From a virus (taxonomy: Duplodnaviria; Caudoviricetes), in the IMG/VR virus record IMGVR_UViG_3300042893_002153, positions 1-50,803 of that record: a stretch of DNA of 50,803 nt, one strand, 5' to 3'. The notes under the pieces were generated by a model. The model had not been told where the DNA came from and searched no databases. It saw nothing but the letters and a program-made list of their open reading frames with translations. Of the stretch, positions 1 to 50,803 are shown piece by piece; position 1 is the stretch's first letter, and each line of letters starts with the position of its first letter. The translations under genes and the position numbers were made by a program.

Positions 1-112
1 TATAATAAAATCAAGAGGTAATTATGGCTATTGAAAACAAAGAAGATTTAGTAAAAAAAGTTGCGGTGTTAGAAGACAAACTTTTACCACTCAGACAAGC
101 AAGTGAAGAACT
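1..112. repeat. Terminal overlap, copy 1 (identical to 50692-50803); circular or terminally redundant assembly
   Basis: Exact 112-nt identity with the window end, breaking inside ORF 24..428. Confidence 0.97.
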
Positions 113-428
113 TGTTCTTGTTAAAAAACAACTTGTAGACGTGTTAAAAAGCAAAGAAGAAGTTATTGCTAATGAACACACTGTAAGAAAAGAATTACAA
201 AAATTACAAGCAGAATTTGGTGGAAACATAAAAATCATTGAAGCAAAAGATAAACAAATTGAAACATTAAAAGCAGATTTAAATAAACTTGCTACATTGT
301 TTGATGAATATATTGTTGCCTATCAAGACCAAGTGAAGATGCTTGGCGTGTTCGTAAAAAATACTCAAACCGTAGAAAAATATCTAACGGTAAAAATAAA
401 TGAGTTTAATGGAGGAAATAAAAAATGA
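24..428 (+). CDS. Coiled-coil hypothetical protein in the tail-fibre region
   Basis: 134 aa, K/E/L heptad-rich; GAGG RBS; ATGA overlap with the next gene. Confidence 0.75.
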   Translation: MAIENKEDLVKKVAVLEDKLLPLRQASEELVLVKKQLVDVLKSKEEVIANEHTVRKELQKLQAEFGGNIKIIEAKDKQIETLKADLNKLATLFDEYIVAYQDQVKMLGVFVKNTQTVEKYLTVKINEFNGGNKK

Positions 429-1906
429 TTATTAAACGTTGGGACGGGTCGGCATTCGTAAAAGAATTTCCAGAAACAAAAGCGCAGTTAATTCGTAATA
501 ACGGAGATACTGAAAACATCTTTGATGGAAATGATAAATTAAAACTAAACTATTTACCAGATGCAGTATTTGATAGTTTGTATTTTGTAAACACAACAGG
601 AGATGTTTATGGTGCTACAAGTGGAAGTTTAGGAACTTTAACATGGGACGCAATCCAAAACGCTGCGAGTGCAACAAGAAGTGCCAAAGGTTCTTATTAT
701 GTTGCAGACGACCCATTTACTTTTTCTCAAACTACGACATCAACCGATTTTTCTGGAACATACATTATTGCTACATTTTCTTCTCGTGATAATGACTCAG
801 TTGGTGCGTCTGCTAATGGTGGTTCAACCGCAAATAACGTTTTAGAAGTTGGTGATTGGCTTGTTTTGACCAATTTAACGGGCGCTGGAACTGTTGGTAG
901 TCCATACGTTGCTACTTGGGCTGTGGTCAATAACGTTTATGATAATGCTACAACTTCAATTTTTGGTCTTACTCAATTATCTTCACGCACGACTTACGCT
1001 TCATTAAGTGGTAGTAACGTTGTTACTGAAAGCGTGTTAAAAACAGTTGTTGATAACGCTGCATTTGCTTCTGGAACTCACGTTCACGGAAATATTACAA
1101 ACGCTGGTGCAATCGGTTCTACAGCAACTTTACCAATCATTACTGGGGCAAGTGGTGTTTTAACGGCAGGTTCTTTTGGAACAACCGCTGGAACATTCGC
1201 ACAAGGTAATGACTCACGATTATCCGATGCAAGAACCCCAACCTCACACGTCCACGGTAATATTACCAACGTAGGTGCGATTGGTTCAACTGCAAACTTA
1301 CCAATCATTACCACAACGAGTGGTGTTTTAATTGCAGGTTCGTTTGGCACAACGGCTAATACATTTACGCAAGGTAATGACAGCCGTTTATCAGACGCAA
1401 GAACTCCAACTTCACACGTTCACGGCGACATTTCTAACGCTGGTGCGATTACAAGCACGGTTATTACTCCTGCAACAGGCGACGCAATTATTTTAAGTGA
1501 TACAAGCGCCTCTGATGCTTTAAAACGTGGTATCTCGATTGGCACAAGCACAACCACCTTCTTACGTAACGATGGAACTTGGGGAACGCCAGTAGACACA
1601 AATACAACTTATTCAGTAGCAACTTCTACCGTTTTAGGGCTTGTTGAATTGTTTAGCGATACTCAACAATCAGTAGCAGCTAACGCAGTCAGTTCGACAG
1701 CACTTAGAACGTATGGTGTCCAATTAAACTCTAACAACCAAGCCGTTGTAAACGTTCCTTGGACTGATACCGACACGGTTGCAACTGTGACTGCCTTGGG
1801 TGGTTTATCAGCAACTTCTAACTCATTTCGAATGGTTCACCCATTCTTCGTTCAAGCAGACGCACCATCTACTCCTTTAACAGGCACAATTTGGTTTGAT
1901 ATTTAG
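425..1906 (+). CDS. Tail fibre / receptor-binding-type protein with HxH repeats
   Basis: Thr/Ser/Gly-rich; three HVHG motifs; GNDSRLSDARTP repeats; ATxxxxGLxxL fibre repeats; N-term IIKRWDG and C-term P-x2-P-x-TG-x2-WFDI. Confidence 0.8.
   Translation: MIIKRWDGSAFVKEFPETKAQLIRNNGDTENIFDGNDKLKLNYLPDAVFDSLYFVNTTGDVYGATSGSLGTLTWDAIQNAASATRSAKGSYYVADDPFTFSQTTTSTDFSGTYIIATFSSRDNDSVGASANGGSTANNVLEVGDWLVLTNLTGAGTVGSPYVATWAVVNNVYDNATTSIFGLTQLSSRTTYASLSGSNVVTESVLKTVVDNAAFASGTHVHGNITNAGAIGSTATLPIITGASGVLTAGSFGTTAGTFAQGNDSRLSDARTPTSHVHGNITNVGAIGSTANLPIITTTSGVLIAGSFGTTANTFTQGNDSRLSDARTPTSHVHGDISNAGAITSTVITPATGDAIILSDTSASDALKRGISIGTSTTTFLRNDGTWGTPVDTNTTYSVATSTVLGLVELFSDTQQSVAANAVSSTALRTYGVQLNSNNQAVVNVPWTDTDTVATVTALGGLSATSNSFRMVHPFFVQADAPSTPLTGTIWFDI
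1079..1455 (+). repeat. 168-nt (56-aa) tandem repeat, two full units plus a partial third
   Basis: HVHG codons start at 1079, 1247 and 1415; protein is near-identical with many synonymous DNA changes. Confidence 0.9.
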
Positions 1907-1924
1907 TAGGGTGGTGAATGGTAT

Positions 1925-2578
1925 ATGCCAGACACTATCTTAAAACGATGGAACGGTTCTTCGTTCGAGGAACTTTATCCTAAAACAACTGTAGGTCAAA
2001 TCTCAGCAAGTGGAACGCTATCAAGTTCTACTTTTCTTCGTGGCGATGGTCAGTGGCAAACTCCTGCTACGCAATCTCATACACACGGAAATATCACTAA
2101 CGCTGGCGCGATAGGTTCAACAAGTGGTTTGGGAGTTGTTACAACAACAAGTGGGGTTTTAACAACGCGTTCAATTAGCGACAGCACGACATTAACAATT
2201 TTAGATAGTGCATCAACAAACCTTGTGACTGAACGAGATGTTTATTTTGGAACACACTATATATTTATAGATGTTAGCGCTGCGATAGCAAATTCAACAA
2301 CTTTTACAACAATGACTATTACAAGTGGTATGCGTGATTTTCTTTTGCATATTCACCAAGATTCTACAACGGGTGCAGTTGTCGCAAATATGAGTTTTAC
2401 TACGGCAAGTTCCGAAAGTATGGGAACGGCAACACCAGGCAAAACACACCGTGTTGAGTGGTCTAACGGTTCTGCGGCGCAAAGAATGAATATTGAAGTA
2501 TTTTTATCTGGAACAACTTTATCTTTTAGACACAGTTTTACAGGTGCTTCTTTGGCTTTTAGATGGTTTGGAAGATAG
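1925..2578 (+). CDS. Short distal tail fibre protein
   Basis: N-term ILKRWNG; shares FLRxDGxWxTP and HTHGNITNAGAIGST with the upstream fibre; beta-rich C-terminal head. Confidence 0.75.
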   Translation: MPDTILKRWNGSSFEELYPKTTVGQISASGTLSSSTFLRGDGQWQTPATQSHTHGNITNAGAIGSTSGLGVVTTTSGVLTTRSISDSTTLTILDSASTNLVTERDVYFGTHYIFIDVSAAIANSTTFTTMTITSGMRDFLLHIHQDSTTGAVVANMSFTTASSESMGTATPGKTHRVEWSNGSAAQRMNIEVFLSGTTLSFRHSFTGASLAFRWFGR

Positions 2579-2580
2579 TG

Positions 2581-2589
2581 TGTTATAAT
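2581..2589 (+). promoter_or_regulatory. Extended -10 promoter TGtTATAAT
   Basis: Consensus TGnTATAAT followed by AAAGGA RBS and ATG at 2608. Confidence 0.65.
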
Positions 2590-2607
2590 ATTGAAAGGAA
2601 ATAAAAT

Positions 2608-2883
2608 ATGGCAGAATCAACTCTCAAACGTGTAGGCGTAAGTGGTTATAACAAACCAAAACGCACACCCTCTCACCCAAAGAAATCACATGTTGTTGTT
2701 GCGAAGGTCGGAAGAAAAGTGAAGACCATTCGTTTCGGACAACAAGGTGTAAGTGGTGCTGGAGCAAATCCAAAATCTGAAAAAGACAAAGCGAGACAAA
2801 AATCGTTCAAAGCACGTCACGGAAGAAACATTGCAAAAGGAAAGATGTCTGCAGCGTATTGGGCAGATAAGGTGAAATGGTAA
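2608..2883 (+). CDS. Small basic conserved phage protein (KTIRFGQQG / SFKARH / SAAYWA type)
   Basis: 91 aa, K/R-rich; motif set resembles a widespread aquatic-phage protein of unknown function. Confidence 0.8.
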   Translation: MAESTLKRVGVSGYNKPKRTPSHPKKSHVVVAKVGRKVKTIRFGQQGVSGAGANPKSEKDKARQKSFKARHGRNIAKGKMSAAYWADKVKW

Positions 2884-3035
2884 TGAAAAAAGGATTATAC
2901 GCAAACATACACGCGAAACGCAAACGCATTAAAGCCGGTAGTGGAGAACGTATGCGAAAAGTAGGAAGTAAAGGCGCACCGAAGCGCAAAGACTTCGTTC
3001 GTTCAGCAAAAACTGCAAAGAAGGGAGGACGTTAA
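2883..3035 (+). CDS. 50-aa basic protein MKKGLYANIHAKRKRIKAGSGERMRKVGSKGAP... (absent from the ORF track)
   Basis: TAATG overlap with the previous stop; GLYANIHAKRKR...KGAP motif resembles small aquatic-phage proteins. Confidence 0.8.
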   Translation: MKKGLYANIHAKRKRIKAGSGERMRKVGSKGAPKRKDFVRSAKTAKKGGR

Positions 3036-3036
3036 T

Positions 3037-3138
3037 ATGCCAAAAGGTATTGGATATGGAAAAAAAGCGATGAAGAAGTTAGGTAAGGGTAAAGTCAACA
3101 AGATGCGCAAAGCCAAAGGAATGAAGGTGATGAGGTAA
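3037..3138 (+). CDS. 33-aa K/G/M-rich basic peptide MPKGIGYGKKAMKK... (absent from the ORF track)
   Basis: GGAGG RBS upstream; TAATG overlap with the next gene. Confidence 0.65.
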   Translation: MPKGIGYGKKAMKKLGKGKVNKMRKAKGMKVMR

Positions 3139-3782
3139 TGGACGGATTAGAATTAGTTTCTGGAACAATCGAACAGTTAATTGCTGCTATTCCGCAGATT
3201 GTGCTGGTGTTAACCACACTTGTGTACGCTTTGCGGAGTATTGGCAATAAAGTTGGAACTTATCCAAAGATTGCGAACGAAACAAAAAGTAGCGTCGATT
3301 TAAGTCTTGCTGGAATCAAAACAAACCTTGATACCAGTCTTTCTGCGATTAAAGCAAAGATTGAAGGCATTCTAAGTGTTTCACAAGAAAGATTTATCAC
3401 AACATTAGAAGCAAGCAATAATGAAACACAGAACAAGATTAGCAAAACACTTGCCACAATGGAAACCGAACTTACCACTTACAAGAATCAACTTGCTACT
3501 AATATTGAACAAACAAACTTACTCTCTCGTCAAAACAAAATCTTTATGGACGTAATTTTAGAGTTGGTAGCAAAAGACCCAATTAAAGTAAGCCAAGGAA
3601 TCACCCAAGCCGTTTCTACTAAAATCAATCTTACAAAAGAAGAACTAGAAAAATACCCAGAAATTCTAGTCAAAGATAAAAAGGTTTTAGAATCAGCATT
3701 ACAAGAAGCGTATAAGTTAATGGGCAAAGTTTCCTTCGAAAAATTGTTGAAGAACATTGGATATGGAAAAGAAAACAATTAA
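3138..3782 (+). CDS. Membrane-anchored coiled-coil protein
   Basis: N-terminal hydrophobic helix (LIAAIPQIVLVLTTLVYAL) followed by helical coiled coil. Confidence 0.75.
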   Translation: MDGLELVSGTIEQLIAAIPQIVLVLTTLVYALRSIGNKVGTYPKIANETKSSVDLSLAGIKTNLDTSLSAIKAKIEGILSVSQERFITTLEASNNETQNKISKTLATMETELTTYKNQLATNIEQTNLLSRQNKIFMDVILELVAKDPIKVSQGITQAVSTKINLTKEELEKYPEILVKDKKVLESALQEAYKLMGKVSFEKLLKNIGYGKENN

Positions 3783-4281
3783 TTACCGCCGAAAATCCCG
3801 CACTTATAAAGCGTTGGGTTATACTTCCCTGGGAATCGGAACTCTCGGCGGTTTTTTTGTTTATCAACTCGCTACTGATTGGAGCCAATTTCAAACCGAA
3901 CTAGAAAACTTCGTTGTTATTAATCAACAATCCGTCAAATTAAACTTTGTTCTTGCAATACCGATTTTGTTATCCATCATTATCTTTACTTGGATTACCA
4001 TGCGCAAAAATCGTGAGTTCTTTAAAGATAAAGTAAGTCTAAGTCTTTTGATGACCATTTCTTCCTTGTATTTAGTGTATAGCATTATCGAAATAACACT
4101 TGCCACCTTGATTGGTGCTTTCGCGGGTGCGATTATTGATGAGTTTGTTTTTAACCCACTAGCGATTGCCAACAAGCAAAAGTTTTTGGAAAGCAAAGAT
4201 GTTGACACCGAGTATGATAAAGAAATGCGCCGTATTAAAGCAAGACAGAAAGTTAAGGAAGATTTAGATGGAAGCGTCTGA
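3763..4281 (+). CDS. Multi-pass membrane protein (about 4 TM)
   Basis: Basic N-terminus, four hydrophobic segments, charged C-terminus; ATG at 3763 preferred over TTG at 3757. Confidence 0.75.
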   Translation: MEKKTINYRRKSRTYKALGYTSLGIGTLGGFFVYQLATDWSQFQTELENFVVINQQSVKLNFVLAIPILLSIIIFTWITMRKNREFFKDKVSLSLLMTISSLYLVYSIIEITLATLIGAFAGAIIDEFVFNPLAIANKQKFLESKDVDTEYDKEMRRIKARQKVKEDLDGSV

Positions 4282-5341
4282 TTTTCAAACTAAAGATAGT
4301 GTTTTTTATTCAACATATACCAAGGCTCGTTCTTGGATTTCGACTTTTTTAGGCATCATTTTAACAGTCCTTGGTATTTCCGTTGTCTTTATTGTTTCAT
4401 CTCTCGAAGGCACCAAAGAGATTCAAGCGCCCAGTGCCGTTTCTGCGGCCATTTTAAACGCATGGAGAGAACAAAACCCAGGTGAGTTATATCCAGAGCC
4501 TCGCGCGGACGTGTTCGTGTATGACGGCAAGGAATACTATTTTGTGATTAATAGCGACAACCCAGAAACCGAAGTTATAGAAGACTGGCACTTTTCCTAT
4601 GATGGTGGACTTGATTATGTTTTTAGCGATTATAAGTTTTATGTGTTGACCGCAATAACCACTGTGGTTTCTATTTATGTTGCGTATGTAAACTATATAA
4701 CCACTTCTAGAAGCGTCATGGGAACCGAAGCGTTTGTTAAAACATTAAAACATTACCAAGAAAAGAAACTAAAAATAGAAAAGTACACACAATATATCCC
4801 CGACTTTTGTCTTTATAAGAACCGTCAAGCATATGAAAACGCCAAGCGGGACATCATCGAAGAAGCAGCGATTGCCTATGATGTTTATGATAAAAACAGG
4901 TTAAATTATGACTTTTTCAAAAAACTTCAACCTTGGCAACTAAAAACATTAAAGAAGATTAAGAAGATTAAAGTCCAAAAGATTTACTCCGCTGACCTTT
5001 TACAAGAGCATAACGCAGGTGGGCTTGAATTAAGTATTAAGATGCTTCCACAAAGCCAAAAAGAGCACCAAAAGATGTTTGTATGGGGTGGCGTATTACA
5101 ACGCGTCCTTACCAGTGCTTTAAGTGGTCTTACCGTTGCGTTTGGCATCGTTTTAGGTAATTGGGTGCTTGGCATCACTTACGGCATCAGTGTCTTTATT
5201 AGTTTTGTGTCCGCTGTTGTTATTGCAACCGATTTTGTCAGCACAACATTGCGCAATCGCTTTCTTGCCAAAGCCGACCTTTTGAACGAGTTTGATAACA
5301 TTAAAGAGTTGTTTATCAAAACCGAAACAAAAAGTGTATAA
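4268..5341 (+). CDS. Multi-pass membrane protein with a soluble middle domain
   Basis: Hydrophobic segments at about aa 23-43, 124-143 and 270-325. Confidence 0.75.
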   Translation: MEASDFQTKDSVFYSTYTKARSWISTFLGIILTVLGISVVFIVSSLEGTKEIQAPSAVSAAILNAWREQNPGELYPEPRADVFVYDGKEYYFVINSDNPETEVIEDWHFSYDGGLDYVFSDYKFYVLTAITTVVSIYVAYVNYITTSRSVMGTEAFVKTLKHYQEKKLKIEKYTQYIPDFCLYKNRQAYENAKRDIIEEAAIAYDVYDKNRLNYDFFKKLQPWQLKTLKKIKKIKVQKIYSADLLQEHNAGGLELSIKMLPQSQKEHQKMFVWGGVLQRVLTSALSGLTVAFGIVLGNWVLGITYGISVFISFVSAVVIATDFVSTTLRNRFLAKADLLNEFDNIKELFIKTETKSV

Positions 5342-5360
5342 TAAAGGGAGGAAAAAAAAC

Positions 5361-6665
5361 ATGGCAATATCAACAACACAAGCAGCAGGTTATAGCGGTC
5401 AACCAACCACCACTACCACACCAACCACTTCCCCAAACAGCACAACAAATGTTATTTCTTCGACCTCCGTCGGCACAAATCCAGCAACTTTTTTATATGA
5501 TGTTGGTTTACAAAATATATACCAAGACTATCAAAAAAATGTGTCAATATTAAATCAAGCCGAACAACAATCATTACAAGACGCTTATACTGTTCGCGAA
5601 ATGAGTAAAAAATATCTTGGAGAGTATGCGTCAAATGTCGGTATTGGTGATGTAAGTGGAAATCTCTTGGATATTTATGGGCAATATCAACAAATGGTTT
5701 CCGCAACACGTAGCGCATTCCAGGGCGAAGAATTTAAACTTCAATCCGAGTTTGATAAAGCAAGAAGAGAGTTAGAAGCAGGAAAACTAGCATCAGGTCT
5801 TGCGCCAGAAGGCGAACCTGGCAGTCGCGGCATTATTGACTATGGTTCTCAATTTTTACCAGGAACAACTGATGTAAACCCAGACTATATTCCTGGATTT
5901 AATGCAAAAACATATTACCCCGACGATGTTGAAGTTGGTGATAATTCAAGAGTATTAAAAGTCGCTGGTGTCGAATATGTTTCGGTTGCTTTACCAGCCG
6001 GTGAAGAAAATAACTCCGCTTTTACCTTCACTACAGACGATATTAATGAATGGTATGGCAAGGCTTTTAATAATCCAAACAGTCCGTATTATCAAAAACC
6101 CGCGATGGCAGGTGCGGTTGTTTTTTTCGAAGATAACCAAACTTACTATTATAAAGGTCAAGACAATAAATGGTATCGTTTAAAAGGGGGAACTGGCGTT
6201 CAAACCAGTAATCAAATGGAATCGACTAATAATAATTTCTATATTCCATCGGATTCTACTTCTAACACCGCAAACGTTAACGGTCAACTAGTTGTTTTTT
6301 CAGTTGAACCAATAGATAAACTTAATACTTTAGGCGGACCAGATTTAGATAAACTTAAAGTATCTTATGGTGGTGTTGATTACACCATTCCTTTTGCTTC
6401 AGCGACTGGAAACCGAACAGTGATTGATGACAATTTTTCTTTTAAAGCAACCGATAACCCAAACATGACCGCAGACCAAAAAAATATATTAGACGAATTT
6501 TTTAAAAAACATAACACAGCAAGAACTCAAAAAGAAAGAGATAAAAGAGATTCAAAAAACCTTCGGCCAAATTCTTTTGTGTTTTATCGAGGCAAGTTTT
6601 ACGCCTTTACAAGTGGTAAAATAGTAGAAATGCGTAGAAGCACTCCAGCAACGACACAGGGGTAA
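5361..6665 (+). CDS. Putative internal virion / DNA-ejection protein
   Basis: Start moved to MAISTTQ (AGGGAGG RBS, TATAAT upstream); Thr-rich N-terminus and Q/Y-rich helical region; lies directly before the giant protein. Confidence 0.55.
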   Translation: MAISTTQAAGYSGQPTTTTTPTTSPNSTTNVISSTSVGTNPATFLYDVGLQNIYQDYQKNVSILNQAEQQSLQDAYTVREMSKKYLGEYASNVGIGDVSGNLLDIYGQYQQMVSATRSAFQGEEFKLQSEFDKARRELEAGKLASGLAPEGEPGSRGIIDYGSQFLPGTTDVNPDYIPGFNAKTYYPDDVEVGDNSRVLKVAGVEYVSVALPAGEENNSAFTFTTDDINEWYGKAFNNPNSPYYQKPAMAGAVVFFEDNQTYYYKGQDNKWYRLKGGTGVQTSNQMESTNNNFYIPSDSTSNTANVNGQLVVFSVEPIDKLNTLGGPDLDKLKVSYGGVDYTIPFASATGNRTVIDDNFSFKATDNPNMTADQKNILDEFFKKHNTARTQKERDKRDSKNLRPNSFVFYRGKFYAFTSGKIVEMRRSTPATTQG

Positions 6666-6668
6666 CAT

Positions 6669-9600
6669 ATGGCAACACAATATTATGGGCCGATTGCACC
6701 TTTGGTCCAAGATGCTATTAACCAAGCAACCACAAAAGTAGAAAACACCTTTAAAGAAAACAGTCTTTTAATCGACCGACTTACTAACCCAACTAAATAC
6801 ATGACACCGGGCGAAATCGGTTTTGCCTTGACTAATAGTGCGGTATACGATGTGTTTAAAGGAATGACTCAATCTGTTACCGGTCTTGTTTTTGGCACAG
6901 GACTTGCTTTGTGGGATTTACTGGTTGACATTCGCAACACCGTAAATGCGCCAACCAAAGAAGCAATGTTAAAAGAAGGAGTTAGTGCAATTTATCGTTT
7001 ATCCAACAACGTGCTTACCGCTTTAGGAACAACGGGGGCGGGGTTGTTGTCGGTTGGTGCCGAAGTGCTTACACTAGGTTACGCCGATACTACGTGGGCG
7101 CAAGACTATGCAAAAAACCTTCAAGTCCTAAATCGACAATATGCTTATTATCAATCAAGAGGTCAAGATAATGTAGGTCGTTTTATGAGTGAAGCAATGG
7201 TTGCTACTGGGAACCCGTTGTATGATGCAGCGCTTTTAAACAAAGATGACCCACTTTTAAAAGACGCATTTAACCAACAAGCCTTATACGCAGAAGATTA
7301 CGAAAAAAAATTTGGGGAAAGTTTTAAAAATATTGTCAACCAATCAGCAAACATTAAAAAGTTTATTGACAAAGAAATTTTTGATACAATCGTAAAAACC
7401 GCTGGATTAAAACAACAAAAAGACATTGCAGACATGCTTTATGCTGACTCACCACTATATCAAGCGTTTTCCGGTGTTTTACAAAGCATTGGTGCTATTT
7501 TAATGGCGCAAGGACTTGCAAAATTTTCTAATGCGCAAGGTTTAACAAACCCAGAGCAATCAGCAGCACTTGCCACGGCTTATTTCGGAACACAAGTTTT
7601 TGGTAACTCTTTCGAACAAGCCATTGATAACGGCGCATCTATTTCTGACGCATATATGTTTGCCACCGCCAACGCCGTCATTGAAACAATGATTGAACAA
7701 ATTGGTGGTTTAAAACTGGGGCTTGATAAAAATATATTGCCAACAACATTTCAAGCGTTTTTAAGAAATGGTTTTGAAGAAGGTATTGAAGAAGTCATGT
7801 CTGAGTTTTTAACTCCAGGTTTTGACCTTTATTCTGTACCATTAAAAGACCAAAAAGATTTCAAACTAGACCGAATGACCGATAAAGACATTATTCAAAG
7901 AATGTTTTTTGCTTTTGCTTCGGGTGCGGTTTCTGGTGGTGTTTTTGGTGCAACCAATCAATTTATCTATAATCAATCATTAGAAGGCAAGTTTGGCATG
8001 GTTCAAGCAGCATTTAAACAAGATGTTCAAAAGGTTGGTAAAGAAAGAGCGGTTTTATATCTTCGCCAACGATTACGTGAACTTATTAAATCTTTAAACA
8101 ATCCAAACCTGCAAGGATACAAAGTTAATAAAGGGCAGGGTTACTCGCTTTCTACCTTAACGACCGCCGAAAAGATTCAGTATATTAAAAACTTAGGTTT
8201 TGGTCGTATTATTGATATCGATGTAAATGATTTAAGCCGTGGTGCTCTTGGCACAAAAGACCAACCACTGACACCAGAACAATTCGAGGACGTTTTAAAC
8301 AATGGATATTTTTCGTTTAAATTAAGAAAAGATTTTGTCATTGACGAAACGGTTTTTCAACCCATTTACAACAACCAACGAATTAGTGTTCAAGAGTGGG
8401 CAGTTAACGCGGCCAGTGGTGGTGAAACACTTAACAACTCTCGCGTTGGTCCAGGCAAACCATTTATTCCACTAATGAGAGCAAACCTTACCCCTGTTGG
8501 TAAATCTATTTTAGCAATGGCTGATAAGTCCGGCGTTCCGATTGTGGTTGTGGCAAGTGACGCTTTACAACCAGAACTAAAAAACGAAGTGGCTTTCTAT
8601 ATTAATGGTGTTATTTTCTTTAATCAAAGTGCCGAAGTTGATGCTAATACAGCACTTGCCGAAGTAAGAAAACACGAGTTAATACACTTAATCGCCCGTC
8701 GTCTTCCACAACAATATAAAGAAATAGAAGAAGAAGTTCGCTCTTTGATAGATTTTAACCAGCTGATTCAAGTAGACCCTAAAAATGGAACTATTTCACT
8801 TAACTACAATGCCGAGTTTATTAAAGGTTTGTTTACTCCCGAACAACAAAAACAGTTTTTCGATAACTTAGACACCGCGCTTGCGGATATATTAGATACA
8901 TTTGGTGGTTCCGAAAAAATATTTGCCTTAATGCGTCTTGCTCAAAATCCAGAAACTGACGCCGATACAAAGAAACGTGCTGCAAACCGCGTTCGTATCA
9001 TTACCGAATCTATTGCTGTAAGAATGGGCGAAGAAACCACGTCGTATTTTGTCGAGGCAATGGTTAAGGATTCTGCCGCTTTTGTTAGAGCCATCGAAAC
9101 ACAAAACCCAAACATTCGCGAACGCTTAAAAAACTTTGTATCAAGAATGGCCCAAATCACGCGCGAACGTCGTTTCCAAAAGCAAATGGAAAGAATCTTT
9201 GGTGCAAACGCGCCATCGGCCGCAACACTGTCAACAGGTGAAGTTAAACCAGTTGGTAAAGCCGCCGAAGTTATCGAATCCGTGGAACAAAAGATTACTG
9301 CCGCAACAAGAAAATTAGTAAAAGAAAGAAGTTCATTAGACTATTTTTATCGTAACTTCTTTGCTTCAAGAGAGTCTTTACGACAATTTATCAACCCAAC
9401 AATATTAAAGAAATACAACGAAGATATGGACCTCATATTTGAATCGCTTTCCCGCGCGATAGAAATTGACCCGTATTCTAAAGTTATGTCCATTGAAGGC
9501 ACGCAGTATAACATTGAAGACGTGTTTGCTGGAAACATGGACTTTGCTTCAAAGAAAACCGATAAACAAAAAACATCATTACAAATCTTTTCCGAAAACT

Positions 9601-12600
9601 GGAATCCAAACGAAGAACTTAACTTTATGGAATTTAACGGCCTTATTGATGCTCTTTCGGTAGATTTCGGAAATTTTTCAAATAAAGATATACAACAAAT
9701 ACAACAAGTCACAAAGAAAAAATCTGTTTACTTTTATTTTATTTTAGAAATGTATAAAACCATTCTTGAAGAAGAAACCGAAGCCTTATCAGCGGGTCTT
9801 GGAAACGCGACTGGTAAAGAAGCCGAAGAGATGAGAAAGAAACTAAAACTATTAAAAACAAGGGCCGGAATTGTATCTCTTCTTTCAAACGAAATATACC
9901 CAAGCAGACCCGTTACAAACACTTTAGATTTTGATTCAAAATATATAAACGATAATATGAGTTTAAAAGCATTTGAAGATATGGGTGCTATTTTTGGGGA
10001 CGTTTCTTACAACGGTCTTTCTTTTTTAGACGGGATTAGAAATAACAAATTAGCCGCAAGTGCTGGAGAAATTATGCTAATAGCCGCTGAAATAAGTAAA
10101 AGCGCAACATTAACTGATTACTTTAAAAAAAATGACGAATTGATTCTCGATAAAGAAACAAAAAGAAGAATTCTTATTATTGCCGAGTTCAGTATTATGA
10201 ACTATGCTAAAAACCTAATGAAGAAAAATATTGTTTCGGTTCCGTCGGAAAGGGGAACCCAAAAAGCAAGAATAATTTCAAAACTAAAAAGAGAAGCAAG
10301 ACAAGAAACGTCAGTTGTTCAAAAAACACTTTCACATGCTGCCTATAACGCAACGCAAAAACTTGCCAACTGGATTGCCAACAATCAAATAAAAGTTCCA
10401 CCATTTCTTCAAGGTGCTAATTTTATTAATAGTTCCTTTTCTACTTTTGACATCAATAACCCAGGTGGCATATATGTCGAAATAGACCTTTCAGAAGATT
10501 TAAAACAACTAAAAACTAAAAAAGAAAAACAAGAATATTTAGACATCATTAAGCAGTCTTATGACCTAATGTTACACACCTTTTTAGAAGGAACACACAT
10601 TGCTTCCAACAATAAGAAGATTAAGTTTGGTTTGGATAATTACGAATATGAAGTTGAACTATTAGAAAAAGATGTTTTAACCAAAAAATCCATGAAATCA
10701 GAAGATGTTGGACTTACGGTTTACATTTACCCAACAGTTAAAAACATTCAAGAATATATTAAAAAAATTGAAGAAAATGAAAAAGAATTAAATCAAACAA
10801 AAGAAACAAAACCTGATGTTATTGCAGAAGCAAAAAACAACTTCCAAAACATTATTTTAACAAACGAAGTATTAGATGGCGACAACCAACTAACAAGCGC
10901 CGCGGTTTTAAATAACGCACAATCTAACATAAGTAACAAAGTTATTAATCAACTGTCAAACATTATTCCAAGCATGGTTCAACCTTTGTCTGGTAAAGAA
11001 GTTGTGGCAAGTGTAAATCTTCCTTGGGGTAAAAGTGTAAAAGTATCTAACACAATGTTTGAAGCAAAAGCATTAATAGAAGAAGGACTAAGAAACGACA
11101 TTAAAAGAAGAAATATTGATGTTGAAATTGGAAAAGACGTTGAAATACGATATTTTCTTGTAAGCACGCTTTTACCAACTGGTTCGTTTTATGACACTTA
11201 TTTTAAAGACTCAAATCATTTCGGAACCGGTTATTACTTTACCCACTTAGAAGAAAGAAACATGCAAGAGTTTGATGCCAAAATGAAGACCGATTCTGGT
11301 TCTTTGTCATCATCGAAAAAGTTTTTAATTGGTTTTTTTGTTGGTAAAAGATTTATTTCTAGCAGTAAAAACCAGAATTTACCAGATTTAAAACATATTG
11401 ATAAACTTTTAAACGGAGAAGACAGTTTTGTAAAAGCATCATATCGTCTTGCTAAAAAAGAAATAAAAGATAATATTTACAACCAGTTTGACGGAATTTT
11501 CAGTTTGGAAATGAACCTTATTGACGCTGATAATTTTTATAAAAATGTAATTAAACCATTTAACCAATTCAAAGTTATTGGAACAACTTTAACCGCACCA
11601 GAAAAAGCCCTTACAAGCAGTTTTGATGAAGAAATAAGAGGTTTAATTGGAGAAATTCAAGTAAAACAACGCTCACCTTTGTCATCAGAACAAGATACAG
11701 AAATCAAAAATGAATATATTCCAGATTCAGTATTTGCTTCCGAAATGTCTTATCATCTTTTTAATTTGTTTTTTAAAGGAATGAAAAACCCATATGACAC
11801 TCCAATTACAAATATATTAAAAGAAAAACCATATCATATTGTTGCCTTAGAACGTATCGCGAAAATAACTTCAAAGAAGTCGACAGCAAACACTTACCCT
11901 TTTGAAACTTTTTTTGAAACCATAGTGAATGATGTTAAAAAAGATTTGTTGGCGGAAGAACGCGAATTTGAAGAAGAGTTCCCTTTTATTCCAACGTATT
12001 TTAAAAGCCTTACGTTAAAAGAATTTACCGCAGGTTTTTTTAAATCTCCCGAAAGTTTTAAAGAATCTAAATACCACAACAAACTAATTGGATTAGATAA
12101 TTCCTACGTTGAAATAAACCCAAAAATATGGAAAACCATTGATGACAAAATTACTCTCGATATAAAAAACATTTTTGGACTTTCCCAAGAGTTTTTTGTT
12201 TTGTTTTTACAGCAAGATTTCAGAGATGAAAATAATCAATACGACTTAGTAGCAAAAATATTTAAAAAAGTTGAAAACAATGAAGGCAATATAAGAAAAA
12301 TCATTATAGATAATATAAAGTCTATAATAGAAAATCTAAAAAAAGAACAAAAAGAAGTTGTGTTTTTTAACCGTCCAAGAGGTTACGTAGTTAGAGCGGA
12401 AAAAAGCGCAGAGGTTCCAGACGAAAGACAAACAAAACGATATAACTTGGTAAAAACTGCCTACGAAGATGTTGAAGATTCTGCTTTGGTTGTGTTTGAA
12501 AAACTCTTAAAAGATTTTGAATATGTTGAAAAAATAGATGCAGATTCTAGTTTTTGGTTACAGAACGAAAGTTTATACGATTCAATACTAAATTTAAAAT

Positions 12601-15600
12601 ATTCTGTAAGTCTTTACACCAATTACAAGACAACAAGAAAACTTATCGAGGTATTTAATAAAGATTTTACAGACTTTAAAAAAATACACCACAGAACCGC
12701 CAGAGAAATCTTTGAACTCAGAGAGCGGTTCTATGAAACCCAAACAAAAGTAGTGGTTTTAGGACACCCAGCATACAACAAAAGCGGAATTTTGTATCAC
12801 GCGTCGAAATTTTTAGATTTTACTTCTATTTTTTTGAATAAAGACGTAAATACGGGACAAGGTTATAACACGTACTATACTTACCTTATGGGATATCTAG
12901 ATTTTGAAAATAATGATTTTTTAACAATGTTTGCAGAGTTTGCAAAAGCACGTCTTGTTAACGATACCGTGCTCAACAATAATGACATGTTTAAAAACGG
13001 CGCTATTGCTAACAGAGTAATGTTAGATATGAAAAACGAATTTCGAGGTTATAAAGAAGATTTACAAAATGGAAAAATATCTTATAAATACATGATAAAC
13101 CCTTTTCAAGAATTTTTAAAAATTTATGATTTTATCGGTGTTGATTTAAGAGAAATTTCTAAAGTTATTCCAGAAATTGCCGAAAAAGGAAGCACAGTTT
13201 TATATCTTTCGCAAAACACGGCGGAAATACTTTCAAAAGACAATTACTCTGAGTTAAAAGATGAAGATGGTGTAAAAAAATCTTTCACCATTGGTGCAAC
13301 CAAAGAAGAGATTCCTTTATTAACGGTTCAAGTTGGAAACCAAGAAGGTTCTTATTTAAGTAGTGATTCGGTAGAAAAACTTCTACAAGAACCCTTTAAG
13401 ATTTACACACTCAATACCACTATTAATTTTGAAAGTATTGGCCTTGGTATTAAAAACACAATAAACTCATATACTGATAATTTACCGAATGAAGCAGAAA
13501 AAATTCTTGTTCAAACAAAGGCACCACAATTAAACTATCCCGTAATAAAAATATCCCCAAGCAAAATGGAAACATTCAGTCAAGACTCGACGGGGGTTTA
13601 TTTAAACACGGACGTTGCGAGAAAATTAATAAATGCCCACCCACTTTTAAAAGACAGTGAAGGAAGAATTTTAAGACTTTATCACGGAACAAAAACTCTC
13701 TTTAAAGATTTTTCTTACGCGTTTTTACAAAAAGTTGGCCTCGCTTATGGTCCAGGCTTTTATTTTGCCAGCGACATTGAAACAAGTAGTGATTATGCAA
13801 GATTTGATGTTACAACCCCAAAAAGTGAAGATAAAAGTAACACAGCACTAAAACAAGAAGGCGTTTTAAAAGAAGTTTATCTGAATATTAAGAAACCAAT
13901 CTATTTTGAAGACGACAGAAGTGTTGACCGAATCGCAAAAATGGGTAACACAGTTTTTTCGAGAAACGAATTCGCTTCTATTTTTAAAGAACTTGTTGCA
14001 AAAGAATTGGATACGAACGGTAACCTTCCAGAATTAGTGAAAAAGGTCATGTTTGAATTTTATTTTGAAGACCCACTTACTTATGGTATATTTGACATTA
14101 AAAAATTAAAAACCCCCGAAGAGTTTGCTGCTTTTTTATTAAATAATTCTGGTGGGTTTACTCAATATGATTCTTTTTCAAACCAAGAAGAATTAGCGGT
14201 TCCAGGGGTTATGCTTTCAACTCTCGTTCGGCGATGGAGAACTTATTTAATTACAAAATATCTTTTACAAAACCGAGTTATTACAGAGAATGAATTAGAT
14301 GAAATTCTAAAAAACAACAAAGAAGAAACCGTTCAAGGGCATTTCAGAAAATCTGTTGGTTTTACACACGAATCAATTTTAGATGACAAAATACAAAAAT
14401 ATTTACAAAAACAAGATATCGAAAACTTTTATTACAACATTTGGGGTAATTCGTTTAAAGATGTTTTAACCGCGACCACTGACGCAACGGGTTACGATGG
14501 TATTGTTAACCGAGCGGAAAGAGAAGGTCATATTATTGTTGCTTTCAACCCAAAACAAATTATCGATGTCAATGACGCTGTTTCTATTAGAGAAACGTCG
14601 GAATTTGACCCTTCTACCGTCGTTCAAGAATTTAACCCAAACAGTATTACAGTTATCCAACCATACTTTGACGCACCTTATATTCAATCTTCATTTAAAA
14701 AAGCGTTTAATTTATCCCCTGTTGTATACGCTATTGTTCCCGCGCTTTGGATTAACAGTAGGGAAAATCAAAGGCTCGTCGACCCAGATAAGAAACTGAT
14801 TTATGTTGAGCGTTTAACCACACCATTACCAATGGACACTAGTGATAACTTTGGTAAGTTTGCTGGCGCACGTGCTATTAACGCCGCTATTATGATTTGG
14901 GCAGATAAAACACACCCTGTATTTAAAGATTATCAAGATTTACGTGAATCACTAGAAACTAAGAAACGATATGAAACCAACGACTTTGTTTATCGTTTTA
15001 TGAAGAATAGAAATACCGAAGAAGACGCAAAAGTTAAAAAAACATTTACTGATTCTGATGGTAAAACCTCTATTAGTTTTGCCGTTCCTTATTTAGGAGT
15101 TGGTGCAAGTTACAACACAAAGATTAATGATTTTGACCAAATTCCTTTGACTGGTAAATACATTGTTATTAAAGCCTCGTCGCCACAGGTTTTAGAACGA
15201 TTAAACAAGATTGATTTTGGTAAGTTGGCAGAAAATGGTGCTGTTTTAAAGGGTAAAGGGTTCCGTGCTTCCGAACTTATTGAAGAATATAATCGTATTA
15301 AAGAAAACTCCGAAGACTTATTTGATACTCTCGACAAGGGTGAAACTGTATATAAACGTGTTTCTAAAAAGAAAACAACCGCCCGAAAGATTAACGCCCA
15401 AGAAGAATCGGACATCAGAAGTGTGTTTGGCGATAAAATTATCCGTGAAATGCTTACGGTTGACGAAAATGGCAACTTCCAAGTTAAAGCCAATTCTATT
15501 CCTACCCGTGTTAAAGCAGAAGCGAAGATTAAATTAGACGGCGCAGAGTTTTCAGAAAAAACACACGCCATTAATATCCCTTTTGAAAATTTACCAGAAG

Positions 15601-18600
15601 TCGTAACGGGTTATAAATATGAAGTTTTAACCGTTCAAGAACTGTCTTCTACACCTTATCTCAAACTGTTTTATGACATTATGAAACAAACCAATATCAC
15701 TTTTGTTTTTACAAGAAATTGGAAGGGTAAAAAGAACGTAAGAGGAATTTCTTTCCATCAAAAAGTCGCTTTTATTATTATTGACAACATCAAAAAGGGT
15801 TTAGAAGGTAAACCACTCGAATTCCAAAAACGATTAGCAACGATTTTAATTCATGAAAACTTACATGAGTTAGAAATGGAAGAAAATTTACATCACGAAC
15901 TAGGGCAAGAACTTGCTTTACTGATGTTTTCCGTCAATTCATCTACCAACACAATGGAAATTTCACCTTTTGGTAAAAACTTCTTCGATGAAATCTTTGC
16001 ACAGGGCGAACCACAATTACCAAACTCATGGGAATCGACTGGCTTTATGGAATTCTTACGTTATATGGAAGGCTATAAATACGCAAGAAAATACCTTAAC
16101 GCCGACGATATTTCACGCATTTTACGCACACCAAAAACAGTATTAAAAACCGAAAAAGATGGGGACAGTAAGGCAAGATTAAAAGGCGAGTTAGTTGCTC
16201 AAATCGGTGGTTATTTAATGGCAGACATGGAAACAATGACTAAGGTTTATGGACTAAAACTAACCGACGCACAAACGCTCACTCTGTTCCAAACTATTTC
16301 TAAAATGCAAGCCAATCCTAATAACACAGCTACTGGTAAAGCATTCTTGATGATTACCTTTGAAAAATATAAAGAACTTTTTGATAACTACATCAAGGGA
16401 TTACAAGCACAGTTCCCAAGCCAAAAGCGGTTCAGCGTTAAAACTATTAATGAATTCATTGCTAAATTCACTGATAACGAATTTACAACCAAGGTCGATT
16501 TAATAAGAACCTACGTTAAAGAACGCGAAGCAGGTCATCGTCGCAAGGCAACCATCGCCCTAGACAAAATCATTTATGTTGCCTCTTTATTAAGCAAGAC
16601 AGTTCAAGAAGCAACGGAAGGCTTTATCGCTTTAAGAAAAGAATTTGTCGACTTACAAGAAAACTCGATGTATCTTTTAAACCTTGAAAATTCCGATGTG
16701 GTTAAATTAAGTGATAATACCATCGAAAAACTAATTAAACAAATTAGAAGTAGATTTAAACAACTTCGCGACGGCACCGAACTCGAAACCATTATTCTGA
16801 ACAGAAAAGATTTAACCAAACAAGACCCAAACAAAGATTTCGAATTAGAAGAATGGTTCCTTGAAGCAAAAGAAATTTTAGAAGGAATCAAAGAAAAGTA
16901 TGACGTAATTCCAGATGAAGTCATTAAAATATTTGGCATTAAAGAAAAACTCGAAGTGTTCCAAAGCCTGACCCAACTTTCCGCAACTCTGCAAGCAATG
17001 GAAACCTTATTTAACAACGACGGAAAATGGGATAAACAAAACGTTACTTTCGCGGAACACCTTGTTGCCGAACTAGAAAAAATTGAAGATGTATTAACAC
17101 CATATTTTACGGCTGTAAACTATGTCAGAACAGGCGCGTTAAACCCAATCGTAACCCCAATGGCAGTTTTCGGTGCGCAAGTTCAAGTAAGGACCAGATT
17201 AGAAAACAAAGAAATAGAACTATTAAAACTTTATTTCAAACAAAAGATTAACTCTGCGGTCAATAAATTGATGGAAGCACGTCTTCAAAAGGATTCTCCA
17301 GCAAGTCCATTTATTTTAAAGATGACGAAAATAATTGAAGATATGAGTGTTTCTATCAACAAAACTAACGTTACGGTTCAAGAAATTGCCAAAGAATTAA
17401 GTGCTAAGGTTTTTATTTTTGTCGACGAAGCAAACGCCGCCATCAGAAAAAACTTTGTGGGTATAGAAAGACAAGAAGCGTATGAACGATTATCGCAAGT
17501 AACCACACTACTTTCCCGTGGTATTGGTGGCATGCTTATGGAATTATCTTTGATGGCTCGCGACACAACCATTTTAGATAATGCGGTTTCAAAGGGTTAT
17601 TTAACACAAGAACAAATGGACCAAATGATTGAGTTTTATAAAAAAAGAAAACTTACATTTTCCGCATCTGCTTTCGCAAGTGGGGTTGCTAGAATTATCA
17701 ATGCTTTTGCGACAAGATACGAAAGTATATTTGGCATGGGCGAAAACGTTACAAACGATGAATATGTAGTCAATATGCACAAACAAATTACAAACCTTGG
17801 CGAAAACAAAGTAAGACCAGTGGTTGAAAAGTTGTGGCAAATCCTGACACCGCAAGATTTCCTTGGTAGATTATCCGATTTGTTTGAAGGTAAAGTGGAT
17901 TTATTCCCTGCCATTCTAAAACTATATGAAGAAGCAACTGAACGTTCCGAAAAAATTTCGGCGGATTTCCACAAAAAATATATTGAGTTTATCAAAAACA
18001 ACCCTGGCATTCAAAAATATTCCATTGAAGAAACGCTTGATGTTTCAACCGACTATTTAATTGGGTTGCCAACTGATACTTTTCAAAAATTAGTGGAAGA
18101 AGTTAAAGTAGAAATGAAAGCCGAAAAAGAACGAATTCAAGCAATGGGCGAAGACGATACATTAAAAGAAGAATATAAAGTTTTAAAAGAAGAAAAAGTA
18201 AAACTTCAAGAAGAAAAGAAGAAGTATCAACGGGGAAGCGCTAATTGGTTAAAAATAAATCAAGATATCCGTGTTTTGACCGCTCAGATGAGTGCAAAAA
18301 GAACTGAATTAAACAATCAAAAAGACCAAATTAAACTAGCCAAAGAATCATTTAAAAACAACGATTCCGACAGCAGGTTGAAAGTTAAAATTGCAGAGTT
18401 CTTGGTTGATAATCCAAACATCACGCTTAATCAAAACTTACCAAAAGGCACCATCGCTGCTCTGTATTTAATGGTTGCGCGTGAAGTTGAAATGCTTGAA
18501 ATCTTCGAAAAGGCGAGAGAAACAGATACAGATACACTTATTAAACCAACAAACCACTTCCGTTTTAGTAACCAAATTAACATTTTGGATAACCGAATTC

Positions 18601-20747
18601 TACGCGAAGTTGGATATAAAGAAGCAATCTCAAAAACCCAACCCTTCACTATTTACGAAACAAGTAAGGTTGCTTTAAGAGATTACCTCAAAGGTTTATT
18701 ATCTGACCCTCGTGACCAAATTATTTTAGATTTTGCGAAGATGATGTTTGACGACAATTATGAATTGTTTAATGAAATATTTTTAGCCAAATTCAAAACA
18801 ACCTTACCAAGACAATCAATCTATATTCCGTTTGCCACTCTTTTTAGTGACTATGGTCGAGAATTAGAACTTGCTTTCGCGAGTCGATACAACGCTGGGG
18901 TTCCAGATGGTGTTGTTACGGAAACAACCATTGGGGCAAACACGTATTTAAAAGCAGAAAACATCTTTACTATTATTGAAAACCATACAAGACAAGCGGC
19001 TAAATATAGTTACGAAAGATTGTTAACTGACTTCCAAAATATTTTAGTCAATAAAGCAGCGACCATTTTCACTCTCCAAGACCGTATCACTAACTCTTCA
19101 AGTTTCCTTGGAGCGCCAAACAACTTCCTTGATTACTTCCAAGCAATGATGGTTGCTGTTATTGGTTATTCACCAATAGGCGATTCTAAAATTGAAAAAA
19201 TTGCCAGCGACTTACTTCGCCTTGGACGTGGAGCAAGAATGGCATTCTCTCCAAGTGTAGCTATTAAACAGTTAGGCTCATTAAACACTATTAGTATCAA
19301 GGCACCAGGCTGGAAAAAAGAATATCAATTTAACGCATTAGAATTATATAAGAACTTTTTAACCGTTAAACTTTGGAGAAATAAATTTTATGCCAAACTT
19401 AAAGAAATCAATCCAAACTTTTACTTACGCGTTGTCTTTGGAAGTATCCCAGATTTAGCAAAAGCAATCGATGTGTCATTTATAATCCAGGCTCAAAACA
19501 CAATCGAAAAACTAGTCGAACTTGGTGTGTCAGTTGCAGGAAGAATGGATAGTGATATTATCCTTTCTGCATTCAAAACCTATTTTGACAAGATTCAAAA
19601 AGCAAACCCAAACATAACGGAAGAAGAAGTGTTTCAATTAGCAAACATTGGTGTGAAAAAAGTTCTTTTATACGGTGTCGCAAACACTTCACGAGCATAT
19701 CGTTCTCCGTTTGCTAACAGTCAAACATTCGCAGGCAAGTTCGCTTCTCGTTTCCAATCCGAAAACAACTTACAATGGAGTGCTATTTTAAGATACTATT
19801 GGGAACTTCTAAATAATGTTCCTGGTGCAGATAAAAAATTACTACAAAGCATCATATCCTTACTGATGTCGGCGTTCTTCTCGGGCATGGTTACATTTGC
19901 GTTAGGTTCTGCCCGTAATGTATACGACGAAGAAGACAAGTTCTTTGAATTGTTTGTGAATGAAATCATTTGGGGCAACCTTGTCGGTTCCGTTCCTTTA
20001 TTAAACATTCTAACCAGTTCTATTGAATTTGACCCAAAGACGTTCCTTCGAGTTGGTTATGAACCTGAATTGCCTGGTATTGGCGAATTAGTCAAAGTTG
20101 CAGAAATCATTAGTTCGGGATTAACCATGCAGGACGGAAGTTTAAACATGCGTAAGGTTCTTCGTATCTTTGAACAAGCGTTACAACCTTTCGGTGTTCC
20201 GTTAGCAAGTATTTCAAGATTAGTTCAAACTATATTCGGTTTTGGTGCCAAACTTGGTAACCCAACATCGATGGAGGCTGTCCAGTGGTTCGCTGGTCAA
20301 ACCGACGCTGTTGCTCTCACACAAGCCATCAAAGCAGGCGACCGTAACAGAATCAACTATTACATCAGTCAGGTTTATAGCAGCGTCCCAGTCCAGAAGG
20401 AAATTATGCGTATTCTAAACTCCGATTCCAATATTAGACTGTCACTAAAGTCTGCTAATTTCTTCACAGCTGAAAAAGATGGAGTGACAAGCACTTATGA
20501 TATTCCGCAAGCAACCCGTTCCTTTTATACAACATTGACTATGCAGGCTTTATCGCGTTTAATTATTCGCGGCGGATACACAAGAATGAACGATACTCAA
20601 AAAACAGCCATAGTCCAACGAGTCATCAATTACTATTGGAACCATATGCGTAATTATGTAATCAACGAAGATGGAAAAGCAAAAATAGCAAGTAGTTCTG
20701 GGTTGTCCGATGTCATTCAAAGAGCCATTGACTATGAAAAAAGATAG
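6669..20747 (+). CDS. Giant (4692 aa) polyvalent virion/ejection protein with an ART-PolyVal-type ADP-ribosyltransferase and two zincin metallopeptidase motifs
   Basis: LYHGT...YGPGFYF...VYLNIKKP...GYDGIV...VAFNPKQI (about 13650-14565); HELIH at 8673; HENLH at 15852; Ala/Gly-rich N-terminal ejection-protein-like segment. Confidence 0.85.
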   Translation: MATQYYGPIAPLVQDAINQATTKVENTFKENSLLIDRLTNPTKYMTPGEIGFALTNSAVYDVFKGMTQSVTGLVFGTGLALWDLLVDIRNTVNAPTKEAMLKEGVSAIYRLSNNVLTALGTTGAGLLSVGAEVLTLGYADTTWAQDYAKNLQVLNRQYAYYQSRGQDNVGRFMSEAMVATGNPLYDAALLNKDDPLLKDAFNQQALYAEDYEKKFGESFKNIVNQSANIKKFIDKEIFDTIVKTAGLKQQKDIADMLYADSPLYQAFSGVLQSIGAILMAQGLAKFSNAQGLTNPEQSAALATAYFGTQVFGNSFEQAIDNGASISDAYMFATANAVIETMIEQIGGLKLGLDKNILPTTFQAFLRNGFEEGIEEVMSEFLTPGFDLYSVPLKDQKDFKLDRMTDKDIIQRMFFAFASGAVSGGVFGATNQFIYNQSLEGKFGMVQAAFKQDVQKVGKERAVLYLRQRLRELIKSLNNPNLQGYKVNKGQGYSLSTLTTAEKIQYIKNLGFGRIIDIDVNDLSRGALGTKDQPLTPEQFEDVLNNGYFSFKLRKDFVIDETVFQPIYNNQRISVQEWAVNAASGGETLNNSRVGPGKPFIPLMRANLTPVGKSILAMADKSGVPIVVVASDALQPELKNEVAFYINGVIFFNQSAEVDANTALAEVRKHELIHLIARRLPQQYKEIEEEVRSLIDFNQLIQVDPKNGTISLNYNAEFIKGLFTPEQQKQFFDNLDTALADILDTFGGSEKIFALMRLAQNPETDADTKKRAANRVRIITESIAVRMGEETTSYFVEAMVKDSAAFVRAIETQNPNIRERLKNFVSRMAQITRERRFQKQMERIFGANAPSAATLSTGEVKPVGKAAEVIESVEQKITAATRKLVKERSSLDYFYRNFFASRESLRQFINPTILKKYNEDMDLIFESLSRAIEIDPYSKVMSIEGTQYNIEDVFAGNMDFASKKTDKQKTSLQIFSENWNPNEELNFMEFNGLIDALSVDFGNFSNKDIQQIQQVTKKKSVYFYFILEMYKTILEEETEALSAGLGNATGKEAEEMRKKLKLLKTRAGIVSLLSNEIYPSRPVTNTLDFDSKYINDNMSLKAFEDMGAIFGDVSYNGLSFLDGIRNNKLAASAGEIMLIAAEISKSATLTDYFKKNDELILDKETKRRILIIAEFSIMNYAKNLMKKNIVSVPSERGTQKARIISKLKREARQETSVVQKTLSHAAYNATQKLANWIANNQIKVPPFLQGANFINSSFSTFDINNPGGIYVEIDLSEDLKQLKTKKEKQEYLDIIKQSYDLMLHTFLEGTHIASNNKKIKFGLDNYEYEVELLEKDVLTKKSMKSEDVGLTVYIYPTVKNIQEYIKKIEENEKELNQTKETKPDVIAEAKNNFQNIILTNEVLDGDNQLTSAAVLNNAQSNISNKVINQLSNIIPSMVQPLSGKEVVASVNLPWGKSVKVSNTMFEAKALIEEGLRNDIKRRNIDVEIGKDVEIRYFLVSTLLPTGSFYDTYFKDSNHFGTGYYFTHLEERNMQEFDAKMKTDSGSLSSSKKFLIGFFVGKRFISSSKNQNLPDLKHIDKLLNGEDSFVKASYRLAKKEIKDNIYNQFDGIFSLEMNLIDADNFYKNVIKPFNQFKVIGTTLTAPEKALTSSFDEEIRGLIGEIQVKQRSPLSSEQDTEIKNEYIPDSVFASEMSYHLFNLFFKGMKNPYDTPITNILKEKPYHIVALERIAKITSKKSTANTYPFETFFETIVNDVKKDLLAEEREFEEEFPFIPTYFKSLTLKEFTAGFFKSPESFKESKYHNKLIGLDNSYVEINPKIWKTIDDKITLDIKNIFGLSQEFFVLFLQQDFRDENNQYDLVAKIFKKVENNEGNIRKIIIDNIKSIIENLKKEQKEVVFFNRPRGYVVRAEKSAEVPDERQTKRYNLVKTAYEDVEDSALVVFEKLLKDFEYVEKIDADSSFWLQNESLYDSILNLKYSVSLYTNYKTTRKLIEVFNKDFTDFKKIHHRTAREIFELRERFYETQTKVVVLGHPAYNKSGILYHASKFLDFTSIFLNKDVNTGQGYNTYYTYLMGYLDFENNDFLTMFAEFAKARLVNDTVLNNNDMFKNGAIANRVMLDMKNEFRGYKEDLQNGKISYKYMINPFQEFLKIYDFIGVDLREISKVIPEIAEKGSTVLYLSQNTAEILSKDNYSELKDEDGVKKSFTIGATKEEIPLLTVQVGNQEGSYLSSDSVEKLLQEPFKIYTLNTTINFESIGLGIKNTINSYTDNLPNEAEKILVQTKAPQLNYPVIKISPSKMETFSQDSTGVYLNTDVARKLINAHPLLKDSEGRILRLYHGTKTLFKDFSYAFLQKVGLAYGPGFYFASDIETSSDYARFDVTTPKSEDKSNTALKQEGVLKEVYLNIKKPIYFEDDRSVDRIAKMGNTVFSRNEFASIFKELVAKELDTNGNLPELVKKVMFEFYFEDPLTYGIFDIKKLKTPEEFAAFLLNNSGGFTQYDSFSNQEELAVPGVMLSTLVRRWRTYLITKYLLQNRVITENELDEILKNNKEETVQGHFRKSVGFTHESILDDKIQKYLQKQDIENFYYNIWGNSFKDVLTATTDATGYDGIVNRAEREGHIIVAFNPKQIIDVNDAVSIRETSEFDPSTVVQEFNPNSITVIQPYFDAPYIQSSFKKAFNLSPVVYAIVPALWINSRENQRLVDPDKKLIYVERLTTPLPMDTSDNFGKFAGARAINAAIMIWADKTHPVFKDYQDLRESLETKKRYETNDFVYRFMKNRNTEEDAKVKKTFTDSDGKTSISFAVPYLGVGASYNTKINDFDQIPLTGKYIVIKASSPQVLERLNKIDFGKLAENGAVLKGKGFRASELIEEYNRIKENSEDLFDTLDKGETVYKRVSKKKTTARKINAQEESDIRSVFGDKIIREMLTVDENGNFQVKANSIPTRVKAEAKIKLDGAEFSEKTHAINIPFENLPEVVTGYKYEVLTVQELSSTPYLKLFYDIMKQTNITFVFTRNWKGKKNVRGISFHQKVAFIIIDNIKKGLEGKPLEFQKRLATILIHENLHELEMEENLHHELGQELALLMFSVNSSTNTMEISPFGKNFFDEIFAQGEPQLPNSWESTGFMEFLRYMEGYKYARKYLNADDISRILRTPKTVLKTEKDGDSKARLKGELVAQIGGYLMADMETMTKVYGLKLTDAQTLTLFQTISKMQANPNNTATGKAFLMITFEKYKELFDNYIKGLQAQFPSQKRFSVKTINEFIAKFTDNEFTTKVDLIRTYVKEREAGHRRKATIALDKIIYVASLLSKTVQEATEGFIALRKEFVDLQENSMYLLNLENSDVVKLSDNTIEKLIKQIRSRFKQLRDGTELETIILNRKDLTKQDPNKDFELEEWFLEAKEILEGIKEKYDVIPDEVIKIFGIKEKLEVFQSLTQLSATLQAMETLFNNDGKWDKQNVTFAEHLVAELEKIEDVLTPYFTAVNYVRTGALNPIVTPMAVFGAQVQVRTRLENKEIELLKLYFKQKINSAVNKLMEARLQKDSPASPFILKMTKIIEDMSVSINKTNVTVQEIAKELSAKVFIFVDEANAAIRKNFVGIERQEAYERLSQVTTLLSRGIGGMLMELSLMARDTTILDNAVSKGYLTQEQMDQMIEFYKKRKLTFSASAFASGVARIINAFATRYESIFGMGENVTNDEYVVNMHKQITNLGENKVRPVVEKLWQILTPQDFLGRLSDLFEGKVDLFPAILKLYEEATERSEKISADFHKKYIEFIKNNPGIQKYSIEETLDVSTDYLIGLPTDTFQKLVEEVKVEMKAEKERIQAMGEDDTLKEEYKVLKEEKVKLQEEKKKYQRGSANWLKINQDIRVLTAQMSAKRTELNNQKDQIKLAKESFKNNDSDSRLKVKIAEFLVDNPNITLNQNLPKGTIAALYLMVAREVEMLEIFEKARETDTDTLIKPTNHFRFSNQINILDNRILREVGYKEAISKTQPFTIYETSKVALRDYLKGLLSDPRDQIILDFAKMMFDDNYELFNEIFLAKFKTTLPRQSIYIPFATLFSDYGRELELAFASRYNAGVPDGVVTETTIGANTYLKAENIFTIIENHTRQAAKYSYERLLTDFQNILVNKAATIFTLQDRITNSSSFLGAPNNFLDYFQAMMVAVIGYSPIGDSKIEKIASDLLRLGRGARMAFSPSVAIKQLGSLNTISIKAPGWKKEYQFNALELYKNFLTVKLWRNKFYAKLKEINPNFYLRVVFGSIPDLAKAIDVSFIIQAQNTIEKLVELGVSVAGRMDSDIILSAFKTYFDKIQKANPNITEEEVFQLANIGVKKVLLYGVANTSRAYRSPFANSQTFAGKFASRFQSENNLQWSAILRYYWELLNNVPGADKKLLQSIISLLMSAFFSGMVTFALGSARNVYDEEDKFFELFVNEIIWGNLVGSVPLLNILTSSIEFDPKTFLRVGYEPELPGIGELVKVAEIISSGLTMQDGSLNMRKVLRIFEQALQPFGVPLASISRLVQTIFGFGAKLGNPTSMEAVQWFAGQTDAVALTQAIKAGDRNRINYYISQVYSSVPVQKEIMRILNSDSNIRLSLKSANFFTAEKDGVTSTYDIPQATRSFYTTLTMQALSRLIIRGGYTRMNDTQKTAIVQRVINYYWNHMRNYVINEDGKAKIASSSGLSDVIQRAIDYEKR

Positions 20748-21018
20748 AATAGAAAAAATAAAAAAAACCATGAAGGAACTCTTCTTGACTAGAGAGGGTT
20801 GGATTTCATGGTTTGTCGCAAATGTGATTACTTCTTTGCCTTGGTTTTTACCACTGACATACGGATTTTTGTTTCAAGATGAGGGTGCTTATATGGCGGC
20901 CGCTGCAGTTTACGCCTTTATCTTACTGCCACTCACACCATTTTGGATACTAAACGTGATTATAGCAGTTTGGTTTACTAAACTACTTACCAAAAAGCAT
21001 GTCGAGAAGCGTTTTTGA
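20734..21018 (+). CDS. Small 2-TM membrane protein
   Basis: Basic N-terminus then two Trp/Pro-rich hydrophobic helices; start uncertain (20734 or 20770); overlaps the convergent MTase end. Confidence 0.6.
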   Translation: MKKDRIEKIKKTMKELFLTREGWISWFVANVITSLPWFLPLTYGFLFQDEGAYMAAAAVYAFILLPLTPFWILNVIIAVWFTKLLTKKHVEKRF

Positions 21019-22032
21019 TTCGCCACCCTTACCGTTCCAGTAGATATTTTCGTTGATAGTTTTCTTTGGTTTATTATCGCCACGATGACCATTATCTAAT
21101 AATTGTATTTTTGGTTCGAAATTAATAGGTTCAATTCCTTGTGGTGCCTTATAAGATGATACATAAACTGGATAGGGGCAAGTTTTAAACCAATGCCAAA
21201 AAGCGTCATAATCAAAACCTTTTCCGAACTGATATTCTTTTGCGTCTTGATATGGAGGGTCGCAGTAAATCACTGCTTTTTCTAAAACTGCTTTTGGCAA
21301 CTTTCTATAAGTTTCATACCAATCTTGACTAAAAAGGTCTATTCTATTAACGAAATTAGAACCAGCCAGTTCGTAAATTGCATCTATCTTTTCTGTTAGG
21401 TTTAGATTAACTATCATTTCTAATCTTTGCAGTTGTGTGTAATGTGGACTTTTTTCATTGTCGTGTATGAACTTGTGGAACTTTTCCATAAATACAACAC
21501 GGGCGTTTATGTTTTTTTGATAATCAACTTCTTCGAATATTGTGCCTTTGATATAGTCGTCATAGAACCCCTTAAATAATGGTTTAGAATTTAGTAAAGT
21601 ATAGTCTTTATATACAACTGCCATGTGAAGTGCTTTTTTATCTTCTTCGAGGTCTTTGGCATATAAGTAGTCTTTTTGATTACAACCAAACGACCACATG
21701 TTTAACACATAACCAACATACCAAGGTTCGAATGTTTCTGGGTATTCTTTGACTGTTTCGAATAGTTTTCGGTCAATCCACTCATATCGCCTCGCCTCAA
21801 ATTTTTTGCCACCATCAAGGATTTCTTGATAGAGTGCTATAACATACTTATTAAGGTCGTTAACAACAACTTTCATATTAGAGTGCTTCAAAACGTATGC
21901 TGATACCGAAAGTCCACCAGCAAATAGGTCTAAAAAATACTTATTCTTGTGTTCTCTTTGAAGAATGTAGTCGATAAGATGCAGAATTTTTTCTTTACTG
22001 CCGAGGTAGACCAATCCATACCTATCTTCCAT
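20983..22032 (-). CDS. DNA adenine methyltransferase (Dam/D12-like, alpha class)
   Basis: YLGSK, FLDLFAGG, VVVND and YCDPPY motifs; start moved to MEDRYG (GAGGT RBS). Confidence 0.9.
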   Translation of the reverse strand: MEDRYGLVYLGSKEKILHLIDYILQREHKNKYFLDLFAGGLSVSAYVLKHSNMKVVVNDLNKYVIALYQEILDGGKKFEARRYEWIDRKLFETVKEYPETFEPWYVGYVLNMWSFGCNQKDYLYAKDLEEDKKALHMAVVYKDYTLLNSKPLFKGFYDDYIKGTIFEEVDYQKNINARVVFMEKFHKFIHDNEKSPHYTQLQRLEMIVNLNLTEKIDAIYELAGSNFVNRIDLFSQDWYETYRKLPKAVLEKAVIYCDPPYQDAKEYQFGKGFDYDAFWHWFKTCPYPVYVSSYKAPQGIEPINFEPKIQLLDNGHRGDNKPKKTINENIYWNGKGGESKTLLDMLFGK

Positions 22033-22327
22033 TTTGACCTCTGATGTAAGTGTTGATAAAGGTTTCCATTTCCTTTTCACCGTTTATTAGAAAATACTTG
22101 CCACCACTGTCGGTGATGGTGAACAACCATAATTTCTGCATAGGAGTAAGTTTGTAAGATGTTTCGTTTTTGACTTCCACATAGAATATTTGTTTACTCT
22201 TTGTATTAAAAACAATTCTGTCAGGAAATCCAACATTGTTTTCTGCCCAACCCTTAATACATTTTATGTTTAATATTTTACACGCTTTAACCAACATTGC
22301 TTCAACTTGTTTTTCTAATAGTTTCAT
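22022..22327 (-). CDS. VRR-NUC domain nuclease (probable junction resolvase)
   Basis: EKQVE...GFPDRIV...FYVEVK...LTPMQ. Confidence 0.88.
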   Translation of the reverse strand: MKLLEKQVEAMLVKACKILNIKCIKGWAENNVGFPDRIVFNTKSKQIFYVEVKNETSYKLTPMQKLWLFTITDSGGKYFLINGEKEMETFINTYIRGQNGR

Positions 22328-22878
22328 TTCTTTTGGTTCCTTTTATAATAGTGTCTTTGTTTTGTAAGGACCGTGTTGACTATCTTTTTCATTTTATCCA
22401 CTTCTTCGTATGTCGATGCAGAAGATATTTCTATCCTTTGTATGACTAGGTTGTGGTTGAGAAACACATTAACGTTTGTGTTTTTTGTCCCGTAGTCGTA
22501 AACCATAAAACAGATTTCACGAGAGCCGACCAAGAACTCAACCTTTGGTATGCCAAGGGCTTTCCTAATTTTGTAAGAAAAACTTTCTACCGATTTGTGA
22601 CTGATAAAACCACCTTTTAATCGTTTTGATTTTCTAATCTTGTTAATTCGGTAGACACTGATGCCAATCATGCCTTCTTCTAAGGAAAAGAACTCTGGTT
22701 TAAAATAATCTTTCAATTCTTGTAGTTCTTCGGGTTTATCGGAACCAAGAACAAACCATTCGTAAGGGTTCAAATCAGCGTTTTTTATACCCACCAAGAA
22801 ACCTATTGCTTCTTCGCAAGAATAAACATATCGTTGCTCTTTCTTTTTTGCTTTGGATTGTCTTAATAAGTAAATCAT
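22324..22878 (-). CDS. Hypothetical protein
   Basis: 184-aa ORF with ATGA overlaps on both sides. Confidence 0.7.
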   Translation of the reverse strand: MIYLLRQSKAKKKEQRYVYSCEEAIGFLVGIKNADLNPYEWFVLGSDKPEELQELKDYFKPEFFSLEEGMIGISVYRINKIRKSKRLKGGFISHKSVESFSYKIRKALGIPKVEFLVGSREICFMVYDYGTKNTNVNVFLNHNLVIQRIEISSASTYEEVDKMKKIVNTVLTKQRHYYKRNQKK

Positions 22879-23261
22879 TTTAATTGTTCTCCCATCTGTC
22901 TTTTGACTTCTGTAATAAACTTGTTGAGTTTTTCACCCACTTCTGACTTTTCATATGTATTTAGTTTTTTCTCCTTTATTTCCATGGTTTCTTCGACTTT
23001 GAATCTAAACAACTTATCGCATAGAACGAAACAAGCCAATCCGTTTATTTCTATTTTGACGTTATAGTCGTTTGGCAAACCGAAGAATTTTTGGTTTGAA
23101 CTAATCATAAGACCATAAACATCATTGATAAGGTGGTTGTTTTCATCTTGCTTTTGCGTGTAGATACAAACATAGTAGTGTTTGTTTATTCCGAACTCGC
23201 TTTGCGATAACTTATAAAATATATCGAACGGCTTTAACTCATTCGTTAACATCTTCTGCAT
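22875..23261 (-). CDS. PemK/MazF-like fold protein
   Basis: DIFY...KHYYVCI...VYGLMISS...FVLCDKL...C-terminal helix parallels the MazF pattern. Confidence 0.5.
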   Translation of the reverse strand: MQKMLTNELKPFDIFYKLSQSEFGINKHYYVCIYTQKQDENNHLINDVYGLMISSNQKFFGLPNDYNVKIEINGLACFVLCDKLFRFKVEETMEIKEKKLNTYEKSEVGEKLNKFITEVKRQMGEQLK

Positions 23262-25842
23262 TTACTATACCTACCTTTCCCAATGTATTCCTTTTCACAA
23301 CCTGTATTTGATGACCGAACTGACCGAACCTTTGTTGTTTTTTATCCAATACCCAACCCAGTTTATCTAATGCGTTTACGATTAGTTCTCGGTGGTATCG
23401 GTTGACGGTGATGTCCTTTTGTCTTAATGCTACTTGCCATAACTCTATGACACAAGTTCTGTTTGGTTCTGATGTTGCCGATTTACCCCATACTTCGTGA
23501 AGACTTAGACCACGGTCAAAATCATACGAATCCATGTATTTCAGCATCTCTTCACGCGACATCGAATACCAAGTGGTTGGTCTTTTCATCGAAAGATAAC
23601 TAGAAATAGAACCCATTAAGTCATTTTCTGCAAGGTTTGATTCATTTGACTTTTCCCACCATTCCATCTCTTCTTCCGACCATTGAAAAATGTCAAAACC
23701 AGATTTGTATAAGTGGATTGCTTCGGCGATTAGTTGGTCGCGAATTTCTTGGGTAAATTTCTTTTCGTCTTTAATATAGCATTCGTTTTGAGTAAGTCCT
23801 GCTTCCATAACCAAGAATCTTCGATTTCCTGTTCTATCTCTTAACGGAGTGGTGTCGTTTGTAGAACCACCAAAAGCAACACGGCGTTTAATTTCGACAT
23901 TGCGTCGACCATAAGACCTTCTGAACTTGTCTTCGGTTTTATCGACAAACGCTTTGATACTTTCTTGCTCGGACATATTCATACCAGCAAGTTCTTTCCA
24001 TTCATAAATCCAGATGTTTTCTAATTGCTCATAACTGTCTTTCGCTTTGTCGAAGTCAATCTTGGTGTCCGAATATAAGTGGTCGGTCGGCTTCTTAAAG
24101 TCAATGGTTGCTAGTTTCTTAAAGAACAAGGATTTACCAATACCTTGCTTACCTTTGATAATAAGTAGCAAGTCCATAGGGGCTCCTGCTCGGTATATTC
24201 TAGAAACTGCTCCGACAAGCCAATGTTTGAACGCTGCCCTTGTAAAAGGATTTAATTGAACCTTGAAGAAATCGTGAAAAAATGTTTCTAATCGCGGAGT
24301 TCCGTCCCATTTGAGAGTTTCAAAAAAGTCCAAAACCTTATTCTTTTGTATCTTATCGGCTTCAACTACCACTGAATCGTCAATCATCTTTTCGCCTTTA
24401 ATGTTATAGACCTTATCTAAATGAACGCGAATATGTGCCATATCTTTGTCTTGCAGTGCCATACCCTCAATAAAATCTCTGTGCCAAAATGGTTTGCGTT
24501 GAAAACAAATGTTTGCTCTGAATGTGTCGAAATAGAACAGGTTGCCAATCTGGTCGTCATGCTTGAAAACAATATCAAGTTTTGCTAAATTACTCTTAAC
24601 CCCGTCTAATTGAACAAGCCAAGACTTGTCTTTGGTGGGCTCAACTTGTTGTTCAGTCTTTTCTGCAGTTTGTTTTGGTTCGACGGAAGTTTTGGTTTCT
24701 TCTGTAAAATGTTCGTTAACGAAGTTTTCTTGTTGTTCTAGTCTTTGAGATAATGCTATATTTGTTTCGCTGTGTTCCACTACTTCTGGAATACCACGGC
24801 AGAACTCAATCATCTTCATAAACGAATCGGACTTCTCCAAAACGTCTTTTTCGATTTCCTTTTCAGGTGTAAATCCAGTATCGTATGAGCCAAACTTGTG
24901 GATTCTAACTAAATCAAAAGCAGAACGATAATACAGGTTGGCAGGGTCAGTTCCGTGGTGTGAATAAAAAAGAGTATCTCCAGCAAGAACAATGCCACCA
25001 CCAAAACTCTCTCCACCGACAAAGGTATATCTATTACTTCTTTCTTTCTTATAAACACTTGGTAAGAATTTATCGATTGCTTGGGAAACTGTGTAAGTGC
25101 GATTAAAGGCACCAACCAGACCTTTTGCTTTCAGTGGGTTTTTGTTTTCTAATGCGGTCTTACCGATTTGTGCTTCGTCTTGCTTCTCTGGTTTGAACCA
25201 TTGGTAAATATCGTTTCTGTCTAAGTAAGAATCTAAAACCTTATCGACATCTATGATTGCTTGCTGTTCTGTTGTCATATCCAGATTTAGTAAATCACAG
25301 ATGTATTCGCCGTCAATCGGCACCGAAGGGAAGAACATTAGTCGGTTTGCTTGGAATGTGGTTTCGTCGAATAGTCCTGGCATACTTTCGTGTTTAGAGT
25401 TTTCGATTGCGTAAGCGATGCGACGACCCAACGCTTGATATTCGTCTTCATTAACTTCTCTGGAAAGTGGGGCGATAATTCTGAATCGATTTTCGTCTGG
25501 TGAATGACTGTGTGTTGAGTGAAGAATACAATAGAAATAAATGTTCCTTTGTAAGTAGGGAAGTATGTTTGGTTTCTTTGTATCAATATCTAATGTTAAA
25601 ATTTGCCTTGTAATACGGACATTGTTGGTTCTCTTGTTGCCTTGTGTTTCTCCACCGATATAACCACCGACATCTTTGAGAGATAATTTAGTCGCTTTGT
25701 CTGCATTTACATACTCGTTATATTTTTCTTTTGTTCTCTTTACTTTGTATTTGAAAGCATTATAAATCTCTTCAATAGTTTTTTCGGTAAGGACGCCCTC
25801 CGTCGCATACCTGTTTTTAAAAGTAGTTATTTTGTATTTCAT
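23239..25842 (-). CDS. Primase(-polymerase) fused to a VirE/VapE-family helicase
   Basis: N-term LTLDID, HSTHSH, RFRIIAPL; YSHHGTDPA; WDGTPRL; Walker A GKQGIGKS; LRDRTGNRRF. Confidence 0.9.
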   Translation of the reverse strand: MKYKITTFKNRYATEGVLTEKTIEEIYNAFKYKVKRTKEKYNEYVNADKATKLSLKDVGGYIGGETQGNKRTNNVRITRQILTLDIDTKKPNILPYLQRNIYFYCILHSTHSHSPDENRFRIIAPLSREVNEDEYQALGRRIAYAIENSKHESMPGLFDETTFQANRLMFFPSVPIDGEYICDLLNLDMTTEQQAIIDVDKVLDSYLDRNDIYQWFKPEKQDEAQIGKTALENKNPLKAKGLVGAFNRTYTVSQAIDKFLPSVYKKERSNRYTFVGGESFGGGIVLAGDTLFYSHHGTDPANLYYRSAFDLVRIHKFGSYDTGFTPEKEIEKDVLEKSDSFMKMIEFCRGIPEVVEHSETNIALSQRLEQQENFVNEHFTEETKTSVEPKQTAEKTEQQVEPTKDKSWLVQLDGVKSNLAKLDIVFKHDDQIGNLFYFDTFRANICFQRKPFWHRDFIEGMALQDKDMAHIRVHLDKVYNIKGEKMIDDSVVVEADKIQKNKVLDFFETLKWDGTPRLETFFHDFFKVQLNPFTRAAFKHWLVGAVSRIYRAGAPMDLLLIIKGKQGIGKSLFFKKLATIDFKKPTDHLYSDTKIDFDKAKDSYEQLENIWIYEWKELAGMNMSEQESIKAFVDKTEDKFRRSYGRRNVEIKRRVAFGGSTNDTTPLRDRTGNRRFLVMEAGLTQNECYIKDEKKFTQEIRDQLIAEAIHLYKSGFDIFQWSEEEMEWWEKSNESNLAENDLMGSISSYLSMKRPTTWYSMSREEMLKYMDSYDFDRGLSLHEVWGKSATSEPNRTCVIELWQVALRQKDITVNRYHRELIVNALDKLGWVLDKKQQRFGQFGHQIQVVKRNTLGKVGIVNAEDVNE

Positions 25843-26504
25843 TTTTTACCTCCTATAATCCACTTTGCTCTTGCGACACATGTTTCTTTGATTGGGCAGA
25901 ATTTACATGCTTTGTTGCTTGGGTTATACTCTAATTCGCCTTTGCTAATCTTTTCGAATACGGGTTGCTTGTCAATAAAAAAATCCAACACTTCCGACCG
26001 TGTAAGTTCTACAGTTTTCTTTTTTCCCTTTTGGTATATGTTTAGAATAAAGTGTTCCACATTGCTGTATGTCGTTGCGACCATATAAGCATAAAAATAG
26101 AGTTGCTCATTATCTTCAACTTCTACTTCTCCGTTTCCACTTTTGAGGTCAAAAATACTTGCTACTTTATCACCGACAATAAGGCAATCGATTACCACAT
26201 TGATATTGTTTTCGTAAATAAGAATTGGTTTCTTTTCTTCAATGATGATTTTTCCATTGGGTATTTTCGTTAGTTCGTCCCACACCGACTGAACATATCC
26301 ATTGATGAGGTATATTTCATACTCGTTTATTTTGTGTTCAGAAATAAAGTCATATACTTCTTTGTTGCTTAAAATCATTTCGGCTAGTTCGTGAAGAATA
26401 GAACCTCGAACAGTTTGTGGTGTTTCTATAAATGCCACATCAAAATCTAAAGATTTGGTGCAGTTAAGAAAACGATGTGCCTTACTGGGTGATAGTTTAT
26501 ACAT
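25839..26504 (-). CDS. Cas4-like PD-(D/E)xK nuclease (DUF2800-like)
   Basis: LSPS...FLNC; GSILHE; IDCL...FDLKSG; QLYFY; CKFCPIKETC. Confidence 0.85.
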   Translation of the reverse strand: MYKLSPSKAHRFLNCTKSLDFDVAFIETPQTVRGSILHELAEMILSNKEVYDFISEHKINEYEIYLINGYVQSVWDELTKIPNGKIIIEEKKPILIYENNINVVIDCLIVGDKVASIFDLKSGNGEVEVEDNEQLYFYAYMVATTYSNVEHFILNIYQKGKKKTVELTRSEVLDFFIDKQPVFEKISKGELEYNPSNKACKFCPIKETCVARAKWIIGGKK

Positions 26505-26511
26505 ACAACTG

Positions 26512-27270
26512 TTAGTTCTTAATCGAGTTGAATAATTCTAACACTTGTTCGTCATTTAAGTCAGATATTTTCTTTGCAGTCTTCTTTGATAAAAAGTCGC
26601 GAATAGTTTCCGAGGTTGCCTTACCACCAGATAAGAATTGCTTTTTAATTTCGTTTTCCATATCGACACGATTAGCACTTGGTTCTGGTTTAACTTCGGG
26701 TTTAACTTCGGGTTTCACTTGGACTTTCGGTTCAACCTTTTCTACTTTTGGTTGAGAAATAGGTTTTGACGGAAGTTGTGGAGTGGTTTCTTCTTCGAAT
26801 TGTAAATCGCCATCTTCGAACAACTTAAAACCGATACCACTGATAATCGCAATCGCTTTTACTTTGCCTCTTTGAATCGCCTTATTCACATCATTCTGAG
26901 TCCATTGTAATAGCGCACGACCACTCGAATCTTGTAGTGGGTATTTTTCAATATGAGTTTGACCTTGCCACTCGACTTTGATGTTGATGAAGAAAGAAAA
27001 ATTGTGATGATTCAGTAAAACACCATTAGTATCAATTTCTTCTTTGCTTAACACACGGTCGCCCTCAACGATAGTTCCTCGTTCTGACTTTAAGATTTCG
27101 ATTTTGCCATCTTGTAATCTAAAAATGCGTTCAACAGTCGCCCAAGGCAAATAACTGATGTTCGTTCGGTTTCCGTAGTTTAACTTCTTTAAGAAAGACG
27201 CTAAATCTTCTGTATCACCTTCGCCTTTGTAATTCTTAATCCAAAAATCTTTCCAATTTGTTTGTTCCAT
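26512..27270 (-). CDS. Sak3/DUF1071-type single-strand annealing protein
   Basis: SYLPWA; VNKAIQRGKVKAIA..GIGFKLFEDGDL; KPEV-repeat linker. Confidence 0.75.
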   Translation of the reverse strand: MEQTNWKDFWIKNYKGEGDTEDLASFLKKLNYGNRTNISYLPWATVERIFRLQDGKIEILKSERGTIVEGDRVLSKEEIDTNGVLLNHHNFSFFINIKVEWQGQTHIEKYPLQDSSGRALLQWTQNDVNKAIQRGKVKAIAIISGIGFKLFEDGDLQFEEETTPQLPSKPISQPKVEKVEPKVQVKPEVKPEVKPEPSANRVDMENEIKKQFLSGGKATSETIRDFLSKKTAKKISDLNDEQVLELFNSIKN

Positions 27271-27271
27271 A

Positions 27272-27634
27272 TTATTTAATCCTTATACTTTCTTTTGATA
27301 TTTTTTCGACATAGTTGCTCGGTTCCGATAAGATTTTTTCTTGAACGGAAATATCGAACTCTTCTAACTTCTTCTTTCGCTTTTCGAGGATTTCAGTTTC
27401 CACACCAGCGATTTCAAGAATTTCGTAGCATTCATCTGTTAAGGTAATGCTTTTTCGACCTGCAGTAATTTTAATTCGTTCGTCTTTTTTTAAGTCAGTG
27501 TTAGAAAAAATAAGTAATTCTAAGGCACTCAACTTTTCATCTAACTCTTTGTTTAACTTTTTTAATTTTACAAATTCTCCGACTAAATCAATTTGCTCGA
27601 AGTTTGAATCAAATTCGTTTTGTTTTTGAGACAT
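27272..27634 (-). CDS. Hypothetical protein of the replication/recombination module
   Basis: 120 aa, N-terminal coiled coil, AAGGA RBS. Confidence 0.7.
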   Translation of the reverse strand: MSQKQNEFDSNFEQIDLVGEFVKLKKLNKELDEKLSALELLIFSNTDLKKDERIKITAGRKSITLTDECYEILEIAGVETEILEKRKKKLEEFDISVQEKILSEPSNYVEKISKESIRIK

Positions 27635-27725
27635 AATTTTTTCCTTTTTAGTGGAGAACCCTCATGAATCTAGGGGGAAACATTAAGAGGGTTTTACGGT
27701 TGCTTAGACCAACCACATATTTTTA

Positions 27726-28241
27726 TTAGAACGGCAAGTCTTCGTCTTTGACTTCTATTCTAGCAACATTGTCGCCTTTGAAAAGGTCGTTGTTATAACC
27801 ACCTTCTGATTTGCGATTAGCGATTGCTCGAACAACACTTAGATAAACCTTGCCATCTTTGGTCGGCGTGAGATGGACTTCAATAGAATAAATAAAACCT
27901 CTCACGTCTAAATCTGGGACTGTTTCGGTTGAGTTGATATTACGGAAGAATTTTACTCTGCCATTAACTTTGAGTGAAGTGCCGTAAGTAGGGTGTTCTT
28001 CCCATTTAGGATACTGACCGCTAAACACAGTGTCTTCTACCTTGCCAAGTTGCTTGACTGCTTCTTTAAGTGTCGCTTTCGCTTCCTTGACATTCAGAAA
28101 CTTGAACGAACCGAAGTATCTTTCTTTCTTGGTCTTCTCATCTACGAACGGCACTAAAAGGTGCTTCTCGTTGTTGGTAAAAACATCGTCAATGCGAATG
28201 CTTATTACCCCTTTGTCTGATTTGATTATTTTATTTGGCAT
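27726..28241 (-). CDS. Single-stranded DNA-binding protein (putative)
   Basis: Acidic C-terminus DEDLPF; beta-rich; AAAGGAGG RBS; next to the SSAP and nuclease. Confidence 0.65.
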   Translation of the reverse strand: MPNKIIKSDKGVISIRIDDVFTNNEKHLLVPFVDEKTKKERYFGSFKFLNVKEAKATLKEAVKQLGKVEDTVFSGQYPKWEEHPTYGTSLKVNGRVKFFRNINSTETVPDLDVRGFIYSIEVHLTPTKDGKVYLSVVRAIANRKSEGGYNNDLFKGDNVARIEVKDEDLPF

Positions 28242-28262
28242 AATCTTGCCTCCTTTACATAC

Positions 28263-28271
28263 ATCATAGCA
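28263..28271 (-). promoter_or_regulatory. Extended -10 promoter TGcTATGAT for the SSB/replication operon
   Basis: Consensus match upstream of the RBS; A-tract motif at 28300-28319. Confidence 0.6.
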
Positions 28272-28337
28272 TATTAAGATAACAATATCTTACGAAACGA
28301 TTTTTATTTTTCTTTTTCTAATAGAGTTACCACCTTT

Positions 28338-28868
28338 CTAAAACACAACTCGGCTTGGCAGGTCATCACGCAGGAAGTTTGGGCTTACTGGCGAAATCCA
28401 TTCTGGGACATCACGACCAGTCCAAGCAAAGAGTTTTCCTTTCTCACCAAAATAGTATTGACGATACGCTGTAATAGCGTTTTGGTGCTTGTAAGTATCA
28501 GGCATTGCCTGTGCGAATGGAGTCAATGGCGAATCGGGGATTTGTTCGGGTTTGACTATAAGGTGACGAACTAGATTGATTGAAGAGTGGTTCTTGCCAT
28601 AACGATAGTGATACTCTTCTAACAACCCTTGAAACAATTCGAACAACCAGAAGTAGTTTGCAGATGTTTGCCTTGCCCAGACGGTGCAGGGGTGGTTCTG
28701 GTATGCTTTTTTATAAATGCTCTCGTTGTTTTGTTGCTTCTCGTTTCCACTCAGTCGGTGTGCTGTTGATAACATTTGCGCTGACTCTAATATCATCTTG
28801 ACTACATGTTTGTTTGTGTGTTGTTGGGCAGCAACTTTGGGGTTGGCGTCCAATACAAAGATATTCAT
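28338..28868 (-). CDS. Pyrimidine-dimer DNA glycosylase-like protein (endonuclease V family)
   Basis: MNIFVLD..P..AAQ.H.NKHVVKMILESAQMLSTAH; NHPCTVW; PFAQAMP; AYRQYY. Confidence 0.8.
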   Translation of the reverse strand: MNIFVLDANPKVAAQQHTNKHVVKMILESAQMLSTAHRLSGNEKQQNNESIYKKAYQNHPCTVWARQTSANYFWLFELFQGLLEEYHYRYGKNHSSINLVRHLIVKPEQIPDSPLTPFAQAMPDTYKHQNAITAYRQYYFGEKGKLFAWTGRDVPEWISPVSPNFLRDDLPSRVVF

Positions 28869-29188
28869 TTGAGAACCCCTTTCTTTAGCACAACTACATT
28901 GCCTTGTATTTGAAGTCCTGTGATTACATAAAACAAAATGTTTTCAGGCAGGTTTTCTATGGCACCACTCTCGTTAACGATAATGTCGAAGTTTGTGTCT
29001 TCTGGATAATATACTAACTCAATATAACCATTTACTTTCTTTTGTAAGTCTTGTAGTTTTGGTTTACTGCGAATGACTTTTACATCAAAATTAGTTCCTA
29101 CAAAAAATCCCAATGCGTTTGGGTTTCCCCTCAACAACTTAAAGTATTTTGATAACGAATTTTTATAATCGACTTCTCTTTTATTCAT
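28865..29188 (-). CDS. DUF3846-like protein
   Basis: LQDLQKKVNGYIE...IIVNESG...LPEN...IQGNVVV. Confidence 0.7.
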   Translation of the reverse strand: MNKREVDYKNSLSKYFKLLRGNPNALGFFVGTNFDVKVIRSKPKLQDLQKKVNGYIELVYYPEDTNFDIIVNESGAIENLPENILFYVITGLQIQGNVVVLKKGVLK

Positions 29189-29213
29189 AAAAAATGTTTC
29201 TCCCTTTGTTATT

Positions 29214-29222
29214 ATTATAACA
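29214..29222 (-). promoter_or_regulatory. Extended -10 promoter TGtTATAAT
   Basis: Perfect consensus in the short intergenic gap, followed by AGGGAG RBS. Confidence 0.6.
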
Positions 29223-29224
29223 TT

Positions 29225-30601
29225 TTAATAAGCGTCTTCATTTTTATTTTGCGTATATGATAGAAAATCATCAATCGTTTTAGTTTTTTTAACTATAACT
29301 TCATACACATAAAAATCGTAAGTTTTCTCGGCGAGTAAATAGTATATGTCTACATCTTTCGTCTGCCCTCTGCGATATAATCTTGCGTTTGCTTGACTAT
29401 AACTTTCAGCACTCCATACTAACCCATACCATATAATTGTGTGTCCTCCGTCTTGAAGATTTAATCCGTATTTTTCTGAGAATGGCGACAAAATTAGAAT
29501 TGGAATACGACCTTGGTTCCACGCATCTATATCTTCTTTTTTTTCAAGTAGTTGAGAACCCCTTAGTTTTTCCAATAAGTATCTTTTGTCTTCTTCAAAA
29601 TTATAAAAGATGATTACATTGTCTTTGGTCTTAGACAATATCTCTTTTAACTTATCGAATTTGTAAGTGTTGAAGCGATACGCTTTTTTCTGGTTGTCGT
29701 ATACGAACCCATTAGATAGTTGTAATGCTTTGTTAATCATAGTCGCTTGGTTTGAAGCAGTTATAGTCGTCAATCCATTTGTTTCTAAAATGAAGTCTTG
29801 TTTCAGTTTCTTAAATCGTTCTCTGTCGCTTTCGCAAAACACTATCTGTTCTTTCTGTTCAATCTGCATGGTAAGTTGTTTTGTGATGGACTTCGTTCTA
29901 ATCAAGGCAATTAACTTATCATACATTTCGTAGTGGATTAACCAACGAAATTTGTTCCAAGGTTGCGTAAAGCAGAAATCGTTTCGATATTGAGTAAGCG
30001 ACTTATCGTATAATTCGAGTAAAAATAAAAGATAATAAAGTTCATCTCCGTTTGTATAATAAAAACTTTCTCTTTTGATATTTGAAAAAGGCGTTCCACT
30101 TAATAAGAAAAGTTGTTTTCCGTTTGTTATCTTTTTAAGTGCTTTGTATCTTGCCGACTTTGGCGATTTGAATTGCGAACACTCATCTACTATTACGAGG
30201 TCATAGGAAGGAGAGTGAAGGTTGGGTAAGAATTGAGAACCAGAACCTTTTTTTACTTTCCTTCCATACAACCATTCGGTCAGTGAAGATGAAATGATGT
30301 GAATACAGAACTCGCCTGTTTTGTCTAAAATCTCAACACGCTGGGCTTCGGTGCCTTCGACAAGCGACACTATATCTGCCATATAGTTAAAGTTTTTCCA
30401 CTTTTTAATTTCGTTTTGCCAAGTGGACAGACTTACTTTCTTTGGGGTGATAATTAAAATCTTTTTTACACCATCAAAAAACTTTTGGTCAGCAAGTGCT
30501 AATAGTAAAGATGTCTTGCCGACACCCATGTCCAAAAAAACACCAAATCGTTTTTGGTCTTTAATTGTTTCTAAAAAATTGTTTTCATCTTTCCAAATCA
30601 T
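29225..30601 (-). CDS. SNF2-family DEAD/DEAH-like helicase
   Basis: LDMGVGKT; VIVDEC; LLSGTP; GLNLQ; QANARLYRRGQ. Confidence 0.92.
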   Translation of the reverse strand: MIWKDENNFLETIKDQKRFGVFLDMGVGKTSLLLALADQKFFDGVKKILIITPKKVSLSTWQNEIKKWKNFNYMADIVSLVEGTEAQRVEILDKTGEFCIHIISSSLTEWLYGRKVKKGSGSQFLPNLHSPSYDLVIVDECSQFKSPKSARYKALKKITNGKQLFLLSGTPFSNIKRESFYYTNGDELYYLLFLLELYDKSLTQYRNDFCFTQPWNKFRWLIHYEMYDKLIALIRTKSITKQLTMQIEQKEQIVFCESDRERFKKLKQDFILETNGLTTITASNQATMINKALQLSNGFVYDNQKKAYRFNTYKFDKLKEILSKTKDNVIIFYNFEEDKRYLLEKLRGSQLLEKKEDIDAWNQGRIPILILSPFSEKYGLNLQDGGHTIIWYGLVWSAESYSQANARLYRRGQTKDVDIYYLLAEKTYDFYVYEVIVKKTKTIDDFLSYTQNKNEDAY

Positions 30602-31052
30602 ATTTTAATGTTGTATAAGGTTCGTCTTTGATATTATACTTTTTTAACCTTTCGTTGTAAGTGTTCATCATTTCTTCGTATGTGCTGTCTTCATACCCAA
30701 CTGTAATCCCAACAGAAATTGCTGCTTTTTTATTCTTGGACTTGTTTTTAATATGAAGATACAAAGAATAGTGGAATGCTTTTTCTTCTGGCACTTTTTT
30801 TATTTTTTCAGTTAAGTGATGTGGAAACACTCTTGTAAATAAGAAATCCTTAAACTCTTTTTCTTGACTTACTCTTATCATAAAATCTTTAATTGCTTTA
30901 TCGAATTTTTTATAATTTTCATAAAAATCATTTATCTCTTTTAAGAAATACGCCTTTAACTTTTTGGGTTCTTCGGTTGTTGAAAAAGAAACAATCTGAG
31001 AAATGCTTTTTGTGGTTATTGTAATTGTAAAACTTTCAGCAACTTCACTCAT
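30585..31052 (-). CDS. Hypothetical protein
   Basis: 155-aa ORF packed in the operon. Confidence 0.65.
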   Translation of the reverse strand: MSEVAESFTITITTKSISQIVSFSTTEEPKKLKAYFLKEINDFYENYKKFDKAIKDFMIRVSQEKEFKDFLFTRVFPHHLTEKIKKVPEEKAFHYSLYLHIKNKSKNKKAAISVGITVGYEDSTYEEMMNTYNERLKKYNIKDEPYTTLKYDLER

Positions 31053-31057
31053 ATATG

Positions 31058-31285
31058 TCAGTTATTGCCTTTCATTTTGTCTTCGTCGACTTCTACTTCT
31101 TCTGCATAGGAAATTTCGCCCCGAGCATCAAAGCCGTTTCTGTGGCGTGTTTTCTTTTTTCTAAACTCATCATAAATTTCTTCAAGGATTTTGTCGAGTA
31201 AATTTTCTAACACATACTCTGGCGTATCGTCATCACACTCTAAATCAAAAGACCAGTTTATATCATGAGTTTTCGGTTGTTTCAT
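31058..31285 (-). CDS. Small acidic hypothetical protein
   Basis: AGGAG RBS; operon packing. Confidence 0.65.
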   Translation of the reverse strand: MKQPKTHDINWSFDLECDDDTPEYVLENLLDKILEEIYDEFRKKKTRHRNGFDARGEISYAEEVEVDEDKMKGNN

Positions 31286-31511
31286 TTTGAGTTTCTCCTT
31301 GCTCTTGTTCTTCTACAATTTCTCTAACTTTTGGTTTTTTGGTTTGTTTCTTATAACCGATAACAGCAGAGTATAATTGGTTAGTATCTACATTAACGAA
31401 AAAACCAAATTCTTCTTCGGCAAACGCTTTTGCTTCTTTTCGGTTTTTAGCAGGAATAATCATTGATATTTCAAATGTCCCTATAATCTCAAATGCTTTT
31501 TCTTTTTTCAT
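31263..31511 (-). CDS. Hypothetical protein (start moved to MKKEKAF)
   Basis: ATG at 31511 follows the stop of the upstream gene; the upstream extension overlaps the DUF4314-like gene. Confidence 0.6.
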   Translation of the reverse strand: MKKEKAFEIIGTFEISMIIPAKNRKEAKAFAEEEFGFFVNVDTNQLYSAVIGYKKQTKKPKVREIVEEQEQGETQNETTENS

Positions 31512-31512
31512 A

Positions 31513-31707
31513 TTAGCGACCACCGATAATAACGAACTTATCGTTTTCTGGTTGTAATGCCAGACCACCCCAAGTTCCGTGAAGTTGTCCTGAATCGTCG
31601 ACTGAAACAACCTTTCCAGAACGATTATTGTAATGTGGTTCACCACTCATACTCACAATGATGACAGTTCTTCCTAAATACTTTTCTTCTAATACTTTCT
31701 TGTTCAT
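31513..31707 (-). CDS. DUF4314-like protein
   Basis: GKVVSVDDSGQLHGTWGGLAL.P..DKF. Confidence 0.7.
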   Translation of the reverse strand: MNKKVLEEKYLGRTVIIVSMSGEPHYNNRSGKVVSVDDSGQLHGTWGGLALQPENDKFVIIGGR

Positions 31708-31916
31708 TTTGTTTCAAACCTTTCAAGAGTGCGAATTTCATTACACCCATTTATATAGTATTCAAGTTCTTCTTCTGTGATTTCTTCATAGCTGTCGAAA
31801 TAATCGACACCCAAACCTCCATCACTAATTCGAGTATAGATAACAATGATTTTTGCGTTAGTCTTTTCGGTTTCGACTTGGTGTTGTTCTCTCAGTTTGT
31901 TGATAAAATTTCTCAT
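31704..31916 (-). CDS. Hypothetical protein (start MRNFINK)
   Basis: AAGGGG RBS before ATG at 31916; ATGA overlap downstream. Confidence 0.6.
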   Translation of the reverse strand: MRNFINKLREQHQVETEKTNAKIIVIYTRISDGGLGVDYFDSYEEITEEELEYYINGCNEIRTLERFETK

Positions 31917-31920
31917 TATC

Positions 31921-32118
31921 TTATTCCCCTTTGTTAAGATAGTAATCTGCTGACCACAACACGAGTTCTTCGACAAACTTATCGACCGACTTGCGTTGTA
32001 GTTGTGCCATAAATAGTAAGAGATACTTTGTCTTGTCTGAAATTAAAAGCGTAAGATGACTTTTGTTTTCTTCCATCTTGTCTAACAGCGACTTGCGACC
32101 TCGTTTTTTAGTGTTCAT
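31921..32118 (-). CDS. Putative ribbon-helix-helix DNA-binding protein
   Basis: KRGRK N-terminus, LTLLIS strand, helix, ..RKSVDKFVEELV helix; AGGAG RBS. Confidence 0.5.
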   Translation of the reverse strand: MNTKKRGRKSLLDKMEENKSHLTLLISDKTKYLLLFMAQLQRKSVDKFVEELVLWSADYYLNKGE

Positions 32119-32139
32119 AAACACTCCTTTTTTATTTTT

Positions 32140-32397
32140 TTATTCGACAACATAATCGGTGATTTGGACTAACTCATATTCGACTTGTGCTTTACGCAAT
32201 AAGTATTGTGCGTAATCAGAATTGTTTTGAACTCGATACTCTACAAACAACTTTGCTTTTTCTTTTGAAGATAACAAGTTATCATATTTCGCGACTTCGA
32301 AAAATATTTCTGTGACTTTTTTTTCGTTGGACTTATCGACACGAATAGTAATCTCTTCTCTTCCCCATAAAATAAATCTAAGATAGATTGGATTCAT
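32140..32397 (-). CDS. Hypothetical protein
   Basis: AAGGAGGT RBS. Confidence 0.7.
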   Translation of the reverse strand: MNPIYLRFILWGREEITIRVDKSNEKKVTEIFFEVAKYDNLLSSKEKAKLFVEYRVQNNSDYAQYLLRKAQVEYELVQITDYVVE

Positions 32398-32570
32398 TTT
32401 CTAACACCTCCTTTCTTTCTTTTATGAATATCAAGAGTGATAATCGCACTCTCGTAATCAGCAACCATTTCTTCAATAATCGAAACTACTTCGTCGTCTT
32501 TGAATTTTCGACTTTTGTATTGTTTGAGAAACGCTTTTAATATCTCGTATTTTCGTTCAAGTGATTTCAT
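32394..32570 (-). CDS. 58-aa hypothetical protein MKSLERKYEIL... (absent from the ORF track)
   Basis: Fills the gap exactly; ATGA overlap with the next gene. Confidence 0.6.
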   Translation of the reverse strand: MKSLERKYEILKAFLKQYKSRKFKDDEVVSIIEEMVADYESAIITLDIHKRKKGGVRK

Positions 32571-32575
32571 TGTTC

Positions 32576-33181
32576 TTAATCCTTATATTCTGTATAACTG
32601 CAAACCATTCCCATATAGTCAATGATGTCGGGATTTATATTATTCTTTTCACATTGCTCTTTTAGAAAGGCATAAACATCATCTTCTGTTTTGGTTTTTT
32701 CTTCAGGAATGTTTATACCCATTGAGTTCTCGACTGCAGGACTTGTTTTAGAGTCTTTGATTAGTTGCCCCATATAACCAGCACCACCCTCCCAAAAATA
32801 GAGTTCGAACGGAAGTTTAATTTTACTGATTGCTTGAACAGGTGGCGACCAAGCAGAACGGAAACTCATAGTTAAGATTCCATTTTCCAGTTCGGCTGTG
32901 TCCCCATCAGAACTGATTTCCCACTTAGTTCCCCAATTTTGAATGCTCCAATCATACCAATTATTATTACCGAAAAGTTTTTGCTCCTCGGCACCAAGAC
33001 CACCTTTAGCAAAAAACGGATTTGGTTTTTGTATATCTGGTTGATGTTTTGGTTTCTTGACTATTGCGTTTAATAATCTCTCTTTGTCAAATGCTTTTTT
33101 TAGTTTTCTCGCATACATAAGTTCTCTTTGGTTGTTTTGGTTAAATCGAATACATAAGTAGTTCTCACACCAATTTGGCAT
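32576..33181 (-). CDS. YubB/DUF1281 (Api92-like) ferredoxin-like domain protein
   Basis: MPNWCEN start; WYDWSIQNWGTKW; FRSAWSPP; AGGAG RBS before ATG at 33181. Confidence 0.8.
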   Translation of the reverse strand: MPNWCENYLCIRFNQNNQRELMYARKLKKAFDKERLLNAIVKKPKHQPDIQKPNPFFAKGGLGAEEQKLFGNNNWYDWSIQNWGTKWEISSDGDTAELENGILTMSFRSAWSPPVQAISKIKLPFELYFWEGGAGYMGQLIKDSKTSPAVENSMGINIPEEKTKTEDDVYAFLKEQCEKNNINPDIIDYMGMVCSYTEYKD

Positions 33182-33210
33182 AACTTTTCTCCTTTTGAAA
33201 ATTGCTTTTT

Positions 33211-33292
33211 TTAAGATAACATTGATAACATAATAATAACACGATAACAACGATATATTTTACCTTTAATACATTTTTATTTTTCTTTTTCT
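33211..33292 (-). promoter_or_regulatory. Early promoter (TGtTATTAT at 33241-33233) with GATAACA repeats and an upstream A-tract
   Basis: GATAACA at 33215, 33224, 33243 plus AATAACA at 33235; 20-nt motif 33273-33292 identical to 28300-28319. Confidence 0.55.
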
Positions 33293-33295
33293 GTA

Positions 33296-33375
33296 GAGGT
33301 GTTCTAACTTTGCTGTTGTTGTGAAGTTTGGCTTGAACCCCCCCCCTGACCTCTGGGGTTCTGTTAGAATGTCTT
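33296..33375. ncRNA. Candidate structured RNA element (multi-stem, possible pseudoknot)
   Basis: TTCTAAC/GTTAGAA outer stem, GAACCCC/GGGGTTC hairpin, AGAGGT/ACCTCT loop pairing. Confidence 0.35.
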
Positions 33376-33556
33376 CTTGCTACTATAATTTAAGAATCGA
33401 ATATTTTTACTTTCAGTTGGATACCTGCGTAGGTAAAAACCCATAGGCGTTTTTCGATTAGTATGTTTACGACTTTGTGTGTCTAGTAGTTTTGTTTGTT
33501 CGATTAGTTGGATACTCCCATTGCTTCGGGACGGAGAAGAACCACTATTAGCGACT

Positions 33557-33736
33557 TTATGATAATGTGAGTTCGACATAAACTTTTCCTGATTTTAGTG
33601 CTTTGAATAATTGTTGTGTATCGAAATTAAACTTATAGGAACAATGCGTAAGGAACTTATAGGGGCTTTCGCTTTTTGCTTTATAGCCATTCATCTTGGA
33701 ATACTTTTTAGTTTGTGTAATCAGTTCATATCGCAT
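33557..33736 (-). CDS. 59-aa hypothetical protein MRYELITQTKK... (absent from the ORF track)
   Basis: ATG begins 7 nt past the vWA gene stop. Confidence 0.45.
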   Translation of the reverse strand: MRYELITQTKKYSKMNGYKAKSESPYKFLTHCSYKFNFDTQQLFKALKSGKVYVELTLS

Positions 33737-33742
33737 ATATTC

Positions 33743-35410
33743 TTACCGAGATTGTAGAATTCTTTTAAGGAATTTCGTTGCGTTGTCTAGTCCTTCGATA
33801 AGATTACTTCTGGTTACGATGGACATATTACGAATGTTTTGATTTTGGAACTCTCTAATCGCACCTCCATCAGGTTCTATGAGAACAAAATTAGCGTGAT
33901 TGACATACTCGACTGGAATATCGGTTCCGAACGAACCATCGGTGATTAGAACAATGTGCTCGTTTGGTTTAGGTTTTACGAATGTTGGATTAGTACTTCC
34001 TTCTAGATTTCCCGTTAAGAAGTTTAAGTTTAGTTCATCTCTGGTAATCTCATAAGTGTTTGTGCCGAAAGCAAATATTCGTATATTGATATGTCGGTTC
34101 ATAGTATCGTAAAAGGATTTGAGATAGTCGGTCGCAACTTGAATTTTAGTCTTGCCGTTATATAAAGCATCAGTGCGATGTTCGCCCATTGAACCAGAAA
34201 TATCGAGATAGAACAATATACTCGCACTTCTACCACCTTTGCCTAGTTCTTGAATATCTTTGTCGAACAGTTTTTCGTTTTTGACGAAACCTTTACGCAT
34301 AAACTTACGCATAGAAAGTTGTTTGGCATTTCCAGAATATCGAGATACAACACGAGAACCTTTGATACCAGAACTTCTGTATGTTGTAAAAGCACTCACT
34401 TCGTATTTATCATAAGTAGAAATGTCTTTTTCGCCACGAGATAGAATACTGATACCATCTCTTACAGTTTCTTCTTTTGCTTGAATGTTTTGGTCTTCTA
34501 GTTCTTTCATCTCTTTTTCGATTTCTTGAATTTGCTTTTTCTTTTCTTCTTTTGTTTTCGGTTTCGGTTCTGCTTTTCCATTGTTTTGGTTTGCCGAATT
34601 AGAACCTGCTTGTGGTTCTTGATTAGAATTGGTTTGTTGCGTTGATTTAGATTCGACTGGTTCACCACCTTGTTGTGGTGGTTCCGTTGTTTTAGTTTGT
34701 GGTGGACTTGGATTAACAGGTTTGTTCTTTTCTTGAATCAGTTCTCTTACCAACATTTCGATATTGGCACTAATACCCATTAACTTATTTGCTGTAAAGT
34801 TGTTAGATTCTTGGTCGATTTGGTAAGCAGTTTTATCGATACTTAAAAAAGAAATGTTGAGTTTTAAGATTTCAGCAACAATCTCTTTTTGTCTTTGCGT
34901 TTTCGAAAAGTAATCAACCCAAGGACTATTATCAACGGTTCGTAATAAACCAAGAGTAATAGCAAGTGGGTTATTCGACTTTCTGGAAACATCTTGATTT
35001 AAGTTCTTGTCTTGAAAAGCGTATCGTAAGATATTGAATTTAGCATACAAGTTCCATAACGAAATTTGAAATTCTAGTCGGTTATCTTCTAATACATTCA
35101 TAGTATCGGTATATTGTAATTTACGAGAAGTGTAAATAGCATGACCGATTTCGTGAAGCATTAGAGTATAAAAAGTTGAATAAGCGATATTTGGGAATTG
35201 AACAAACAGAGTTGCTAAGTTGTTCAAAGCAATAACGATTTCGTTGTTATCGATATCATAATAAGAAGTTTGTAGAGGACCTTCTTTTGGCGTTTCTAGT
35301 CTGATTTTGAGATTTGGTTTTTTAAGCATATCAGCATAATACTGCTCGATAAACTTAATGGACTTGATATCAGAAAACCAAAGTTTTTTAAGAATAGCTT
35401 CTAATTCCAT
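33743..35410 (-). CDS. Metallopeptidase-like N-terminal domain + low-complexity linker + vWA domain (CobT-like partner)
   Basis: LHEIGHAIYT, NVLEDNRLE; Q/P/N/S linker; MIDAS LDISGSM...GST...LITDG. Confidence 0.88.
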   Translation of the reverse strand: MELEAILKKLWFSDIKSIKFIEQYYADMLKKPNLKIRLETPKEGPLQTSYYDIDNNEIVIALNNLATLFVQFPNIAYSTFYTLMLHEIGHAIYTSRKLQYTDTMNVLEDNRLEFQISLWNLYAKFNILRYAFQDKNLNQDVSRKSNNPLAITLGLLRTVDNSPWVDYFSKTQRQKEIVAEILKLNISFLSIDKTAYQIDQESNNFTANKLMGISANIEMLVRELIQEKNKPVNPSPPQTKTTEPPQQGGEPVESKSTQQTNSNQEPQAGSNSANQNNGKAEPKPKTKEEKKKQIQEIEKEMKELEDQNIQAKEETVRDGISILSRGEKDISTYDKYEVSAFTTYRSSGIKGSRVVSRYSGNAKQLSMRKFMRKGFVKNEKLFDKDIQELGKGGRSASILFYLDISGSMGEHRTDALYNGKTKIQVATDYLKSFYDTMNRHINIRIFAFGTNTYEITRDELNLNFLTGNLEGSTNPTFVKPKPNEHIVLITDGSFGTDIPVEYVNHANFVLIEPDGGAIREFQNQNIRNMSIVTRSNLIEGLDNATKFLKRILQSR

Positions 35411-35411
35411 G

Positions 35412-36422
35412 TTATTCCCCTTTGCTTGACTTAATTTGTTGTGTCAAGATTAGTATTTCTTTTAAGCGTTGTTGGAATTCGCCTTTGTCGAGTAGTCGCT
35501 TGTAAGCAGAAATATTACTGACATCACCTTGGCAGATTTTGAATTCGATTTGCGATTCAGTATTAAAGTCGATAAACTTTTGGTAATCTCTAAAATCGAG
35601 TGGTCGAATATCAACGAATTTTGCTGCTCGAAGTTCTGAGAACAATTGTCGAATTGCGTTTAACCATTCTTGATTAACACCAATTCTTTGAATTAGTATT
35701 TGGTCGGTTAAGCGTAAAATCAAACCAACTGCTCGACCAAGTAGAGCATCTCCTATTGGATTGCGTTCGTCGGTTTCTGACGGAGGGTTCATTGTCATCA
35801 TAATTCGAAACTTTGGCGATATGTGGACTAGTTCATCACCAATAACAATCGACTTTTTCTCATCAGTTAAACCTTGAACAAGCATTAGAGTATCGTGTGG
35901 TAAAGAATTACCTTCATCAAACAGAATTCGGTTATCTTCTAATTCGCCTTTAACTGCTTTGAGGAATGGTGTTGGGTGTGGTTTCAAACCAGTTCCATCT
36001 TTATCGGCAAGATAGTAGCACAACGAGTATGGGTCTACACTTGAATTACAGGCGATGACTGGAATGTTTGGGTATCTCTTTTCGATTACATAAGTTTTGC
36101 CAACACCTGTTTCGCCCATTAGAATAAATAATCTTCTTTTTGTTTTTTCATTATCAAACGACTTAAAGAAATCTTCTAATGGGTCTTTTGTCTTGAACTG
36201 ACGTTCGAACAGAATGGCTTCTACATCTTTTTCTTCGTTATTTGCTTGATTAACCAAATCGATAACTTCTTTTTTATCTTTATCGTTGATAATTCTTTCA
36301 ATAATAGAAGGATTACAAGAGTAAACAGAAAAACCCGAATTGTGTTCCTGTAGAATTTTTCGAGCAGTTTTACCCCTTTCACCCATAAGCAAAGCGACTA
36401 AATCTTCTTGTTGTATTGGCAT
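35412..36422 (-). CDS. MoxR/CobS-like AAA+ ATPase
   Basis: GETGVGKT; ILFDEGN; FRIMMTMNP; DALLGR. Confidence 0.88.
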   Translation of the reverse strand: MPIQQEDLVALLMGERGKTARKILQEHNSGFSVYSCNPSIIERIINDKDKKEVIDLVNQANNEEKDVEAILFERQFKTKDPLEDFFKSFDNEKTKRRLFILMGETGVGKTYVIEKRYPNIPVIACNSSVDPYSLCYYLADKDGTGLKPHPTPFLKAVKGELEDNRILFDEGNSLPHDTLMLVQGLTDEKKSIVIGDELVHISPKFRIMMTMNPPSETDERNPIGDALLGRAVGLILRLTDQILIQRIGVNQEWLNAIRQLFSELRAAKFVDIRPLDFRDYQKFIDFNTESQIEFKICQGDVSNISAYKRLLDKGEFQQRLKEILILTQQIKSSKGE

Positions 36423-36428
36423 TCTAGT

Positions 36429-36716
36429 TTACTCCTTTGAGTTCAAGCGAAAAAGTAACTTTTTCAGTCTTGTTTCTCTTTGTATGTATTCGTATAAGTA
36501 AGTCATTACAATTTTAGAATCTTCTTTATTAAGCATTTTATCGAAAGTTTCATAATCGTAAGAGCGACCATCTCGGTCTAGAATGTTGAAATCGCATTCG
36601 CCTTGTTGTTTTCCGTCAATTCCAATTTGGTATAAATCGCCATTTTCGAAATTGAGAAAGAGTGATACCGACTTTAACTCAACTAGTTTGCCACGATACA
36701 TATTTTCTTTTTTCAT
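36429..36716 (-). CDS. Early hypothetical protein
   Basis: AAGGAG RBS. Confidence 0.7.
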   Translation of the reverse strand: MKKENMYRGKLVELKSVSLFLNFENGDLYQIGIDGKQQGECDFNILDRDGRSYDYETFDKMLNKEDSKIVMTYLYEYIQRETRLKKLLFRLNSKE

Positions 36717-36731
36717 TTTTTTGTTCTCCTT

Positions 36732-36980
36732 TTAAGAACCGAATGTTCGTTGTCTTGCTTCTAGTTCGAGTTGTCCATTTTCTCGAATAATATATATTCG
36801 ATACGAATTACCCGACCAGAACCCTTGAATATCGAAACGAGAAATCACATCTTTGAAACTAGTATTCGGCATTACAAATTCGCCCAATTCGTTTGCGTAT
36901 TCCATAAAATAGTCCATAAATCTCTTTTGCGAAACTTTATGCTTTTTTAGAAGCATTTCTGTTTTTGAAACAGTATTCAT
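36732..36980 (-). CDS. Early hypothetical protein (start MNTVSK)
   Basis: AAGGGGTG RBS; ATG just after the upstream stop. Confidence 0.6.
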   Translation of the reverse strand: MNTVSKTEMLLKKHKVSQKRFMDYFMEYANELGEFVMPNTSFKDVISRFDIQGFWSGNSYRIYIIRENGQLELEARQRTFGS

Positions 36981-36981
36981 T

Positions 36982-37329
36982 CTATTCACCCCCTTTCTTA
37001 TCTTCTCGAAAGTTAAAAGCGTTATATAACGCAAAGTAACTTTTTAGAAGTTCGGTTTGACGGAAGATAGAACCAATACGAGATATATGAGATAGAATGT
37101 CTTTTTCATTAACTAGTCGATAACCATATCGCATTCCTTTTTCTTCAATAAAGAAATACTGGTTTAGATGTATTCTTTTTTCTTGCTCATAAATATAGTT
37201 GTCGACGATTACTTGATACTCTTTTTCGGTTTCGCTTTTAAGAAGATTTCCATTCAACAAATACAGAACTTCTCCACTTTTGGCGACTTGGTGTTCTAAT
37301 CCAACGCATACGAATTCTTTTTTTACCAT
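36982..37329 (-). CDS. Early hypothetical protein
   Basis: AAGGAG RBS; extended -10 TGgTAAAAT at 37384-37376. Confidence 0.7.
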   Translation of the reverse strand: MVKKEFVCVGLEHQVAKSGEVLYLLNGNLLKSETEKEYQVIVDNYIYEQEKRIHLNQYFFIEEKGMRYGYRLVNEKDILSHISRIGSIFRQTELLKSYFALYNAFNFREDKKGGE

Positions 37330-37741
37330 TTTCTTTTTCTCCTTTTTAGAAAAATATGGGCGTTCTTATAATTTAATTTTACCATTATTAAGATATATAT
37401 ATCGCGTTTTTATAATGACCAATCTAAAAGCACGAAAAACCGAAAAAAAGTATTTGTTATAATTTTAAGATATCGTAATCTTACTAATGTTTTAATGTTG
37501 TTATAATTATAGTAATAAATGCCATTGTTGTAAGTAGTTGTATATATACTAGTATAAAGTATAGACTTAATGCGAATAGGGATTACTACAAATAGGGTAA
37601 TTATTACACTGATTATAACAACAATCAAACCTTTTTTAGATATGCGTATCTTGTTTTTCGATAATATCGCCTTTTTATTTATAGTTATCGCCTTTTTGGA
37701 TTTGTTTATCTTGAAAAAAGAAAAAAAGAAAAATAAAAAAA

Positions 37742-37763
37742 AGTAAGATTTTTATATCTTACT
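37742..37763 (-). terminator. Intrinsic terminator (possibly bidirectional) after 37802..38230
   Basis: AGTAAGAT/ATCTTACT stem with a 6-nt loop; long T-tract on the minus strand. Confidence 0.65.
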
Positions 37764-37801
37764 CTTTTTCCGTGTTGAGATAACGAGTTTTATTTTTTTT
37801 C

Positions 37802-38230
37802 TTAACCTTGCTTATCGTTCATATATTCTTTATATAAACGCTTTACAAGATTAACGATATCTTCGATACTTGCTTTTGGATTTTTCGCTTTTTCGATTTC
37901 GTTATCGATTTTTTCCATTTCGATTAAAGTTTTTTCGAGGTTTTCTTTTTTCGTTGATGGTTTTAATGTTTTCACGAGTTCGATTTTTTCGGTTTCGAGT
38001 TTTTCGATTAAGGTTTTATCGATAACCGACACTTGCTTAACAAGTTTTTCGATTAAGGTTGTATCTTTTTTTTCGTTATCGATTTTAACGATTTTCCAAC
38101 CCTTGTTTTCGATAAACTTTATTCCGTTTTCGGTGTTCATTCCACTCGTTGCCCCAAGTTCGATATATGCTTTTGCGACACTCTCAAAAGATTTTTCGAC
38201 GCCGTCTTTTTCGATTATGATTTTTCTCAT
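37802..38230 (-). CDS. First early gene; K/E-rich protein with an N-terminal NUMOD1-like DNA-binding motif and coiled coil
   Basis: SFESVAKAYIELG motif; AAAGGA RBS; own promoter-like site (TGaGATAAT 38300-38292) and terminator. Confidence 0.7.
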   Translation of the reverse strand: MRKIIIEKDGVEKSFESVAKAYIELGATSGMNTENGIKFIENKGWKIVKIDNEKKDTTLIEKLVKQVSVIDKTLIEKLETEKIELVKTLKPSTKKENLEKTLIEMEKIDNEIEKAKNPKASIEDIVNLVKRLYKEYMNDKQG

Positions 38231-38387
38231 TTTGTTTTCCTTTTTCCTTTATAAGTTTTTTCGTAAACCCGTATTATCTCAACACGATATTATTATCTCA
38301 TTTATCAAGAAAAGATTTTTTCGATTTTCAATTTTTATTTTTCTTATTGAGAGCACGAGTTTTTTATACATATCAAGAATAAGTAAA

Positions 38388-38447
38388 GGGGGGGGCACAA
38401 ACCCAAACCGAAACCCCACCCCCCCTCCCCCCCCCATAACTATCCCC
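38388..38447. other. G/C homopolymer tract at the strand switch upstream of terS; candidate packaging/terminus region
   Basis: G8 followed by several C3-C9 runs in an otherwise AT-rich genome. Confidence 0.45.
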
Positions 38448-38476
38448 ACTTCTATCGTGTATCATTTTTTCAAATA

Positions 38477-38485
38477 TGGTATGAT
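38477..38485 (+). promoter_or_regulatory. Extended -10 promoter TGgTATGAT for the terminase operon
   Basis: Consensus match, then GGAGGT RBS and ATG at 38504. Confidence 0.6.
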
Positions 38486-38503
38486 ATGGGGGAGGTATAA
38501 AAT

Positions 38504-38854
38504 ATGCGAATCATTGACAAGATAGTGCAGAACTTAAAAATAATCACAATCATGAAATCATGCGGATACAAAGACAAGAGTATCGCGGACTATGTGGGCG
38601 TGACAACAAGTGAGTTGCTTGACACGATTGCTCTGGATAACTATTTGGCGGAGGTGTGGGAAAAAGCGGCGGAACATTTGGCAAGTGAAATCGAACGAAA
38701 GTTTATCGAGAACACACTGGCGCAACTGGACACGGGGGATAACACGGACGCGAAGTGGATACTGGAAAGAACGAACAAAAAATATCAAAAGAAAGAACAA
38801 GTTGATGTGAGTATCACAAGCATCGACGACATTATCCGCGGCCAAGGAAAATAG
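38504..38854 (+). CDS. terS: Terminase small subunit (putative)
   Basis: HTH-like IADYVGV; AKWILER motif; directly upstream of terL. Confidence 0.7.
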   Translation: MRIIDKIVQNLKIITIMKSCGYKDKSIADYVGVTTSELLDTIALDNYLAEVWEKAAEHLASEIERKFIENTLAQLDTGDNTDAKWILERTNKKYQKKEQVDVSITSIDDIIRGQGK

Positions 38855-38855
38855 A

Positions 38856-40613
38856 ATGCCGAATAAGAATCCGTTAAACACGGCGGACTATAGTAAGACT
38901 ATATTTTCGCCACGCTGGTTTATGGAAAACTTGCTTTACATTGTCGACAAAAAGAATCAACTGGTAAAGTTCAAATTGAACGAAGAGCAAAGTCGAATGC
39001 TCGACCACGTGCAATTTTGTTTGGACAATGATTTGCCAATAAGAATGATGGTGTTGAAAGCGCGGCAAATTGGTGCTACGACATTTTTTTCAGCGCTTGG
39101 ATTTTGGTTTGCTTCAATGAACCGAAACATTACGTATGGGATAGTGGCTCACTTGTTGAAGAGTGCGGAAAGTATCTTCCAAAAATGTAAGGTTTACTAT
39201 AATAATCTTCCTCGGGAACTGCAACCGGCAACAACACAAATGTCGAGCGAAGGGATAACGTTTGATAGAAAGAACGGTCAAGGGGTCAACTCGAAGATAC
39301 AATTTGCGACGGTGAGCGAAGGGGTGTTCCGTGGACAAACGCTCAGTTATCTACACTTAACGGAGTGTGCGTTCTGGGAAGGCAATGTTCAAGCGATAGA
39401 GAACTCGTTGGCACCAACGGTGAGTATTAACCCACGGACTATTATTGTAAGAGAGTCAACGGCAAACGGATATAATTTTTTCAAAGACGACTGGGATAGA
39501 GCGGTCACGGGCAAGAGTGAATACACGCCATTCTTTTTCGGTTGGCAAGACCATAAAGAATATAAATTACCAATTCCAAAAGATTTCGCATTAACCCAAA
39601 AAGAAGAAGCAATAAAAAATAAATATCACGTGAGTGATGAGCAGTTGATGTGGCGACGGTATCAAATCGACAATAACTACGGCGGAAACGAAATGTGGTT
39701 TGCCCAAGAAAACCCAATGACGCCTGAAGAAGCGTTTGTTGCAGCGGGTTCAGGGGTGTTTGATTCGAACACTATCGTCCAAGGTTATCAATCTTCCGTC
39801 AAACCAGAAGAAGTGACGTTGGAATCGGTGGCGATGTTTGAAAAACTGATGGTGTGGGAGTATCCCGAAGAAGGAACGGAAGAGATACACGCGCAAAAGG
39901 CGATATGGAGCGACGAAAAGCAGGATTATGAGATGATAGATACGGAACTGGTGGTTGAAGAGGTGTATTATCGGACACCATACACCATCGGGGTGGATAC
40001 ATCAGGTATGGGCGCGGACTATAACCAAGTGGTTGTGGTTAACAATGTGACAAAAAAGGTTGCGGCACGTTTTGGAAAGAAGAATCTTCCCGAAGAACAG
40101 CTGGCTTCGATTGTAGTCGAAATAGCAAAAATGTATAACGACGCGTTAATTGCTCCCGAAGTAAACTATTCTCACGAAATATGTAACTATATTTTAAAAT
40201 TAGGTTATAAAAACTTGTATATTACCGAAAGTATGGCGAGGCAAGATGCGAAAGTGGTTGGTGGTATTCAATATGGTTGGCGAACAACGAGCCAAAGCAA
40301 AGCCCCGATTATATCATCAATGAGGTCAAGGCTTACAAGCGACCCAACGTTAATAGAAGACAGAGAGTTTTGGTATGAGGCGGAATATTATTTGATGGAA
40401 GACCCTCGTATTAATAAAATGAATGCGGCAAATGGACATCACGATGATATCATTACAGCAACAGCAATCGCTATGTATGTTAGTGATAGTTTCCAAGCAA
40501 AACAAACAAGATACACGGTAAAAAACAATTATAGTGAAAGAATAGTCAAAAATATGTTAAAATCTAATAAGAAAGTAAAAATTCGGAGAGGAATTTATAA
40601 CAACAATGCGTAA
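38856..40613 (+). CDS. terL: Terminase large subunit
   Basis: VLKARQIGATT; LHLTECAFW; ESTANG; IGVDTSG; HDDII. Confidence 0.93.
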   Translation: MPNKNPLNTADYSKTIFSPRWFMENLLYIVDKKNQLVKFKLNEEQSRMLDHVQFCLDNDLPIRMMVLKARQIGATTFFSALGFWFASMNRNITYGIVAHLLKSAESIFQKCKVYYNNLPRELQPATTQMSSEGITFDRKNGQGVNSKIQFATVSEGVFRGQTLSYLHLTECAFWEGNVQAIENSLAPTVSINPRTIIVRESTANGYNFFKDDWDRAVTGKSEYTPFFFGWQDHKEYKLPIPKDFALTQKEEAIKNKYHVSDEQLMWRRYQIDNNYGGNEMWFAQENPMTPEEAFVAAGSGVFDSNTIVQGYQSSVKPEEVTLESVAMFEKLMVWEYPEEGTEEIHAQKAIWSDEKQDYEMIDTELVVEEVYYRTPYTIGVDTSGMGADYNQVVVVNNVTKKVAARFGKKNLPEEQLASIVVEIAKMYNDALIAPEVNYSHEICNYILKLGYKNLYITESMARQDAKVVGGIQYGWRTTSQSKAPIISSMRSRLTSDPTLIEDREFWYEAEYYLMEDPRINKMNAANGHHDDIITATAIAMYVSDSFQAKQTRYTVKNNYSERIVKNMLKSNKKVKIRRGIYNNNA

Positions 40614-40806
40614 AATCTTAGATATTATTAAAAAAATGCACGACCACTTTAATAAACGTAACGAAGAACTTGAAACAAGAATCAAAATCCTCGAAGAAGT
40701 CGTGTTTGCGCTGAAAACAAACGTAAAAGAAAAAAAGAAACAAGTCGAAATGGTTCAAAAGAAAAAATGGTTGAACGGATACCCAGACGAAACGAAAGAA
40801 GGTTAG
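40606..40806 (+). CDS. Small coiled-coil hypothetical protein
   Basis: Between terL and portal, overlapping the terL stop. Confidence 0.6.
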   Translation: MRKILDIIKKMHDHFNKRNEELETRIKILEEVVFALKTNVKEKKKQVEMVQKKKWLNGYPDETKEG

Positions 40807-40809
40807 ACC

Positions 40810-42723
40810 ATGGCGAAAAAAACATATAAAGACGTTGTTGCCACCGATATTTACGAGCAGTTTGAAAACGCAAACGCTTTTAAATCTTCCATCAACCTCA
40901 TTAACGACATTAAAAGAAGTGTGTTGTTTGAAAATGGCAAACAATGGAATATGGACGAAGACATCAAAGATTTTCCAAAGATTACTATTAACATTATTAA
41001 ACAAATTGGCAAAGCAAGAAAAAGCGGTGTCATGGCAAATGATTACAGTTATCTAGTAAACTCAACCAACTTTCAAAGCGTTAGAAAGGTTCAAGATTTT
41101 TTAAAATATTTAGCGCAATGTATTAACTTACGACAAAAAGATTTAAAAGTTTTATCCGACGATTATACCAAAGGAACGGGTCTTACTTATTTTTATTGGG
41201 ACGCAGAAAAACGCGGGTTCATGAAAAAATCAGGTGGAGAAATGCGTTCCGAAGTGGTTGATATTAGAAATTTTGCAGTGGCCAACCCTTATATTCAAAG
41301 CGTTCAAGAACAAGAATGGGTTATGTATGTAACGCGAGAAAAAATTAGTTCATTAAAGAAAAAGTATGGTGACAAAAATTATGTGGCCGATGGAAACTTA
41401 TACACAAGCGGAACCGAAGTGGAAAACATTTCTACTAACTTCCCCGAAGACGACCTCGTTAATGTATATACAAAATTTTATCGTAACGAAGAAGGACAAG
41501 TGTTCTTTACGATTGCGACACAATACGAAGTGTTAAAAACAGCAACACCACTTAACCCTTATTACAAAGGGACTTCGACCGAGATGCCAAACACGACTAG
41601 TTTACCAGATGAAAAATCGGACTCGAAAGATGCGCGCGAAGATAAAATTTGGAATCTTTATCCATTCGCAAGACTATGTTTAAATGAACGCGATAATTGT
41701 TTTTACGGCATGCCAATTACCCACGAATATATTGAAGCGCAAAAATCGATTAACAATCACTACTCAGTTTACGACAAAGCAATTCAAGACAACGTGCTTG
41801 GTGGATTTATTTTCCGCAAAGGTGTAATTGATTCAAACGAAGTCACCACCGAAAACGGACAAATGCTTGAACTTGATACAATGCCAAACGAACCAATTAA
41901 TAACGCATTTTCAAGATTGCCTGTTGCTAGTGTGCCAACCGATTCAGCAACATACTCAAATAACCTTATCCAATTAACAAGACAGGTCGCGGGCGCGAGC
42001 AACGTTCAACTCGGTATGGCAGATTTTGCAGGTCAAAGCGGAAAACAAACGCAAATGCTTTTACAACGTGCGCAAGAAAACTCTTCCGATAACGCCATGA
42101 TGTTTAACGAATACAAAAAAGAACAAGCAAAGATTATGTTTTTATTCGCCAAGTTTTTTTATGACAACGAATCGTTTGTTTTAATTAATCACGGAGCAAT
42201 GAAAGACGATGTCCGTTCTTATCAAGGTCCAGAAGCGTTTGACGGGCGCGATTATCTTAAAGATGATGTGATGATTGATATTAAAGTTGGGGCAGCTCCA
42301 TCGTTTTCAGAATATACAAATATTGAACTGCTCGGCTTAATGGTTCAATCTGGTCAAGCCCCTTTTGAAACATATGTTGCTATGTTGCCCGAAGGTTATA
42401 TTTCTAATAAACAAGAAATTATCGAACTTGCTAAAAATAATAGTAATGTTCAAATAAAACAAATGCAGCAACAATTAGAACAAGCAAATTTAGTTATGGA
42501 GCAAATGTCGAAAGCATATCAGAAGACACAAAAAGATATGTCGAACATCGACACCATTATTCAAGAAAACATTCGTCTAAAATCTATGATGGCGGAAATA
42601 TCAGCAAATGCTATTCAAAAAGTAAGTCAAGCAGACCAACAAACATTAGAAGCAACTCAGGATATTAGAAAGGTTCTACAATCAGTTGGCAGAACCATGA
42701 CTGATAAGAAGCAAAAAGAATAG
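40810..42723 (+). CDS. Portal protein (P22-like, with C-terminal coiled-coil barrel)
   Basis: 637 aa; FENGKQW, INIIKQ, CFYGMP, QKSIN; Q-rich C-terminal helix; position after terL. Confidence 0.85.
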   Translation: MAKKTYKDVVATDIYEQFENANAFKSSINLINDIKRSVLFENGKQWNMDEDIKDFPKITINIIKQIGKARKSGVMANDYSYLVNSTNFQSVRKVQDFLKYLAQCINLRQKDLKVLSDDYTKGTGLTYFYWDAEKRGFMKKSGGEMRSEVVDIRNFAVANPYIQSVQEQEWVMYVTREKISSLKKKYGDKNYVADGNLYTSGTEVENISTNFPEDDLVNVYTKFYRNEEGQVFFTIATQYEVLKTATPLNPYYKGTSTEMPNTTSLPDEKSDSKDAREDKIWNLYPFARLCLNERDNCFYGMPITHEYIEAQKSINNHYSVYDKAIQDNVLGGFIFRKGVIDSNEVTTENGQMLELDTMPNEPINNAFSRLPVASVPTDSATYSNNLIQLTRQVAGASNVQLGMADFAGQSGKQTQMLLQRAQENSSDNAMMFNEYKKEQAKIMFLFAKFFYDNESFVLINHGAMKDDVRSYQGPEAFDGRDYLKDDVMIDIKVGAAPSFSEYTNIELLGLMVQSGQAPFETYVAMLPEGYISNKQEIIELAKNNSNVQIKQMQQQLEQANLVMEQMSKAYQKTQKDMSNIDTIIQENIRLKSMMAEISANAIQKVSQADQQTLEATQDIRKVLQSVGRTMTDKKQKE

Positions 42724-42751
42724 TTATTAATATATTGTTTTCTTAAAAATG

Positions 42752-42760
42752 TGATATACT
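42752..42760 (+). promoter_or_regulatory. Extended -10 promoter TGaTATACT with a two-hairpin leader for scaffold/capsid
   Basis: GCTATC/GATAGC and CGCTT/GAGCG hairpins precede GAGGAG RBS. Confidence 0.55.
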
Positions 42761-42824
42761 TAAAATATAACGTAGGCTATCATCGTTAAGATAGCGTCGC
42801 TTATCCGAGCGTCAGAGGAGATTT

Positions 42825-43523
42825 ATGGCAGACAAAAAAGAAGACGTAATGCGACAAGTAACCCCAGAGGATAATGAATACTTCTCGGACTTGTTGGCCG
42901 AAGACGAAGAACTTAATTCTATTCCTGCGGCAAAACCAACGGAACAAGAAATAAGAAAGAACAAAGACGCTGAAGAAGCACGGAAAAGACGCGAAGCGGA
43001 AGCAAAAGCTGCCAAGCAAAACCCGCCAGCCGAAGAACCGAAAAAGGTTGAAGCACAACCAGCACCGACTAAAATACCAGTCACCGCTGAAGCGCCAAAA
43101 CCAAATGCTGAACCAGTCAAAGACCCAAAAGTTGAGCAAGTCAATAGACTTGGAGAGCAACTCATTGAATTTAAGCAAAAATATCCAGATGTGGATTTAG
43201 CAAAACTCGATGGGGACAGAACATTTAAGCGATTTGTTGAAGGAAAACTTCTTGGTAAGAAAAACTTTACTCAAATATATGAAGAATATGATGAGTTCAG
43301 GAAAGAATTATCAGGACAATCTCAACAACAAGCCGCAAACAGTGCAGTGAAAGCGCAAGCAAGCACTGGCTCGCCAGTTTCCACCGCAACAACTGGGACA
43401 GACGTATATTCCGAAGATGAATTAAGACGCATTTCCGAAAAACTACCGTTTATGTCACCAAAAGAAGCGGCAAAAATTGAAGCGAAATTTAAAAGGTCGA
43501 TAAACTATTACGACAATAAATAA
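42825..43523 (+). CDS. Capsid scaffolding protein (putative)
   Basis: Acidic/Pro-rich N-terminus, AEEARKRRE coiled coil, FKQKYPDVD; directly before the capsid gene. Confidence 0.75.
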   Translation: MADKKEDVMRQVTPEDNEYFSDLLAEDEELNSIPAAKPTEQEIRKNKDAEEARKRREAEAKAAKQNPPAEEPKKVEAQPAPTKIPVTAEAPKPNAEPVKDPKVEQVNRLGEQLIEFKQKYPDVDLAKLDGDRTFKRFVEGKLLGKKNFTQIYEEYDEFRKELSGQSQQQAANSAVKAQASTGSPVSTATTGTDVYSEDELRRISEKLPFMSPKEAAKIEAKFKRSINYYDNK

Positions 43524-43537
43524 CAGGAGTTACCTTT

Positions 43538-44461
43538 ATGGCAAACACAGAATTTGCAAAACTCCCCGGATTATCAAACCAAATTTATAAGGAATGGTAT
43601 CCAAAAACTGTCTTAGTCCAATCTTGCGACAACAGTTTTGAAGGGGAATTAAATCTTCAAACGCGCGAATTAGATATTCCAGTCTATCACGACTTGACCG
43701 TCTATCAAACCACAATCAAAGAACGCGAATTAAAACCAGCGCCTTTACAATTTATTAAGGCCTCGACCAAACGCGTGACCATCGACCGCGGCCGTTACTC
43801 CCATTGGGGTCAAACCGCAATCGGTAAGTTAATCGACAGATTATCTGCTGAAGATTCAGAAGTCCGTAAAAAATTAGTTAACAAGTGGGCAGTTGAAGCC
43901 GAAAAAGAACTTGCTGAATGGGTCGCATTTACGATTCCATCGGTTCACGAAATCGACATGTTCTCTGCAAACTATTTAAACGCCGTTGTAAGTACTGCAA
44001 ACGTCTTGCGTGTCTTGGATATTTTACAAGCCAAGGTCATCAAACAAGATATGGAACCAACTGATTTCACATTCTTTGCTTCCGAAAAGTTTGAACAAGT
44101 CTTACGCGACACAAAAATTAGTTTCGCATCACAAACCGCCGACCGAGCCTTCCAAACAGGTTTAGTTGGTGTTGTTAACGGAACCGAAGTTCGTCGTTTA
44201 GCCGTTCAATCTATCACTGTTCGTAACGCCAATACCGCTGAAGTTGAAACTGAAATCGGTATCTGGAAGACTCGCGATGGTATTCAATACGTTGTTCCTT
44301 TCAAGAACACCGTTTCCTATGAAATCCAACCAAACGAAATTTTAATGGGTGGCATGGGTTATCAAACGGTTGAATATTATGACTTCTTCAATTTATACCC
44401 AGGTCGGTTATTCCGTGTGAAAATGAAATATGTTTCAGGCACGGCGTTCCCAACCAAGTAA
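43538..44461 (+). CDS. Major capsid protein (P22-coat-like HK97 fold, putative)
   Basis: 307 aa; position; FEGEL..LDIP, GLVGVVNGTEV; biased high-expression codon usage. Confidence 0.75.
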   Translation: MANTEFAKLPGLSNQIYKEWYPKTVLVQSCDNSFEGELNLQTRELDIPVYHDLTVYQTTIKERELKPAPLQFIKASTKRVTIDRGRYSHWGQTAIGKLIDRLSAEDSEVRKKLVNKWAVEAEKELAEWVAFTIPSVHEIDMFSANYLNAVVSTANVLRVLDILQAKVIKQDMEPTDFTFFASEKFEQVLRDTKISFASQTADRAFQTGLVGVVNGTEVRRLAVQSITVRNANTAEVETEIGIWKTRDGIQYVVPFKNTVSYEIQPNEILMGGMGYQTVEYYDFFNLYPGRLFRVKMKYVSGTAFPTK

Positions 44462-44480
44462 TAAGGTAGGAAAATAATAT

Positions 44481-45017
44481 ATGGCAATCAAAAATATTAA
44501 GGTTTATGTTGCTCCCCCAGCAACCAACGCACTTTCTCCAAAAGTTGTCTTTGTGTCTTCCGCAACGGCCGACGATTACATTCGTATCCCCCGTCGCGTT
44601 CCATTTGCTGACGTTGTCGCCCCAGCCGGCACATTCCGTCATAACATCGTTCAAAACGCTGCTTCCGGAACTGCTTCTACTACTGTCGCAACCAATGCCG
44701 CTGGTGATGTGTTTAACGGTTCGGCAACGACCAACACTGAAGGTGGTTTAGGTTATCAACTTCCACACATTGAAAAACTCGTCTTGTTAGTTAAAAAAGG
44801 AACGACAACTGCAGAAGTCTTCACCATTGAAGGCTCACTCCAATATCGCATTCCAGATTTAGCAATCAGCGTTCCTGCTGGTGCAAGCGGTGATATCTAC
44901 GAATTTAGTTTAGCCAATTTTGGCTTATACATCGGTGGTGTTGACGGAGAAGATGGTATCATGATTAAAAATGCTACCACAACTCTTGGTTTAGCCTTAA
45001 TCGCCCGCGCTGCTTAA
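44481..45017 (+). CDS. Capsid decoration / minor structural protein
   Basis: Ala/Thr/Gly-rich; co-transcribed with the capsid gene before a terminator. Confidence 0.55.
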   Translation: MAIKNIKVYVAPPATNALSPKVVFVSSATADDYIRIPRRVPFADVVAPAGTFRHNIVQNAASGTASTTVATNAAGDVFNGSATTNTEGGLGYQLPHIEKLVLLVKKGTTTAEVFTIEGSLQYRIPDLAISVPAGASGDIYEFSLANFGLYIGGVDGEDGIMIKNATTTLGLALIARAA

Positions 45018-45038
45018 TCGAATTAGTTTCGAAAAGCG

Positions 45039-45088
45039 CCACTCTTGACCTCTCCTTGTGAGAATCCACCAAGAGTGGTTTTTATTTT
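45039..45088 (+). terminator. Intrinsic terminator after the capsid operon
   Basis: CCACTCTTG/CAAGAGTGG stem with internal TCTC/GAGA hairpin and T-tract. Confidence 0.7.
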
Positions 45089-45112
45089 CTTAAATATGTT
45101 ATAATTGAAGAT

Positions 45113-45388
45113 ATGAAAAGTAAAAACAAAAAACTATTTGAAGTCGAAATTAAATCTATGGCGCTTATTAACGAAGGCAAGAAAAGTCTAATTACTTACT
45201 TTCAAGGTGGCACCAAAAAACGCATCGTGAGTAATGTTCAAAAGATATTTCCTCAATATACCAAAATAGAAGACAAACCAGTGGTCAACATCACACGTAT
45301 TACCATGGAAGAATATGAAGAACGCAAAAATGGTGGTGCAATTAAGCAAAACCTCGAAATGATTCAAACAAAAGGAGATATTTTATGA
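45113..45388 (+). CDS. Hypothetical protein, probably from a leaderless mRNA
   Basis: TGtTATAAT (45097-45105) sits 7 nt before ATG; no SD. Confidence 0.6.
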   Translation: MKSKNKKLFEVEIKSMALINEGKKSLITYFQGGTKKRIVSNVQKIFPQYTKIEDKPVVNITRITMEEYEERKNGGAIKQNLEMIQTKGDIL

Positions 45389-46275
45389 CCGTAAAAGAAG
45401 TCAAACTCCAAGCCTTACGTATTATGTTTGCAGACAGTGATGTCGAGTTTTCAACTAACGAATATGATGCTGGCACACTAAACACCAACGCAAACACAAG
45501 AGAAAAATTAGTTCGTATGGACGATTCTATTCGTCGTGGCATTGACCTTTATAACACACTTGTAGAACAAGAAACTGCCATCATTGAAAACTTGTTTTTA
45601 GCTTCTTCGGGTGGAGTATACGCAAATACCATTGATATTTCCGGGGTAAGCAACCTTAATTATCCAACCCGTGTGGACGTTTTTCTTTATCAACACCAAT
45701 ACGAAACAGTTGAAGCCTACGTTAGAACTGGACAAACTGCTTTTGTTTCGACGTGGTTAAGTTTAACTAGTGTTAGTGGAAATGCTTTAACCCCCGAAAC
45801 CGACAAAGTATATGTAGTTATTGGTTCAGCGACTAGTTCTTATATTAATCAAAAATACATTTGGGACGGAACTGCTTTTGTTGTTAATTCAAGAGAAGAA
45901 TTATGGAATTCAAAAAATCAAATTAATTATGTGTATGATTCTATCAATAGGAAGATATATTTTCAAGACGTTGATTATGCAAAGTATTATAACGAATATG
46001 ATGTTTACACCATTACTTTTAGAATCTGGTATAAAGTGCTTAAACAAAACATTAGCACTGGAAATCAAGACAGCATAAACTTAGACTCTTTAAAAATACC
46101 TTCAGATGTTCAAAATATGCTACCGATATATATTAAAGGTGAGTTATACGAAGAAGACGATTTTGTTGTGGCACAAACCGCAAAACAAGAGTTCGCAAGA
46201 TTTTTACAAACCGTTCGTCAACCATTTAATAAAGTCCAAACCAAGGTGAGTCGAGCAAAGGTTTTTAATAAATGA
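45385..46275 (+). CDS. Head-tail adaptor-like protein with an inserted fibre-type beta module
   Basis: Helical N- and C-termini (LPIYIKGELYEEDD); internal LTPETDKVYVV...YIWDGTAFV. Confidence 0.6.
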   Translation: MTVKEVKLQALRIMFADSDVEFSTNEYDAGTLNTNANTREKLVRMDDSIRRGIDLYNTLVEQETAIIENLFLASSGGVYANTIDISGVSNLNYPTRVDVFLYQHQYETVEAYVRTGQTAFVSTWLSLTSVSGNALTPETDKVYVVIGSATSSYINQKYIWDGTAFVVNSREELWNSKNQINYVYDSINRKIYFQDVDYAKYYNEYDVYTITFRIWYKVLKQNISTGNQDSINLDSLKIPSDVQNMLPIYIKGELYEEDDFVVAQTAKQEFARFLQTVRQPFNKVQTKVSRAKVFNK

Positions 46276-49200
46276 GTATTAATTATTCAATCCCCAAAAA
46301 GTATAAAAACCAAAAGCAAAAAAATGTCTTTGCTTTTTCCGGTTTTCGTGGGCTTGATAAAGAAAACAAACCCGTTAAAGTTCAACCCTTTCGTGCAACC
46401 GACGGTCACAATTTTATTTTAGACAGCGACACACTAAAAACACGCCCTTCTTATAAGTTAGAGATAGAACCAACTTTTGTGGTAAAAGAATTAGAACCGA
46501 GTGACTATCTTATCGACTGGTATCAGTTTGGGACAATGCGAGTTTATGTAACCAAATTTCATTTTTATTTTGAACAAGACGGTGCGTCATTTAACGAGCA
46601 AACCGCACAATCCTCAACCTTTACCAAAGGTGGTATTGCTGCAAGTTATGATTTTTCGGCAAACAAACCACATTTTCAAGAAGAAAAAGAATGCCTTTTT
46701 ATTTTTTGTCTAAACGGTATATTTGTTGTTTCTAAAATCGACACTCGAATTGTTTTTTATGAACTTAACAGCAAACCAACTAATCCATATGATGTTACTA
46801 ACGTTGAAGCATTCGAAGCGTTTCATGATTTACCCATTCCGTACGAACCGACCGTTAGTCTTGACGAAAAACCATTTGATGATGTAAATTTGCTTTCGGG
46901 TGTTTCTAAATATCGCTTGTTTGCTGCTTCAAAAAATACACACAACGGAGAAACGACTTACACTTTGCCAACAACCTTTAACTCTACCAAAAACTCTTCG
47001 TACGCGGTTGATATAAGTTTTTACAAAGACCGTTATGGTAAAATCCCTGAAGTGTTTCCTGTGTTTATGGGTGTTGAAAAAGATAACTTTCCCGCGCAGG
47101 TAACAAAAATCGTTAATAACGTATCAACACAAGTGGATACACAAACCACTTTTGGCGACCCTTTAATTGCTTTCGGAAGTGATAATGATAACACCGCAGA
47201 TGAAACGCCAGATGATGTAGTACCGTTTGCTGAGATTCGTGATATTTACTATCCACCTATTGAATTCACTTATTTTGGAAACTCGGGACACACACAGCAC
47301 TCACCTATCAGTGAAAAGTATGGATTGAATAAAGATAACTTTTTTAGTATGGTGGTTAAAAACACCGACAACATTACCGTTTTCCAATACTTGATGGATT
47401 ATATATCCAATAATAAAGTTACGTTCGATGGATTTACTACAAACAAATGGATTGCCTTTAAACTCATCGCGCGCGTGAACGCAACATTTTATGATAACAA
47501 TAGTTCGGTTATTAAAGAAAAAGCGGTACTTGAAAAAACGGTTTTAGTTTATGTTCAATTAAGAAAATATGAAGAAAACATTATACAGTTTTCCGGTACC
47601 CCAGCGTATCTTCAAAACACATCTGTAAATCCCGTTGAAGTATATTCAACCGCTTTTGCCACGCCAGCGTTTCCCACAACAACTTCAGCAGACCATACTT
47701 TTTATATCGCTAAATTATCTGCTTCGAATGACTCTTTCCCATCTGAAATACCAACACAATTAAATCAAAACGAAGTTGAAGCGTTTATTAGAGATAAAGC
47801 AAACACTCTTTTATTAGAAAAAACGACCACACCTGGCAACAATATTTCAAACAACCAAACGGTTAGGATTTTTGGTAAATTCTTTCAAACTTTTGAACAA
47901 ACCGCAACCACAAGAAGTGTAACCCTTCCAACCGCAGGAACGTCCAACTTTAAATTCGCTATTGCACCTGGTCAAAACACCACCACGCCACCTTCATACC
48001 CCGCAATGCCTATTGGCTTCTCTGCAGACTTTACACTGAACCTTGGTTTTGTTGGAAACGGGTCTCGAATAAACTTTAGCGCTTCTTCAGATGAAAGGTC
48101 GGCACTTATTTCTGGAATAAGAAATCATAGCAGTATTACAAGTCTTACCACACCAGGAACATACACGTTTGACGTTCAAGCAACTGGTTATAAATCAACA
48201 TCATTACCAGACCCAAACGACCCATCACAAACTATTACGACATATACTGCGTTTGCGGTAAGGGTGGTAGCAACCATTACTGTTACTGCCTCTGAAACCA
48301 CGCAACATCGCCGTTATGCAATTTCAGTTCGTGGGACCGTTGCAGCAGGTCAGGCATTAGTCAAAGACGTTCTTTATCATTTTGATTTAAAAGAAGAAGA
48401 AAACGAAATTCGGTTCAGAGTCAAAGATTACTTCTATGATTTTAATAACGAACCAACGATTGATATAAGATTAGTTTTCCAAGGTAATCCAGACTATCAA
48501 ATCATTGCCCACAGTAAGTTCTCGGTTAATTTCGGCAGTGAAAACAGATTGTTTTTAGCGGGCAACACCGAATATCCAAACATCGACCGATTTAATGTGT
48601 CTAATAACTTGCTGGGTGACGGAGAAAAAAATCAAAGTTACGAATTAACTTATTTTCCATCAAAGAACTATCGTGTTTTGGGTGGCAAAGGCGCAATCAA
48701 TGGATACGTGGTCGCAACGGATTCCGAGTTGTATATTACAAAACAAGAATATCCAAACGACGACCGATTCTTTATTCGCCAACGTCTGCTTAATGAAAGT
48801 GGCATTGTTGGATATAACGAATTTAAGACTAACATTCAAAGAACGCCGATTAACAACCGTTGCATCGTGAGATTCTATAACGATATTTTAATTCTTTCTA
48901 AAGAAGGATTGTATGGTGTTGAAATATCCAGTAACGTTCTTACTAACGAAAGACTATTAAAATTACGAAGTGGTTTTATTAATGACGAACTAACAGCAAA
49001 GATTAATGCTATTCAAGATAAGTCAAAGATTTTTGTGGTTGAAGATAATCGTCGTATGTATATCTTTATTGGAAAAGAAGTTTATTTAGCGGATAGCCGT
49101 TACATTGCTCAAAATCCAAACAGCGAAATAGAAAACTTAAGTTATGAAATAGTTAAATGGACATCAGAAGTAGAATGGTTTACCGGTAAAGCCCAAGACG

Positions 49201-50243
49201 GTAAGTTTTATTTGATTGACGAAGTGGGTGATGTTGTTTATTCTTTTGGTGAAGAAAATTATGATGAATATATCAAAAAAGAAGCGTCATTTACCACAAG
49301 TCAAGGTTTAACTGGACATACCGACAACATCGTTTTTACCATCAATTCAACTTACAATTACATTTTTGCTTCTGCTTCTACCGCTTCTAATTACGCTTTT
49401 GTCTTACAAAACGGGTATAAAGTTGTTGGTGATTCCTCAGAAGATTATACCGAAAGCAACGGAACAGTTACGGTGGTTGATGTAAACGCATTTGCCCCAT
49501 TTACCGACGGCTCGAAACTTTATTGGGAAACAACCCAGGGTGGTGGATTTGAGGTAACAGAATTCACCGTTGCTGGTTTTGAAGCAAGTAATCGAACGAC
49601 CTTTACTTATGGTGCTACGGCGGGTTATAAACAAGGAAAAATTTATCAAAATATTGCCGGTCTTAAACTTTATATTACACATTTTTGGCAAATTGGTGGT
49701 GTTTATCAATTCCGTCTTGCTGTATATCGACCAACCAGTGCAACATTAGTTACGCAAAACCAAGGCGAAACCGACACCGCGTTCCGAACACGCCTTGCTG
49801 GTTTGTTTAATGAAGACGAAGATTACTACTTTGTTTCCGGTGGTGCCGTCAATACACTTATTGCGCACGTTCCGTACATCAACACCCGTTGGGTAAGTTC
49901 TATTTCCGATTTTGGCAACAATTTGTTTGAAAAGACTTCTTTTCGTGTAAACATTTACGCAACCAAGCAACCAAGTTCAAACAACATGACGTTTGGTTAT
50001 CGAACTTTGCGTCGTCTTGCGGGGTTGAGCGCGCCAGTCGATTTGTCAAACGAATTTAATCTTCAAGACATAGCTTTTTCTCAATTCAGTCTGGCAACCA
50101 TGGATACAGTTGGTTTTAGTTTACCAATGAAAGAAAACAACTTCCTTTATATTCAATTCACCATTAACGGCACGGGTAAAATTGAACTTAACGCAATCGA
50201 GATTACTTATAAACTTAATCGTATGTTAAAATCAGTAGGATAG
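46272..50243 (+). CDS. Tail nozzle / packaged-DNA stabilisation protein (beta-propeller type)
   Basis: 1323 aa; N-term FSGFRGLD; NRLFLAGN; LSKEGLYG; typical podovirus position. Confidence 0.7.
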   Translation: MSINYSIPKKYKNQKQKNVFAFSGFRGLDKENKPVKVQPFRATDGHNFILDSDTLKTRPSYKLEIEPTFVVKELEPSDYLIDWYQFGTMRVYVTKFHFYFEQDGASFNEQTAQSSTFTKGGIAASYDFSANKPHFQEEKECLFIFCLNGIFVVSKIDTRIVFYELNSKPTNPYDVTNVEAFEAFHDLPIPYEPTVSLDEKPFDDVNLLSGVSKYRLFAASKNTHNGETTYTLPTTFNSTKNSSYAVDISFYKDRYGKIPEVFPVFMGVEKDNFPAQVTKIVNNVSTQVDTQTTFGDPLIAFGSDNDNTADETPDDVVPFAEIRDIYYPPIEFTYFGNSGHTQHSPISEKYGLNKDNFFSMVVKNTDNITVFQYLMDYISNNKVTFDGFTTNKWIAFKLIARVNATFYDNNSSVIKEKAVLEKTVLVYVQLRKYEENIIQFSGTPAYLQNTSVNPVEVYSTAFATPAFPTTTSADHTFYIAKLSASNDSFPSEIPTQLNQNEVEAFIRDKANTLLLEKTTTPGNNISNNQTVRIFGKFFQTFEQTATTRSVTLPTAGTSNFKFAIAPGQNTTTPPSYPAMPIGFSADFTLNLGFVGNGSRINFSASSDERSALISGIRNHSSITSLTTPGTYTFDVQATGYKSTSLPDPNDPSQTITTYTAFAVRVVATITVTASETTQHRRYAISVRGTVAAGQALVKDVLYHFDLKEEENEIRFRVKDYFYDFNNEPTIDIRLVFQGNPDYQIIAHSKFSVNFGSENRLFLAGNTEYPNIDRFNVSNNLLGDGEKNQSYELTYFPSKNYRVLGGKGAINGYVVATDSELYITKQEYPNDDRFFIRQRLLNESGIVGYNEFKTNIQRTPINNRCIVRFYNDILILSKEGLYGVEISSNVLTNERLLKLRSGFINDELTAKINAIQDKSKIFVVEDNRRMYIFIGKEVYLADSRYIAQNPNSEIENLSYEIVKWTSEVEWFTGKAQDGKFYLIDEVGDVVYSFGEENYDEYIKKEASFTTSQGLTGHTDNIVFTINSTYNYIFASASTASNYAFVLQNGYKVVGDSSEDYTESNGTVTVVDVNAFAPFTDGSKLYWETTQGGGFEVTEFTVAGFEASNRTTFTYGATAGYKQGKIYQNIAGLKLYITHFWQIGGVYQFRLAVYRPTSATLVTQNQGETDTAFRTRLAGLFNEDEDYYFVSGGAVNTLIAHVPYINTRWVSSISDFGNNLFEKTSFRVNIYATKQPSSNNMTFGYRTLRRLAGLSAPVDLSNEFNLQDIAFSQFSLATMDTVGFSLPMKENNFLYIQFTINGTGKIELNAIEITYKLNRMLKSVG

Positions 50244-50253
50244 GTAAAAAAAT

Positions 50254-50682
50254 ATGGCATTCGATGATATTTTAATAACCGAAGCAAAGAAAAACGCCAT
50301 TAAGGACAAAGGCGCAGATAAGTTGCCTCTTAACCCAACAGCGCAAGGTTATACTGGGCAACAAGTTCGTGCCGCTTTGGCTGCCGCCACGACCGGAAAT
50401 GTCGATAGCATTTTAAGCGAACTCGAAGCCAAACTTGGTGTTATCAAAGGTCATTTTGAGAGTTATGTTGGCAACGTTTCAGTGCTTACTGCGTTACCAC
50501 AAGACCTTACTCCATATAACGACACTTTTATCTTTATTAAAAACAATCAAAACGTCGTTACTGAAGTTTATTACATTTCTAATGGCACAGCAATCCTAAC
50601 CAGATTTACAACCAGCAACATCACTGTGGCTGAAAACCAACCCCAAGCACCAATGACCGGCGATTTGTGGTTTGACATTTAA
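50254..50682 (+). CDS. Proximal tail-fibre attachment protein
   Basis: C-term QPQAPMTGDLWFDI is near-identical in pattern to the C-terminus of 425..1906. Confidence 0.6.
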   Translation: MAFDDILITEAKKNAIKDKGADKLPLNPTAQGYTGQQVRAALAAATTGNVDSILSELEAKLGVIKGHFESYVGNVSVLTALPQDLTPYNDTFIFIKNNQNVVTEVYYISNGTAILTRFTTSNITVAENQPQAPMTGDLWFDI

Positions 50683-50688
50683 ATATTG

Positions 50689-50697
50689 TGATATAAT
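50689..50697 (+). promoter_or_regulatory. Extended -10 promoter TGaTATAAT for the fibre genes
   Basis: Consensus match upstream of GAGG RBS. Confidence 0.6.
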
Positions 50698-50803
50698 AAA
50701 ATCAAGAGGTAATTATGGCTATTGAAAACAAAGAAGATTTAGTAAAAAAAGTTGCGGTGTTAGAAGACAAACTTTTACCACTCAGACAAGCAAGTGAAGA
50801 ACT
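50692..50803. repeat. Terminal overlap, copy 2
   Basis: Identical to 1-112. Confidence 0.97.

Follow-up and report, generated by a model that had tools for sequence, protein, structure and literature searches.

The locus analysed here raises the question of whether three neighbouring phage genes, A, B and C, encode successive segments of one tail fibre and how such segments could be held together. It lies in a stretch of 50,803 nucleotides from a virus of the Caudoviricetes (the window, by which we mean this whole stretch). In the preliminary description of this DNA, one small beta module was proposed to be divided between the C-terminus of one protein (the hook) and the N-terminus of the next (the eye). 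The computational evidence leads us to favour, with a probability of about 0.7, the reading that one fibre is made up of A, B and C, placed one after another and linked by hook-eye pairing. The hook of one segment would lie antiparallel to the first strand of the N-terminal beta-hairpin (the eye) of the next segment, and the two would complete a three-stranded meander that is contiguous elsewhere. Because A has only a hook, B both an eye and a hook, and C only an eye, the order would be A, B, C, and C would be the exchangeable, presumably receptor-binding distal piece. We infer that A pairs with B, that the fibre segments are trimeric and that A is attached to the tail.

Organization of the putative fibre locus

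A repeat was found at both ends of the window (112-nt terminal overlap), and since its ends repeat, the window represents a circular phage contig of about 50.7 kb. Along this circle the genes follow in the order A, a coiled-coil gene, B and C, with A located just upstream of the coiled-coil gene (Table 1), and the locus as a whole is a phage structural module. Protein A ends in NQPQAPMTGDLWFDI (GDLWFDI and the stop codon), B begins with MIIKRWDGSAFVKEFPET (MIIKRWDG) and ends in DAPSTPLTGTIWFDI (GTIWFDI and the stop codon), and C starts with MPDTILKRWNG. All four terminal sequences on which the earlier proposal was built were present where it had placed them.

None of the three proteins A, B and C came close to the cut-off of any Pfam family, and neither Pfam nor PHROGs yielded an assignment for A, C, the coiled-coil protein, a 296-aa protein or a 1323-aa protein. 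The PHROG tail-protein families matched B solely in its internal repeats, which are common to 78 IMG/VR loci. Judging by these repeat matches to tail proteins and by gene position, A, B and C are probably tail fibres. Gene C had no match among 50,697 phage records, and gene B matched phage records through its repeats only, in 7 actinophage records; in these searches with B and C, cultured relatives were not found. The C-terminal domain of C differs from that of its relatives, in which the protein has 251 aa (locus L002) or at least 882 aa (L006).

The coiled-coil gene, which had been missed in the preliminary description, is located between A and B in the relatives too. Its product had weak coiled-coil Pfam matches only, all of them under the cut-off. 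This gene's stop codon and the start of B overlap in 27 of 35 loci, and [FY]N occurs in the last 12 residues of the protein in 34 of the 35. Upstream of it, TAA and then a spacer of 33 nt come after the hook of A. A promoter scan of this spacer revealed no plus-strand site, and TGTGATATAAT is conserved in it but not enriched in the window. Also missed previously was the fact that B and C lie in one frame, 18 nt apart, with two TAG codons and five further codons between them.

Table 1. Positions of the features of the fibre locus and of the segment compared with it
Feature	Position	Strand	Description
Gene A	50254..50682	+	142 aa; proposed proximal fibre piece; start without eye, end is a hook
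Contiguous hook-like and eye-like unit inside A	50494..50607	+	LPQDLTPYNDTFIFIK-NNQN-VVTEVYYISNG-TAILTRF
Hook of A	50638..50679	+	QPQAPMTGDLWFDI, then TAA stop
Coiled-coil protein	24..428	+	134 aa; between A and B; stop overlaps B start (ATGA)
Eye-like tail of coiled-coil protein	393..425	+	KINEFNGGNKK
Gene B	425..1906	+	493 aa; proposed middle fibre piece; eye at start, hook at end
Eye of B	425..484	+	MIIKRWDGSAFVKEFPETKA
Three copies of widespread fibre repeat	1079..1459	+	S/T-H-V-H-G-N-I-T-N-x-G-A-I-G-S-T...; within B
Hook of B	1862..1903	+	APSTPLTGTIWFDI
B-C spacer	1904..1924	+	TAG TAG, ribosome-binding-like GGTGGTGA, then ATG of C
Gene C	1925..2578	+	217 aa; proposed distal fibre piece; N-terminal eye, one fibre repeat, variable C-terminal domain, no hook
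Eye of C	1925..1987	+	MPDTILKRWNGSSFEELYPKT; residues 2-11, 14, 17 and 19 in predicted interface
Segment LTPETDKVYVVIGSATSSYINQKYIWDGTAFVV	45787..45885	+	Inside the 296-aa protein (45385..46275); translation confirmed

Conservation of the terminal motifs

We defined the hook as the last ~10 residues of a protein, with the pattern P-x-T-G-x-[IL]-W-[FY]-D-[IL], and the eye as the N-terminal pattern [IL]-[ILK]-[KR]-[KR]-W-[ND]-G-x-x-[FW]-x-E-[LF]. A six-frame translation of the window contains 119 ORFs with a length of 60 aa or more, and just A, B and C among them carry these motifs, at their termini only. When 78 loci of diverse phages with the same fibre repeat (459 ORFs) were used as a control, the sole matches were three ORFs of one contig (L106) which belongs to the window's own lineage, and the remaining 456 ORFs of unrelated fibre loci contained neither hook nor eye. 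This restriction to so few ORFs in the window and in the control loci implies that the terminal motifs exceed chance.

The termini are also the best preserved parts of B. When an alignment of 51 B sequences was divided into 15-residue bins, conservation was highest in the first bin (0.83); the final 13 residues scored 0.75, and the middle of the protein 0.25-0.5. The eye codons of B vary synonymously from codon 5 on, and in 11 loci synonymous codon changes were observed at nearly every conserved residue of the eye of C. Such synonymous variation at conserved residues indicates that selection acts on the protein. Moreover, loop insertions in the eyes (KRWNPTLNSGAGGFEEL, KRWDATLNAGAGGFVKE) sit exactly at the N-G turn, as would be expected for a hairpin. 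When the PDB was searched by sequence with B, C and the fibre of L009, only chance-level matches came up, and no solved structure of the motif was among them.

The two motifs co-occur across relatives, as the preliminary description had anticipated. An eye-first gene follows B at a distance of 8-25 nt in all 32 loci in which the 3' end of B is visible (31 distinct clusters at 90% identity), and the aromatic residue is kept in 31 of these downstream eyes. A W-type hook ends 29 of the 32 B proteins, and 37 of 40 proteins in the A slot end in a hook. Among the 120 homologues of B that were listed, 55 possess both hook and eye. The exceptions include B proteins that end in AIGLEW or AIGFEY (L039 and L044) and one protein in the A slot that ends in GLFYKQN (L048). 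The aromatic residue has been lost jointly from both hooks (DLFIDYD and DFIIDVD at the ends of the proteins) and both eyes (ITLKRVID, VTLKRKTA) of L065, the most divergent locus. In addition, a hook ending in WFDI is paired with an MPDT start in the window, in L028 and in P0007, and a hook ending in WYDI[NTA] with an MPNT start in 10 loci, L015 and L043 being exceptions; these correlations between hook and eye sequences are confounded by shared descent.

The proposal that the distal segments are exchangeable plug-in modules was supported by the eye-first proteins, which are common in metagenomes. They make up 69 of the best 150 matches to an eye profile, range from 119 to 2185 aa and have very diverse C-termini; the tails of the 67 that fit a looser regular expression fell into 54 crude clusters. 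Hook-ended proteins were represented by 0 of the same best 150 matches. Conservation of the termini, synteny and diversity of the modules can be read directly from the sequences.

Predicted joint between B and C

To model the joint, three copies of B431-493 and three copies of C1-55 were submitted to complex prediction with their own unpaired alignments, together with three controls. The B-C complex reached ipSAE values of 0.86, 0.87 and 0.87, compared with 0.01 for the best of the three controls, ipSAE being the model's own confidence and the 3+3 set-up lying outside the calibration of the tool. In that calibration, 58 of 80 solved complexes attained the mark, as did 2 of 110 mismatched pairs, counts that are only roughly valid here. 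The partners had a pLDDT of 87 or more, and 97% or more of the contacts were common to the runs. The predicted interface comprises residues 472, 476, 480-481 and 484-493 of B, which face the residues of C listed in Table 1. The nearest pairs (W490-K7, F491-L6, I489-R8, D492-I5 and T488-W9) obey the rule i+j = 497, which implies antiparallel strand pairing of the hook (484-493) on the eye (2-11). Pairing of the B hook with the C eye is therefore what the model predicts.

In the preliminary description a confident interface between the two halves had been named as a check, and the one predicted lies exactly between the hook of B and the eye of C. The claim that the halves fold only together is not supported: the eye probably forms a hairpin on its own, and only the hook of A was of low confidence in isolation (residues 138-142, pLDDT <50 in the AlphaFold2 monomer). 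Thus, what is supported of the earlier interpretation is the co-occurrence of the motifs, the predicted B-C interface and the exchange of modules, and what is not supported is the obligatory folding together, along with the intact relative of the module that it placed in an adaptor protein. The segment taken for this relative (LTPETDKVYVVIGSATSSYINQKYIWDGTAFVV) belongs to a hypervariable insert that is not shared by the relatives L002, L049, L056 and L060, and the AlphaFold2 model of the 296-aa protein was uninformative (mean pLDDT 32). The label "adaptor" is not supported either, because this protein has no Pfam or PHROG assignment.

Contiguous forms of the module

A contiguous unit resembling hook plus eye is present inside A itself. 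The AlphaFold2 monomer of A (mean pLDDT 69.8) has a helix at residues 35-70 followed by strands, and the internal unit was predicted as the consecutive strands 91-96, 102-109 and 112-116, its blocks having a pLDDT of about 81. Foldseek found no PDB match to this model at E <= 0.001 (best E 0.79). Short variants of A in L049, L056 and L063 (106-107 aa) end in NLTYFDEE/D, and this end aligns to TFIFIK of the window's A, which runs beyond the stop of the short variants into a predicted strand-turn-strand-turn-strand.

In other phage fibres the module takes the contiguous form P-x-x-P-x-T-G-x-L-W-F-D...Y-Y-D-G-x-W-V-E. In the fibres of L009 and L010, which were found by tblastn with the hook alignment and contain PESPVTGALWFDSDDGKVYVYYDGFWVEIG twice in 210 aa, the hook is directly followed by a Y-Y-D-G-x-W hairpin, and in P0067, P0068 and P0073 the contiguous module is at the N-terminus. 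Whereas the module of the L009/L010 type is one continuous chain, the break in the window's A, B and C falls in its first turn. The fibre P0068, which is from another lineage, has a hook-like end (NGDIWMV), and the locus nearest to it (L066) is cut off by the end of its contig.

A profile of the contiguous module was compared with the PDB and matched designed propeller blades ("Cake") with a whole-sequence E of 1.3e-4, single stretches being insignificant; a TCERG1 WW domain (E 0.18), PRP40 (E 3) and the DUF2793 protein 8rk3 (E 7.6) followed. These likenesses to WW-like or propeller-blade-like beta meanders are below significance and may serve as leads only. As a beta motif the W-[ND]-G hairpin is common, and repeats of it occur in the bacterial proteins P0203, P0218, P0231 and P0236. 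An HMM of the contiguous bacterial repeat units matched the eye of C (11.4 bits) and that of B (2.6 bits) but not the hooks. Among 120 longer proteins that share the C-terminal region of B, no natural B-C fusion with an internal hook followed by an eye was found, which is weak evidence.

Alternative explanations

The termini might dock elsewhere, the eyes in the tail or the coiled-coil protein and the hooks on the eye-like tail of the coiled-coil protein, in which case the three proteins would form fibres that are separate or branched. The coiled-coil gene is always between A and B and mostly coupled translationally to B, and its product has an eye-like KI..FNG tail. However, we consider this arrangement unlikely, since it leaves aside the B-hook/C-eye interface, predicted in hairpin register at a model confidence of 0.87 against 0.01, and since the distribution of two hooks and two N-terminal eyes, with only a hook on A and only an eye on C, fits a linear chain. 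Preservation of the termini for nucleic-acid reasons, such as a role in starting translation, in coupling or as recombination linkers through which modules are exchanged, appears improbable. Synonymous changes occur at constant residues in the eye of C and, from codon 5 on, in that of B, motif variants retain the hairpin pattern, and the hook is at the 3' end of its gene, where no start signal is needed beyond the ribosome-binding site of the spacer itself. It is only codons 1-4 of B (ATG ATT ATT AAA), which overlap the stop of the coiled-coil gene, that are invariant at the DNA level (14 of 14 loci); the middle and distal modules have clearly been exchanged, as recombination linkers would allow.

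Two further explanations carry very little weight. If the TAG codons were read through or reassigned, B and C would be one protein and the split between them an artefact of annotation, and their shared frame and the 18 nt between them in the window would agree with this. The 704-aa protein P0007 does read TGTIWFDIQQGGEWYMPDTILKRWNG at this point, as TAG TAG GGT GGT GAA TGG TAT ATG gives if TAG encodes Q, but its simplest explanation is a gene call in which TAG was taken as Q, made on a 2.6 kb contig. TAG closes 8 of the 22 plus-strand ORFs in the window and is therefore an ordinary stop here, and the tandem TAGs are followed by the ribosome-binding-like GGTGGTGA. The spacers range from 8 to 25 nt over 32 loci, and the hook of A ends at TAA before a 33-nt spacer. 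We rejected this explanation, as the frame offsets are 0 in the window, 2 in L002 and 1 in L006, and as the stops are TAG TAG in the window but TAA in the two relatives, which have spacers of 14 and 16 nt, respectively. That the likeness of the termini is due to chance is less credible still: although the motifs are short and the W-[ND]-G hairpin is widespread, the termini are conserved over 31 distinct B clusters, and the motifs occurred in 0 of the 456 unrelated fibre-locus ORFs and in just the three expected ORFs of the 119 in the window.

Implications of the proposed hook-eye joint

The chain of A, B and C linked by hook-eye pairing could be part of a more elaborate design, which we regard as tentative and rather doubtful as a whole: two orthogonal hook-eye pairs would program a self-limiting three-piece fibre that was born by fission of the module, with the coiled-coil protein as a cap or matchmaker. 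One pair would consist of an A-type hook and a B-type eye (MIIK[RK]W), the other of a B-type hook and a C-type eye with a short N-terminal extension. The joint would have originated when a small three-stranded beta module was split at its first hairpin turn. As suggested by the long A variants, it could re-fuse, so that fibre segments might be gained, lost and swapped at hairpin turns. The coiled-coil protein would be co-translated, and its eye-like tail would temporarily cap or match a hook.

As a connector, a joint in which ~10 and ~20 terminal residues complete one small sheet would be unusually compact and portable. If true, it would explain how a constant chassis is combined with swapped distal domains in this abundant uncultured phage group. 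It would also offer a sequence rule for metagenomes, by which a gene ending in W-F-D-I and the next one starting with M..I-L-K-R-W-N-G are candidate fibre pieces, and a defined pair of short tags as a candidate protein-joining device.

Comparison with known systems

The distal piece of the long tail fibre of phage T4 carries host recognition. According to two sources, this fibre consists of a proximal rod (gp34)3, the kneecap gp35 and a distal rod (gp36)3-(gp37)3 (10.64898/2026.03.06.709160; PMC12143355). The likeness would lie in adjacent genes for an end-to-end multi-protein fibre; in the locus described here, the genes are adjacent and their order is conserved, and the B-C joint is predicted. 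However, A, B and C are unrelated in sequence to gp34-37 (no Pfam match, and a PHROG tail-protein match for B that is solely repeat-based), and T4, as described in the same sources, has a separate monomeric kneecap at its hinge. Moreover, terminal-strand pairing into one small sheet is not described for the T4 joints in the passages on this fibre in these sources (10.64898/2026.03.06.709160; PMC12143355).

In podophages of Klebsiella (KP32, K11 and KP34), a branching domain of RBP1 and a conserved docking peptide of RBP2 are described (PMC13352976). There, the distal protein can be exchanged because a variable receptor-binding protein carries a short, conserved docking peptide at its N-terminus, and the eye-first proteins likewise join a conserved N-terminus to diverse distal parts, which is a functional analogy and not a sequence relation. 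Unlike in the predicted joint, where a C-terminal strand is the partner and a linear chain would result, the partner of that docking peptide is an internal globular domain that creates a branch. No T4 gp10-like branching domain was matched in A or B by Pfam or PHROGs.

In chaperone-usher pili, a strand from the neighbouring subunit completes the fold, giving a head-to-tail non-covalent chain; the pilin is Ig-like and lacks its G strand, an N-terminal extension serves as the donor, and a periplasmic chaperone and an usher take part. The resemblance to hook and eye would be one of mechanism only, and Pfam and PHROGs contained no pilin, chaperone or usher family among the scanned proteins of the window. 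A literature search of main texts did not find strand complementation, strand augmentation or donor strands in tail fibres. Multi-protein fibres and docking peptides are already known; what would be new is a joint in which paired chain termini, as predicted here for B and C, come together in one small sheet.

Terminal motifs and organization of the fibre region

The preliminary description proposed that three neighbouring fibre proteins, A, B and C, are chained in this order by a small beta module divided between the C-terminus of the upstream protein (the hook) and the N-terminus of the downstream one (the eye). The hook is defined here as P-x-T-G-x-[IL]-W-[FY]-D-[IL] and the eye as [IL]-[ILK]-[KR]-[KR]-W-[ND]-G-x-x-[FW]-x-E-[LF]. 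All four terminal sequences that it quoted are present, and the underlying observation was confirmed as real. Six-frame translation of the window gives 119 ORFs of 60 aa or longer; of these, only A, B and C have the motifs, and only at the termini. As a control, 459 ORFs from 78 IMG/VR loci of diverse phages that also carry B's internal fibre repeat were examined, and matches were confined to the three ORFs of L106, a contig of the window's own lineage.

The termini of the window overlap by 112 nt, and therefore the contig is circular, with a length of about 50.7 kb. Among its gene products are a large terminase, a primase-helicase and proteins for other phage functions; a single ORF of 4692 aa (6669..20747) occupies more than one quarter of the genome. 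The genetic code is standard, and the stops of 22 selected plus-strand ORFs are TAA (9), TAG (8) and TGA (5).

Fibre-region genes in circular-map order
Feature	Coordinates	Strand	Length (aa)
296-aa protein	45385..46275	+	296
1323-aa protein	46272..50243		1323
A	50254..50682	+	142
Coiled-coil protein	24..428	+	134
B	425..1906	+	493
C	1925..2578	+	217

A 91-aa basic protein (2608..2883) matches PHROG 7595 (E 4.6e-39), and within the first 6 kb of the window this is the only place with DNA matches to marine podophages in culture, namely phages of Pelagibacter, Prochlorococcus and Roseobacter. Among the overlapping features of one record is one annotated "ribosomal L37ae protein family". The spacer between A and the coiled-coil gene (50683..50715) contains TGTGATATAAT, which is extended -10-like and is kept in the same spacer of the related loci L002 and L006. 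No plus-strand promoter was called in this spacer by a consensus scan. With up to 2 mismatches allowed, TGTGATATAAT has 2 matches in the window, a count reached by 25 of 100 shuffles, and so shows no enrichment.

Predicted contact between B and C

A complex prediction of the kind suggested in the preliminary description was carried out for the B-C pair, with three copies each of B431-493 and C1-55, using our own alignments A5 (50 rows) and A4 (38 rows). It gave a confident interface between the B hook and the C eye, with ipSAE values of 0.86, 0.87 and 0.87 vs 0.01 for the best of three controls, a partner pLDDT of at least 87 and at least 97% of contacts agreeing between runs. Of the 80 solved complexes used in calibration, 58 attain this mark, as do 2 of the 110 mismatched pairs, counts which are only rough for the three-plus-three set-up. 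The predicted interface comprises B472, 476, 480-481 and 484-493 and C2-11, 14, 17 and 19. The closest pairs (W490-K7, F491-L6, I489-R8, D492-I5 and T488-W9) have residue numbers summing to 497, and the B hook is thus predicted to run antiparallel to the first strand of the C eye. In the model, whose scores express predictive confidence rather than a measurement, the geometry is as if a hairpin turn joined both chain ends.

B and C of the window share one reading frame, interrupted by TAG TAG GGT GGT GAA TGG TAT, and a 704-aa ENA protein (P0007) is a B-C fusion that reads QQGGEWY at the boundary, its QQ coinciding with the two TAG codons. Read-through from B into C was nevertheless rejected: B ends with TAA in L002 and L006, where spacers of 14 and 16 nt give frame offsets of 2 and 1, and TAG is an ordinary stop in the window. 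Judging by its protein sequence, the simplest account of P0007 is gene calling with TAG=Q on a 2.6 kb contig, and other fused "fibre" entries of metagenome protein collections call for similar caution.

Conservation of the motifs among relatives

IMG/VR relatives are few: L002/L005/L008/L014/L106 (one contig), L006/L013, L015 and L016. A search of protein collections with B yielded 2682 proteins at E ≤0.001 from 8000 candidates. By regular expression, 55 of the best 120 start with an eye and finish with a hook; 11 have only the hook, mostly with eye variants such as MIIKRWT and MIIKRWS; 7 have only the eye (WLDIN ends, truncations and P0007); and 47 have neither motif, with only internal repeats in common. 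A metagenome scan using the B alignment provided 38 further loci, which were pooled with the window and the four IMG/VR relatives.

Genomic co-occurrence of hook and eye, for which the preliminary description had proposed a survey, was borne out: in all 32 pooled loci with a visible B 3' end, an eye-first ORF begins 8-25 nt 3' of B. At 90% identity, these B proteins fall into 31 clusters. A W-type hook ends 29 of the 32, the exceptions being AIGLEW (L039), AIGFEY (L044) and DFIIDVD (L065), and the aromatic residue is kept in 31 of the 32 following eyes (L065 has VTLKRKTA). The protein of the A slot, encoded two genes upstream of B and 65-666 aa long, has an aromatic hook end in 37 of 40 loci. 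The others are L045 and L065, with variants lacking W or Y, and L048, where the end is ambiguous. In the metagenome locus L065, the most divergent relative (ORFs 264..551, 948..2036 and 2056..), aromatic residues are absent from both hooks (DLFIDYD, DFIIDVD) and both eyes (ITLKRVID, VTLKRKTA), and the coiled-coil tail likewise lacks FN, as though all partners had changed together within one lineage. No cultured relative carrying C was found among 50,697 phage records.

In the alignment of 51 B sequences, conservation peaks in the bin of the first 15 residues (0.83); it is 0.75 for the last 13 residues vs 0.25-0.5 in the middle. Codons vary synonymously while residues are kept at nearly every position of the C eye (11 loci) and from codon 5 on in the B eye (14 loci), and eye insertions sit exactly at the N-G turn. 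This pattern indicates that selection on the termini acts at the protein level. The proposed chain is partly supported: prediction and conservation speak for the B-C joint, and the A-B joint would follow by analogy only.

The coiled-coil gene separates A from B throughout the pooled loci, and its stop overlaps the B start in 27 of 35. The protein's tail, KINEFNGGNKK (393..425), is eye-like, and in 34 of 35 loci [FY]N occurs among the final 12 residues. The coiled-coil protein could dock as a third element, cap a hook or assist assembly.

Contiguous and modular versions

A tblastn search with the hook alignment identified L009 and L010, in whose fibres the hook sequence leads directly to a hairpin (PESPVTGALWFDSDDGKVYVYYDGFWVEIG), with a second copy at about residues 105-140. 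Similar units occur at the N-termini of the database proteins P0067, P0068 and P0073, and a contiguous unit is also present inside the window's A. Short A variants (L049, L056 and L063) stop at NLTYFDEE or D, aligned to TFIFIK of the window's A, which continues with NNQNVVTEVYYISNGTAILTRF and ends in GDLWFDI. In the AF2 model of A (mean pLDDT 69.8), strands 91-96, 102-109 and 112-116 have a pLDDT of about 81, and the terminal hook (138-142) is below 50. In bacterial secreted repeat proteins, eye-like hairpins recur, each preceded by a PVVAWxD strand; an HMM of these units matched eyes and did not match hooks.

The preliminary description had also named an intact relative of the module inside the 296-aa "adaptor" protein. 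The sequence is present (45787-45885), but the claim was not supported: the segment belongs to a stretch that L002, L049, L056 and L060 either lack or carry in hypervariable form, and the model of the whole protein, with a mean pLDDT of 32, was uninformative. No family was assigned to this protein in Pfam or PHROGs. The segment's WDG[ST]AFV likeness may be a common hairpin motif and was not counted as evidence.

A profile of the C-type eye retrieved 1657 proteins at E ≤0.001 among 1.84 billion representatives. Among the best 150, 69 match from their own first residues (59 fit the strict regular expression and 67 the loose one, the latter including the probably spurious P0253); the eye-first proteins span 119-2185 aa, their tails fall into 54 crude clusters, and no hook end was found in the best 150. 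The remaining matches concern the second profile half (TFLRGDG.W..P), in up to 22 repeats in giant proteins. The motif S-x-T-F-L-R-[GN]-D-G-x-W-x-T-P is present in both B (376-389) and C (33-47; 2021..2065), and reaches 22 copies in giant proteins, the longest of 3236 aa. Another repeat, S-H-[VT]-H-G-N-I-T-N-x-G-A-I-G-S-T...T-T-S-G-V-L...G-N-D-S-R-L-S-D-A-R-T-P, occurs three times in B (1079..1459) and once in C (about 2075..2170); it is common to fibres of many unrelated phages, including the 78 IMG/VR loci and actinophage minor tail proteins.

Comparison with known systems

Donor-strand complementation in pili provides an analogy of mechanism for the hook and eye. Searches of Pfam and PHROGs revealed no sequence relation to the pilus, T4 fibre or Klebsiella phage systems, and literature searches yielded nothing relevant on strand complementation, strand augmentation or donor strands with tail fibres. 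Chained and docked fibres have been described: the T4 long tail fibre consists of four gene products in a chain (10.64898/2026.03.06.709160; PMC12143355), and in Klebsiella podophages a second receptor-binding protein has a conserved peptide at its N-terminus by which it docks to a branching domain (PMC13352976).

Follow-up and report, generated by a model that had tools for sequence, protein, structure and literature searches.

A conserved five-gene module headed by three membrane-protein genes in tailed phages without a recognizable peptidoglycan hydrolase

Introduction

To our knowledge, phage ejection proteins are understood solely for podoviruses that infect Gram-negative hosts. In the portions of PMC8954989 that treat these proteins, the gp14-like proteins form an established podovirus class of about 200 amino acids (aa) with 4 to 5 predicted membrane helices, the gp15-like proteins are helical and span 431 to 982 aa, and the gp16-like proteins are the largest and carry C-terminal membrane helices. 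The same portions report that ejection proteins diverge faster than portals and that ejection-protein genes are absent from phi29-like phages of Gram-positive hosts. Another kind of phage protein, the polyvalent protein, is argued in passages of Iyer et al. 2017 (PMC5512222) to be injected together with the DNA.

Here we analyze a complete viral genome of 50,803 bp (IMG/VR record IMGVR_UViG_3300042893_002153), referred to below as the window. An earlier note, made from the sequence, had drawn attention to a cassette of membrane-protein genes in it and proposed that their products serve lysis/release or DNA entry in a wall-less host. Keyword searching, which was not exhaustive, found no published description of this trio or of the phage clade that carries it.

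Results

Genome and late-gene order

The window ends in an exact 112-bp direct terminal repeat and is classed by IMG/VR as DTR and 100% complete. Its 54 open reading frames (ORFs) stop at TAA (27), TGA (15), or TAG (12); TGG occurs in them 154 times and TGA never in frame. These counts bear out the earlier reading of TGA as a stop and TGG as the tryptophan codon; the phage is translated by code 11. The late operon runs in the order terS, terL, portal, scaffold, capsid, tail genes, fibers, tiny basic proteins, the trio (TM1, TM2, and TM3), p434, and a giant gene.

Most tail genes match nothing at all, and neither Pfam nor PHROGs placed any gene in a tail tube, sheath, or tape-measure family. 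The portal of the window has no Pfam match of its own, and PF16510 (P22_portal) is precomputed on several of its homologues. The sole isolate relatives of this portal are those of the Bacillus podophages Page, Pony, and Pascal (tblastn, E 3e-15), of which the Page portal is annotated as "podovirus-type." The first 25 kb of the window matched nothing in 50,697 phage records, and a terL search of phage records returned only matches at about 27% identity.

The trio and the small genes before it

All of the features described here lie on the plus strand. The very basic protein bas91 (positions 2608 to 2883; 91 aa) matches phrog_7595 (E 4.6e-39), is 72 to 91% identical in relatives, and shows faint similarity to phrog_220 (annotated "minor head protein and DNA pilot"; E 6.9e-4); it is probably an internal virion or DNA-associated protein encoded immediately 5' of the module described below. 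It is followed by the basic protein sm52 (2877 to 3035; 52 aa; phrog_16028, E 8.3e-25; relatives 60 to 98% identical) and by a very basic 33-aa ORF (3037 to 3138) with no family match, the stop of which overlaps the TM1 start (TAATG).

Hydropathy and coordinates confirmed the three overlapping membrane-protein genes that had been proposed at 3138 to 5341, together with a fourth small one at 20734 to 21018. TM1 (3138 to 3782; 214 aa) has, by hydropathy, one N-terminal hydrophobic helix and then a long helical/coiled region; its layout is an N-terminal membrane anchor, an amphipathic helical/coiled part of variable length, and a conserved C-terminal domain, and P19 is invariant in an alignment of 24 sequences (A7). 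No Pfam or PHROG family was found for TM1, and its profile matched apolipoprotein A-IV helical repeats at an E value of 4e-6, a match that composition alone may explain. TM2 (3763 to 4281, with an alternative TTG start at 3757; 172 aa) has 3 to 4 helices by hydropathy (three strong segments and a weaker N-terminal one), a basic N terminus, and a charged C-terminal tail. Its 28-sequence alignment (A8) shows 37 to 84% identity to the window and 15 invariant columns, and searches of Pfam and PHROGs gave it no family match and nothing below E 0.0097.

The AF2 model of TM3 (4268 to 5341; 357 aa; pLDDT 76, pTM 0.61) has 4 membrane helices, with a predicted alpha/beta ectodomain of about 75 aa (residues 50 to 120) and a predicted lysine-rich helical domain of about 125 aa (residues 150 to 275). 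We found 134 TM3 homologues at E ≤1e-3, and a profile search led to 206 clusters at 50% identity; in alignment A4, which holds 118 homologues, identity is 44 to 95%, except for an outlier (L007) at 35%. Foldseek found no PDB match for the TM3 fold (best E 0.18). Three BFVD matches at E ≤0.001 all fall on uncharacterized phage proteins near 300 aa in length, the best at E 1.6e-6 with TM-scores of 0.55/0.62, and look-alikes in the ESM Atlas scored 0.83 to 0.86, under the level worth following. Neither TM3 (tblastn) nor two of its short-form relatives matched anything in the 50,697 phage records.

TM1 shares 20 nt with TM2 (26 nt if TM2 begins at its TTG), and TM2 shares 14 nt with TM3. The helices of the trio are strongly hydrophobic (Kyte-Doolittle up to 2.6), and we read the charge distribution as the positive-inside pattern that would be expected for insertion from the cytoplasm of the producing cell. 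That pattern would suit a complex that stays in the membrane no less than one that is packaged. A resident complex might be a platform that anchors assembly or the loading of a giant protein of about 530 kDa, encoded downstream, into procapsids, or one that blocks superinfection by related phages; we consider this distinctly improbable. The topology suggests insertion from the cytoplasmic side and large cytoplasmic domains, and the trio strictly co-occurs with the gene for the giant cargo. P22 also provides SieA, a membrane-bound exclusion protein encoded beside ejection genes, in the part of PMC10883804 that concerns it. The trio, however, resembles no such protein, and exclusion normally needs fewer than three translationally coupled proteins. 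Exclusion genes are usually accessory and variable, unlike the trio, which is universal in the clade, and membrane-bound assembly has no positive evidence in its favor.

p434 and the giant polyvalent protein

The next gene, p434 (5361 to 6665), encodes a protein with a disordered N terminus, a helical hairpin rich in invariant positions (residues 41 to 146), and a variable, beta-rich C terminus; its alignment (A9) has 20 invariant columns inside residues 1 to 109. Searched against the PDB, the AF2 model of p434 (pLDDT 61) matched no fold (best E 0.13) and showed no likeness to a lysin.

The giant gene (6669 to 20747) encodes a protein of 4692 aa (about 530 kDa) with an ART-PolyVal domain at residues 2329 to 2430 (PF18760, E 1.3e-10, over the cut-off). 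In an alignment of 11 giants (A6), conservation is found in an N-terminal region with an invariant H669-E670 pair and in a C-terminal region of about 900 aa. The sequence contains HELIH, and we therefore read the pair as belonging to a metallopeptidase motif (HExxH). ART-PolyVal was found in 4 of the 11 giants and GNAT in 2. The giant of the window has a hydrophobic helix at residues 4395 to 4413; in six of seven clade giants, a hydrophobic segment is 297 to 322 residues away from the C terminus, and in a distant relative (G445:C22) the distance is 383 residues. Searches of the 50,697 phage records with the first and last 1000 aa matched nothing. With several unrelated effector domains, an ART-PolyVal signature, and its standing as a very large late-gene product, the giant has the features by which polyvalent proteins are recognized.

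Module synteny and the case for ejection

The trio is the front of a five-gene module, not an isolated cassette. All related loci long enough to show gene order have TM1-TM2-TM3-p434-giant in the same order. The first four genes share order and strand at 25 loci, a count that includes duplicates of one contig (L005 = L002, L045 = L007), and the giant directly follows p434 at 19 loci. The sole exception is L049, in which an additional ORF of 326 aa separates TM2 from a TM3-like ORF. The module is also present in contig G002:C102, where the TM3 slot is filled by a 325-aa, 3-helix ORF unmatched by blastp, and in the distant G445:C22 (terL 29% and portal 24% identical), where consecutive ORFs encode 152 aa (1 helix), 152 aa (3 helices), a 301-aa short form of TM3, 428 aa, and 2482 aa. 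G445:C22 has an integrase and a repressor and is apparently a temperate phage contig. A single-protein scan found no loci for the short-form relatives of TM3, and a promoter and terminator scan of the module gave intergenic signals not above chance.

We postulate that TM1 to TM3 are virion-delivered, channel-forming ejection proteins and not a lysis cassette, a reading to which we give close to an even chance. The interpretation in the earlier note stands in part. Of the two functions that it had put forward, DNA entry is the better supported, because the trio keeps a fixed gene order with p434 and an ART-PolyVal giant in the podovirus ejection slot; lysis or release found no positive support. 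TM2 has the size and helix count of gp14-like/gp7-like proteins, and it adjoins gp15- and gp16-like slots in a block of virion genes. It has no similarity to known members of these classes, and the best PDB match of A8 was an aquaporin (E 0.36). PDB profile searches with A4, A7, and A8 found nothing relevant and no likeness to solved ejection proteins; the chains searched presumably included the T7 ejection proteins.

The overlapping frames within the trio were counted in favor of ejection, as was divergence from one relative (G004), to which the trio is 33 to 40% identical, whereas portal and capsid are 60 to 65% identical. Comparison with another relative (G003) counts against the divergence argument, since TM2 and TM3 are 78 to 79% identical there, above the portal (59%).

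A 94-aa ORF and the possibility of an exit function

The stop of the 4692-aa gene is overlapped by a 94-aa ORF (20734 to 21018) with two membrane helices and charged ends, in a position that corresponds to the holins of Bacillus phage Page. Holins are usually shorter than 150 aa, with 1 to 4 membrane helices and a charged C terminus, a description that fits this ORF and not TM1 (214 aa), TM2 (172 aa), or TM3 (357 aa). Neither the ORF nor TM1 to TM3 matched a holin family in Pfam or PHROGs. A homologue in G003 is 59% identical and on the opposite strand, and none was found in G004, G001, or G002. We take the 94-aa ORF, which lies outside the conserved module, as a better holin candidate than the trio.

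The trio could instead free the progeny by inserting into the infected cell's membrane, through holin-like permeabilization or through a budding-like formation of vesicles that would suit a wall-less host. The genome has no recognized lysin or holin, and most of the soluble mass of TM1 to TM3 is predicted to be cytoplasmic, where it could touch finished particles. The likeness of the TM1 helical region to lipid-binding apolipoprotein repeats points the same way, as does a relative binned in a metagenome-assembled genome (MAG) where no peptidoglycan-synthesis marker was found. According to the part of PMC13375369 on the short-tailed Mollicutes phages L3, SpV3, and ai, these exit in a budding-like manner, by genes that are unknown. 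Nevertheless, the trio is never parted from p434 and the giant, and it sits within the virion-gene block and not at the operon end. The module also occurs in a temperate contig whose tetranucleotide signature fits a walled genome. A lysis role is further disfavored because no lysin adjoins the trio, because TM3 is large, strongly conserved, and in both respects unlike holins, and because the separate two-helix ORF is more holin-like. We therefore think an exit function unlikely and keep to ejection as the preferred reading.

Absence of a recognizable peptidoglycan hydrolase

The earlier note had found no endolysin in the genome, and broader searches agree. No peptidoglycan hydrolase, holin, or integrase family was found in the window with PHROGs (54 of 54 ORFs) or Pfam (53 of 54, all but the 66-aa ORF at 40606 to 40806). 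Six-frame searches of the window for Amidase_3, Amidase_2, Glyco_hydro_25, and NLPC_P60 gave nothing, and phmmer searches of the PDB with the 4692-aa and 1323-aa proteins gave nothing relevant. A crude regex scan with lysin motifs had zero matches within the ORFs described above; its only matches, to a loose Amidase_3 pattern, fell outside these ORFs or ran across stop codons.

Nor was a lysin found in four related phage genomes, in 83 accessory ORFs of relatives (59 ORFs, for which 25 of 29 families were covered, plus 24 further ORFs), or in the 11 giants. In G445:C22, six-frame searches found none of four common lysin families, two PDB searches were without result, and the Pfam search covered 10 of about 45 ORFs. 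No divergent lysin emerged among the hypothetical proteins or in the giant in the searches run. At the level of HMM detection, the absence of a peptidoglycan hydrolase is real across the clade. A whole clade of tailed phages without recognizable wall-degrading enzymes is rare, and the absence points to peptidoglycan-free hosts or to an undiscovered lysin family.

A missing HMM match is weaker evidence here than it would be for a phage with good annotation, because Pfam and PHROGs also missed the portal and capsid protein of the window. The phage may infect an ordinary walled member of the Bacillota with a lysin too divergent for current HMMs, located in the giant, in p1323, or in a small ORF of unknown function; if so, the absence of a lysin carries no information on the host. 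Relatives sit in walled MAGs (G001 and G445), a portal with 85% identity carries the label "Bacilli bacterium," and G445:C22, whose composition fits a walled genome and which bears an integrase and a repressor, also gave no match to the four lysin families. Against this, lysin domains are among the most readily detected phage domains, and the searches of 54 window ORFs, 83 accessory ORFs, and 11 giants gave no match; the distant relative Page plainly shows both a virion hydrolase and an endolysin. On balance, a divergent lysin in a walled host is a serious possibility, though well short of an even chance.

Host

On the wall-less host proposed earlier, the evidence points both ways. It is favored by the absence of a recognizable lysin in the clade and by one relative binned in a Tenericutes-labeled MAG, in which a search for peptidoglycan-synthesis markers found none. 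Weighing against it, two other relatives were recovered in walled Lachnospiraceae-type MAGs. Wall genes are present in G001 (5 PBPs, 4 SEDS-family [FtsW/RodA] matches, and MraY) and in G445 (3 SEDS-family matches and MraY-family genes), and the tetranucleotide signature of the module-bearing G445:C22 fits the walled genome G445 (r 0.66). Binning labels alone are not host evidence, because those of the relatives (Lachnospiraceae, Syntrophomonadaceae, Methanoculleus, Tenericutes, and "Bacilli bacterium") disagree; the walled MAG bins were not taken as assigning the phage to a walled host taxon.

No CRISPR or prophage host link was found in the searches run. One portal homologue (P0169) lies on a contig of 1,258,361 bp. 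A CRISPR-type blast search of window positions 1 to 20000 against 158 genomes of the order of G002, scored on two candidates per genome, gave only weak AT-rich matches, the two best short ones lying in no repeat array. Positions 20001 to 40000, compared with G001 and G002, matched only the phage contigs themselves. The portal was found in 2 of the 158 genomes, G002 itself and one weak partial match, and the order of G002 is therefore not enriched for the phage.

The nearest relatives of the VapE primase-helicase, at 32 to 34% identity, are from phages of Bacteroidota. The Bacteroidota host that this likeness suggests was rejected: Bacteroidota rarely use Shine-Dalgarno sites, and a Shine-Dalgarno-like motif was found at 29 of 52 genes, versus 3.9% of random positions.

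We regard a wall-less host as plausible, though less likely than not. A fuller version, in which the clade would infect wall-less, Mollicutes-like Bacillota in lakes, digesters, and guts without peptidoglycan hydrolases, and TM1-TM2-TM3 with p434 and the giant would form a membrane-only ejectosome and maybe also an egress device, seems to us improbable. If true, it would offer a first molecular entry point to the passage of tailed phages across a cytoplasmic membrane that has no wall around it.

Discussion

We propose that the five-gene module is the ejection (pilot) apparatus of a short-tailed phage of the P22/T7 type, in a low-GC host that uses Shine-Dalgarno sites. Its proteins would be made late, in proportions fixed by the overlapping frames, and are assumed to be carried in the virion. 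Upon adsorption, they would exit via the portal and tail, and TM2 (gp14-like in its length and number of helices) would insert into the host cytoplasmic membrane together with TM3 and TM1. A conduit would then be built from TM1 to TM3, p434, and the C-terminal, hydrophobic portion of the giant, and it could admit the DNA along with the giant's effector domains (ADP-ribosyltransferase and metallopeptidase).

If ejection is the true function, the module would be a new form of apparatus that combines three unannotated integral membrane proteins with a helical adaptor and a 2450- to 4692-aa polyvalent protein; at 50% identity, it extends to at least 206 protein clusters. It would link the delivery of polyvalent effectors to a defined set of membrane proteins, so that the two could be tested jointly.

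Comparison with known systems

Short-tailed double-stranded DNA phages are known from Mollicutes (L3 of Acholeplasma and SpV3 and ai of Spiroplasma); with wall-less hosts and budding-like release, as the relevant part of PMC13375369 describes them, they show biology of the kind that the earlier note had proposed for the phage of the window. With holins, the trio shares the property of being late, phage-encoded membrane proteins, and the 94-aa ORF shares their size, helices, and charged ends; in contrast to holins, TM1 to TM3 are larger, well conserved, and not beside a lysin.

The portals of Bacillus phage Page (Pagevirus) and its relatives match at 19 to 20% identity, and Page has a similar late-gene order, ending in a 1679-aa protein. 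Page differs in that a 246-aa virion hydrolase ("lytic tail fiber protein"), which we read from its sequence as NlpC/P60-like plus transglycosylase-like, is encoded directly before the large gene, and two holins and an L-alanyl-D-glutamate peptidase endolysin are encoded after it. At these positions, the window has membrane proteins and p434 before the giant and, after it, the single 94-aa two-helix ORF and no endolysin.

The giant resembles the polyvalent proteins in its ART-PolyVal domain, its H-E pair at 669-670, and its location among late virion genes. Polyvalent proteins frequently carry lysozyme domains, which were found in 0 of 11 giants here, and an adjoining membrane-protein trio is not described in the passages of PMC5512222 considered, in which "membrane" occurs three times and "transmembrane" not at all.

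The window's host is probably monoderm, a kind of host for which PMC8954989 reports no ejection-protein genes, and the module differs from the ejection systems of T7 (gp14/gp15/gp16) and P22 (gp7/gp20/gp16) in several respects. It has no sequence, profile, or fold similarity to them and has three dedicated membrane proteins where they have one, and its last protein, at 4692 aa, is polyvalent and without the peptidoglycan hydrolase domain that T7 gp16 has. The likeness lies in the arrangement: the genes are consecutive late genes beside tail genes, TM2 is gp14-like, p434 is mid-sized, helical, and in the gp15-like slot, and the giant comes last, with a hydrophobic C-terminal helix.

Genome organization and genetic code

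The virus record is complete at 50,803 bp, with an exact direct terminal repeat of 112 bp. At least 2 of the 54 ORFs placed on it look spurious: those at 37410 to 37628 and 38103 to 38525 both have predicted membrane helices and low-complexity sequence, and the second, which starts with TTG, runs into the end of an opposite-strand gene. A single late operon crosses the terminal repeat. It starts with terS at 38504 and continues with terL (from 38856), the portal gene (40810 to 42723), putative scaffold and capsid genes, and a gene for a 1323-aa protein. Beyond the repeat come a coiled-coil protein, two fiber proteins (425 to 2578), three tiny basic proteins (2608 to 3138), three membrane proteins (the trio: TM1, 3138 to 3782; TM2, 3763 to 4281; TM3, 4268 to 5341), a 434-aa protein (p434, 5361 to 6665), a giant 4692-aa protein (6669 to 20747), and a 94-aa membrane protein with which the operon ends at 21018. 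The minus strand carries the replication genes between 38230 and 20983; they encode a methyltransferase, VRR-NUC, a VapE-type primase-helicase, a Cas4-like exonuclease, Sak, an SNF2 helicase, and an AAA/VWA pair. Small minus-strand ORFs also produced matches (alignment A1): one to Pyr_excise, a pyrimidine dimer DNA glycosylase (E = 1e-6), and others to DUF3846 and DUF4314. No tRNAs or integrase were found in the window, nor was a close isolate relative.

Use of the standard bacterial code, as read in the earlier note, holds: 15 of the 54 ORFs end in TGA, none is interrupted by an in-frame TGA, and there are 154 TGG codons.

The two fiber proteins share a repeated motif, HVHGNITNAGAIGST...GSFGTTA...QGNDSRLSDARTPTSH. 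In relatives, this region is swapped for WD40-like propellers, Listeria-Bacteroides repeats, BspA-type LRRs, a GDSL lipase, or a T4 gp36-like domain. The consecutive, very basic ORFs of 91, 52, and 33 aa sit directly 5' of the trio. Both the 91-aa ORF (72 to 91% identity across relatives) and the 52-aa ORF (60 to 98%) match PHROGs without known function, and the former also weakly matches the PHROG "minor head protein and DNA pilot." These tiny proteins are possibly DNA-associated internal proteins.

The trio belongs to a conserved five-gene module

The trio genes are real, with overlaps of 20 nt (TM1/TM2) and 14 nt (TM2/TM3) and the membrane topology previously claimed for them, but the three-gene cassette of the earlier note is not self-contained: together with p434 and the giant gene, the trio makes up a five-gene module. 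TM3 had 134 homologues at E ≤ 1e-3, all with uninformative names and mostly on contigs of 47 to 53 kb. Among the loci fetched with the TM3 alignment, the series TM1-TM2-TM3-p434 kept constant order and strand at 25, and at 19 the giant gene lay directly 3' of p434 (a few of the loci duplicate a single contig). The sole departure from synteny was metagenome locus L049, with an extra 326-aa ORF between TM2 and the TM3-like ORF. The module is also present on a contig of the MAG G002 (G002:C102), where blastp gave no match to the ORF that fills the TM3 slot (325 aa, three membrane helices).

At E ≤ 1e-3, a TM3 profile search retrieved 206 clusters (50% identity), many of them "short forms" of 280 to 350 aa that lack the ectodomain. 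One short form is carried by a 39.6-kb contig of another MAG (G445:C22). Identity to the window there is only 29% for terL and 24% for the portal, and the five-gene series of this contig encodes proteins of 152, 152, 301, 428, and 2482 aa. Next to the giant gene are genes for an integrase and a CI-type repressor. The module is thus old and not limited to virulent phages. The contig further encodes a diversity-generating reverse transcriptase, which adjoins a DUF6273-containing fiber-like protein in a retroelement at about 20414 to 23860 (L096 to L098).

In TM1 (214 aa), a short acidic N terminus leads into a single membrane helix that contains an invariant proline; beyond it lie a helical region whose length varies and a conserved C-terminal domain. 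A profile of the helical region matched apolipoprotein A-IV repeats among PDB sequences (E = 4e-6), which may reflect mere amphipathic-helix composition. TM2 (172 aa; 37 to 84% identity across 27 relatives) has a basic N terminus, three to four helices, and a charged tail. TM3 (357 aa) was modeled with AF2 (pLDDT 76, pTM 0.61) as a protein of four membrane helices that also carries an ectodomain (about 75 aa) and a helical domain rich in lysine (about 125 aa). No structural relative of TM3 was found in the PDB; the three BFVD matches at E ≤ 0.001 (best E = 1.6e-6, TM-scores 0.55/0.62) are all uncharacterized phage proteins of about 300 aa. The fold predicted for p434, at low confidence (pLDDT 61), is a helical hairpin with small beta domains, and the PDB held nothing better than E = 0.13; its gene occupies the place that the virion hydrolase gene has in Bacillus phage Page.

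Eleven giant proteins of the clade (alignment A6) range from 2450 to 4692 aa and are built in three parts: a conserved N-terminal region of about 700 aa, a variable middle with effector domains, and a conserved C-terminal region of about 900 aa. The N-terminal region has an invariant H-E pair at 669 to 670 (HELIH in the sequence). Across the clade, ART, GNAT, and unknown domains replace one another in the middle (ART-PolyVal in 4 of 11 giants, GNAT in 2, DUF3990 in 1). Within the C-terminal region, a hydrophobic helix lies 297 to 322 residues before the C terminus in six of seven clade members and 383 residues before it in the giant of G445:C22. By its ART-PolyVal domain, the giant of the window is classed as a polyvalent protein.

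No recognizable lysin in the clade

The reported lack of a peptidoglycan hydrolase was borne out by PHROGs (54 of 54 ORFs) and Pfam (53 of 54), neither of which returned a holin or integrase family. Six-frame searches of the window for Amidase_3, Amidase_2, Glyco_hydro_25, and NLPC_P60 found nothing, and no lysin emerged when its two largest proteins were compared with PDB sequences. A crude scan for lysin motifs gave only matches to a loose Amidase_3 pattern, which fell outside the listed ORFs or spanned stop codons. Relatives likewise showed no recognizable lysin: wall-degrading families were absent from 24 accessory ORFs taken from a MAG contig and two related virus records, from the 11 giants, and from the 25 of 29 families listed for 59 accessory ORFs (≥100 aa) of 42 metagenome and other loci, a set drawn from 88 ORFs (≥70 aa) by removing shorter ones and duplicates from locus L045. 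Because Pfam and PHROGs also miss the portal and capsid protein of the window, a very divergent lysin may be present; a walled host with such a protein seems to us less likely than not.

Host associations

DNA of the window occurs in lake-water and freshwater metagenome runs. Its G+C content is 36%, and Shine-Dalgarno-like motifs precede 29 of 52 genes, compared with 3.9% of random positions. Related contigs come from MAGs labeled Lachnospiraceae (G001), Tenericutes (G002), and Syntrophomonadaceae; labels on related proteins include Methanoculleus and "Bacilli bacterium."

Searches of G002, a MAG whose completeness is not known, found no PBP transpeptidase, FtsW/RodA, or MraY-family genes; a single weak Mur-ligase-like match was taken to be FolC-like. 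FtsW/RodA and MraY-family genes are present in both G001 and G445; PBPs and Mur ligases, sought in G001 of these two, were found there as well. The one Amidase_2 domain in G002 (G002:C27:28266-28670, inside a 1104-aa ORF) could be a weapon against walled neighbors, a mis-binned contig, or a prophage gene. Tetranucleotide correlations between phage contigs and chromosomes were 0.63 for G002, 0.66 for G445:C22, and 0.24 for G001:C8, against 0.93 to 0.99 for halves of one chromosome. From the marker searches and these signatures, a plausible link connects one relative within the clade to a genome with no detected peptidoglycan-synthesis marker (G002), and one distant temperate relative (G445:C22) to a walled genome.

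A limited search of window parts against G001, G002, and genomes of the order of G002 gave no CRISPR-type match, and the portal is not enriched in that order (2 of 158 genomes). The best lead to a host is P0169, a portal 68% identical to that of the window and encoded on a 1,258,361-bp contig from NCBI/Logan, which is a misassembly or else a small genome with an integrated copy. We regard the wall-less host previously proposed as rather unlikely, and an unrecognized lysin in a walled host as slightly more probable; what is left goes to alternatives that include dependence on host autolysins.

Comparison with podovirus ejection systems

The late-gene order matches that of P22/T7-type podoviruses, portals of relatives carry the P22_portal family, and among isolates the portal has relatives only in the Bacillus podophages Page, Pony, and Pascal. 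In the available text of PMC8954989, podovirus ejection proteins are encoded together beside tail genes, diverge faster than the portal, and comprise a gp14-like protein of about 200 aa with four or five predicted membrane helices, a mid-sized helical gp15-like protein, and a gp16-like protein, the largest, with C-terminal membrane helices. TM2, p434, and the giant agree with this set in size, order, and hydrophobic features, and polyvalent proteins are argued, in the available text of Iyer et al. (PMC5512222), to enter the cell together with DNA. On these grounds, we give a little under an even chance to TM1 to TM3 being the membrane-inserting part of an ejection apparatus for DNA and the giant effector protein; the trio would be packaged in the virion, expelled, and form a channel.

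The trio helices are very hydrophobic, and we read their charge pattern as the one to be expected if the producing cell inserts the proteins from its cytoplasm, the side on which most of the soluble mass is predicted to lie. Such a pattern would suit a resident complex that releases progeny; a budding-like exit is known in the short-tailed Mollicutes phages L3, SpV3, and ai, the genes behind it being described as not known in the available text of PMC13375369. Points against a lysis role are that the trio was always found together with p434 and the giant gene, that TM3 is a large, well-conserved protein, and that a separate two-helix ORF of 94 aa (20734 to 21018, plus strand) is more holin-like and occupies the place of holins in Page. 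Progeny release by a resident complex seems quite improbable. The 94-aa ORF has a 59% identical homologue at the same junction in the related phage genome G003 (G003:C1:47415-47699, minus strand); it was not found in related phage genome G004, G001, or G002, and its position is thus not conserved. An assembly platform or exclusion system would suit the charge pattern equally well, and we consider the two together slightly less probable still. The earlier note had proposed a complex for lysis and release or for DNA entry; the ejection-type order, sizes, and polyvalent cargo favor the entry part, and the lysis part loses ground.

Profile searches of PDB sequences and a fold search revealed no similarity of the trio to known ejection proteins, so we do not assign the module to known ejection families. 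A literature search, which was not exhaustive, found no description of the trio or clade. That the module acts in the manner of the ejection proteins of P22/T7-type podoviruses is a slightly less than even prospect; it would then stand out by three integral membrane proteins dedicated to ejection, by its polyvalent cargo protein, and by occurring in a tailed-phage clade without a recognizable peptidoglycan hydrolase.
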